Below, in pieces: positions 1-32,000 of a stretch of 32,000 nt of DNA; positions within the stretch are counted from its first letter, which is position 1; each line of letters starts with the position of its first letter. A model generated the notes under the pieces. That model had not been told where the DNA came from. It ran no database searches and saw only the letters and a program-made list of their open reading frames with translations. The DNA comes from Paracoccus suum (GTDB lineage: Bacteria > Pseudomonadota > Alphaproteobacteria > Rhodobacterales > Rhodobacteraceae): assembly GCF_003324675.1 (NCBI RefSeq), contig NZ_CP030918.1, positions 2,130,001-2,162,000 of the forward strand. The letters are read 5' to 3'. The translations under genes were made by a program, and so were the position numbers.

Positions 1-1
1 G

Positions 2-325
2 ACCATCACGAACCCGCCCTTCCGCTTGGCTGAACAGTTCGTCCACCGGGCCTTCGCCACGTCCGACGTGGGGGTCGCGGTCATCGTCCGCAGCGCCTTC
101 CTGGAGGGGATCGGTCGTTACGAGCGGCTGTTCCGCGACAATCCCCCTTCGCTGACCCTGCAGTTCACCGAGCGCGTGCCGATGGTGAAGGGGCGCCATG
201 ACCCTGATGCCACGACGGCCACCTCCTACTGCTGGTTGGTCTGGATGATGGGTGAATCCATGCCTCGCATGGGCTGGATACCGCCCTGTCGTAAGCGCCT
301 CGAGCGGGCAGGGGACGCGGCATGA
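2..325 (+). CDS. DNA N6-adenine methyltransferase, C-terminal part (5' end outside the window)
   Basis: The frame is open from base 2 and reads T-I-T-N-P-P-F, the (D/N)PP(Y/F) catalytic motif IV of amino-methyltransferases. The listed TTG start at 26 is therefore internal. The stop overlaps the next start (ATGA at 322-325). Confidence 0.6.
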   Translation, partial: TITNPPFRLAEQFVHRAFATSDVGVAVIVRSAFLEGIGRYERLFRDNPPSLTLQFTERVPMVKGRHDPDATTATSYCWLVWMMGESMPRMGWIPPCRKRLERAGDAA

Positions 326-540
326 CGCTTCCCGCTCCCACCCCCGAACAGAAGCGCGCCGTCTGGAACGCAATCGCGCCACCCGCGCAGCTGAATGTCG
401 ACGGCATTATCGCCGCCACCGGCCTGTCCGACCGCATCGTGTGGGAAGTGATCGCCCTCGGCCGCGCTGCGGGGCAGATCGAGATCCACGACGCGGACCG
501 CCAGGCCGTCTGGATCAGCCGCAGCGAGGTCGCGGCATGA
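322..540 (+). CDS. Hypothetical small protein (72 aa), possibly winged-helix-like
   Basis: ATGA overlaps at both ends. High third-position GC like the neighbouring genes. No recognisable motif. Confidence 0.55.
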   Translation: MTLPAPTPEQKRAVWNAIAPPAQLNVDGIIAATGLSDRIVWEVIALGRAAGQIEIHDADRQAVWISRSEVAA

Positions 541-884
541 CCCGGCGCGGCTTCAAGAAGTTCGGCAACATCCCGGTCGAGTACGACGGCATGCGCTTTG
601 ACAGCCAACGGGAGATGGCGCGCTACGCCGCTCTCAAGCTGCTCGAAAAGGGCGGCGCTATCCGTGATCTGCGCCGGCAGGTCCGCCTTCCCCTCGAAGG
701 GCGTGACGGCCCGGTCCGCTTCCAGCCGTCGAACCGCGTCGCCGTCTACGTCGCTGACTTTGTCTATTTCGACACCGCGCGCGGGCTCGAGGTGATCGAG
801 GACGCCAAGGGCCACCGTACCCCCGAATACAAGCTCAAGAGGGCCATTCTGGCCGCGCAGGGCGTGGAGATCATCGAGACATGA
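537..884 (+). CDS. DUF1064-family phage protein (115 aa)
   Basis: MTRRGFKKFGNIPVEYDGMRFDSQREMARYAALKLLEKGGAIRDLRRQ matches the DUF1064 N-terminal signature (KF.N..v..DG..FDS..E...Y..L.lL...G.I..L..Q). Start chosen at the ATG overlapping the upstream stop, not the 252 extension. Confidence 0.75.
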   Translation: MTRRGFKKFGNIPVEYDGMRFDSQREMARYAALKLLEKGGAIRDLRRQVRLPLEGRDGPVRFQPSNRVAVYVADFVYFDTARGLEVIEDAKGHRTPEYKLKRAILAAQGVEIIET

Positions 885-1855
885 GCGCTTTGACCAACCA
901 CCGCCACGAGGTGGCGCTGACCGGACTCTGGCACGACTATGCCAACCTCTTCCCGATGCTCGATGCGGCTGCGCAGGATCGACTTCGCGATGACATCCGA
1001 CAGTTCGGTGTCCGGGAGCCGATTGTTCTGTTCAACGGGCGCATCTTGGATGGTCGCAATCGCTATATGGCAGCGCGCGATCTGGGGCTGGAGTTTCCGG
1101 TGGCGGATTATGCCGGCACGGACGCTGAGGCTCTGGCCTATGTCCTGTCGACTAACCTGCACCGGCGGCACCTGACCGAAAGCCAACGCGCGGCGGTTGC
1201 GGCCAAACTGGCGAACATGCCTCAAGGCGCACGAACTGATTTGGAACCTTCCGCAAATCTGCGGAAGGTCTCGACCGCAGAAGCTGCCACTATGTTGAAC
1301 GTCGGCACGCGCACAGTTGAGGCGGCGAAGGCGGTACTCGACCATGGAGCGCCAGAATTGGCGGCCCAAGTCGAAAGCGGAGAAGTTGCCGTTTCGGCCG
1401 CAGCCGAGGTTGCGCGACTGCCAGGAGCCGAACAAGCCGAGGTGGTCGCAGCTGGGCCACAGGCCGTGAAGGCTAGAGCGAAAACAATCCGCGACGAACG
1501 CAAGGCCAAGTCTACAACCGCCAACCCGCACCCGACCCGCGCCCTGACGCGCGAGGCGCTGACCGACGATCTGGCCGGGCTGCGCGAGGAAAACGCGGAG
1601 CTGCGTTCGAAGCTGGTCGCTGCCGAGGCGCGAATTGCCGACCTGGAGCGTGCCAACGCCGAGCTGGCCCACAGCGAGAGCGGCCGCATCATTGCCGACC
1701 TGCAAGCCCAGCGAGACCGCGAGAAGGCGGCAAAGGGCAAGAAGATGGACGAGCTGGCCGTCGAGGCCCGCAAGCTGCGCGCCGCCGATAAGCGGATTGC
1801 CGATCTGGAGCGGGAATTGGCCGCCTCGCGGGAGCGGGAGGCAATCCCGCTGTGA
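881..1855 (+). CDS. ParB-like N-terminal (ParB/Srx) domain protein with HTH and C-terminal coiled coil
   Basis: REPIVLFNGRILDGRNRYMAARDLG matches the ParB-box DGxxR motif. An HTH-like stretch follows (STAEAATMLNVGTRTVEAAK). The C-terminus has heptad-like ENAELRSKLVAAEARIADLERANAEL repeats. Confidence 0.8.
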   Translation: MSALTNHRHEVALTGLWHDYANLFPMLDAAAQDRLRDDIRQFGVREPIVLFNGRILDGRNRYMAARDLGLEFPVADYAGTDAEALAYVLSTNLHRRHLTESQRAAVAAKLANMPQGARTDLEPSANLRKVSTAEAATMLNVGTRTVEAAKAVLDHGAPELAAQVESGEVAVSAAAEVARLPGAEQAEVVAAGPQAVKARAKTIRDERKAKSTTANPHPTRALTREALTDDLAGLREENAELRSKLVAAEARIADLERANAELAHSESGRIIADLQAQRDREKAAKGKKMDELAVEARKLRAADKRIADLERELAASREREAIPL

Positions 1856-2100
1856 GCATCCTGGCCCGCATTCGCGCCCATGGCGGCGACCTGACCTTCG
1901 ACCAATGGCGGCCGACGCTTGTGCGCGGCCGGTTGGACGATGCCGCAATCGCCTGGGTCAAGCACCACAGGGATGCAGTGATGACCGAGGCATGGCCGGC
2001 CTATGACGCATGGTGCGAGCGCGCGGCGATCCTTGAGTTCGATGCCGGAATGACCCGCGCCGAGGCGGAGGCCGCGGCCTACGCGGAGGTGGCAGCATGA
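1852..2100 (+). CDS. Hypothetical small protein (82 aa)
   Basis: Start and stop are coupled to both neighbours, and codon usage is typical of the element. The N-terminus resembles the short 'ILARLRAxGxxL' domains seen next to phage helicases and primases (weak). Confidence 0.55.
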   Translation: MSILARIRAHGGDLTFDQWRPTLVRGRLDDAAIAWVKHHRDAVMTEAWPAYDAWCERAAILEFDAGMTRAEAEAAAYAEVAA

Positions 2101-3662
2101 TGCTCGATCTTCGGCCCACCGAAGCAATCAGCCTGCGGCCATATCAGGCCGATGCCGTTGACCTGCTGCGCGAATGCGTGCGGCGGGGTCTCAAGCGCCC
2201 CGTGCTCTACGCCCCGACCGGGGCCGGCAAGACCGTCATCGCGTCGCACCTGTTGCGCGAAGCCAATGCCAAGGGCAGCTATGCGCTGTTCCTGGTGGAC
2301 CGGGTCGAACTGGTCAAACAGACTTCGGCCACCCTCGACCGCTATGGCATCCCGCACGGCATCGTGCAGGGCATCAACGAGCGGTGGATGCCGCGCGAGA
2401 ACGTACAGGTCTGCTCGATCCAGACGCTCGAGCGCCGCGTACTGCCGCGCCGGCCCAGCCTGGTGATCTACGACGAGGCGCACTGCAGCTATCGCAAGAC
2501 CTTGCGGTTCATCGCCGACAACCCGGAGGCCGTCGCCATCGGTCTGACCGCCACCCCATTCACCAAGGGCATGGGCGATCACTGGGACACCATCGTCAAT
2601 GTCGCCTCCACCCGCACCCTGATCGACGCCGGCAACCTGATCGAGCCGCTGATCTACGTCGCGCGCTCGCCGCAGGACAGCGAACTTGCCGTCTCGGGCA
2701 TGGGTGAGTTCACCGATGCCAGCGCGACCGGCGCAGGCATCAAGATCATCGGTGACGTGGTCGCGGAGTGGATCGCCAAGACGTGCGAGCATTTCGGCGG
2801 ACCTGCCAAGACCATCGTGTTCAGCCCGACCGTCGAGCACGGGCGCGAGTTGTGCGCAGCCTTCGCCGACGCCGGGTTTAACTTCCAGCAGGTCAGCTAC
2901 CTGGACCGCAACGAGGCCGAGCGTGACGCCAAGATCGCCGAGTTCCGCCGCCCCGACAGCATCATCCACGGGCTGGTGTCCTGCGGCGTACTGACTAAGG
3001 GGTTCGACGTGCCAGACGTGCTGGTTGGCATCGGCTGCAAGCCATACCGCAAGAGCCTGTCGAGCCACATGCAGGAGATCGGGCGCATCATGCGGCCGGC
3101 CGAGGGCAAGGCGAAGGCACTCTGGCTCTGCCACAGCGGCAACGTCGAGCGGTTTGCCCTCGACACCTACGATGTCTGGGAGAACGGCGCGGGCGACCTG
3201 TCCAAGGCCACGAAGCGCGACAGCACTCCGCGCAAGCGCGAGCCGGGCGAGCGGGCCAAGGTGGTCTGCCCGGAATGCAGCGGGGCCCTTTACGGCGACA
3301 CCTGCCGCTCATGCGGCTGGCAGCGCCCGGCGCGGTCCGGCATCCATTCCGTCGACGGTTCGCTTCATGCCTTCGATCCAGCGACGCTGGCGATGGCGAC
3401 GCGCCCAGGGCTTCGGGCCGAGTGCCTGAATGACCCACGCGGCGTCTGGAGCGCGGCCCTGTCCTATTGCCTCGGCAACAGCCGCTACGGCGAGGACAAG
3501 GCACGCCGCTGGGCTGCGGGGATCTGGCATGGGGTTTATCCCGACGCGAAGCTGCCCGCTGGCTGGTACTCCGCCGCGCCGGGCCCGATCAGCGACAGCG
3601 CGCTGGGCCTGATCGACCGAGAGGTCAAGCGCTTTCGCCAGTCGAAGCGGAGGGCAGCATGA
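2097..3662 (+). CDS. Superfamily-2 DEAD/DEAH-box helicase (phage replicative/recombination helicase, res-subunit-like) with C-terminal zinc ribbon
   Basis: Motif I APTGAGKT, motif II YDEAH, motif III TATP, motif VI QEIGRIMR. A CPECSGALYGDTCRSCGW Cys4 ribbon lies downstream. Confidence 0.9.
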   Translation: MMLDLRPTEAISLRPYQADAVDLLRECVRRGLKRPVLYAPTGAGKTVIASHLLREANAKGSYALFLVDRVELVKQTSATLDRYGIPHGIVQGINERWMPRENVQVCSIQTLERRVLPRRPSLVIYDEAHCSYRKTLRFIADNPEAVAIGLTATPFTKGMGDHWDTIVNVASTRTLIDAGNLIEPLIYVARSPQDSELAVSGMGEFTDASATGAGIKIIGDVVAEWIAKTCEHFGGPAKTIVFSPTVEHGRELCAAFADAGFNFQQVSYLDRNEAERDAKIAEFRRPDSIIHGLVSCGVLTKGFDVPDVLVGIGCKPYRKSLSSHMQEIGRIMRPAEGKAKALWLCHSGNVERFALDTYDVWENGAGDLSKATKRDSTPRKREPGERAKVVCPECSGALYGDTCRSCGWQRPARSGIHSVDGSLHAFDPATLAMATRPGLRAECLNDPRGVWSAALSYCLGNSRYGEDKARRWAAGIWHGVYPDAKLPAGWYSAAPGPISDSALGLIDREVKRFRQSKRRAA

Positions 3663-4312
3663 GCTTGCGTGTTCTGATCGGTTGCGAAACCTCGGGCGTG
3701 ATGCGGAGGGCATTCACTGCGCTCGGACACGACGCCTGGTCCTGTGATCTTCTAGCGGCCGAGGACGGCAGCAATCGCCATATTCGTGGTGACATTCGCG
3801 ACCATCTGGGGGACGGCTGGGATTTGCTGGTTGTCTGTCATCCGCCCTGCACCCGCCTATGCAACAGCGGAGTTCGCTGGCTCAGCGTCCCGCCGCCTGG
3901 CCGGACGCGCGCCGAAATGTGGGCCGAACTGGACGAGGGCGCCGCGCTGTTCGCGGCTTGCTGGGAGGCGCCCGTTGCGCGCCTCGCAATCGAGAATCCG
4001 GTCATGCATCGCCATGCGCGGGCGCGCCTCCCGGAGGACCTGCCAAAGCCGCAGATCGTCCAACCCTGGTGGTTCGGTGAGCCAGCTAAAAAGGCGACCG
4101 GCTTCTACCTCCGGGGGCTGCCGCCTTTGGCTCCAACCGATCGGCTCACACTGCCTTCGAAGGGCTCACCAGAGGACCACCGCTGGCAGGCCGTCCATCG
4201 GTGTCCGCCCGGACCCGACCGGTGGCGCATCCGCAGCCGAACATTCGAAGGCATCGCCGCGGCCTGCGCTGACCAGTGGGGCGGCCATGCACTGCGTGAG
4301 ATTGCGGCATGA
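3659..4312 (+). CDS. Putative DNA (cytosine-5) methyltransferase-like protein (217 aa, compact phage type)
   Basis: VLIGCETSG (motif I-like), VVCHPPCTRL (Pro-Cys catalytic motif IV) and AIENPV (ENV motif VI). Start is the ATG overlapping the helicase stop (ATGA at 3659-3662). Confidence 0.55.
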   Translation: MSLRVLIGCETSGVMRRAFTALGHDAWSCDLLAAEDGSNRHIRGDIRDHLGDGWDLLVVCHPPCTRLCNSGVRWLSVPPPGRTRAEMWAELDEGAALFAACWEAPVARLAIENPVMHRHARARLPEDLPKPQIVQPWWFGEPAKKATGFYLRGLPPLAPTDRLTLPSKGSPEDHRWQAVHRCPPGPDRWRIRSRTFEGIAAACADQWGGHALREIAA

Positions 4313-5214
4313 GCGTGCACGATGCGATGGTTGAGGCCTGCCGCGCGGTCGGGATCGTTCCGCCGGCTCGCCCCGTTCCCGGCCGCTGGGTTCTGGCGGA
4401 TGTTGAGGGCAAGGCGAACGGGAAAGGCGATGGCCGCGTCAAACTGGACCCAGATGGTCGCGGTGGCGTGTCGTGGAATCACCAGACCGGGCAGCATGCG
4501 CGGTTCCGGGATCAGGCCGCACCGGCATCCCCGGCGCGCCCGCGGGACCTTGCGCGCGAACGCGAGCAGGAGGCCGACCGCCGTGCCGTCGCCGCGATCT
4601 ACGCCGCCCTGGTGGGCGCGAGCCGGCAGGAGCGGCACGCTTACCTGGCGCGCAAGGGTTTCCCCGAGGAGCGCGGGCTCGTGCTCGAGGATGCGCGGGC
4701 GGTCCTTCCCGCCACTGGCATGGGCCCGCGGGTTGCCGCGGCTCTGCCGGAGGGGGAGGGGCCCCTGCTGCTGATCCCTGGACGGGCTGGCGGCGAGGTG
4801 ACCACCGTCCAGTTCATCACCGCCGAAGGCATCAAGAAGAACATCCTCGGCGGCCGCATGGGCGCCGCGGCCCACAGGATCGCCACAGGGCGCGAGACCT
4901 GGGTCTGCGAGGGTATCGCGACCGCGCTCAGCGTCCGCGCGGCCCTGAGGCTGCTGGGTCGCTCCGCAACGGTCCTTTCGGCTTTCAGCGCGCAGAATGT
5001 CGCCAAGGTCGCGGGAGCGATCCCCGGCGCCATCATCGCCGCTGACCACGACAAGACCGTCGACGTTTTCGGCACCGGCACCGGCGAGCATTACGCGCGC
5101 CAGTCCGGCTGCCGCTGGGTCATGCCGCCCGAGATGGGCGACTGGAACGACCATCACACGCGGCACGGCCTGCGGGCCGTCGCGCTGCTGCTGCGCGAGG
5201 TGAAGCCGCCGTGA
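4309..5214 (+). CDS. Toprim-domain DNA primase-like protein
   Basis: TWVCEGIATALS (Toprim conserved Glu) and IIAADHDKT (DxD metal motif). Sits directly after the helicase in the replication module. Confidence 0.8.
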   Translation: MSVHDAMVEACRAVGIVPPARPVPGRWVLADVEGKANGKGDGRVKLDPDGRGGVSWNHQTGQHARFRDQAAPASPARPRDLAREREQEADRRAVAAIYAALVGASRQERHAYLARKGFPEERGLVLEDARAVLPATGMGPRVAAALPEGEGPLLLIPGRAGGEVTTVQFITAEGIKKNILGGRMGAAAHRIATGRETWVCEGIATALSVRAALRLLGRSATVLSAFSAQNVAKVAGAIPGAIIAADHDKTVDVFGTGTGEHYARQSGCRWVMPPEMGDWNDHHTRHGLRAVALLLREVKPP

Positions 5215-5693
5215 GAGGGCCACAGTCCGGCGCGGTGGGCACCCGCAAAGGACGCAGTTTGACCCCCATGAGGCAATCAAGGGGCGTCAGGGTGAAAGGT
5301 CGGGGTGGTAACCGACTGGCACGGCCTCAAGCGACCATCATAGCCGCTCAGCATCCTGCACAGCAGGCCCAGCCCCGGAACATGACGGGTATGGGAAACC
5401 CCGGCGGGGGACGCGGCAAGCCCATTACCCGCATAGGACGCACCCACGAGGTGCAGCCTGCCCCGTCTCGCTCTCCGAGGATGGGGAAAGGTGCCGCCAG
5501 GTCCCGAAAGGGAGTGAAGCGACAGGTACGGACCGACAGCCTGACCCCGGTCCCGCGTGCAAACGACGCGCCTGTTCGGAGAGAGCGTTGCGTCCGTGTC
5601 CCCGGCTCCATGCCAGCACGAGCAGCACTTCATCCTGACGACGGGTGAAGTGCGCCCATCCGGAACCCCCCACCTTCCAGCAAGAGCAAGAGA

Positions 5694-5885
5694 ATGAGAG
5701 CCATCACCGCACAAGAGATAGAAGCCGCGCGGACACCGAACGGCGGCTGGACGCGAGAAACCCTGGCGGGCTGGGGCGTGGACTGGCCCCCGGCGAAAGG
5801 ATGGCGAGCCGCGATCATGAAAGGACACCCGGCGCCCACGACGAGAGATGCCAGTGCAGTTCCGATGGGGAGGGTGTTGTCATGA
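5694..5885 (+). CDS. Hypothetical small phage protein (63 aa)
   Basis: GGWTRETLAGWGVDWPPAKGWRAAI resembles a recurrent small phage/plasmid motif (GVxWPPxKGWR). The stop overlaps the next start (ATGA). Confidence 0.6.
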   Translation: MRAITAQEIEAARTPNGGWTRETLAGWGVDWPPAKGWRAAIMKGHPAPTTRDASAVPMGRVLS

Positions 5886-6208
5886 GCGCCTGCAAGCCTC
5901 TCGCCCCGACCTCAAGCGCCGCCTTCGCGGTGGCGTTCCGCGCGCGCCAACTGACCCCCGCGCTAGAGGCTCTGCTGGGCAAGGCAATGAAACGCCAGGC
6001 CGCGGCCGAAGGTCACGCGCCGAAACAGATGCGGCGCGCCCCAAAGCCCGCAGAGTACGGACGCAAGGTGTCCCCGGCCGCCGTGGTCGCTACGCAGATG
6101 ATCGCGAGTGGCGAGACAGATCGCGCGGTCATTATCGCGGCAACCGGGCTCTCGGACATCCACGTGAGCAGGCTGATTGCTGCGCAGCGCAGCGGGGACG
6201 CCGCATGA
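5882..6208 (+). CDS. Hypothetical protein (108 aa), possible C-terminal HTH
   Basis: ATGA coupling at both ends. The C-terminal IIAATGLSDIHVSRLIAAQR is HTH-like. Confidence 0.5.
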   Translation: MSACKPLAPTSSAAFAVAFRARQLTPALEALLGKAMKRQAAAEGHAPKQMRRAPKPAEYGRKVSPAAVVATQMIASGETDRAVIIAATGLSDIHVSRLIAAQRSGDAA

Positions 6209-6417
6209 GCCTCGCCAGCAGCATCTACCGCTGGACCAAACCCGAAGGGCTGACCCCTGAGGAAACGGCGGCCCGCAACGCCGCCTGTCGGCGCGACATC
6301 GCCGCCGGCACCGGCTGGGCCGTCATCGACATGGATCAGGTGCCCGGCTGGCCCGAGCGCGAAATCATCGCCCGCGAGAACGCGCGGCAGAACGGGGTGG
6401 CACGATGGGCAAGATGA
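6205..6417 (+). CDS. Hypothetical protein (70 aa)
   Basis: ATGA overlap with the upstream gene, and its stop overlaps the next ATG. Codon usage is typical of the element. Confidence 0.5.
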   Translation: MSLASSIYRWTKPEGLTPEETAARNAACRRDIAAGTGWAVIDMDQVPGWPEREIIARENARQNGVARWAR

Positions 6418-6980
6418 GGTCTCGCCGGATACGCAAACAGATGGGCGCCTGGCAGCACGGCTGCGCACCACGGCCAGCTGTGTCGCTGCACGCCGCCCCA
6501 TGGGACCTCGGCGCCAATGGTCCCGCCATGCGTGCCGGGCTGGTGCTGGAGGACCGGGGCGAGGTCAACGCCGAGACCGGGCGCCGGGTCAACCCGAACA
6601 AGGTCTACGGCGCGCGCCGGGTCGATATGCTGGAGGTCTGGCACCGACGCGGGGTGATCAGCACCGCCGGGTTCACCGCGGCCGAGAAGCTGCGCGATGC
6701 CTTCGAGGGCACACAGCGCGGCCCCGGATGGCCCGAGAACGATCGGGTGCAGTCGAGCCCCAAACCGGACCACGCGGTGACGATCCAGGTCGACCGCATC
6801 AGCCGCTATGCCAAACTGGCGGCTTACGTCACTCGGGAGGACTGGCCCATCGTCGAGGCGTGCGTCTTGGACGGCCGCACGCCTGCGGCGATCCGTGGGT
6901 TTCGCGGCAAGGGCTATCAGACGGGACTCGTGGCGCTACATGATGCGCTGGACCGCATGGCATGCGCGATGGGTAGTTGA
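6414..6980 (+). CDS. Putative phage transcriptional regulator (DUF6456-like), 188 aa
   Basis: The central region (DMLEVWHRRGVISTAGFTAAEKLRDAFEGTQRGPG...) resembles the DUF6456 pattern (L..L..RG.l....f.AgerLR.DfE.a.l). Start placed at the ATG at 6414 that overlaps the upstream TGA; ATG 6405 is an alternative. Last gene before the accessory island and late operon. Confidence 0.5.
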   Translation: MRSRRIRKQMGAWQHGCAPRPAVSLHAAPWDLGANGPAMRAGLVLEDRGEVNAETGRRVNPNKVYGARRVDMLEVWHRRGVISTAGFTAAEKLRDAFEGTQRGPGWPENDRVQSSPKPDHAVTIQVDRISRYAKLAAYVTREDWPIVEACVLDGRTPAAIRGFRGKGYQTGLVALHDALDRMACAMGS

Positions 6981-7030
6981 CAGGTAAATGGTAATCGGCC
7001 ATTTTGACCACACTCGCGCGCGACTTTTGG

Positions 7031-7079
7031 GAAACGCGCGCCCGGCGCCCGGCGAGGAATCGCGCGGGCGTTTCGTTTC
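7031..7079 (+). terminator. Hairpin terminator downstream of 6414..6980 (possibly bidirectional)
   Basis: GAAACGCGCGC...GCGC-GG-GCGTTTC forms about 11 bp with a 2-nt bulge. It is followed by GTTTC and preceded by an A-run. Lies 50 nt after the stop. Confidence 0.45.
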
Positions 7080-7246
7080 AACGGGGTTGCGATGCGCAAT
7101 TGGGATATGAGGAACGCAGGCTTGCAGCTAGCCGACTTCGCCGCCAGCGGCCCGCGTGACCCGCTCTGGTATCGCGTCTGTCGCATCCTGGTTCTCGCGA
7201 CCGGCAGATAGCCGTTTTCCACCTGCCAGCCACGTGCGGCAGATAG

Positions 7247-7275
7247 CCCCGCCCGCAGAGATGCAGGCGGGGTTT
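7247..7275 (-). terminator. Hairpin immediately downstream of the SRAP gene stop
   Basis: CCCCGCC-c-GCA-GAGA-TGC-a-GGCGGGG forms 10 bp with a GNRA loop. It begins about 5 nt past the minus-strand stop at 7280-7282. The U-tract (TTT) is on the + side only. Confidence 0.4.
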
Positions 7276-7279
7276 CCAT

Positions 7280-7909
7280 CTAGAGGGGCTCATCCACCAG
7301 GCGCAGCGCTCCATCGGGCAAAGGCCTTTGCAGCTTGCCTGCAACCTCCCATGGCGCAGAGAGCCATGTGTCCCACTCTTCCCGCCGCGTGAGGATGACC
7401 GGCATCGCCTTGGGATGAATGGGCCGGACCTCTGCATTGGGCTCCGTCGTGAGGAAGGCGAACAGATCGTCGGTGGTGGCGCCATCCTTGATCTTGCGCA
7501 CCGAGGTCCAGTTCGGAACCTGAAGCCCTGCGAAGAACATGGGCTCGCCATCAGCAGCGGCGAACCACTGGTTGCCGAGGCCGGCGCCGCGGGGTTCTGC
7601 AAACGCTGTCAGCGGCACGAGACAGCGATACGCGGGCCCCAGCCAACGCCGCCAGTGGGGCGAGCTTGCATTGCGCACGTTCGTGACGCCGGGGTCACGG
7701 ACGGTCTTGAGGAGCGACTTGGGGGACGGCAGCCCCCAGCGCGCCCGCACGATCTCCAGCCCCTCGTCGGCATGGCGAATGATAGGCGCCGGCCGATCAG
7801 GGTATATCGGGCCGGGTTCAACGTTGCCTGCCCGGTCATGTACCGTCAGGTCCGCGAACAGCCGGCGCATCGCCTCTTGCGTCGTCGTCTGGTTGTAGAG
7901 GTTGCACAT
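7280..7909 (-). CDS. SOS response-associated peptidase (SRAP/YedK-like, DUF159)
   Basis: Start set at M-C-N-L-Y so that the catalytic Cys2 is N-terminal, with a GAGGGA RBS 7-8 nt upstream. RCLVPLTAFAEP and PIHPKAMPVIL match the SRAP Glu and His motifs. Confidence 0.85.
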   Translation of the reverse strand: MCNLYNQTTTQEAMRRLFADLTVHDRAGNVEPGPIYPDRPAPIIRHADEGLEIVRARWGLPSPKSLLKTVRDPGVTNVRNASSPHWRRWLGPAYRCLVPLTAFAEPRGAGLGNQWFAAADGEPMFFAGLQVPNWTSVRKIKDGATTDDLFAFLTTEPNAEVRPIHPKAMPVILTRREEWDTWLSAPWEVAGKLQRPLPDGALRLVDEPL

Positions 7910-7978
7910 CCTGTATCCCTCGCAGGTCGCAGCGGCCGACATTGCCCGTGCAATAACATCGCTGTGGGAGGCATAGCC

Positions 7979-8224
7979 ATGACGGTCGTCTCCCTAGTCG
8001 GAACTCAGCTAACGGACGACGGCGCCAACGCTGACGTGATCCGCGAACTGGAGGACCTTCTGAGGCAAGCCCGTCGCGGCGAGATCAAGGGGTTCGCCAT
8101 CGCTGCCGGGCGCCCCAACGGGCACGTCCATACGGGATGGGCAGGTATCGGTGCGCTCACCGTCCTGGGCGGCGTGCAGGTCCTTGCGACCCGCCTCGCA
8201 TCGGCCTGCTGGCACGACACGTAG
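7979..8224 (+). CDS. Hypothetical protein (81 aa), divergent from the SRAP gene
   Basis: GGGAGG RBS 6 nt upstream of the ATG at 7979. Only the non-overlapping tail of the 7328..8224 ORF is credible, because the rest is antisense to the SRAP gene. A small GCGCA-AAA-TGCGC hairpin plus CGTTT follows the stop. Confidence 0.5.
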   Translation: MTVVSLVGTQLTDDGANADVIRELEDLLRQARRGEIKGFAIAAGRPNGHVHTGWAGIGALTVLGGVQVLATRLASACWHDT

Positions 8225-8373
8225 CGCAAAATGCGCCGTTTGGCGTACTGAGCGACAACCGTGAGACGATCTATCAGGCGCGCAACAGCAGTGGGTCCAT
8301 TAGCGCGCGATGCTGTGAGCGCTGCAAACTCCCCGCGACTACATCCAGCTGAGTTTGGCTGATCCCCAGTTGT

Positions 8374-9267
8374 CTAGTCTCCGAATTGGTAGATGTTGCG
8401 ATGGTGTCGCATGTGAGAGATCTGACCGGCACTAAGGCTAACGGTCAGACCTTTGACCCCCAGCGCTCGCTTCGAGTTGGACGAAAGCCGTTCCGAGACC
8501 AGCAGCTCACCACCATCTGAAAAGCTGACGAAACCCTTGTCAAACAAGGCGTCCCACGTCGGCGACAACAGTAGAGCGTTGTCGGCGCTCAGGCACTCGT
8601 TTGGGTTGTCCCAGCAGTCTCGCCACGGCTTTATATGCGAGGCAACCAGTAATCTTTGCTCATTGAGGCCGGTCACGAGGCAGCTGCCGTAGCTTTGAAG
8701 AACCCGGCGCCGAAACAGCCCTTGGCCCACTCGCGCTTTTATAATGGCATCGCGAGTCGTCGCCGGTAGCGTCTCGTCGCGGAGAACTCGCTCTTCGATC
8801 TCATCCACGTTGTTGGTGCCATGCGAAATGAAGGCCTCTTCGTCGCCAAGATGGTCCGCCAACCAGTTGGCGACCTCGGGCGTAATCCAGAATGTGCGTG
8901 CTGCATTGTCTGGCTCAGCGCGCAGGGAAGAACAGAACCGGTGAAATAGTCGGTCGACCGCATCGTCGGGTGTATTCGTAATGGTGAACCCAAACTGTTT
9001 GCTTAAAACCTGCCGAATGCGGGGCGTCGTCTCGCGGCCGTCGAGTTGCTCGCGTTTTACATGCTCAGAAACCGTGTTGTCTTTGTAGCCCAGGAAGCGA
9101 GACGGACCGAAAGCGATTCCGTCGCCGCTCAAATAGGGGAGCAATACCCGGCCCTTGGATACTAGAGAACGGTAGATCTCATAGTCCCCGCCACGGGAGG
9201 AAGCCCGTGCAGTCTCGAGTGCTGTGATGTTCGCTTCAAGATCGCGATATTCTGTGATGAGACTCAT
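8374..9267 (-). CDS. HNH nuclease (HNH_2 / PF13391-type C-terminal domain) with an uncharacterised N-terminal domain of about 190 aa
   Basis: ARVGQGLFRRRVLQSYGSCLVTGLNEQRLLVASHIKPW...NALLLSPTWDALFDKGFVSF is the classic HNH_2 signature. Start at MSLITEY (ATG 9267) has a GGGAGA RBS. GC is visibly lower than in flanking phage genes. Confidence 0.8.
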   Translation of the reverse strand: MSLITEYRDLEANITALETARASSRGGDYEIYRSLVSKGRVLLPYLSGDGIAFGPSRFLGYKDNTVSEHVKREQLDGRETTPRIRQVLSKQFGFTITNTPDDAVDRLFHRFCSSLRAEPDNAARTFWITPEVANWLADHLGDEEAFISHGTNNVDEIEERVLRDETLPATTRDAIIKARVGQGLFRRRVLQSYGSCLVTGLNEQRLLVASHIKPWRDCWDNPNECLSADNALLLSPTWDALFDKGFVSFSDGGELLVSERLSSNSKRALGVKGLTVSLSAGQISHMRHHRNIYQFGD

Positions 9268-9403
9268 GTGCATTCTCCCTGATAGGCACACCCCAGTTCT
9301 ATTGCATGTCCCAGCGCGAGTCTCGGCGAGTTGATAACACGCTGACTTCTTCTTGTCCGACGACCCGCACTATTGCGGCGCATTAAAGAGCGAGCATGGA
9401 GCA

Positions 9404-9772
9404 ATGGGTCGTCTGGCTAAACTTCCGCCTCGGATGGCAACGGTACGCCAGTCCATTGCGGCCACCGGCCCCATCGCAGAACTGCCGACATCCGGCGAGC
9501 GCTCGGCATGGTCAGGTAAAGGCAGCAGGCACGAACGGGGCTACGGCTCCGCATGGGTCAAGACCGCGGCCCGCATCCTCAAGCGCGACAGCTACCTGTG
9601 CCAAGAGTGCCTGAGGCACGACAGGCTGACAGCGCTCAAGGTCAGGCCACGCGACCATGCCGTCGACCACATCGTCCCCAAGGCTCATGGCGGCAACGAC
9701 GAGGACAGCAACCTCGAGAGCCTGTGCGCGCCCTGCCACGCCGCCAAGACGGCTAAGGAATGGATGAGATGA
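9404..9772 (+). CDS. Terminase-associated phage HNH endonuclease
   Basis: RGYGSAWVKTAARILKRDSYLCQEC...VDHIVPKAHGGNDEDSNLESLCAPCHAAKT is an HNH motif with Cys pairs. It lies directly upstream of terS and terL, as in HK97-like cos phages. Start at MGRLAKLPPR. Confidence 0.85.
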   Translation: MGRLAKLPPRMATVRQSIAATGPIAELPTSGERSAWSGKGSRHERGYGSAWVKTAARILKRDSYLCQECLRHDRLTALKVRPRDHAVDHIVPKAHGGNDEDSNLESLCAPCHAAKTAKEWMR

Positions 9773-10026
9773 AGGTGAAGGCAAACGATGCCGTATCCGT
9801 CGGAGACCGCTTCCACGATTGGGTGCTGGTTGCCACCGGCTCTAAGAGCATCTGGGACGCATGGTACTTCTTGAGCGATTCAGGCGAGAAGTACCACTAT
9901 CGGACGGCGCCGGGGTTCCCTCTGACCAAGTCGCAAGCGATGGCTGGGTTGCGGGATGCTTCTGAGAGCCTTCGTCGTCAAAGATGCGAGCGAGAGCTGG
10001 CGCTTGAGTACGCGCGGATGTGCTGA
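9769..10026 (+). CDS. Hypothetical protein (85 aa)
   Basis: ATG 9769 overlaps the HNH stop (ATGA); ATG 9760 is an alternative. Moderately lower GC. No motif recognised. Confidence 0.45.
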   Translation: MKVKANDAVSVGDRFHDWVLVATGSKSIWDAWYFLSDSGEKYHYRTAPGFPLTKSQAMAGLRDASESLRRQRCERELALEYARMC

Positions 10027-10156
10027 CTTGAAGGGGGGGAGGGCAAAAGTCGGCAACCCAAGGTATCTGGGTACCGGCGTCCTCCTCACGCAGAGATAAA
10101 ATCCCGGCCGTTTGATTATCCAGCGGCGAAATCAATCCGAAATCAAAGGTGCTGAC

Positions 10157-10489
10157 ATGGCCCGAGGTGGTGCCCGGCCTGGTGCTGGCCGCCCTCGTAA
10201 AGAGGCTGGCAGTGTCCCGGCGGTGAAGAACGAGGCGGCAGCGAACCGTCCGCGCAAGTCCCTCGGTGGGATGACCCCGCTGGAGTACATGCTGGCGGTG
10301 ATGAACGACGCTGAGCAGGAGCCGACCCGGCGCGACCGGATGGCGATGGCGGCGGCACCCTTTGTGCATGCACGGGCATCCGATGTCGTCCCCGGCAAGA
10401 AGGAGCAGAAGCAGGACGCGGCGGAGAAAGTGGCGGCCGGCAAGTTCGCTCCGCGCGGCGGCCCGCGCCTGGCGGTCAGTAACGGGTGA
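10157..10489 (+). CDS. terS: Terminase small subunit (P27-like family)
   Basis: MARGGARPGAGRPRK...TPLEYMLAVMND...RRDRMAMAAAPFVH is the typical N-terminus and core of P27-type small terminases. The stop overlaps the terL start. Confidence 0.8.
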   Translation: MARGGARPGAGRPRKEAGSVPAVKNEAAANRPRKSLGGMTPLEYMLAVMNDAEQEPTRRDRMAMAAAPFVHARASDVVPGKKEQKQDAAEKVAAGKFAPRGGPRLAVSNG

Positions 10490-12162
10490 TGCCGGTGTGG
10501 TCGACGGCCTGCCCGGATTGGGAGCGCCGGATCGTCAATCGTGAGGGACTGATCCCGTTCGCCCCGCTGTTCCAGTCAGAGGCCGACTATGCCCTCGGCG
10601 TATTCAAGTCGCTGCGGGTGCCAGACCTGCCCGGCAAGCCTACCTTCGGTGAGGTGAGCGCGCCGTGGGTGTTCGAGTTCGTCTCGGCGATCTTCGGCGC
10701 GAATGACCCTGAGACGGGCAACCAATTGATCAGCGAGTTCTTCCTCTGCATCAGCAAGAAGAACACGAAATCCACGATAGCTGCGGCGATCATGCTGACG
10801 GCGCTGATCATTGGCTGGCGAGAGGACGAGGAGCTGCTGATCCTCGCGCCGACAGTTGAGGTGGCGGGCAACAGCTATAAGCCGGCGGCGGCGATGGTCC
10901 GGGCCGACGAGGAGTTGGCAGACCTGCTGCATGTGCAGGACCATGTGAGGACGATCACGCACCGGGTGACCAAATCGTCGCTCAAGGTCGTGGCCGCGGA
11001 CACGGACACGGTGGGCGGCAAGAAGTCGGGCCGGATCCTGATCGATGAGCTGTGGATCTTTGGCAAGCGGCCGAGCGCGGATGCCATGCTGCGGGAGGCG
11101 ACGGGCGGCTTGGTATCGCGGCCCGAGGGCTTCGTAATCTACCTGACCACCCAGGCGGACGCGCCGCCGGCCGGGGTGTTCAAGGATAAGCTGGACTATG
11201 CGCGCGACGTGCGGGACGGCCGCATCGAGGACAAGCGGTTCCTGCCCGTGATCTACGAATACCCGCAGAAGATGCTGGATCGCGAGGCGTATCTGGAGCC
11301 GGCCAACTTCTACGTCACGAACCCCAACATGGGGCGCAGCGTGTCGCAGGACTGGCTCGAACGGGAGATGGGCAAGGAACTGGCCAAGGACGCCAGCACC
11401 CGCGCGACGTTCTTTGCCAAGCATCTGAACGTCGAGATCGGGATGAACTTGCGGGCCAACCGCTGGCCCGGGGCGGATTTTTGGGCGCGCCGCGAGAGGC
11501 CCATGGATCTGGGCGAGGTTCTGGACCGCAGCGAGGTGGTCGTGGTCGGCGTCGACGGCGGCGGCTTGGACGATCTGTTCGGGCTTGCCGTGCTGGGGCG
11601 CGACCGAGAGACAAAAGACTGGCTCGCCTGGTGCCATGCGTGGTGCCACGACGGCGTGCTGGACCGGCGCCGGGCAATTGCGCCGCGTCTACGGGATTTC
11701 GAGCGGGAAGGGTCGCTCACTATCGTCGATGACGAGCTGGCCGACATCTCGGCGATCGTGGAGATCGTGGGCGAGGTGAAGGCTCGGGGCTTGCTCGCCG
11801 CGGTTGCGGCCGACCCGGCAGGCCTCGGCGAGTTGATCGACGCGCTGGCTGCGATCGGTGTGACGCCGGAGGACGGGCAGGTCATCGGCGCGCCGCAGGG
11901 CTACGCGATGATGAACGCGATCAAGACGGCCGAGCGCAAGCTGGCGAACGGCACGCTCTGGCACGACGGCTCGGCGCTGATGGCGTGGGCCGTGGGTAAC
12001 ATCAAGATCGAGCCGACCGCGACGGCGATCCGCGCGACGAAGGCGAACGCCGGCGATGCCAAGATCGACCCGGCCATGGCGCTGTTCGACGCGGTCACGG
12101 TCATGAGCCGGAACCCCGAGGCGCAGAAGGCGCCCGAGTACCAAATGCTGGTCATCGGCTAG
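10486..12162 (+). CDS. terL: Terminase large subunit (Terminase_1 family)
   Basis: 558 aa. Walker A-like SKKNTKST and Walker B-like ILIDELW. Size and position (after terS, before head genes) fit. Confidence 0.9.
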   Translation: MMPVWSTACPDWERRIVNREGLIPFAPLFQSEADYALGVFKSLRVPDLPGKPTFGEVSAPWVFEFVSAIFGANDPETGNQLISEFFLCISKKNTKSTIAAAIMLTALIIGWREDEELLILAPTVEVAGNSYKPAAAMVRADEELADLLHVQDHVRTITHRVTKSSLKVVAADTDTVGGKKSGRILIDELWIFGKRPSADAMLREATGGLVSRPEGFVIYLTTQADAPPAGVFKDKLDYARDVRDGRIEDKRFLPVIYEYPQKMLDREAYLEPANFYVTNPNMGRSVSQDWLEREMGKELAKDASTRATFFAKHLNVEIGMNLRANRWPGADFWARRERPMDLGEVLDRSEVVVVGVDGGGLDDLFGLAVLGRDRETKDWLAWCHAWCHDGVLDRRRAIAPRLRDFEREGSLTIVDDELADISAIVEIVGEVKARGLLAAVAADPAGLGELIDALAAIGVTPEDGQVIGAPQGYAMMNAIKTAERKLANGTLWHDGSALMAWAVGNIKIEPTATAIRATKANAGDAKIDPAMALFDAVTVMSRNPEAQKAPEYQMLVIG

Positions 12163-12196
12163 ACCTGTCAGCACTATCCAACAGCAGGAGGCCGGC

Positions 12197-14143
12197 ATGA
12201 ACCGTGCCTATTCGATCCTCACCGCCAAAGCGCTGCAGGACGGCGACGAGCGTGTGATTGAAGGCGTCGCGTCTACTCCCTCACCCGACCGCATGGGCGA
12301 TGTCGTGGAGCCCATGGGCGCCAAGTTCGCGCTGCCTCTGCCGCTGCTGTGGCAGCACAACCATGACGAAGCGGTCGGCACTGTCGAGTTCGCCGAGCCG
12401 AACGCCAAGGGCATTCCCTTCCGGGCGCGCCTCGCCAAGGTCGAGGAGGACGGCGACCTCAAGAAGCTCGTGGACAAGGCATGGCAGGCGGTAAAGGCCG
12501 GCTTGGTGCGCGGTGTGTCCATCGGCTTCAACGCCAGAGAACCTGAGCGGCTCAAGACTGGCGGATTGCGGTTCACAGATTGGGAATGGCTCGAGCTTTC
12601 GCTCGTGACCATACCGGCCAACGCGGAGGCCACTATTTCCGCGATCAAGAGCATCTCGCGCCAACAGATCGCCGCGTCCGGCGAGGGCGAGATCAGTCCC
12701 GGCGCTTCGGGAACCCCGGTGAAAATCAGCACGAAAGGGGTGCCGAAGATGGCTCTCGCTGAACAGATCGCCTCCTTGGAGGCAAAACGCGCCGCGAATG
12801 CCGCGCGCATGGAAGAAATCGCCACGAAGAGCATCAACCGCGGCGAAACGATGGCGGCCGACGAGCACGAAGAGTTCGACGGCCTGCAAGCCGAGGTCGA
12901 TCAGGTCGACGCAGATCTGAGCCGTCTCAAGGCGCTGGAGCGTGTCAAGTTGGCTGCGGCGAAGCCGGTTGCTGGCCAGAAGGCCTCGGACCACGAGAGC
13001 CGTGACCCGGCGACTGTGCCCGGCAAGGTGCGCCTGGCCGAGAAGGTCGACAAGGGCATCAACTTCGCCCGTCTCGCCAAGGTGAAGGCTCTGGCGCAGC
13101 TGGACGTGGAGAACCCGCGCGAGATCGCCAAGCGCCTTTATGGCGAGGACTCGGCCGTCTACGGCGTCATCACCAAAGCAGCTGTTCCGGCCGGCGCCAC
13201 GCTGGACGGCAACTGGGCGGAGTGGATGGTCACCGATGAGGGGCGCGTGTTTGGCGACTTCCTCGAGTATCTGCGGCCCCGCACGATCCTCGGGCGCTTC
13301 GGCCAAAACGGCGTCCCCAGCCTGCGCAACGTGCCGGCGGATACCACCATCGGCGCGCAGACGGGCGGCGGTGAAGCCTATTGGGTCGGCGAGGGCAAGG
13401 CAAAGCCGCTGACCAAGTTCGAGGGCGAGACCAACAAGCTCAGCATCCTCAAGGTCGCGAACATCGCGGTTGTGACCGAAGAACTGCTGCGCAAATCGGG
13501 CATCGCAGCGGAGGCGTTCCTGCGTGACCAGCTCACCGCTGCGATCGCCACGCGTCTGGACAAGGACTTCATCGACCCCGCCAAGGCTGCCGTGGCCGGC
13601 GTGTCGCCAGCCTCGATCACCAATGGCCTGACGCCGATCGTTTCGGCCGGCGGCACGGCTGACAATATCCGCGCTGATATTCAGGCGCTGTTTGGCAGCT
13701 TCATCGCCGCCAAGAACGCGCCGACGAACGGTGTGTGGATCATGTCGGCATCGGCGGCACTCTCGTTGTCGATGATGATCAACCCGCTGGGCCAGCCGGA
13801 ATTCCCCGGCCTGACCATGACCGGGGGCACCTTCGCCGGTCTGCCGGTGATCGTTTCCGACTATGCGCCGGCGGGTCTGGTGGTCTTGGCGAACGCCTCG
13901 GACATCTACCTGGTGGACGAGGGCGGCGTGCAGGTTGCCATGTCGCGCGAGGCGTCGCTGGAGATGTCGGACAGCCCGACCCACAACAGCACCACGCCGA
14001 CGCCCATCCAATTGGTGTCGATGTTCCAGACGAACAGCGTGGCCTTCCGGGCCGAGCGGTTCATCAACTGGGCGCGCCGCCGGCCGTCCGGCGTGGCGGT
14101 CATCACCCAGGCGACCTGGGCCGGCTACGACGCCACCCCGTGA
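12197..14143 (+). CDS. Fused HK97-family prohead protease (S78/U35) and HK97-fold major capsid protein
   Basis: The N-terminal 150 aa or so (IEGVASTPSPDRMGDVVEP...LLWQHN...VSIGF...ELSLVTIPANAEA) match the prohead protease. A coiled-coil delta-like segment follows (LAEQIASLEAKRAANAARMEEI...), then an HK97 MCP-like C-terminus. It is one uninterrupted 648-codon ORF. Confidence 0.85.
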   Translation: MNRAYSILTAKALQDGDERVIEGVASTPSPDRMGDVVEPMGAKFALPLPLLWQHNHDEAVGTVEFAEPNAKGIPFRARLAKVEEDGDLKKLVDKAWQAVKAGLVRGVSIGFNAREPERLKTGGLRFTDWEWLELSLVTIPANAEATISAIKSISRQQIAASGEGEISPGASGTPVKISTKGVPKMALAEQIASLEAKRAANAARMEEIATKSINRGETMAADEHEEFDGLQAEVDQVDADLSRLKALERVKLAAAKPVAGQKASDHESRDPATVPGKVRLAEKVDKGINFARLAKVKALAQLDVENPREIAKRLYGEDSAVYGVITKAAVPAGATLDGNWAEWMVTDEGRVFGDFLEYLRPRTILGRFGQNGVPSLRNVPADTTIGAQTGGGEAYWVGEGKAKPLTKFEGETNKLSILKVANIAVVTEELLRKSGIAAEAFLRDQLTAAIATRLDKDFIDPAKAAVAGVSPASITNGLTPIVSAGGTADNIRADIQALFGSFIAAKNAPTNGVWIMSASAALSLSMMINPLGQPEFPGLTMTGGTFAGLPVIVSDYAPAGLVVLANASDIYLVDEGGVQVAMSREASLEMSDSPTHNSTTPTPIQLVSMFQTNSVAFRAERFINWARRRPSGVAVITQATWAGYDATP

Positions 14144-14198
14144 CAATGACTGGAGAGGCGGGTCCGCCCGCCTCTCTCCCTCTGCGGGAGGCTATCAC

Positions 14199-14435
14199 AT
14201 GAAGAAATCCACATACATGGACCGGGCGATGCGGGCCAAAGACCCGCGCTTCGCGGCCATTCTCGGCAAGCTGGGCTATGAGCGCACCGACCTGCGGGCT
14301 GACGACGCCGCGGAAGCTGAGGCGAAGGAACTGGCTCAGCTGCGTGATCGGTACCAGGAAATTGTTGGCAAGCGTGCTTATCACGGCTGGAACGCCGACA
14401 CCCTGCGCGAAAAGATTGCCGAGGCGGCGGAATAA
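14199..14435 (+). CDS. Hypothetical small protein (78 aa) between the capsid and portal genes
   Basis: GGGAGG RBS upstream of the ATG at 14199. Charged and helical-looking. The rest of the 13863..14435 ORF overlaps the capsid gene out of frame and is discounted. Confidence 0.55.
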   Translation: MKKSTYMDRAMRAKDPRFAAILGKLGYERTDLRADDAAEAEAKELAQLRDRYQEIVGKRAYHGWNADTLREKIAEAAE

Positions 14436-14437
14436 TC

Positions 14438-15805
14438 ATGGCTCTTTGGGGATTGTTCGGGCGGCAAGAAAAGGCCGTCTCCGCATCACCAGTCCCCACG
14501 GGCCGTGGCAGCGGCTGGTTCACCGTTCTCGAGGCGAACTCGGGCAATTGGCAGCGCAATGTCGAAGTCGACTATGACGGCGTCCGTGCGTTCCATGCGG
14601 TCTACGCCTGCATGACGCTGATTGCGTCGGACATTGCCAAGCTTCGGGTGAAGCTGGTGCAACAGGATAACAGTGGCGTCTGGTCCGAGATCGACAGTCC
14701 CGCCTATTCGCCGGTTCTGCGCAGGCCAAACCACTTCCAGAACCGCATTCAGTTCTGGGAGCATTACATGCTCTCGAAGCTATCCACCGGGAACGTCTAT
14801 GTGCTCAAGCGGCGCGACAATCGCGCGGTGGTCACGGCGCTTCACGTGCTCGACCCGCGCCGGGTTACGCCGCTCGTCACAGACACTGGGGACGTCTACT
14901 ACCAACTCGCAGCCGACAATTTGGCGGGGCAAGAAGGCGACGTTGTCGTGCCGGCATCCGAGATCATCCACGACCGGATGAACACGATCTATCATCCGCT
15001 GGTCGGCACCTCGCCGATTCACGCGGCTGGTCTGGCCGCGATGCAGGGCATTCGGATCCAGACCAACTCGACCAACTTCTTCGCGAACGGGGCCCGGCCG
15101 AGCGGCATCCTGACTGCCCCCGGCGCCATCAGCGATGAGACGGCCCAAAGGCTCAAGGAGCACTGGGAGAGCCGCTACACCGGCGACAACGCCGGTAAAG
15201 TCGCGGTGCTCGGGGATGGGCTGAAATACGAGCCGATGACCATGACGGCGAGCGACGCTCAGATGATCGAGCAGTTGAAGTGGACGGCGTCGGTCATCTG
15301 CAGCGTGTTCCACGTTCCGCTCTACAAGGTGGCCATGGGCGAGGGACAACCGAACTATAACAACGTCCAGAACCTGAACGTCGAATATTATAGCCAGTGC
15401 CTGCAGCAGCACATCGAGGCGGCTGAACTGTGCCTGGACGAGGGATTGGGCCTGGACGCCTATGTTGGCGACCGGATCGGCACCGAATTCGATCTGGACG
15501 GGCTGCTTCGAATGGACAGCAAGACCCAGATGGAGACCTTGGCCGAGGCCAAGAACCTGATGACGCTGAACGAGCGCCGTCGCCGGATCGATCTACCGAA
15601 GATGGCAGGTGGAGACACGGTCTACCTGCAGGAGCAGGATCACAGTCTCGATGCGATCGCAGCACGGGACCGCGCGCTAATCGAGGGCCCGCCGCCCGCA
15701 CTTCCGACGCTTCCGCCCCCCGACGAAGGGGACAAGGGCGTGCCTCTGGCGCTCGCTATCCGTGCTCTCACTCACAAAAGGACGGCGCCCGATGCTCGAC
15801 AGTGA
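14438..15805 (+). CDS. Portal protein (HK97 family)
   Basis: 455 aa. VRAFHAVYACMTLIASDIAKL, FFANGARPSGILT and QLKWTASVICSVFHVPLYKV match conserved blocks of HK97-type portals. Confidence 0.9.
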   Translation: MALWGLFGRQEKAVSASPVPTGRGSGWFTVLEANSGNWQRNVEVDYDGVRAFHAVYACMTLIASDIAKLRVKLVQQDNSGVWSEIDSPAYSPVLRRPNHFQNRIQFWEHYMLSKLSTGNVYVLKRRDNRAVVTALHVLDPRRVTPLVTDTGDVYYQLAADNLAGQEGDVVVPASEIIHDRMNTIYHPLVGTSPIHAAGLAAMQGIRIQTNSTNFFANGARPSGILTAPGAISDETAQRLKEHWESRYTGDNAGKVAVLGDGLKYEPMTMTASDAQMIEQLKWTASVICSVFHVPLYKVAMGEGQPNYNNVQNLNVEYYSQCLQQHIEAAELCLDEGLGLDAYVGDRIGTEFDLDGLLRMDSKTQMETLAEAKNLMTLNERRRRIDLPKMAGGDTVYLQEQDHSLDAIAARDRALIEGPPPALPTLPPPDEGDKGVPLALAIRALTHKRTAPDARQ

Positions 15806-16793
15806 ATCCGTCGCTGCCGCGATGCTGGATGCCACCGAGGCCCTGATCGCGAAGCATCTGTCGCCCGTCCTCAAGGAAAACGAGGGGCTGCGGCAAGCGA
15901 ATGCCGCGTTGGTCGGACGGATCGCAGCGCTGGAGGCTGCGGCAGGCGACGATGGCTTGTCCGAGGTCCGTGGAAAGATCAATGAAATGGACGCCGCGCT
16001 CAAGCGTCTGGGCGATGCTGAGCCAGCGGTCACGTTGACCGAGATCAAGGGGTGGATCGCAGAAAGCACCGCTGCTGCCGTTGCAGCGCTGCCACCGCCA
16101 GAACCGGGCTTAGATGGGCTGAACGGCCAAGACGGCACCAGTGTCGACTTGGGAGATGTCATGCCACTGCTTACAATGCAGGTGCAGTCATTCTTGGAGG
16201 CCCTACCTCTCCCGGAGGACGGAAAAGATGGCGAGCCCGGTCGAGACGCTGATCCCGCCGAGGTTGAGCGGCTCGTAGCCGAGGCGGTCAGCAAGGCGGT
16301 GGGAGCGATCACGGTGAAGGATGGCTCGCCCGGTAAGGACGGCGTAGGCCTGGCGGGCGCGCTGATCGATCGTGAGGGCTGTTTGGTCGTTACGCTGACC
16401 AACGGAGAGACAAGAAGCCTAGGTCGCGTTGTCGGCGAGCCGGGGCGCGACGGCCAAGACGGTCTCGGCTTTGATGACTTGACCCTCGACTACGACGGTG
16501 AGCGGACCATTACCTTCCTGTTCCAGAAGGGCGAACGGATCGAGGAGCGTCACTTCGTGGTGCCGGTGGTGCTGGATCGCGGCGTTTACGCGCCGGGCGC
16601 GGGTTATCAGAAGGGCGACAGCGTCACCTTCGGCGGCAGCGTATGGATCGCGCAACGAGAGACAAAAGCGCGGCCGGACGGTTCCAGCGATTGGCGCCTC
16701 AGCGTGAAGAAGGGCCGTGACGGCAAGGACGGCGTCGCAAAGGCGCCGGCCGATCGCAGCCCGCTAAGGGTCGGAGGCGGGAATGCTGATTGA
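15792..16793 (+). CDS. Collagen-like (short G-X-Y run) structural protein with a C-terminal CBM5/12-like motif; possible head fibre or decoration protein
   Basis: Five short G-X-Y runs (GLDGLNGQDG, DGKDGEPGRD, DGSPGKDGVG, GEPGRDGQDGLG, GRDGKDG). The N-terminus is coiled-coil. The C-terminus reads YQKGDSVTFGGSVWIAQRET. AAGGA RBS; start overlaps the portal 3' end. Confidence 0.6.
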   Translation: MLDSESVAAAMLDATEALIAKHLSPVLKENEGLRQANAALVGRIAALEAAAGDDGLSEVRGKINEMDAALKRLGDAEPAVTLTEIKGWIAESTAAAVAALPPPEPGLDGLNGQDGTSVDLGDVMPLLTMQVQSFLEALPLPEDGKDGEPGRDADPAEVERLVAEAVSKAVGAITVKDGSPGKDGVGLAGALIDREGCLVVTLTNGETRSLGRVVGEPGRDGQDGLGFDDLTLDYDGERTITFLFQKGERIEERHFVVPVVLDRGVYAPGAGYQKGDSVTFGGSVWIAQRETKARPDGSSDWRLSVKKGRDGKDGVAKAPADRSPLRVGGGNAD

Positions 16794-17070
16794 CCTCGAG
16801 ACGGCCAAAGAAACCCTGCGCATTACACACGACGATGAGGACCTGAAGGTTCAGCGCGAAGCCGAGATGGCTGAGCAGATCGTTGTCGACTACATCAAGC
16901 GGCCGGACCATGGATGGACGGCGCACACCGTCCCTTTACACGTCCAGGCCGCCATGGTGCACGTCCTGCACCGGATCCACGATGACCCGATGGGCGAACT
17001 CGAAGGTGGCTGGCTGTCGCCGGCGGCGAAGGATTTGCTCCACCGTGAGCGGGATCCGGCTCTGGCATGA
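16783..17070 (+). CDS. Head-tail connector (gp6-like, Phage_connect_1)
   Basis: MLIDLETAKETLRITHDDEDLKV... matches the typical 'L...K.hLRvdhddeD' N-terminus. Size and position fit. Confidence 0.75.
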   Translation: MLIDLETAKETLRITHDDEDLKVQREAEMAEQIVVDYIKRPDHGWTAHTVPLHVQAAMVHVLHRIHDDPMGELEGGWLSPAAKDLLHRERDPALA

Positions 17071-17408
17071 AGCGCACTGTTCCCAACCTCGATTACCAGG
17101 CCACCTTTTCCGCCCGCGAGACGGTCGAGACGGACATGGGCGGCACCGAGGACGCATGGGTGCCGCAGTTCACCGAATGGGCGGCCGTGAAGCATCTGCG
17201 GGGCGGGGAGAGCGTCATGCAGGCGCGGCTGGCGTCGCGGAACCCCGTGATCATCACGATCCGCAACAGCGCGCGCGCGCGGCGGATCACGAGCGAGTGG
17301 CAGGCTGAGTTGCGGGACCGGACCGGCATTCGCAAGGTCTATGCGATCAAGGAAGACCCGCGCCCGACCGAAGCGAACGGGTATCTCGAAATGCTGGCTG
17401 AGGGCTGA
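17067..17408 (+). CDS. Head closure / head-tail adaptor (SPP1 gp16-like)
   Basis: 113 aa with an ATGA overlap. The pattern ...WAAVKHLRGGESVMQARLASRNPVIITIR... is typical of Phage_H_T_join proteins. Confidence 0.7.
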   Translation: MKRTVPNLDYQATFSARETVETDMGGTEDAWVPQFTEWAAVKHLRGGESVMQARLASRNPVIITIRNSARARRITSEWQAELRDRTGIRKVYAIKEDPRPTEANGYLEMLAEG

Positions 17409-17410
17409 TC

Positions 17411-17632
17411 ATGGCCACGTGGACTTCTTTCACTAGCCGGGCGATGGGCTACGAGGGCGACCCTGTGATCGTCAACGTAGACCTAATCGAGACAGTGGCG
17501 CCGCACGAGCTTGGGGCCTGCATCTATATGTCGAGCGGGAAGCTGGTCGCGGTCAATGAATCGGCCGCGGACGCTTTTATTAAGATCGCGCAGGCGAGTG
17601 GCATCCCGCCCGTCGAGGGTGCGCGGGCCTGA
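17411..17632 (+). CDS. Hypothetical protein (73 aa)
   Basis: Tightly packed between connector genes. No motif recognised. Confidence 0.5.
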   Translation: MATWTSFTSRAMGYEGDPVIVNVDLIETVAPHELGACIYMSSGKLVAVNESAADAFIKIAQASGIPPVEGARA

Positions 17633-17633
17633 C

Positions 17634-18023
17634 ATGGGCATCAGCAGCGCCCTGCAGCGGCTGATCGTCGCCCGGCTCAAGGCCGAGGTGCCCTTGGTCA
17701 GTGGCCGCGTATTCGACGGCCCCAACGAGACTGCGACGATGCCCTACGTCAGCATCGGCCCGAGCTACTGGAACGATGACAGCGCCGAATGCATCCGCGG
17801 CCGCGTCGAGACGGTCCAGGTCGACATCTGGGCGAGCAACAAGCCCGACAAGCGGGCCGCCAAGGACGCTACCGACGAGGTGGTCGCTGCACTGGACGGC
17901 TGGGAGGACACCGCGGCGCTGACCATGCACCCGCTGCGGGTCTCGCTGGTGCGGGTCATGGACGATCCGGCGCCGGGTGTGATCCACGGCGTGGTGCAGG
18001 TCGAGGCGATGGTCGAGGGTTAG
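17634..18023 (+). CDS. DUF3168-like tail terminator / completion protein
   Basis: MGISSALQRLIVARLKAEVPLVSGRVFDGPNETATMPYVSIGP...VQVDIWA resembles DUF3168 (RcGTA g8-like). Start is the ATG at 17634, 2 nt after the upstream stop. Confidence 0.7.
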   Translation: MGISSALQRLIVARLKAEVPLVSGRVFDGPNETATMPYVSIGPSYWNDDSAECIRGRVETVQVDIWASNKPDKRAAKDATDEVVAALDGWEDTAALTMHPLRVSLVRVMDDPAPGVIHGVVQVEAMVEG

Positions 18024-18421
18024 GCCTTTACCTTCATTCGTCCGGTAGCGGCTAAACTGCATGCTTCGATGGCCATTTGGCCGTCAAGATCGTACTTGGC
18101 TCCAGACCCCACAAACCGAGAGGCTAGGGCGCCATCGCGAATTCGGAGATAGAAGGGCTTGTATCCGATATAGGCGCCAAACGAGTTTTTGCCATTTATC
18201 TCGCCGCAGATCGCTCGGCCTTGGCCGTTGCTGAGATCAAACGCGGCGACATTGCGCAACTGCGCCGACCCGGGGTCCTTCAAAGAGTCTACGATAGCTG
18301 ACTGAATGTAACCGCGATCCTTCGACGTCACGGCCGCCGGGCGCGCGTTAACCTCAGTGTCGTTTACATCGACGCAGGCACTTACGCCGAGGGCGACGAG
18401 GACGACCAAACTAAAGCGCAT
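18020..18421 (-). CDS. Opposite-strand moron: small secreted lipoprotein (133 aa)
   Basis: MRFSLVVLVALGVSAC gives a signal peptide plus lipobox V-S-A-C. GC is visibly lower. Its stop overlaps the stop of the convergent DUF3168 gene by sharing bases 18020-18023. The core reads LKDPGSAQLRNV...ICGEINGKNSFGAYIGYKPFY. Confidence 0.8.
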   Translation of the reverse strand: MRFSLVVLVALGVSACVDVNDTEVNARPAAVTSKDRGYIQSAIVDSLKDPGSAQLRNVAAFDLSNGQGRAICGEINGKNSFGAYIGYKPFYLRIRDGALASRFVGSGAKYDLDGQMAIEACSLAATGRMKVKA

Positions 18422-18449
18422 CAGTGATTCCTTTGTTCACGGGTTCGTT

Positions 18450-18884
18450 ATGTCACAGCTATCCCCACGGCTTCGCGCCAGTCTAGAGCGAGTTCCAGAT
18501 ATTGCTCGCGCCGCCGCCGCACAGGCGATGGAGGAGGGCGCGCAGGAGATCGTGGATGCGATGCGGGCGACAGTTCCGGTCGAGAGTGGCGCCCTGCGCG
18601 ACAGCATCGGGTGGACCTGGGGCGAGGTCCCTGCCGGGTCGTTCACCATTGCAGATGTCCGTAGCGGCAAGAACCGAGGCAGGCAGTATGCCACGCTCCG
18701 CCTCAAAATTTATGCCGGCAACCGAGACGCGTTCTACGCGCGGTTTATTGAGTTCGGGACGAAAACCGGCACCCCGGCCCAACCTTTTTTCCATCCGGTC
18801 TGGAAGGCCAAAAAGGCGGCCTTTCGCAAACGCATCCGCGGCGCAGTGAAGCTCGCGATCAAAAGGGAGATGCCCAATGGCTAA
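18450..18884 (+). CDS. HK97 gp10-like head-tail joining / tail component protein
   Basis: VPVESGALRDSI...FYARFIEFGT...AQPFFHPVW matches the HK97-gp10 family signature (tG.Lr.si....yy..f.EfGT....a.PFl.pa). Start at MSQLSPR (18450) avoids overlap with the lipoprotein gene. Confidence 0.75.
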   Translation: MSQLSPRLRASLERVPDIARAAAAQAMEEGAQEIVDAMRATVPVESGALRDSIGWTWGEVPAGSFTIADVRSGKNRGRQYATLRLKIYAGNRDAFYARFIEFGTKTGTPAQPFFHPVWKAKKAAFRKRIRGAVKLAIKREMPNG

Positions 18885-19080
18885 AGCCATTTTCCACAAG
18901 CCGGTTGGCTACACGCAGCCCAAGGGCGGCGGCGGGTGGTACGCCGAGGCCAGCAAGGACCCGCAGTCGTTCCCCGAGGAGTTTATCGCCTATGCCGTGG
19001 AGGCAGGCGCAGCAACTCGCGTCGGCGAAAATGCGAAGACCGGCGACCAAGCTTCGGCGGCCAAGCCGGCGGCTAACTAA
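18877..19080 (+). CDS. Hypothetical protein (67 aa)
   Basis: Overlaps the upstream stop, and the intrinsic terminator follows. No motif recognised. Confidence 0.45.
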   Translation: MAKAIFHKPVGYTQPKGGGGWYAEASKDPQSFPEEFIAYAVEAGAATRVGENAKTGDQASAAKPAAN

Positions 19081-19110
19081 AGCCGTAATCCCCAACCGGG
19101 GCCAAACCGC

Positions 19111-19135
19111 ACCGCCCGGAATGGCGGTTTTTTTT
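19111..19135 (+). terminator. Intrinsic terminator (or attenuator) just upstream of the major tail gene
   Basis: ACCGCC-cggaat-GGCGGT stem-loop followed by an uninterrupted T8 run, with an upstream A-run. The AGGAGG RBS of the next gene follows. Confidence 0.6.
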
Positions 19136-19157
19136 ATGCCCAAAGGAGGGTTGCAAA

Positions 19158-19601
19158 ATGGTGGCTCCGGTCACGGAACGTTTCGAGCAAATGACGCTCG
19201 AAGTCAGCGAAGATGGAACTGTATGGACCAAACTCTGCGGCATGATCGGCGTGACCATCACCCGCGGAGCGCAGTTTGAGACCAGCGAGGTTCCCGCAGA
19301 CTGCGCGGACGAAAGCCTGCCCCTCAAGGTCGACCGCGCGCTGCGGTCGGTGGATGTGACCGTTTCGGCGGACGGTGCTTGGGCGCAGCAGTCGCACAAG
19401 ACGATGATGGACTGGTTCTACACGGGCGCGACCAAGATGGTCCGCGTCGGCCATGCCGCCACCCTGACCGGCGACCCGCAGTACGAGCAGGGCCCTGCCT
19501 TCCTCACGTCTCTGAACCACGCTCGGGTCAAGGGACAAAAGGTCACCGCGAACATTGAAGTCGCCTTCGACGGAACCCCTGAGCGCGTGGCGAAAGTCTG
19601 A
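19158..19601 (+). CDS. Major tail (tube) protein, TP901-1/GTA g9-like
   Basis: 147 aa with a strong AGGAGG RBS. Position is immediately upstream of the chaperone pair and tape measure gene. Sequence similarity judged by eye is weak. Confidence 0.65.
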   Translation: MVAPVTERFEQMTLEVSEDGTVWTKLCGMIGVTITRGAQFETSEVPADCADESLPLKVDRALRSVDVTVSADGAWAQQSHKTMMDWFYTGATKMVRVGHAATLTGDPQYEQGPAFLTSLNHARVKGQKVTANIEVAFDGTPERVAKV

Positions 19602-19969
19602 TGCTCGCGCTCACCATGACATGGCCGGGCGGGGAGCATCCTTTCCGCCTGGCGCTCGCCCAGCTTGAGGGCTTGCAACAGAAAACGGACGCCGGCCCAG
19701 AGTGGCTCCTTTTCCGGCTTCAATCGGGTCAGTGGTTGGCGACCGAGATTTTCGAGACCTTGCGGTTCGGCCTGATCGGCGGCGGTATGGGCGACAGCGA
19801 GGCAGCGCGGCTCGTCGGCAACGCACTCGACCGGCACCCGCTGATCTCGTTCAAGGTGCCGGCCCTCCAGGTCCTTACGGCCGCGCTCTATGGCCCGCTG
19901 GACGATATGCCGGGAAAGCAGACGCTGGCGAGCGAAGAGACGCCGGAGACAACCCCCGAGGAAAGCTAA
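19601..19969 (+). CDS. Tail assembly chaperone, zero-frame product (G-like; GTA g10-like)
   Basis: 122 aa, located between the tail tube and tape measure genes. Acidic C-terminus. Contains the in-frame slippery heptamer. Confidence 0.75.
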   Translation: MLALTMTWPGGEHPFRLALAQLEGLQQKTDAGPEWLLFRLQSGQWLATEIFETLRFGLIGGGMGDSEAARLVGNALDRHPLISFKVPALQVLTAALYGPLDDMPGKQTLASEETPETTPEES

Positions 19970-20169
19970 GGTTTAGCCAGCTGTACGGGATCGGGGCCGT
20001 GATGGGCTGGGGACCTTGTCAGACCGGACTTTGCAGCCTCTGGGAACTGGCGGCGTCGTGGGACGTGTACAGCCGCGCCAATGGCTTCAAGCCCGGCTCG
20101 GGCAGCAACACATCGGCGGACAGCCTGACCGAGGCGCAATTGCGCGCGATGGGAATTGAGGGATTCTGA
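19601..20169 (+). CDS. Tail assembly chaperone, -1 frameshift fusion product (GT-like, about 189 aa)
   Basis: After a slip at 19912-19918 the reading continues from 19918 in the frame of ORF 19702..20169. The extension (...GAVMGWGPCQTGLCSLWELAASW...LTEAQLRAMGIEGF) resembles the GTA g10.1 / rcc01693-type chaperone family. It ends at TGATG, overlapping the tape measure start. Confidence 0.65.
19912..19918 (+). promoter_or_regulatory. Programmed -1 ribosomal frameshift slippery site G GGA AAG
   Basis: Zero-frame codons are CCG GGA AAG (P-G-K of ...DDMPGKQ...), which is the X XXY YYZ phasing. The heptamer is identical to the lambda G/GT slip site. The -1 frame stays open from here to 20169. Confidence 0.7.
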
Positions 20170-23054
20170 TGGCTGAACCTGATCTCGTCCTAGACGTCGG
20201 CTTTTCCGCGTCCAAGCTAGCTGCTTCGGTGCAGCAGGTCGTCAGCAAGTACAAGGCGGCAGGTGAAGCGGCGCAGAAGGCGTTTCAGGACTCGACGGGG
20301 GCCGTATCGAACAGCCAGGCCGCCCGGGCGCACGCGCGTGAATTGGACGCGCTCAAGCGCGCCTATGACCCGGTCTACGTCGCCACGAAGAAATATGAGG
20401 CCGAGGTCCAGAGGCTCAATCTCGCACTGAAGAACGGCGCCATCGGTAGCCGTCTTTACGCTGAGCACATGAAGCGCGCGACCGTCGAGATGGGGACGGC
20501 TGCCGGGATCATCCAGAAAACCACCGCGCGCGCGCAAGGCGGGGCAGACGGCTTCCGCAACCTTGGTTTCCAGGTGCAAGACTTTGCGGTTCAAGTGGGG
20601 GCTGGTACGTCCGCCAGCCAAGCCCTTGCGCAACAGTTGCCTCAGCTTCTGTCAGGCTTTGGCGCGCTGGGGATTGGCATGGGGACGGCAGCCGCCATCC
20701 TGATCCCGGTCGGCCGCGCTCTTATAGGTCTCGTGCGCGACACCGACACGCTTGAGGAGAGCCTGAAGGCTCTCACGACATCGACCGATGACATGGTTGC
20801 ATCTGCGGAGAACGCCTCCCGTCCGATTTATGAATTGCAGACTGCTTTCGGTGGCCTCGCTGATGAAATCGCGCGAGCAGATCAAGCGCAGGCCATGTTC
20901 GCGCGCATCCGCGCGGAGAACGATCTCTCGGGTGCAGCAAAGAAAGTCGGACAATCGGTTGGCTACGACACGAGCCCACAGCCTGTGAAGGTGTGGACGG
21001 GATCGGGATACACCGAAATCGAGGCTGCCAGTATCGCGCAGCAGGCCGATGCGATGGATAACCTGCGCGAAAAGACCGGGGCGACCGTCCCTCAGGTCGA
21101 GGCCTTGAGCCAAGCCATGAAGCGGCTCGCCACGGCCAACAGCGCGTCCGCCTATGCGAAGGAAGCCGCCAACCTTCAGATTGTTCTGTCCGACATTGCC
21201 GGAAACGCCAAGCTTACCGAAGGCCAGATGGAAAACCTCAACACTCTCGTCGTCGAGGCCGGCGCAATCCGCACCCAAGCCGAGCGGCAGGTTGCTGCTG
21301 TGATGGGCGAGACGCAGAAGATCATTGACAAGTTCGCTGGGAAGACCCGCGAACTAATGGACCTGGCGCGGCAGAAGGGCGTCGTTGACGAGCAACTCGA
21401 AAAGGCACGCAAGAGCGGCAACACCGCGCTCGTCGCCCAGCTCGAAGAGGTCGCGCTGAACATCGACGTTCAGATCGAAAAGACGCGCGAGCTAGGCCGA
21501 GTGAGCGATGAAGTGTTCGCGCAGATGGCGAAGGCCATCAACTCGACCCTCGGGGCATCTGCCTCCAATGGCCTGAGCGCGCTCAGCGACAAGCTGGCGA
21601 ACATGGGCGCGCCCTTTGCGACCGAGATGGCGACCGTCGCCAAAGAGGTGGAGGCGGCCAATCAGAGCCTGCGCGAGCTGATCAAGCTGAAGGAGAGCGG
21701 TGGCAACTATAACGCCACCCTCGACAACGGCCAGTGGACCGGCGGTCCCAAAGACCTGATCAACATGACGTTGAATGAGGTCCGCGCGCTTCAGAACCAG
21801 ATGCTAGCGAACCCGGCGAACCGGGCCAAATACGGCAACGGCAAGGGGTCCTCGGCTCTCGGGGCTTACCAGATCGTGGGCCAGACGCTCGAGAGCCTGA
21901 TCAAGGAACTCGGGCTGACCGGGAACGAGCTGTACGACCAGAACATGCAGGACCGCATGGCGGACCAACTGATCCGCCGGCGTCGCGGACAGGGCTTGCC
22001 CGGCCTGCGGAACGAATGGACCAGCCTGCATAATGTGGGCGACCCGATCATCGAGCGCGCTATGGGTGCGCAATCGACCCCCTTGATCGACCCCGAGGTG
22101 GCAGCGAAGCGAAAGAAGGATCTGGACGAGGAAATCCAGAGGCGAAAGCAACTTGCCGATCAGGTCACGCAGTATGCGGAGCAGCTTTCGTCCTCCTACG
22201 TCACGCAGCAGAAACAGGCCGAGGAAGAGAAGAAACGCGCCGACGCGGTGGCGCGGATCAATGCGAGCAATCTGTCCGAAGCGGACAAAGCCGCGGCCAT
22301 CGCCGAGGTCAACGGCGAGATGCAGAAGCAACTGACGATCTTCGCGCTGATGGAGGAGGCCAAGCGTCGGCAGGTGAGCCTCGACGCCATGATGACCGAT
22401 GGCAGCATGACCTACAAACAGGCGATCGAGGCGCTTGGCGAGGGCAAGAAACAGCAGATCATCATCGACCAGCAAGTGCAGTCGGCGCAGCAGAAAGCGG
22501 CCGAGACACAGGAGTTCTGGAACGGCGAGCAGAGGAAGTTCCAGGACGGTTTGGTCGATGCTATAGTCGCCGGCGCGAGTTTCTCCGATATGCTGAAGAG
22601 CATCGCTCAGGACATTGCCAAGGCGGCGCTTCAAGCGGCGTTGTTCGGTCAGGGACCGATGTCCAGCGGGGGCGGCGGGCTACTGTCCGGGCTGTTCTCG
22701 ATGTTTGGCGGCGGCGGGGCTGTGCGCGGCAACGACGCCCTTTCGCAGGCGTTGCGCGGTGCGATTGGCTTCAGGGCCAGCGGCGGCCCGATTAACGCCG
22801 GTGCGCCCTACGTCGTCGGCGAGCGCGGTCCTGAGCTGATCGTTCCCCGACTGCCAGGCACCGTCATTCCGAACCACAGGCTGGGCGGCAGGAGCAGCAA
22901 CACGATCACTTTCGCGCCGGTCATCCATGCCAATGGCGCCGTGTCTCAGACGGACCTCGACATGGCCAAGCGCCAGATGGCGGAGTTCATGCATCGCGAG
23001 TTCGTTCCGATGCTGCGACAGAGCATGCCTGAATTCAACGCGCGGTATGCCTGA
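20169..23054 (+). CDS. Tape measure protein with an internal lysozyme / lytic transglycosylase-like domain
   Basis: 961 aa, Ala/Gln-rich and helical, with a Gly-rich C-terminus. An internal block at about 21680-21990 reads KESGGNYNATLDNG...SSALGAYQIVGQTLESL (catalytic E-S plus a GxYQ-type muramidase motif). Confidence 0.85.
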   Translation: MAEPDLVLDVGFSASKLAASVQQVVSKYKAAGEAAQKAFQDSTGAVSNSQAARAHARELDALKRAYDPVYVATKKYEAEVQRLNLALKNGAIGSRLYAEHMKRATVEMGTAAGIIQKTTARAQGGADGFRNLGFQVQDFAVQVGAGTSASQALAQQLPQLLSGFGALGIGMGTAAAILIPVGRALIGLVRDTDTLEESLKALTTSTDDMVASAENASRPIYELQTAFGGLADEIARADQAQAMFARIRAENDLSGAAKKVGQSVGYDTSPQPVKVWTGSGYTEIEAASIAQQADAMDNLREKTGATVPQVEALSQAMKRLATANSASAYAKEAANLQIVLSDIAGNAKLTEGQMENLNTLVVEAGAIRTQAERQVAAVMGETQKIIDKFAGKTRELMDLARQKGVVDEQLEKARKSGNTALVAQLEEVALNIDVQIEKTRELGRVSDEVFAQMAKAINSTLGASASNGLSALSDKLANMGAPFATEMATVAKEVEAANQSLRELIKLKESGGNYNATLDNGQWTGGPKDLINMTLNEVRALQNQMLANPANRAKYGNGKGSSALGAYQIVGQTLESLIKELGLTGNELYDQNMQDRMADQLIRRRRGQGLPGLRNEWTSLHNVGDPIIERAMGAQSTPLIDPEVAAKRKKDLDEEIQRRKQLADQVTQYAEQLSSSYVTQQKQAEEEKKRADAVARINASNLSEADKAAAIAEVNGEMQKQLTIFALMEEAKRRQVSLDAMMTDGSMTYKQAIEALGEGKKQQIIIDQQVQSAQQKAAETQEFWNGEQRKFQDGLVDAIVAGASFSDMLKSIAQDIAKAALQAALFGQGPMSSGGGGLLSGLFSMFGGGGAVRGNDALSQALRGAIGFRASGGPINAGAPYVVGERGPELIVPRLPGTVIPNHRLGGRSSNTITFAPVIHANGAVSQTDLDMAKRQMAEFMHREFVPMLRQSMPEFNARYA

Positions 23055-23725
23055 TGGCAGTGATCGTATGGCCCGCCGGGCTTCTGCGCCCGGTCGAGGG
23101 CTCGTTCTTCATCCGCAACATCAGCCGGTCAGGCGGGGTGTCGCTGAATGGCGTGGAGCAGGTCCTGACCAGCACAGCGTCGTGGTGGGAGATTTCCCTG
23201 ACGCTCAGCCGGGAGTTCGACGGGGAGCGGCTCAAGGCGTTCGAGGCGTATATCTCGCGGATGCGCGGCCGACAGAACGTCGCCGCGATCCCGCTCTGCG
23301 ATCCTTACCGATACGGCGCGAAAGTGTCGCCACTGCAGCAGCCGTGGTCAGACGGGACGTATTTCAGCGATGGGACAGGGTGGGTCGACGGCACCGCAAG
23401 CCAGCCCATGACGGTCGTGAACGCGGCCGGCGTCGGCTCGCGGTTTCTGACATTCAAGTTGACCCAACCTGTCAGGCCGGCACTGCGCCTCGGCGACATG
23501 TTTTCTATCAACGGGTTCCTGTATCGGGTCACTTCTGCGGGCGGAAACGATATCTATTTCGAGCCTCCTTTGCGGCAAGCGATCCCGGCAGGACAGGTAA
23601 TCCAAACCGACCCCCCTGTATTTTATGGCCGGTTTGCCACGGACGACGAGGGCCGGAGGTCGCGCGAGCTGATGCGCTGGGGCGGTCAAACGACCCTTAC
23701 CCTCATTGAGGCATTCGACCGGTAA
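23054..23725 (+). CDS. Putative distal tail protein (GTA g12 position)
   Basis: 223 aa, immediately after the tape measure gene with a TGATG overlap. Assignment is positional. Confidence 0.55.
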   Translation: MAVIVWPAGLLRPVEGSFFIRNISRSGGVSLNGVEQVLTSTASWWEISLTLSREFDGERLKAFEAYISRMRGRQNVAAIPLCDPYRYGAKVSPLQQPWSDGTYFSDGTGWVDGTASQPMTVVNAAGVGSRFLTFKLTQPVRPALRLGDMFSINGFLYRVTSAGGNDIYFEPPLRQAIPAGQVIQTDPPVFYGRFATDDEGRRSRELMRWGGQTTLTLIEAFDR

Positions 23726-24312
23726 TGGCCTTCACCCCTGCGCAGGTGGACCTGCTCGACAGCAACCGCGAGATGGTCGAGGTGCGGCGCCTGTTCACTG
23801 TCGCGTTCAAGAGCCAGACCTTCCGCTTGGTGGATGACGTGATTGCGCGGACCATCGGCGGCGAGACCTATCAGCCGGCGTTCGGGTGGCTGGAAGCCGG
23901 AGCAATCAATCGCGGCGCGGTGCTCGACGCGGAACCTGCCATCTATCGGGTGACGTCGCTGGGGCCGGACACCCCCGGCGAGTTCGCCTCGCTGATGATC
24001 GCGGCCCTGCATGACGAGGCAGAATGGCGGGCGGCCAAGGCGACCTATGCAGTGCAGTTGCTCTTGGACGGCGCCGCAGTTGGCCCGGCCATCGTCATGC
24101 ACACTGGATGGATCGCCGACATCAAGCCTGCGGAGAGCGTGGCGCAGGCGGGCCTGACGATCCGTGTCGAGAGCAACCTCGCCCGGCGCAACTGGACCCC
24201 GCTTGGCGAATATACCGACCGCGACCAACAGGCCCGCTACCCCGGCGACAAGGCGATGCAGTTCGTGGCCTCGCTCAAAGACAAGGTGATTACCGGATGG
24301 CTGAAGGGCTGA
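23725..24312 (+). CDS. Putative tail hub component (DUF2163-like, GTA g13 position)
   Basis: 195 aa with a TAATG overlap. FRLVDDVIARTIGGETYQPAFGW resembles the DUF2163 'fdG.tY.p' core. Confidence 0.55.
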   Translation: MAFTPAQVDLLDSNREMVEVRRLFTVAFKSQTFRLVDDVIARTIGGETYQPAFGWLEAGAINRGAVLDAEPAIYRVTSLGPDTPGEFASLMIAALHDEAEWRAAKATYAVQLLLDGAAVGPAIVMHTGWIADIKPAESVAQAGLTIRVESNLARRNWTPLGEYTDRDQQARYPGDKAMQFVASLKDKVITGWLKG

Positions 24313-24671
24313 ACGCTTATTTGGCCCGGACATGGGATCGCCCATTTGTCTGGGGCGAGTGCGACTGCACGCTCTGGGTGGCCGACTGGTGCGCCGAGCG
24401 GTGGGGACAGGACCCGGCGGCATCGTTCCGGGGGCGCTACAGCACGCAGGACGAGGCCGAGGCCCTGACGGCAGGCGGGCTGCTGGAAACGATACGCCCC
24501 TTCATGGGCTTCCTGGTCGAGTGGACCGAGGCCAGGCCCGGTGACGTGGGGGTGGTGATGATTGACGGCCGAGAAACCGCCGCGATCCGCACTGAGAACG
24601 GGTGGGCGGTGAAATCGCTGGCCGGCATGGGGGAGGCCAACATGCCTGCCCTCGCGATCTGGGGCAGCTGA
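24297..24671 (+). CDS. NlpC/P60-like tail-associated cell wall peptidase (GTA g14 position)
   Basis: TWDRPFVWGECDCTLWVADW carries the 'W.WG..DC' catalytic Cys context, and RPGDVGVV is the typical 'PGD' strand. 124 aa. Confidence 0.65.
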   Translation: MAEGLNAYLARTWDRPFVWGECDCTLWVADWCAERWGQDPAASFRGRYSTQDEAEALTAGGLLETIRPFMGFLVEWTEARPGDVGVVMIDGRETAAIRTENGWAVKSLAGMGEANMPALAIWGS

Positions 24672-26728
24672 TGCCTCAGGTAGTAGGCACTTGGATCATC
24701 AACGCGGCCGTGGCGTCTGGGGCGCTGGCTAGCGCGACTGGCATTGGAGCGGCCCTCATTTCAGCGGGGGCGGCGCTCGCGTTCAATGCCGCCATCGCGA
24801 AGATATTCGCGCCCAAGGGGCCCAAGCCGAAGGACCTGCAGAACGAGTTGCGCCAGTCCGACGCGCCGCGGGTCCGCTACTTGGGGACAAACCGGGCGAG
24901 CGGTGCCGTGCTGTTCTGGGACTGGCGGTCGGTCGGCTCGAAGCGGGTGCTGTTCAAGCTGATCGCGATTGCACAGGGGGGCATGACGGATGTGCGCCGC
25001 TGGTGGCTGAACGACGTCGAGGTGACCGTCGTCAGCGAGGGCGTGACTGGCGGGATTGGGGATCGGGTGCCGGACTACGGCGGCAACGTCAACCTGCGTT
25101 GGCGCAGCGGCAAGGGCTCGTTCATTGACGGTGGCCAGTATCCGTCGCTGCTCAGCGCGGTGACCGAGTGGACGGCTGCCCACAAGGCGACGCGGGTCGG
25201 CACGATCCTCGCCGAGTTCAAGAGCGTGTCCTCAGAGGATGCGATCGAGGTGTACCCCGGCGGCGAGCCAAAGGTGCTGGTGGAGTTCGACGGCGACATC
25301 GCCAATGCGCCGGGGCGCACCCCCACCCACACTCTAAACTTGGCTTGGCAGCTCTACGACATCATCACGCATGCTGACCATGGTTGGCTGGCACCTTCCG
25401 AGATGGACGATGCCTCATGGGCACTCGCGGTCTCCGACAGTTTCCAGACCGTCCCGTCCGCCGGCGGAACGACCCGCGCACGCTACCTCGGGGGCGGGGG
25501 ATACCAACTGGCCGAGCCGCTCAAGGACGTCGCGCAGCGCTGGCTGGATGGTATGGACGGCCATTTGTTCCTGACCACGGATGGCAAGCTGGGCATGCGC
25601 GTCGGGAAGTGGCGCCCGCCGACCTACACGATCACCGAGGACAAGATTGTCTCCTGGGATGGCGGGTCGGGCCGCGATGGCCTCGACGTGGTGGCGACGC
25701 TGGTGCCCAAGTTCACCAGCCCGGAGAATATGTACCAGGAAACCTCGGCCGACCCATGGGAGGACCCGGTTGCATTGGCCCGCTATGGCGAGGTGGCGCC
25801 CAAGGAGATCGACCTCCCCGTTGTCCAGCATCACGGCCAGGCGCGGCGGATCGCCAAGCGGCGCGCGGCGGCGATGAACCCGAAGTGGCGGTTCACCATC
25901 AACCTGCGCTTCTGGGGACTGCTGCTCTACGAAGAGGAAAACGTCTATCTGCACATGCCGCGGATCGGCATCAACAACCAGCCGTTCGCGATCCGGCGCT
26001 GGCAGTGCGACATGAACGGTGGCGATCAGGTCGTCACTGTGACGCTCGAGCACGTCCGGCCTGAGGCGGATGATTGGACGGCTGCTGAGGAAGGCACCGC
26101 ACCAGTGGCCGCGAAGGCAACGCCGGGCCCGAAAGTGGTGCCAACCATAAGCATCATCTCGACAACCGTCGTGACCGGGCTCGGCTCGCCCTACGTCCGG
26201 ACCACATTTACCCAGCCCGCAGGGGAATCGGTCATCGGCCAGTATCGCCGCGCAGGCTCGGTCGATCCTTGGACGGAGATGATACGCGAAGGGACGGCGG
26301 GCGGCGTCATGCGCACGCAGGCCCTGTTCGATCGAGAGCCGATCGACATGCGGTTCGGCGTCCGCCGGGCATCCTGGGGGACTGCCATTGTGGGCACATG
26401 GACCGAGGTGAACAACATCGAGGTCGTGGCGAACGGCACGCCGCCCGCTCCGCCGACGGTGGTCAGCTGGTCCGGCGGCATCGGGACGGCGGTCTCGGTC
26501 ACGTTCCGGCCCGATCTGGGGGCCAACTACAGCCGCACGAGCCTCTATCGCGGCGAGCCAGATAGCGCTTTCGCTTCGGCCGCTCAGATCGCGACTACCT
26601 ACGCCACTGGCGCCGAGGTGACTATTGGCGGCGGCACCGTCCCGACCGGCGGGGCAAAATATTGGTTGCGGTCCGAGAACGCCAGCAACGTGGCATCGGC
26701 CGAAGTGCTGGTCGCCAATATCTCCTGA
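24671..26728 (+). CDS. Tail tip / host specificity protein (lambda J / GTA g15-like)
   Basis: 685 aa. The N-terminal stretch is hydrophobic and Gly/Ala-rich, followed by a central J-like block (RVRYLGTNRASGAVLFWDW...LFKLIAIAQG). Follows the peptidase gene, as in GTA-type tails. Confidence 0.7.
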   Translation: MPQVVGTWIINAAVASGALASATGIGAALISAGAALAFNAAIAKIFAPKGPKPKDLQNELRQSDAPRVRYLGTNRASGAVLFWDWRSVGSKRVLFKLIAIAQGGMTDVRRWWLNDVEVTVVSEGVTGGIGDRVPDYGGNVNLRWRSGKGSFIDGGQYPSLLSAVTEWTAAHKATRVGTILAEFKSVSSEDAIEVYPGGEPKVLVEFDGDIANAPGRTPTHTLNLAWQLYDIITHADHGWLAPSEMDDASWALAVSDSFQTVPSAGGTTRARYLGGGGYQLAEPLKDVAQRWLDGMDGHLFLTTDGKLGMRVGKWRPPTYTITEDKIVSWDGGSGRDGLDVVATLVPKFTSPENMYQETSADPWEDPVALARYGEVAPKEIDLPVVQHHGQARRIAKRRAAAMNPKWRFTINLRFWGLLLYEEENVYLHMPRIGINNQPFAIRRWQCDMNGGDQVVTVTLEHVRPEADDWTAAEEGTAPVAAKATPGPKVVPTISIISTTVVTGLGSPYVRTTFTQPAGESVIGQYRRAGSVDPWTEMIREGTAGGVMRTQALFDREPIDMRFGVRRASWGTAIVGTWTEVNNIEVVANGTPPAPPTVVSWSGGIGTAVSVTFRPDLGANYSRTSLYRGEPDSAFASAAQIATTYATGAEVTIGGGTVPTGGAKYWLRSENASNVASAEVLVANIS

Positions 26729-26742
26729 TCACGAGGGAAACC

Positions 26743-29112
26743 ATGGCATTTACCTACACCCCCCCTCTGCCCAAGGGGCTGGGGGCAAGCCCCGTTCAGA
26801 AGGGTGATCAGCGCGCTTGGTTCGACCAGATCCGAGCGGCGTTTGATGCGGGCGAGTTCAGCAGCGGTAAAATCTTCGGTTCCCGGCAGTCCGCCATCGA
26901 TCTGGGCCAGGACAAGCTAGCGAGCAACCTCAGGCACATTTTTGTGCTGGAGGACGGCTGGATGACGCTGCGCAGCGCGGGTTCGTCCAGCGCTGACCCC
27001 CTTTTCGGAACATTCCCCAATTGGGGTGTGGTCGACCGTTGGCCCGCGGCAAATGCGCTGTCGACGATCTTGCGCAACGTCGGCATGGTCAATTTGGTGA
27101 ATGTCACCGGGATGGTAGTCGGTACGTCTGCGTCTATCAAAGGCGACTTCCCGGCGGACGTTGCTCAGCTGACGGGCGATGGCATCACGGCCAACATGCA
27201 GATTGGTTTTGTCAGCCCGGTCACCACCACTACCGGCGACGTTACCCTGACGATCGGCTCTGATGCACGAAACCTCCGCCAGGAAAACGGCGACTATTTC
27301 AACGAGAACGTGGGCCTGAAGGCGTACCTTTTCTACGCATTCCGGCGGGCCAGCGATGGCTGGCGCATGATCTATGGCGGGGTTACCGCAAAGGAGGTCA
27401 TCGACCGTGTCGCTGCGGGGGTCTCGGCTGAGGCAACAGCACGAGTGGCATCTGTTGTCGCTGAGGCTGAGGAGCGCCGGAAGATCATCCCTGCGCTTGC
27501 CACGCGAATCACGCGACTTTCCGGGCAGCGGGGAAACCGGATCATCGCCTCAGATGCCTCGGGCAAACCAGTCGTCGCGGCGACACCCACAGGCGAACTG
27601 GAAGCCTTCCTGTCCGAATTCACACGCACTCTGCGCAGCAAAAGGCGGCGCGGATCGCTCACGGATTTCCTCACCGACGGTGCCGGACTGCCGGTCATGT
27701 CTGTGACCGCCAGCGGGGATCCGGTTTTCCGTCTTCTGCCGGATGTCCTCGGGGCGCGGTTCAATCAATCCCGCCGCCGGCGCGGAACGGCCACCGTGAT
27801 CGCCTACCGCGCTGAGGACGAGAAGCCTTTGCTCTGGATCGACACCAAGTTCAGGACAGCTTGGGATGGCGAGACAACTCCGGGAACCCCGCCCGCTAAT
27901 ACCCCGGCGAGCGGGCATACAGGGACCAATGGAACCTGGCCGGATGTTGATGCATGGGATCTGGCGGTGAGTGGTAGCGTGACGCGCTACTCTTCGCCGC
28001 AGCTGCGCGGGGAAACGCGCCGCTACGCAGTCACACCTGCGACGAAAATCAGCATCGCCGAGAGCGATGGCACCGTCATGGGTATCCTCGGGGTCGGGCA
28101 GCCTTGGGCGGCCGAGAGTTCCGGCGATAACCCGTGGCCTTGGCATGTTCTTGGCCTCTCGGGTAGCGACATCGCCCCTGTATCGACCCTAGCGCTTCCT
28201 CAGACCGTTGCTGCTGCAGCCCTCGAGAAGGCGTGGAGGGCGCGAGCGCGGATGCCTGCCTATGTCGCTGATGCCTTGTCCATGACGGCATCCGTGTCGA
28301 CGTGGCAGGGCCCTACGGTCACCAACTGGCTCACCGCATTCAAGAACGCGGTTGCGAAATATGGCGAGGCGGCCGCGCTTCGTTATGCCGTCCTGACCTT
28401 CGGTGCGAGCGACAAGACCGGGGTGCCTGGTTCGCTGGCGCAGTCCATGTCCGCCTTTGTCAAATGGCTCGGGGAGCAGGCCGCATCGATCACCGGCCAA
28501 ACGGCTGCAATGTATGCGCTCTATACGCAGTTCAGCGGCACCCGCACCGACGGTGCATACCAGGGAACCCTAGCGGCGGCTGAGGCTTGGCGCCTCGATC
28601 CTACCGTCGAGATGTGGCCCGTCACGCCGCTCTATCCGTATGCGCTCGCGGCTGGCTCGCCCCATGCCCCCGGAGCCGCTGGCCTGAAGGCCATCGCGGG
28701 CCATATGGTTCTGGCGGCGGAGGCGACGGCCAAGCTCGGGCAGTATTACGCCCCGACCCCGACCCTGGCGCGCCTCGAGGCCGACGGCCGCGTCCGAGTG
28801 GACTTCGACGCAATGTCGAAGCTGCGGAGTGTCAACTACGGTGCGTCTGTTGATGTTGCCGGTTTCGCTGTCGAAGGCGCGACCGTGACGGACGTGACCA
28901 TTGCGGCCAAATCCGCCTTCCTGACCGTATCAGGCACTGTCACCGCGGGCAGCAGCTACGTCACCTACGCCTGGGGGCAGGCCGGCGACAAAGGCGACGG
29001 CTTCACCGCCGCGCGCGGAACTATTTGCGACGGCTATTCGGCCGTCAACCCGCTCGATTCGACGCAGACCCTCACCCGCTACGCCCTGTCCGGGCGGCTT
29101 CAAATCACCTGA
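26743..29112 (+). CDS. Large tail fibre / receptor-binding-like protein (789 aa), function unknown
   Basis: GGGAAACC RBS-like sequence upstream of the ATG at 26743. Uninterrupted 790-codon ORF directly after the host-specificity gene. No confident motif recognised. Confidence 0.6.
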   Translation: MAFTYTPPLPKGLGASPVQKGDQRAWFDQIRAAFDAGEFSSGKIFGSRQSAIDLGQDKLASNLRHIFVLEDGWMTLRSAGSSSADPLFGTFPNWGVVDRWPAANALSTILRNVGMVNLVNVTGMVVGTSASIKGDFPADVAQLTGDGITANMQIGFVSPVTTTTGDVTLTIGSDARNLRQENGDYFNENVGLKAYLFYAFRRASDGWRMIYGGVTAKEVIDRVAAGVSAEATARVASVVAEAEERRKIIPALATRITRLSGQRGNRIIASDASGKPVVAATPTGELEAFLSEFTRTLRSKRRRGSLTDFLTDGAGLPVMSVTASGDPVFRLLPDVLGARFNQSRRRRGTATVIAYRAEDEKPLLWIDTKFRTAWDGETTPGTPPANTPASGHTGTNGTWPDVDAWDLAVSGSVTRYSSPQLRGETRRYAVTPATKISIAESDGTVMGILGVGQPWAAESSGDNPWPWHVLGLSGSDIAPVSTLALPQTVAAAALEKAWRARARMPAYVADALSMTASVSTWQGPTVTNWLTAFKNAVAKYGEAAALRYAVLTFGASDKTGVPGSLAQSMSAFVKWLGEQAASITGQTAAMYALYTQFSGTRTDGAYQGTLAAAEAWRLDPTVEMWPVTPLYPYALAAGSPHAPGAAGLKAIAGHMVLAAEATAKLGQYYAPTPTLARLEADGRVRVDFDAMSKLRSVNYGASVDVAGFAVEGATVTDVTIAAKSAFLTVSGTVTAGSSYVTYAWGQAGDKGDGFTAARGTICDGYSAVNPLDSTQTLTRYALSGRLQIT

Positions 29113-29123
29113 AAGGATTAGTC

Positions 29124-29912
29124 ATGGCCACAACGGGCATTCCTCTGAAGGGCGTTACCGTGCCTCCAGGCGTTACCCTACCGATCACTGATTGGGTGCA
29201 GGAGATCGCAAAGATCCCCGACCTGCTAGGTCTTTGGGTTGCCGATGAAGACTACCTCATCCGCAACTCTTCAGGGGGCGTCACCAGCATCCTGCCCGAG
29301 GCGGGGAACACCGCAGTCACCGCGATGGGCACCTCTCTGGCCACGACCTCGCAGTCGACCGCCCTCGGGGATCAGGTGTTCTCGTTCCCGGCCGCATACG
29401 CAGCCTATGGCCGCGTCCCTCTCAAGAGCGCGAGCAAATTCACGATCCTTCAGGTGTGGCGAGTGGAGGCTACGGACACTGTGGACGATCACCTTTTCAC
29501 GGTGACTGGCTCGACGACCGGAGGGGAAAGCTTTGTTCGATTGACTGCGAACGGCGGGCACTTCTGGACAGTCCCGGGCGGCATTTCCGCCGGTCTCGGG
29601 ACGTCAAAGCTTGATATGGCCAAGTGGCATTGCACCCTTCACCGCGCCGACGGAACGGGCTTGAGCACGTTCGACAACGGGGTCAAGGCGAAAGACATCG
29701 CTCCTACGACAACCCCCACAGCAGAGACCGGCCTTGTATCTCTCTGGGCACGGGACGACGCCCCCGCCGCCGGCGGAGCCATCATCCGCGGCTTTGTCGG
29801 ATACTCGCCTCTCTTCGCGGTTTGGGACAGGGCGATAACAGATGCCGAGGCGGCCGCGGCATGGACTGCCGTCCAAAGGATGCACCCGAACTCCGCTGTC
29901 GGGGTCTGGTAA
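29124..29912 (+). CDS. Putative LamG/concanavalin-like domain fibre accessory protein (262 aa)
   Basis: Start is at the ATG at 29124. The beta-rich sequence (...FTILQVWRVEATDTVDDHLFTV...FVRLTANGGHFW...LFAVWDRAITDAEA) resembles Laminin_G_3 lectin folds ending in the typical 'rAlt.aEi' tail. Confidence 0.45.
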   Translation: MATTGIPLKGVTVPPGVTLPITDWVQEIAKIPDLLGLWVADEDYLIRNSSGGVTSILPEAGNTAVTAMGTSLATTSQSTALGDQVFSFPAAYAAYGRVPLKSASKFTILQVWRVEATDTVDDHLFTVTGSTTGGESFVRLTANGGHFWTVPGGISAGLGTSKLDMAKWHCTLHRADGTGLSTFDNGVKAKDIAPTTTPTAETGLVSLWARDDAPAAGGAIIRGFVGYSPLFAVWDRAITDAEAAAAWTAVQRMHPNSAVGVW

Positions 29913-32000
29913 TGCGCCACGTTTTCTCGATCGCGATCGATGACATGGTGAACTACCCGAAATTCGGGACCATGTATGGCGTCGCGCCGATCACACCGGA
30001 GCTCGATGCGTTCACGGCAACGAGCACGCATTTCCCAAATGCCGTTTGCGCGGTGCCCGTGTGCGGGCAGTCCCGCTGGTCGAAGGTTACCGGCTTCACG
30101 CCGGCGGAGAGCGGCATAAACTATAACCAGCCGGGCGTTATTCTGCGGTCACGCGCGACCGACACATACACGTATCTCTGCCGGAAGGCTGGCTTCCAGG
30201 TTGTCTCGGTCGGGAAGTACACCGACGGCCGCCACCAGGCGGCAAACTACAACACGATCGCCTGCGACTATGTCCAAGGCCAGATCAACGACGACCTCGC
30301 GGACGGTATTAGCGTCGATTACGGCGGCATCAACGGCACGGTCAGTCTGAACGACCCGACCGACTATGGCGACCTGAAGGTCGTCCTATGGTGGGAAGAT
30401 TTCCTGCGCAACTACAGCGGCACGCGCCCTCTCATGGGCTGCATGGGGTTGTTCAGGCCGCATGATGATTACGTCGTCCCGGAGTCCTACTACAATCTCT
30501 ACAGCCTCTCGGACTTCACGATCCCTGCCGATCTCACCTCCACCGACTTGTGGTCTTTGCCGCAGGACATCCTGCAATACGAGCTCGGCCGCGCTGCGGC
30601 GCCCGGCGGGGTGATTGATCCTGTCACCCAGGCGGACAAGCTCAAGCGAACCGTTTGGGGTTACTTCGCGGCGCTCAGCTTCACGAGCAACAACTTCGGG
30701 CGTCTCGTCCAGGCGATCGAGGATATGTGCGCGCGCCGCGGCGATGAGTATGTCATTGAGGTCTGGTCCGATCACGGGTTCCACCTCGGGTCGCACTTCC
30801 ATTGGCACAAGCTGACGACGCTCTCGGAGGCGGCAAACCCGCCGGTCTGGTATCGAGCGCCAGGGCAGACCGTAGCGCGCACCGTGCAGCAACCGGTCGG
30901 TTGGTACGACATGTTCCAGACAGTGCTGGACTATGCTGGGGTGCCATCCCCCGCGCGTTCTGTCGGCAAGTCGCTGCGGCCGCTGATCGAGGGGGCCAGT
31001 GCCATCGGCGAATGCTACTCCATCACCGAGGTATTCGGCGGCATGTCGGCGCTTCTCGAAAGCGCGGACGACGGGACATATCAGGCCGGTGGAACACGCT
31101 ACCGCGTTGGGGAGTACCTGTCCGGCGAAACGGTGGTTTTCAACGACAGCACAGACTGGCGCAATATCAAGAACATAGCCGGCCAGAACCCGACCCGCAC
31201 GGCGAACCTGCTGAGCCGGCTCCGCGCGATGGCCGAACAAGGGGGGATGCGCTACGCCAACACACCCGCCGGTGCTGCCCGCCGTCGCGCGACCATGCTG
31301 GTCGGTAACGCTGCGCAGCAGCAGCTCAAGGGAAGCGGCGGCGACGACATCGTTTTCTCCCATGACCTGCTCGGCCCCGGCAGCAACCTCGGGGAGGGAT
31401 GGGATATTCTATGGTGGCTTCCGACCGACGGGGTGGAATTTGTCCTGCCTGAAGGCATCGAGGGCGTCACTCGCGCCTCGGAGAATTTTTGGAAGTCAGG
31501 CAGCAGCACCGAGGCTCTGGCGCGCCTGGTCGCCAATTCGGAAGATAACAGCCTGATCATGGGCTGGGGAGCGAGCGCCACTGTGAGCGCCGGCGCGGGG
31601 GATGACTACGTCGAGAATGCCACCAACGTCGACGGCGGCTTCGGCAACGATCACATCGTCACGCAATGGAAGAACGACACTGTGAGCGGTGGCGAGGGAA
31701 ACGACACAATCGACACGTCAGGTGGGCACGATGCGATTTCCGGCGACGGCGGAGACGACGTCGTTTTTGCCGGGGACGGAAATGATACCATTCGCGGCGG
31801 CGCGGGAAATGACAGCCTGCGGGGAGATGCCGGCAACGACAGCATCAGCGGTGGCCCGGGAAATGACACTCTGCTCGGCGGCGCAGGAATGGATACCCTC
31901 GTTGCGGATGGTGGAGCAGATTTGCTGACCGGAGGCACCGAAAACGACACCTTCGTGATCCTGCGAAACGAACAGCAATCCACCATTACAGACTTTGCCG
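29912..32000 (+). CDS. Sulfatase-family (alkaline-phosphatase superfamily) domain fused to C-terminal RTX calcium-binding repeats; 3' end outside the window
   Basis: Not in the supplied ORF track, because no stop falls within the window. Manual translation from ATG 29912 (TAATG overlap with the upstream stop) gives 696 sense codons with no stop up to 31999. Motifs: SIAIDDM, FPNAVCAVPVCGQSRWSKVTG (sulfatase active-site block), WSDHGFHLGSH, GKSLRPLIEG, then 10 or more GGxGxD nonapeptides. Confidence 0.8.
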   Translation, partial: MRHVFSIAIDDMVNYPKFGTMYGVAPITPELDAFTATSTHFPNAVCAVPVCGQSRWSKVTGFTPAESGINYNQPGVILRSRATDTYTYLCRKAGFQVVSVGKYTDGRHQAANYNTIACDYVQGQINDDLADGISVDYGGINGTVSLNDPTDYGDLKVVLWWEDFLRNYSGTRPLMGCMGLFRPHDDYVVPESYYNLYSLSDFTIPADLTSTDLWSLPQDILQYELGRAAAPGGVIDPVTQADKLKRTVWGYFAALSFTSNNFGRLVQAIEDMCARRGDEYVIEVWSDHGFHLGSHFHWHKLTTLSEAANPPVWYRAPGQTVARTVQQPVGWYDMFQTVLDYAGVPSPARSVGKSLRPLIEGASAIGECYSITEVFGGMSALLESADDGTYQAGGTRYRVGEYLSGETVVFNDSTDWRNIKNIAGQNPTRTANLLSRLRAMAEQGGMRYANTPAGAARRRATMLVGNAAQQQLKGSGGDDIVFSHDLLGPGSNLGEGWDILWWLPTDGVEFVLPEGIEGVTRASENFWKSGSSTEALARLVANSEDNSLIMGWGASATVSAGAGDDYVENATNVDGGFGNDHIVTQWKNDTVSGGEGNDTIDTSGGHDAISGDGGDDVVFAGDGNDTIRGGAGNDSLRGDAGNDSISGGPGNDTLLGGAGMDTLVADGGADLLTGGTENDTFVILRNEQQSTITDFA
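31586..31957 (+). repeat. Tandem RTX (haemolysin-type Ca-binding) nonapeptide repeats, coding
   Basis: SAGAGDDYV, DGGFGNDHI, SGGEGNDTI, GDGGDDVVF, GDGNDTIRG, GAGNDSLRG, DAGNDSISG, GPGNDTLLG, GAGMDTLVA, DGGADLLTG and GTENDTFVI were all read directly in frame. Confidence 0.85.

Follow-up and report, generated by a model that had tools for sequence, protein, structure and literature searches.

Type IV restriction enzymes are assembled from interchangeable reader and nuclease modules. Every new reader has revealed a DNA modification of importance in the conflict between phage and host, and readers have often been turned into laboratory tools for modification mapping, such as MspJI, AbaSI, and the recently described CMoRE. 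These enzymes are defined as a specificity domain combined with a nuclease, and in McrB the specificity domains are small, exchangeable modules at the N-terminus (PMC11090510); further sensor domains are probably still undiscovered (PMC12191111). VcaM4I is a biochemically and structurally characterized 5mC/5hmC-dependent type IV enzyme, in which a linker helix is auto-inhibitory and the HNH domain (residues 179-309) mediates dimerization, this domain being a non-specific toxic nuclease when isolated (PMC7897488). It is a member of the TspA15I/VcaM4I/CmeDI group of EVE-HNH MDREs (PDB 6yex, 6yjb, 6ykf, and 6ymg). The flipping pocket of its modified-cytosine reader, an EVE domain of the PUA superfamily, is formed by P24, W82, and Y130, and no such EVE domain is present in the protein described here.

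That protein is encoded in a prophage of Paracoccus suum, within a window of 32,000 nucleotides (NZ_CP030918.1, positions 2,130,001 to 2,162,000). The complete gene, comprising an N-terminal domain (hereafter N-domain) and an HNH_2 nuclease, lies at 8374..9267 on the minus strand in the list of open reading frames (297 aa; stop codon 8374-8376), and its product is 100% identical to the 297-aa NCBI entry "HNH endonuclease [Paracoccus suum]" (P0001). An alternative GTG start 24 nt upstream of the ATG would yield 305 aa; the 297-aa ATG start at 9267 is favored because a Shine-Dalgarno sequence, AGGGAG, read from the sequence at 9275..9280 (minus strand), sits 7-8 nt upstream of it. Since 1523 homologues were retrieved, 8374..9267 is a real gene and not a chance ORF.

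The closest solved structure to the nuclease module is that of VcaM4I (PDB 6yex), and several searches agree on this. In phmmer, residues 121-290 align to chain residues 127-302 (E=2.4e-26), the family profile aligns over chain residues 164-308 (E=2.5e-48), and Foldseek returns VcaM4I at E=4e-10, the next match being TagI (E=7.9e-3); Cap5 SAVED-HNH is among the weak Foldseek matches. The two proteins are of similar length (297 vs. 309 aa) and share an N-terminal domain, a helical linker, and a C-terminal HNH_2-type nuclease, in each case as a single-gene system lacking a cognate methyltransferase. The linker and the C-terminal extension are homologous to VcaM4I residues 148-309, so that auto-inhibition may, by analogy, be shared as well. 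An earlier note on this DNA had described a C-terminal HNH_2 signature, and this is indeed present at about residues 181-245 (GQGLFRRR...CLVTG...LVASHIKPW...NALLLSP..DALFDKG), with the Pfam family HNH_2 (PF13391) covering residues 196-249 (E=3.2e-10, 40.2 bits against a cutoff of 21).

The layout of the module can be followed along the minus strand. A low-confidence hinge between the domains (residues 144-152, 8812..8838; pLDDT <50 in the full-length AF2 model) is followed by a helical linker that includes the GQGxFR helix (residues 153-193, 8689..8811). According to the phmmer and profile alignments to 6yex, this segment is homologous to the VcaM4I linker and the start of the VcaM4I HNH domain, and its helices are predicted at residues 153-163, 169-179, and 182-193. 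The PF13391 region (residues 196-249, 8521..8682) forms the beta-beta-alpha-metal core with H211, N230, D239, and D243, which the alignment equates with the VcaM4I active-site residues H224 (catalytic), N241 (structural), and D250 and D254 (metal ligands), all four being kept. Among 59 homologues, H211, N230, and D239 are invariant and D243 is retained in at least 90%. The remainder (residues 250-297 plus the stop codon, 8374..8520) is the C-terminal part of the VcaM4I-type nuclease domain, as the alignments extend to chain residues 302-308, and contains the conserved residues G253, S258, H289, and R290. Overall, the nuclease module is homologous to VcaM4I and has an intact active site.

Searches of defense and phage collections point to this same part of the protein. 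The best PADLOC match is an undescribed model, PDLC04132 "HNH" (E=1.6e-25, residues 164-268 against profile positions 136-238 of 286), followed by generic "Type II restriction enzyme" HNH models (E=7.6e-14 and 3.7e-12), and all PADLOC matches are confined to the nuclease. PHROG matches are to unknown-function families only, again only over the nuclease.

The N-domain (residues 1-143, 8839..9267) is, from the AF2 model and family searches, a putative target-recognition, or reader, module. The earlier note had left some 190 N-terminal residues unassigned, and this holds for residues 1 to about 143, but about residues 121-195 already belong to a VcaM4I-like linker and nuclease in the PDB alignments. 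Unlike VcaM4I, in which an EVE domain occupies this position, the present protein has an N-domain that is neither EVE nor PUA, the PDB alignments ending at about residue 121. The AF2 model of the N-domain is of high quality (pLDDT 93.7, pTM 0.88) and shows a mainly helical alpha+beta fold, not a beta-barrel. The string FGPSRFLGYKDNTVSEHVKREQLDGRETTPRIRQVL, which the note had quoted, is found at residues 53-88. It contains the motif core (residues 53-80, 9028..9111), a putative ligand or base pocket delineated by invariant alignment columns, with the near-invariant pattern F-x-P-S-R-F-x-G-Y-x2-N-x4-H-x7-G-x2-T; N13, G39, C112, and W127 are near-invariant outside it. Conservation of the motif residues is at least 93% among stand-alone as well as fused members and in every architecture class, and the presence of invariant polar and aromatic residues across all architectures argues for one conserved ligand. 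The charge of the domain is not DNA-binder-like (family median pI 7.9; pI 5.6 and net charge -3 in the window copy), and charge is uninformative as a proxy for DNA binding.

No credible match to the N-domain was found in Pfam, NCBIfam, PADLOC, PHROGs, PDB sequence and profile searches, or Foldseek against PDB and BFVD, and neither the Pfam library that was scanned nor the more recent, precomputed Pfam release behind the contig tables contains it. When Foldseek was given just the N-domain, the best PDB E-value was 1.2 and TM was <0.22. A match to 1vk1 (E=0.78) and a Pfam match to HTH_33 (E=0.049, in one of 37 N-domain members) were regarded as chance, and the Pfam scan of the 37 N-domains at E<=10 included no EVE or PUA match. 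The note had proposed a comparison of residues 1-190 with modified-base readers such as SRA, EVE, PUA, and SBD; Foldseek and profile searches match none of these, and the N-domain remains unmatched. Neither sequence nor Foldseek comparison revealed resemblance to the wider set of known readers (PUA/EVE/SRA/YTH, NEco, SBD, ADAM/DUF3578, wH, and iEndoIII). The domain likewise matches no housekeeping or homing family, either of which would have spoken against the note's interpretation.

Other single-chain type IV enzymes that combine a reader with HNH are TagI (SRA-HNH, PDB 6ghs), EcoKMcrA (NEco-HNH), and ScoMcrA/SprMcrA (SBD-[SRA]-HNH). The present protein shares this plan but differs in that its N-domain is not SRA, NEco, or SBD and has no PDB Foldseek match. 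The phosphorothioate-dependent SBD-HNH type (ScoMcrA/SprMcrA) was rejected: NCBIfam PT-DNA_restrict (NF045808) does not match at full length, only residues 177-265 of the nuclease aligning (E=6e-5, 22.3 bits against a cutoff of 180), and no SBD is among the Foldseek matches. The EcoKMcrA type was also set aside, as the protein matches HNH_2 and not PF01844 and its N-domain has no PDB structural match; relatives that do have PF01844, as EcoKMcrA does, carry the N-domain described here, not NEco. Winged-helix MDREs (DpnI/HhiV4I) do not fit either, in that the sole wH signal is the sub-threshold HTH_33 match, only two helices precede the hairpin, and no wH was returned by Foldseek, the sensitivity of which is limited for small helical domains.

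The N-domain family is large, comprising 964 clusters at 50% identity (representatives at E<=1e-3). HNH_2 is the partner in 34 of the 66 multidomain representatives and HNH PF01844 in 14 of the 66, and other architectures include tandem N-domains with HNH_2 and N-domains with the C-half of DUF3427 and T5orf172/MUG113 (GIY-YIG-like). In one protein (P0302), the N-domain stands at the N-terminus of an AAA_5/McrB_lid protein that is followed by an McrC gene and a type I R-M system. Two representatives have the N-domain fused to HEPN_Swt1, which is usually an RNase. Conversely, the nuclease module is paired with other N-domains in 36 proteins, including the EVE domain of VcaM4I, and modularity is therefore visible from both sides. 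Stand-alone N-domain proteins of about 130 aa account for about 43% of the family members retrieved, and some lie within operons for purine biosynthesis or valine catabolism, with gaps of 1-40 nt; the N-domain is therefore not exclusively a defense module. That these copies are decayed fragments of fusions was rejected, since every invariant residue is retained. The N-domain thus constitutes a modular family, as the computed modularity, partners, conservation, and domain boundary show.

This distribution resembles that of the EVE domain, which also occurs as stand-alone small proteins in varied contexts and in HNH fusions (PMC7641849, Bell, Wolf & Koonin 2020) and at the N-terminus of the McrB GTPase with McrC adjacent (McrBC census, PMC11090510), but the two are unrelated in sequence and differ in predicted fold. 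A comparison with DUF3427 enzymes (SauUSI TRD; McaZI/YenY4I groups) is also instructive, as some N-domain proteins carry the DUF3427 C-half and a GIY-YIG-like nuclease, with the N-domain in the place of the first ~121 DUF3427 profile positions. The window protein itself has no DUF3427, unlike SauUSI/McaZI/YenY4I-type enzymes. Pfam alignments of DUF3427 never reach into the N-domain, the E<=10 scan of 37 N-domains lists no DUF3427, and a PDB search with a DUF3427 fusion found no SauUSI match. Regarding the question of whether the N-domain is a divergent DUF3427 N-half, tblastn on plasmids gave two matches, both broken off at record ends. Overall, in proteins of the McrB, HNH, and GIY-YIG types the N-domain takes the position of a specificity domain, its partner domains are those of type IV systems, and the layout of the window protein is clearly two-domain. 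These features support the view that the N-domain acts in the manner of the interchangeable specificity modules known from type IV systems.

The genomic position of the gene is also informative. The earlier note had placed it at a junction of phage modules, and accordingly the replication module (helicase 2097..3662, primase 4309..5214) lies upstream and the packaging module (phage HNH 9353..9772, TerL 10486..12162) downstream, TerL being ~1.2 kb away. The lower GC content that was claimed is borne out: at 56.4% (GC3 64.8%), the gene has the lowest GC of the 24 prophage ORFs tabulated, the 23 others having 64.9 +/- 3.1% (GC3 76.1 +/- 7.0%). The description of a single-gene insertion on the opposite strand is correct in that the gene is a lone minus-strand gene flanked by plus-strand ORFs (7943..8224 and 9353..9772), but it is not the sole minus-strand gene in the vicinity, SRAP (7280..7942) being on that strand too. 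The idea that SRAP and the HNH_2 gene were acquired together as a single cassette was rejected, as SRAP has a GC content normal for the prophage (65.8%) and, unlike the HNH_2 gene, strongly matches a phage family (phrog_1599, E=1.9e-38). No insertion scars were found at the gene, and a promoter/terminator consensus scan, a repeat search, an Rfam scan, and a tRNA scan around it returned nothing informative.

None of 25 related prophages carries the gene, and this absence, together with the lowest GC among the tabulated ORFs, supports its status as accessory cargo. In addition, no full-length homologue was found among 50,697 phage genomes, and the gene is therefore not a typical phage gene. A survey of homologue neighborhoods, which the note had suggested, places most of the loci examined in defense or mobile islands, chromosomal or plasmid, outside prophages. 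Fused homologues adjoin PLDc_2, AbiU2, and IS66 with a ubiquitin-like system; a type I R-M system; or N6_N4 MTase, DUF1016, and ResIII. Others lie amid two GmrSD and Mrr_cat, in a plasmid element rich in integrase and TA genes, or in a mobile element that also carries DUF927 and helicase-PLD genes. One close homologue is located among metabolic genes, and a GIY-YIG/I-TevI-like ORF adjoins one homologue.

A dedicated solitary methyltransferase beside the gene was found neither in the window nor in eight other fused-homologue contexts, the adjoining R-M systems being complete type I or type III-like sets. Lutz et al. likewise argued for modification dependence from the absence of an adjacent methyltransferase (PMC6765204). 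The note had counted two DNA methyltransferases in this prophage, at 2..325 and 3659..4312. Both have PHROG labels (phrog_799, E=4.8e-26, and phrog_757, E=1.5e-56), but neither has a Pfam or PDB match, the other support for the call being an "HPPC" tripeptide that recalls motif IV of C5-MTases. A functional link between the nuclease and these MTase-like ORFs is speculative.

We favor, with moderate confidence, the interpretation that the product of this gene is a type IV-like restriction endonuclease, made of a single chain and equipped with a new reader domain, and that a Paracoccus prophage carries the gene as accessory cargo. VcaM4I homology, an intact active site, a modular N-domain, and accessory status all agree with the earlier proposal of a prophage defense or type IV restriction gene. 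The C-terminal two thirds, that is, the linker helices, the HNH_2 core, and the C-terminal extension, would act as a nuclease module of the VcaM4I type. If it works as VcaM4I does, this module may dimerize through its HNH domains and be kept inactive by the linker, and engagement of target DNA by the N-domains would then lead to double-strand cuts. The N-domain probably selects the target of the nuclease, most likely as a specificity module for one invariant chemical feature, and this feature would most plausibly be a modified base carried by invading DNA. The host and prophage of a lysogen could gain protection from superinfecting phages or plasmids that bear the mark. That the enzyme dimerizes, is auto-inhibited, binds DNA through the N-domain, and depends on modification is what we infer from these comparisons, as is the nature of the mark.

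More tentatively, residues 1-143 could represent a structurally new and widespread family of nucleic-acid modification readers, functional analogues of EVE and SRA, that serve at least five effector types (HNH_2, HNH, GIY-YIG/DUF3427, McrBC, and HEPN) and are used alone in metabolic operons, with a pocket that reads one specific mark hitherto without a reader, possibly a hypermodified phage base. About 1000 clusters outside Pfam and PDB, a sharp invariant pocket, and a network of partners of the McrB, HNH, and GIY-YIG types make the N-domain a concrete reader candidate. A new reader family, if it is one, would set these enzymes apart as a new class among type IV restriction systems and might yield a reagent with which to detect the mark, and a prophage with such an enzyme as cargo would be relevant to superinfection exclusion in Rhodobacterales.

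An unlikely alternative is that the protein is an abortive-infection effector, in which the N-domain responds not to a DNA mark but to a phage protein or to a small molecule, such as a metabolite or a signal derived from nucleotides, and thereby allows a non-specific HNH nuclease to kill or arrest the infected cell. The invariant polar residues do resemble a ligand pocket, the N-domain is not basic, and stand-alone copies occur in purine and valine operons. The HEPN_Swt1 fusions, in light of HNH and HEPN being common in signal-activated systems, the weak Cap5 SAVED-HNH match, and the non-specific toxicity of the isolated VcaM4I HNH domain point in the same direction. However, the fusions to the McrB N-terminus, with McrC next, and to DUF3427, a modified-DNA recognition region, put the domain in DNA-reading slots, and no signal-generating enzyme (cyclase or similar) is conserved nearby in the contexts examined.

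It is improbable, too, that the nuclease is independent of modification, its N-domain recognizing DNA by sequence or structure, or else ssDNA or RNA, and the protein serving as a sequence- or structure-specific restriction or competition nuclease. The next PADLOC matches are indeed "Type II restriction enzyme" HNH models, and the modification dependence of the window protein is itself putative. Such a nuclease would nevertheless require self-protection, and no context examined contains a dedicated adjacent methyltransferase; the nearest MTase-like ORF in the window is 4 kb away, in another module, and of different GC. Furthermore, a near-invariant pocket across phyla speaks against diversifying sequence specificity.

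The type IV-like reading also accounts better for the evidence than does insertion of a free-standing HNH homing endonuclease into the prophage, with the N-domain as its DNA-binding module and the stand-alone copies as remnants, which is very improbable. Such an element might account for a solitary gene of low GC that lies between phage modules in the opposite orientation, for stand-alone N-domains inserted in conserved operons with gaps of 1-40 nt, and for the GIY-YIG/I-TevI-like ORF beside one homologue. Yet Pfam detects no NUMOD, IENR1, AP2, or other homing DNA-binding module, the stand-alone copies retain the full invariant motif and are not decayed remnants, and McrB/McrC and DUF3427 fusions are not homing architectures. 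In addition, full-length homologues are absent from the 50,697 phage genomes, homologues occur mainly in chromosomal or plasmid islands, and the nuclease is nearest to the dimeric restriction enzymes VcaM4I and TagI. Finally, a packaging or replication accessory HNH (a terminase-associated nuclease) that serves the phage life cycle is hardly tenable: the gene does lie close upstream of TerL, but it is on the opposite strand, has unknown-function PHROG matches over the nuclease part only, is missing from the 25 related prophages, and has its homologues on chromosomes and plasmids outside prophages, whereas the role suits the adjacent plus-strand ORF 9353..9772, which matches phrog_589/144 HNH at E=4.3e-30.

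The HNH_2 gene is an intact ORF at 8374..9267(-) in the ORF list, with an AGGGAG ribosome-binding site readable 7-8 nt ahead of the ATG at 9267, and its product of 297 aa has 100% identity to a Paracoccus suum protein that NCBI names only 'HNH endonuclease'. Both sequence strings quoted in the earlier note are found in this protein, and the HNH_2 signature proposed there is borne out by a Pfam match to PF13391 (HNH_2) on residues 196-249 (E=3.2e-10). The lower GC described there also stands: at 56.4% (GC3 64.8%) vs 64.9 +/- 3.1% (GC3 76.1 +/- 7.0%) in the 23 other ORFs, the gene has the lowest GC among the 24 tabulated. A search with the window protein retrieved 1523 homologues.

The sole PDB sequence relative of the protein is 6yex (query 121-290, chain 127-302; E=2.4e-26), which a 59-sequence family profile matches at E=2.5e-48. 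This entry is VcaM4I, an EVE-HNH enzyme that restricts 5mC/5hmC DNA according to biochemistry and phage plating, and that consists of an EVE domain (1-147), an auto-inhibitory linker helix (148-178), and a dimerising HNH domain (179-309) (PMC7897488). Its experimentally validated active-site residues H224, N241, D250, and D254 (PMC7897488) align to H211, N230, D239, and D243 of the window protein; in the 59-sequence alignment H211, N230, and D239 do not vary, and D243 hardly does. The full-length AlphaFold2 model (pLDDT 90.2, pTM 0.83) has a disordered hinge at 144-152, and Foldseek ranks VcaM4I as its top PDB structural match (E=4e-10) and TagI, an SRA-HNH modification-dependent enzyme, as the second. 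Because of these computed matches and the retained active site, we place the nuclease module (linker plus HNH_2) in the VcaM4I/TagI clade; it looks competent for catalysis. The same module is joined to other N-terminal domains in 36 retrieved proteins.

Alignments to VcaM4I end at about residue 121, and the N-terminal part, which the earlier note could not assign, has stayed without a named domain in sequence, profile, and Foldseek searches. Residues 1-143, the N-domain, have no match in Pfam (37 members, E<=10), NCBIfam, PADLOC, PHROGs, or PDB sequence and profile searches. Modelled alone with AlphaFold2 (pLDDT 93.7, pTM 0.88), they form two long helices and a beta-hairpin followed by four further helices and short strands, a predicted alpha+beta fold and not a PUA-type barrel. 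Foldseek found nothing similar to this model in BFVD (best E=0.16) or in PDB (best E=1.2, every TM < 0.22), and the modified-base reader that had been suggested as a possible match did not emerge. Solved structures in PDB include EVE, SRA, YTH, NEco, SBD, McrB-N, winged-helix, SauUSI, and EndoIII readers. Since these known readers are present there and no match was returned, the N-domain, judging from its model and within Foldseek sensitivity, has no recognisable membership in any structurally characterised reader family. Residues N13, G39, F53, P55-S56-R57-F58, G60-Y61, N64, H69, G77, T80, C112, and W127 are invariant, being retained at >=93% in fused and stand-alone members alike and per architecture. 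A literature search found no paper on this N-domain; a 2025 preprint holds that further modification sensors are probably still undiscovered (PMC12191111).

Used by itself, the N-domain profile picks up 964 representatives of 50%-identity clusters at E<=1e-3, of which 713 reach E<=1e-10. Among the 320 retrieved N-domain proteins covered by the architecture split, 122 are fused to the VcaM4I-type HNH_2 module; those without it comprise 139 stand-alone proteins of <=170 aa, 48 of 171-270 aa, and 11 of >270 aa. Pfam partners in multidomain members are HNH_2 (34/66), HNH PF01844 (14/66), and the C-terminal half of DUF3427 with T5orf172/MUG113 (GIY-YIG-like), and tandem N-domains with HNH_2 also occur. 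In P0302, a McrB-type fusion protein of 1200 aa (L012 1230..6164), the N-domain lies at the extreme N-terminus, before DUF8426 and an AAA_5/McrB_lid GTPase; McrC comes directly after, then hsdM/hsdS (type I R-M) and an SMC-like ATPase, and the locus is a McrBC system with the N-domain as its N-terminal module. On another contig (L008 6001..6737), a stand-alone N-domain gene (134 aa) lies 20 nt ahead of a 103-aa ORF whose GIY-YIG match is weak (E=5.6e-4, slightly short of the Pfam cutoff). The two genes recur together on several contigs, beside genes for TerB_N/TerB_C, BrxC_BrxD, and a DEAD helicase, and may represent a reader and a nuclease split into two proteins.

By definition, a type IV enzyme combines a nuclease with a specificity domain for reading modified DNA, and McrB homologues carry small modular N-terminal specificity domains (PMC11090510), while DUF3427 is the target-recognition region of SauUSI (PMC6765204). 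Given these roles, the occurrence of the N-domain in HNH, McrB, and DUF3427-type proteins suggests that it takes the position of the reader in several type IV architectures that are independent of one another. The repertoire parallels that of EVE, which is likewise found stand-alone and in HNH and McrB fusions (PMC7641849).

The description that fits the window protein best is that of a single-chain, type IV-like nuclease whose reader-like domain is uncatalogued, and it is proposed to work like VcaM4I, TagI, and McrA-type enzymes. The EVE reader that defines the EVE-HNH family is absent from it, as are the defining features of the SBD-HNH, NEco-HNH, and wH fusion families. We consider the following mechanism, as a whole, moderately probable. 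The protein would form a homodimer via its HNH domains and would be kept inactive by the linker; engagement of DNA carrying a recognised mark by the N-domains would release the nuclease to make double-strand breaks, and superinfecting phages or plasmids with the mark would be excluded from the lysogen. Computation shows the nuclease homology, the intact active site, the domain boundaries, the modularity and partner network of the N-domain, and the accessory status and genomic contexts; that the protein dimerises and is auto-inhibited, that it binds nucleic acid and depends on modification, and which mark it reads, is what we infer here. Such an architecture is conceptually expected, but the N-domain is a large and sharply conserved family that lacks a structural match and can be put to the test at once.

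A rival explanation, in which the N-domain senses a small molecule or other signal and licenses a toxic nuclease, stays alive because of stand-alone operon copies, low basicity, and HEPN fusions. In Flavonifractor sp. An92 (L005 6001..6390), a stand-alone N-domain of 129 aa lies between a purF-like gene and purM in a purine-biosynthesis operon, and in Qipengyuania sp. (L011 6001..6381) one of 126 aa lies in a valine-catabolism operon, flanked by enoyl-CoA hydratase and a 3-hydroxyisobutyrate-dehydrogenase-like gene. Both carry the full invariant motif and are packed tightly and co-directionally into their operons (gaps 1-40 nt). The N-domain is not notably basic (family median pI 7.9; window copy 5.6). 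In the N-domain proteins P0276 and P0285 it is C-terminal to HEPN_Swt1 (E down to 7e-34), and this joining of an RNase-type effector to a putative reader hints at possible RNA targets for some family members. An Nmad3 (nucleotide-modification-associated) gene is located ~900 bp from the Qipengyuania copy.

As for the preferred reading, a modification-dependent nuclease, no dedicated solitary methyltransferase stands beside the gene in the fused-homologue contexts examined, the same criterion that Lutz et al. used to argue modification dependence (PMC6765204). Fused homologues adjoin a complete type I R-M system, lie next to N6_N4 MTase, DUF1016, and ResIII, or share a mobile element with DUF927 and a helicase-PLD gene; one on a Pontibacillus plasmid is near Wadjet JetD, and a PF01844 fusion lies among two GmrSD genes, Mrr_cat, and WYL. 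On Acinetobacter soli plasmid pGFJ1 (L049 6493..8822), the homologue lies 59 nt downstream of xseA-xseB (exonuclease VII) in the same orientation, on an element with integrase, ImmA/IrrE, HicAB, HigBA, and a 1700-aa DUF4011 protein. That of Paracoccus sp. WLY502 (L001) is accompanied by PLDc_2, HEPN_AbiU2, IS66, and a ubiquitin-like conflict system; Multi_ubiq, Prok-E2_E, Prok-JAB/ThiF, and BubE (13233..15950) are 4 kb away, with IS66 between. Two further contexts, one of metabolic genes and one of consecutive small hypothetical ORFs, are uninformative. Full-length homologues occur on three plasmids and in none of the 50,697 records of a phage collection. The gene is accessory, as 0/25 related prophages, found via TerL (47-84% identity), have a homologue within 6 kb of the terminase, and the same holds for the neighbouring SRAP gene.

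The surroundings of the HNH_2 gene are a prophage. The upstream module holds a methyltransferase-like fragment (2..325; phrog_799), DUF1064/resolvase and ParB-like ORFs, a helicase (2097..3662), a second methyltransferase-like ORF (3659..4312(+); phrog_757, E=1.5e-56), and a primase. Since these replication genes lie upstream and a typical phage HNH (9353..9772(+); phrog_589, PF01844), TerL (10486..12162(+)), and structural genes downstream, the gene sits at the replication/packaging junction, as the earlier note had placed it. Its description as an opposite-strand insertion holds in part: it stands alone on the minus strand, flanked by the phage HNH and a small ORF (7943..8224(+)) that are both on the plus strand, but the gene for SRAP (SOS-response-associated peptidase, YedK-like; 7280..7942(-); PF02586 E=9e-20, phrog_1599 E=2e-38), at a distance of 430 bp, shares its orientation. 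The nuclease that serves the phage's own packaging is the HNH at 9353..9772, not the HNH_2 gene. The two DNA methyltransferases ascribed to this phage are such by PHROG label, the one source for the assignment, and Pfam and PDB searches with both were empty; they lie in a different module from the HNH_2 gene and have normal GC. The tie between them and the nuclease that the earlier note put forward is speculative.

Some minor features of the prophage may be added. The 3659..4312 product includes the string 'VVCHPPCTRL', which resembles motif IV of C5-cytosine methyltransferases. The SRAP gene has prophage-normal GC, and the order of phage HNH, small ORFs, and TerL (9353..12162(+)) is typical of HNH-assisted packaging. 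A second low-GC ORF (18020..18421(-); 56.7%, GC3 64.9%; 133 aa), without a match in the Pfam scan, lies in the tail module between Tail_completion_gp17 (17511..18023) and an HK97-gp10-like ORF (18357..18884), and is a possible further moron or cargo gene.

What the first reader, a model, noticed from the sequence alone, without database searches (positions are those of the whole stretch)
29912..32000. Gene missing from the ORF track: sulfatase-like enzyme fused to RTX repeats, coupled to the tail-fibre operon
The + frame starting at ATG 29912 overlaps the stop of the preceding fibre-module gene (TAATG). It stays open for 696 codons to the window edge. The ORF track shows only a 325-aa antisense shadow here (30386..31363). 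The product carries the sulfatase/alkaline-phosphatase hallmarks: the N-terminal metal ligands DD, the active-site block, SDHGxxxGxH and the GKSLxPL tail. About 11 GGxGxD beta-roll repeats follow. Two things are unusual. First, a sulfatase-family catalytic domain sits at the distal end of a siphovirus tail module, where depolymerases or receptor-modifying enzymes belong. Second, the formylglycine signature C-x-P-x-R reads C-G-Q-S-R, with Pro replaced by Gln. That would be a poor FGE substrate and hints at a different nucleophile or substrate (phosphoester, phosphonate or lipid headgroup). It may be a virion-borne envelope-remodelling enzyme, or a lysogenic-conversion exoenzyme secreted by a type I system through its RTX C-terminus.
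Basis: partly seen in the sequence, partly recalled or inferred. Interest (0 to 1): 0.75.

Follow-up and report, generated by a model that had tools for sequence, protein, structure and literature searches.

The report
Phage tail-fibre sulfatase with RTX repeats
A Paracoccus suum prophage carries, as the last gene of its tail-fibre cassette, a sulfatase-type enzyme fused to calcium-binding RTX repeats; the same three-gene cassette recurs in unrelated phage tails, so these phages probably strip sulfate from the host surface, a chemistry I found no report of in phage tails.

Summary
ATG 29912 overlaps the preceding stop and opens a 696-codon frame that runs off the window. The full protein is 750 aa (Paracoccus suum WP_162784733.1, DRW48_10555). 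It has a significant sulfatase domain (PF00884, E 6e-14; Foldseek E 3e-18 to S1 sulfatases) and an RTX beta-roll (PF00353, 92 bits).

It is a phage gene, not a host gene. Relatives at 28-44% identity always follow the same fibre protein and a ~250-aa protein. They occur in siphovirus-like and P2/Mu-like myovirus tail clusters and in three IMG/VR viral contigs. In one clade an anaerobic sulfatase maturase (TIGR03942) follows directly, so the family depends on formylglycine.

Best reading (0.55): a late-expressed sulfatase, fibre-associated or released at lysis, that acts on a sulfated host surface glycan. Type I secretion as a lysogenic-conversion factor is less likely. Virion presence, substrate and the DNA downstream of the window remain untested.

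The parts
29912..32000 (+). Sulfatase-RTX gene (DRW48_10555; 750 aa in full). The window holds codons 1-696.
   Evidence: Open frame. 100% identical to P0001 / WP_162784733.1. PF00884 plus PF00353. N-terminus aligns with homologues from residue 1.
29912..31240 (+). S1-type sulfatase catalytic domain (aa 1-443). There is no signal peptide and no N-terminal virion-anchor domain.
   Evidence: PF00884 covers aa 14-344. 6HHM aligns to aa 18-425. Foldseek gives E 3e-18 and target TM-score 0.65-0.70.
30062..30076 (+). Formylglycine signature position, reading C-G-Q-S-R (TGC GGG CAG TCC CGC).
   Evidence: Sister clades have CGPSR. More distant relatives have P, A or S at +2.
30215..30232 (+). K102-Y-T-D105-G-R107. 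The active-site Lys is kept. The conserved His that follows it in S1 sulfatases (GKxxH) is replaced by Asp, and the Tyr by Arg.
   Evidence: Alignment to 6HHM shows GKV-YHHG-TD against GKY----TD. The family alignment shows GKxxHGY in distant members against GKxxD[GP]R in the three closest clades.
31241..31525 (+). Family-specific linker (aa 444-538), predicted with low confidence.
   Evidence: pLDDT below 50. The segment is conserved within the family.
31574..32000 (+). RTX nonapeptide repeats forming a beta-roll. They continue beyond the window into a ~60-aa C-terminal cap.
   Evidence: PF00353 in 5 stretches. Repeat positions 561-665. pLDDT above 90 for aa 560-750.
29124..29912 (+). 262-aa partner protein (DRW48_10550), possibly a concanavalin/LamG-like lectin fold. 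Its stop overlaps the sulfatase start.
   Evidence: Weak similarity to the equivalent gene in L085 and L001. The orthologues in L157 and L001 give sub-threshold Laminin_G_3 hits, E 1.7e-4 and 0.015. The single-sequence model failed.
26743..29112 (+). 789-aa tail-fibre protein, the first gene of the conserved cassette.
   Evidence: 34-36% identical to the gene in the same position in L085, L156 and L157, and 28% to that in L158; the L160 counterpart matches L158 and L156. The L085 and L158 orthologues hit phrog_4201, tail fiber.
24602..26728 (+). J-like central tail fibre / tail tip protein.
   Evidence: phrog_5616 at E 4e-79 and phrog_31. Phage-tail_3 is sub-threshold.
20169..24312 (+). Tape measure protein (20169-23054), distal tail protein (23054-23725) and tail protein (23725-24312).
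   Evidence: PHROG hits.
30386..31363 (-). Antisense shadow ORF (325 aa), not a gene.
   Evidence: Listed. Codon-position GC is inverted relative to real genes.

Best explanation
The gene encodes a formylglycine-type (S1) sulfatase domain fused to a Ca2+-binding RTX beta-roll.

Shown:
- It is the last member of a mobile three-gene tail-fibre cassette: fibre protein, then a ~250-aa possibly lectin-like protein, then sulfatase-RTX.
- Phages of Paracoccus and related bacteria carry this cassette at the fibre locus of otherwise different tails.

Inferred:
- It is transcribed and translated with the late tail genes, because start and stop codons overlap.
- It is matured in the cytoplasm by a radical-SAM anaerobic sulfatase maturase. 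In some relatives the phage encodes this enzyme; otherwise the host would supply it.
- It acts outside the cell, either attached to the fibre or released at lysis.
- There the RTX part folds on meeting millimolar Ca2+.
- The enzyme removes sulfate esters from a sulfated capsule, exopolysaccharide or LPS of the host. This would expose or create the receptor, or free progeny. It would be the sulfatase counterpart of tailspike depolymerases and deacetylases.
For: Domains and fold: PF00884 and PF00353, Foldseek to S1 sulfatases, beta-roll pLDDT above 90.

Catalytic residues: D10, D11, C51, R55, K102, H184, D287 and K300 are invariant in the family alignment; H288 is kept in all but two members.

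Phage ownership: the window is a complete prophage structural region, with no GC shift, promoter, terminator or tRNA at 29912.

Conserved cassette in different phage backbones:
- L085/L156: tape measure, fibre, 254 aa, sulfatase-RTX, anSME, further proteins, GH108 endolysin, integrase.
- L001/L157: followed by a 46-aa ORF and, in L001, an endolysin-like gene.
- L158: P. alcaliphilus prophage, upstream of an Amidase_2 endolysin.
- L160/L162: between baseplate J/I plus fibre and sheath, tube and tape measure of a P2/Mu-like myovirus.
- The fibre proteins are homologous across loci.
- Three IMG/VR viral contigs carry family members.

Maturase: TIGR03942 at 429 bits (cut-off 349), 12 bp downstream in L085.

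Selection: dN/dS of 0.06-0.13 within two clades.

Substrate plausibility: a Paracoccus strain is described as producing sulfated polysaccharide (PMC4189415).
Against: - There is no N-terminal virion-anchor domain. The catalytic Asp pair is at residues 10-11.
- Virion association has not been shown for any member.
- This copy reads C-G-Q-S-R, which no characterised maturase is known to accept.
- The His next to the active-site Lys is replaced by Asp in this subfamily, so activity and substrate are uncertain.
- RTX domains are classically type I secretion substrates and are expected to stay unfolded at cytoplasmic Ca2+ levels (established knowledge of RTX proteins, not tested here).
- The P. suum DNA downstream of the window could not be read, so a local maturase or secretion genes are unknown.
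- No sulfated glycan is known for P. suum.
Confidence: 0.55

Rival explanations
1. In this P. suum copy the sulfatase fold is catalytically inactive. With C-G-Q-S-R the Cys is not converted to formylglycine. The protein would then serve only as a binding or structural part of the fibre, a pseudo-enzyme lectin for an anionic glycan.
For: Gln at +2 occurs only in this sequence among 15 family members and 18 other relatives. FGE needs CXPXR, and anSME is documented for SXPXR and CXAXR (PMC2459300). No FGE or radical-SAM gene was found among the window ORFs scanned.
Against: All other catalytic and metal residues are intact. The +2 position is variable (A, S, C) in related, presumably active sulfatases. 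The change is a single CCG-to-CAG step, so it may be recent or tolerated. Unmodified-Cys choline sulfatase has been purified and characterised (title of PMC6189696, listed; paper not read).
Confidence: 0.18
2. It is a lysogenic-conversion exoenzyme. The lysogen would express it and a host type I secretion system would export it through the RTX C-terminus. It would have no role in the virion.
For: RTX repeats plus a ~60-aa C-terminal domain. No signal peptide and no virion-anchor domain. Many leaderless sulfatase-RTX proteins exist, some ending in the DF[IVL]L-type tails that I recall as typical of type I substrates (own knowledge). One sulfatase was already predicted among RTX proteins (PMC3034196).
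Against: The gene start overlaps the upstream tail gene, and no promoter-like site was found. The gene keeps a constant position inside tail morphogenesis clusters, including between fibre and sheath genes of a myovirus. No ABC, MFP or OMP genes are called within 10 kb in L085, L158 or L160. The C-terminal ending (…GVTVA) differs from the DFxL type. Codon composition equals that of neighbouring late genes.
Confidence: 0.12
3. The domain hydrolyses something other than a sulfate ester, for example a phosphonate or phosphate mono- or diester on LPS or lipid headgroups. This would be because the active site is remodelled (His to Asp105, Tyr to Arg107, Pro to Gln53).
For: The GKxxD.R replacement is conserved in the three closest clades. 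Phosphonate monoester hydrolases are among the best sequence and fold matches (4UPK, 2W8S).
Against: The best matches overall are carbohydrate and choline sulfatases. An anSME classed as a sulfatase-maturase equivalog is coupled to a clade with the same Asp105/Arg107 site. However, PMHs also use formylglycine, so this does not discriminate strongly.
Confidence: 0.1
4. It is a host chromosomal gene that merely abuts the prophage end.
For: The window ends inside the gene, so the prophage boundary is not seen.
Against: There is a one-base overlap with the tail gene and no compositional change. Homologues lie inside phage genomes, with lysis genes, integrase or sheath and tube genes downstream. 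Family members occur in IMG/VR contigs.
Confidence: 0.02

Closest known systems
S1 (formylglycine-dependent) sulfatases, e.g. ulvan sulfatase FA22070 (6HHM, S1_7), iduronate-2-sulfatase (5FQL), choline sulfatase BetC (6FNY), carrageenan sulfatase PsS1_NC (6PT4)
   Same: Same fold and Pfam family. Shared features are the N-terminal Asp pair, the Cys in the signature position followed by S-R, the Lys, the PH motif, the DHG motif and the second Lys.
   Different: Only 17-25% identical. It has no signal peptide. Gln replaces Pro/Ala at +2 in this copy. Asp replaces the His that follows the active-site Lys. It is fused to an RTX beta-roll and encoded in a phage tail-fibre cassette.
RTX exoproteins secreted by type I systems (serralysin proteases, Pseudomonas lipases, CyaA RTX blocks)
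   Same: GGxGxD nonapeptide repeats, a confidently predicted beta-roll and a C-terminal cap domain.
   Different: No linked ABC/MFP genes in the relatives examined. The gene is embedded in phage tail operons. The C-terminal ending is unlike the DFxL-type tails seen in other sulfatase-RTX proteins.
Phage tailspike or tail-fibre enzymes that cut or modify surface glycans (P22 endorhamnosidase, K1F endosialidase, O-antigen deacetylase gp63.1 of phage G7C). These examples are recalled from my own knowledge, not tested here.
   Same: Encoded at the distal end of the tail module next to fibre genes. The presumed target is a host surface polysaccharide.
   Different: The fold is alpha/beta sulfatase, not a trimeric beta-helix or SGNH fold. 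The chemistry is sulfate-ester hydrolysis needing a post-translational formylglycine. There is no N-terminal anchor domain. Virion presence is unproven.
Anaerobic sulfatase-maturating enzymes (AtsB / anSME, TIGR03942). This applies to the neighbour gene in relatives.
   Same: The L085 and L002 downstream genes score as equivalogs, with radical SAM plus SPASM domains. They are 54-58% identical to bacterial anSMEs.
   Different: They are phage-encoded and about 355 aa, shorter than the ~410-aa bacterial homologues. The gene was not seen in the window, and it is absent next to the gene in L001/L157, L158 and L160.

Membership tests
S1 formylglycine-dependent sulfatase (PF00884) | Pfam Sulfatase domain above the gathering score | tested here: met
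   52.5 bits against a cut-off of 25, E 6.1e-14, aa 14-344.
S1 formylglycine-dependent sulfatase (PF00884) | Alkaline-phosphatase-like sulfatase fold | tested here: met
   Foldseek E 3e-18 to 6PT4 and 6FNY, and target TM-score 0.70 to 6HHM. The model's core confidence is moderate (mean pLDDT 68.9).
S1 formylglycine-dependent sulfatase (PF00884) | Signature C/S-x-P/A-x-R at the nucleophile | tested here: not met
   The window reads C-G-Q-S-R. Sister clades read C-G-P-S-R. The motif definition is taken from PMC2459300.
S1 formylglycine-dependent sulfatase (PF00884) | Metal ligands (two N-terminal Asp, Asp-His/Asn of the DHG motif) | tested here: met
   D10, D11, D287 and H288 are conserved.
S1 formylglycine-dependent sulfatase (PF00884) | Lys-His pair next to formylglycine (GKxH / GKxxH) | tested here: not met
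   K102 is present. The His is replaced by Asp105 in P0001-P0003 but is present (GKxxHGY) in more distant cassette members.
S1 formylglycine-dependent sulfatase (PF00884) | Second His and Lys (PH motif; K after DHG) | tested here: met
   H184 and K300 are invariant.
S1 formylglycine-dependent sulfatase (PF00884) | A maturase (FGE or anSME) is available | tested here: inconclusive
   An anSME equivalog lies directly downstream in L085 and L002. None was found among the window ORFs scanned.
S1 formylglycine-dependent sulfatase (PF00884) | Sulfate-ester hydrolysis | not testable with these tools
   Needs an enzyme assay.
RTX / type I secretion substrate | Tandem GGxGxD nonapeptides (PF00353) forming a beta-roll | tested here: met
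   92.2 bits in 5 stretches. 9-11 repeat units. pLDDT above 90.
RTX / type I secretion substrate | Linked ABC transporter / MFP genes | tested here: not met
   None within 10 kb in L085, L158 or L160, and none among the window ORFs scanned. Downstream of the window was not readable.
RTX / type I secretion substrate | Functional C-terminal secretion signal | tested here: inconclusive
   The C-terminal 60 aa are predicted to fold as a beta cap. The ending …AIRGVTVA is conserved within the cassette family but differs from the DFxL-type endings of other sulfatase-RTX proteins.
Phage tail-associated glycan-modifying enzyme | Encoded within the tail morphogenesis / fibre module | tested here: met
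   The window and the relatives L085, L156, L157, L158, L160 and L162.
Phage tail-associated glycan-modifying enzyme | N-terminal domain that docks to the baseplate or fibre | tested here: not met
   The catalytic domain starts at residue 2 and the DD motif is at residues 10-11.
Phage tail-associated glycan-modifying enzyme | Physical presence in virions | not testable with these tools
   Needs virion proteomics.

The most novel reading that the evidence does not exclude
A virion-borne sulfatase with a built-in calcium switch. The RTX part would stay disordered in the low-Ca2+ cytoplasm and fold only after lysis. Folding would lock the enzyme onto the tail fibre or the cell surface. The remodelled active site (Asp105, Arg107, and Gln53 in this copy) would target a so-far unknown sulfated lipid or glycan receptor of Paracoccus. 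That would reveal sulfation as a phage-receptor or phage-barrier determinant in Alphaproteobacteria, together with phage-encoded radical-SAM maturation of a structural protein.
Probability: 0.15. Interest if true: 0.85.

Novelty: new variant of a known kind. Interest (0 to 1): 0.62.

Why it matters
Phage tail enzymes known so far cut glycosidic bonds or remove acetyl groups. Searches for five 'phage/viral sulfatase' phrases in the paper library found nothing.

The viral structure library (BFVD) holds sulfatase folds only from giant viruses. The one matching PHROG family is of unknown function.

If these proteins are active, three things follow:
- Sulfated surface polymers are a phage receptor or barrier in Paracoccus and related bacteria.
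- Some phages carry a radical-SAM maturase so that a late tail-module protein can acquire formylglycine.
- The portable fibre, lectin-like protein and sulfatase cassette offers new, secretion-independent carbohydrate sulfatases and a host-range determinant to engineer.

Tried and rejected
- Reading P. suum DNA beyond base 32000 failed. Exact-protein look-ups for P0001, the GenBank variant P0019, the 262/263-aa partner and the 789-aa fibre were all 'not on record'.
- The single genome-contig scan chose generic sulfatase peptides and returned only Planctomycetota, Verrucomicrobiota and similar sulfatases.
- The single metagenome scan was likewise swamped by generic sulfatases.
- A viral scan with the first alignment found nothing. 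A mid-protein alignment and single proteins then worked. The 15-member alignment was too divergent to scan with, and P0001 itself has no IMG/VR relative.
- tblastn against cultured phage genomes gave only four unannotated human-gut contigs at 21-24% identity.
- The anSME search did not surface a P. suum protein among the 120 hits listed, all at 54% identity or more, so this says nothing on presence.
- The 262-aa partner is an orphan in the protein database and its single-sequence AlphaFold model was useless (pLDDT 32). The LamG/lectin idea therefore rests on sub-threshold Pfam hits in orthologues and a non-significant pentraxin hit.
- The fibre protein has no PDB or Pfam match. My guess of an esterase domain is unsupported and dropped.
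- Literature searches for phage sulfatases or RTX tail fibres found nothing relevant.
- The 'host gene next to prophage' reading is rejected on synteny.
Full report
**1. Observation**

The + frame from ATG 29912 is open for 696 codons to the window edge. Its A is the last base of the TAA stop of the preceding ORF.

The protein is 100% identical to a 750-aa Paracoccus suum protein, so 54 codons lie beyond the window. That protein is WP_162784733.1, locus DRW48_10555. GenBank calls a 767-aa variant.

ATG 29912 is the better start, because homologues align from residue 1.

The antisense 325-aa ORF has inverted codon-position GC and is a shadow. 'Missing from the ORF track' only reflects that frames running off the window are not listed.

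**2. Domains**

- Pfam gives Sulfatase (PF00884, 52.5 bits, cut-off 25) over aa 14-344.
- Pfam also gives HemolysinCabind (PF00353, 92 bits) in five stretches.
- NCBIfam gives only partial, sub-cut-off hits to choline, aryl and Mn-arylsulfatase and to PehA. It is therefore no equivalog of a named enzyme.
- The best solved relatives by sequence are the S1_7 ulvan sulfatase 6HHM (E 5e-20), a phosphonate monoester hydrolase, the S1_46 sulfatase BT1918 (7OZ8) and iduronate-2-sulfatase.
- An AlphaFold model was built from a 21-sequence alignment (mean pLDDT 68.9). It has a moderately confident sulfatase core, an unconfident linker (aa 444-538) and a very confident beta-roll plus cap (aa 560-750, pLDDT above 90).
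- Foldseek places the model among S1 sulfatases (E 3e-18; target TM-score up to 0.70).

**3. Active site**

Eight positions are invariant in the family alignment: D10, D11, C51, R55, K102, H184, D287 and K300. H288 is kept in all but two members. Two positions deviate.

- *C-G-Q-S-R.* The Gln is unique to this sequence. The two sister clades have C-G-P-S-R, and more distant relatives have P, A, S or C at that position. According to PMC2459300, prokaryotic Cys-type motifs are CX[P/A]XR. The same source says FGE serves CXPXR, while anSME serves SXPXR and CXAXR. Gln is therefore a likely handicap for FGE. It is not evidence for another nucleophile.
- *The His after the active-site Lys.* Sulfatases carry GKxH or GKxxH here. 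In P0001-P0003 the segment reads GKYTDGR, GKVWDGR and GKVVDPR. More distant cassette members keep GKxxHGY. This His-to-Asp and Tyr-to-Arg change is conserved across three clades that are under purifying selection. It is therefore a real subfamily feature, of unknown consequence.

**4. It is a phage gene**

The window is a prophage. It carries ParB-like, helicase, primase, large terminase, head, portal and neck genes. It also carries the tape measure, distal tail protein and J-like protein.

GC content stays at 0.60-0.67 across the junction. No promoter- or terminator-like site separates the genes, and there is no tRNA.

**5. Relatives and synteny**

The word-indexed search found only two close clusters, at 43% identity and with the same architecture. 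The exhaustive search found about 95 representatives with E below 1e-30. Many of them are leaderless N-terminal sulfatases with RTX repeats.

One subset of 710-765 aa shares the window protein's C-terminal ending (…TxAxVxxAIxGATVA). It includes proteins of P. onubensis, P. alcaliphilus and P. amoyensis.

Every context I could read is a phage tail module:

| Locus | Context |
|---|---|
| L085-L087 | fibre (696 aa), 254 aa, sulfatase-RTX, anSME, 99 aa, 677 aa, small genes, GH108 endolysin, integrase |
| L156 (IMG/VR) | tape measure, fibre, 254 aa, sulfatase-RTX |
| L001 / L157 | fibre, 251/259 aa, sulfatase-RTX, 46-aa ORF, then an endolysin-like gene or a divergent gene |
| L158 / L163 (P. alcaliphilus prophage; also an IMG/VR contig) | polyvalent protein, fibre (985 aa), 248 aa, sulfatase-RTX, small ORFs, Amidase_2 endolysin |
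| L160 / L162 (P2/Mu-like myovirus) | baseplate V, W, J and I, a 339-aa fibre protein, 645 aa, 263 aa, sulfatase-RTX, a 57/58-aa ORF, then sheath, tube, tape measure and a gpD-like protein |

- The fibre proteins are homologous across loci.
- The ~250-aa proteins are only weakly similar to each other. Two orthologues give sub-threshold Laminin_G_3 hits.
- Gene junctions are overlaps of 1-4 bases or, in L158, a 4-base gap.
- Within clades dN/dS is 0.06-0.13.
- The cassette sits on backbones of different GC content and tail type. That is the behaviour of a host-recognition module.

**6. Maturase**

The gene 12 bp downstream in L085 is an anaerobic sulfatase maturase equivalog. It scores 429 bits on TIGR03942 (cut-off 349) and has radical SAM plus SPASM domains. 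It is 54-58% identical to bacterial anSMEs.

Its presence beside a clade that has the same Asp105/Arg107 site argues that the family uses formylglycine. Other clades lack an adjacent maturase. No FGE or radical-SAM gene is among the window ORFs scanned.

**7. Mechanism**

*Shown:* a sulfatase fold with most catalytic residues, an RTX beta-roll, a conserved place in tail-fibre cassettes, coupling to late genes, and a phage-encoded maturase in one clade.

*Inferred:* the protein acts extracellularly on a sulfated surface polymer of the host, attached to the fibre or released at lysis. The RTX part would fold in external Ca2+.

A sulfated polysaccharide is reported for a Paracoccus strain (PMC4189415). 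None is known for P. suum.

*Against attachment:* there is no N-terminal docking domain.

*Type I secretion:* this remains possible, since RTX architecture is its hallmark and a sulfatase was predicted among RTX proteins in PMC3034196. It fits poorly with a slot between fibre and sheath genes and with the absence of transporter genes.

**8. Novelty**

- The domains are known, and the protein is already annotated as 'sulfatase-like hydrolase/transferase'.
- New here is the recognition of a portable phage tail-fibre cassette that ends in a sulfatase-RTX fusion, sometimes with its own anSME.
- Searches for five 'phage/viral sulfatase' phrases in the paper library found nothing.
- BFVD holds sulfatase folds only from giant viruses.
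- The matching PHROG family (phrog_19870) has no assigned function.

I rate it a new variant of a known kind (tail-associated surface-glycan-modifying enzymes), with interest 0.62.

**9. Limits**

- P. suum DNA downstream of base 32000 could not be obtained.
- Virion presence, formylglycine formation, activity and substrate are untested.
- The lectin-like assignment of the partner protein is weak.
- The contexts of the ~100 more distant sulfatase-RTX proteins were not examined.

Noticed in passing
L085:6149-7216 (also L002:2743-3597, L086, L087): A phage-encoded anaerobic sulfatase maturase (radical SAM + SPASM, TIGR03942 at 429 bits) lies 12 bp downstream of the sulfatase-RTX gene. It sits inside the tail module and upstream of a GH108 endolysin and an integrase.
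   Followed up: partly
L158:12229-12396; L160:12271-12444; L162:10259-10435: A 55-58-aa Cys-rich ORF (…GC[TN]C…[GQ]CPLH…) overlaps the stop of the sulfatase-RTX gene in two clades. L158 and L160 are 39% identical. The function is unknown and there is no PHROG hit.
   Followed up: partly
window 30215-30232: The conserved His after the active-site Lys (GKxxH) is replaced by Asp, and the following Tyr by Arg, in the three closest clades only.
   Followed up: partly
window 26743-29112 (C-terminal ~400 aa): The fibre protein carries a C-terminal domain conserved in every cassette (27-36% identity). It has no Pfam or PDB sequence match, and its function is unknown.
   Followed up: partly
window 10486-16793: The head-gene order is unusual. 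The large terminase is followed by a 648-aa ORF that matches both major-head and head-protease PHROGs. Only then comes the portal (14438-15805). A 343-aa ORF (15762-16793) follows; it matches the C-terminal part of a long 'portal' PHROG and overlaps the portal ORF in another frame.
   Followed up: no
L158:1-5806: A 3669-aa polyvalent protein (InPase, LPD1/3/5/39 domains) lies upstream of the fibre cassette, separated from it by a ~0.5-kb gap, in the Paracoccus alcaliphilus prophage.
   Followed up: no
proteins P0156-P0302: There is a large set of leaderless N-terminal sulfatase + RTX proteins of 650-1855 aa. Many end in …DF[IVL]L, which looks like a classical type I secretion tail. Their genomic contexts were not examined.
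   Followed up: no
L156 vs L085: The sulfatase genes are 93% identical at the protein level, but the surrounding contigs differ in GC (0.59 against 0.67). This suggests recent transfer of the cassette between phage backbones.
   Followed up: no
window 8374-9291 (-) and 9353-9772 (+): Two HNH endonuclease genes (PF13391 and PF01844) lie just upstream of the terminase region, one on each strand.
   Followed up: no
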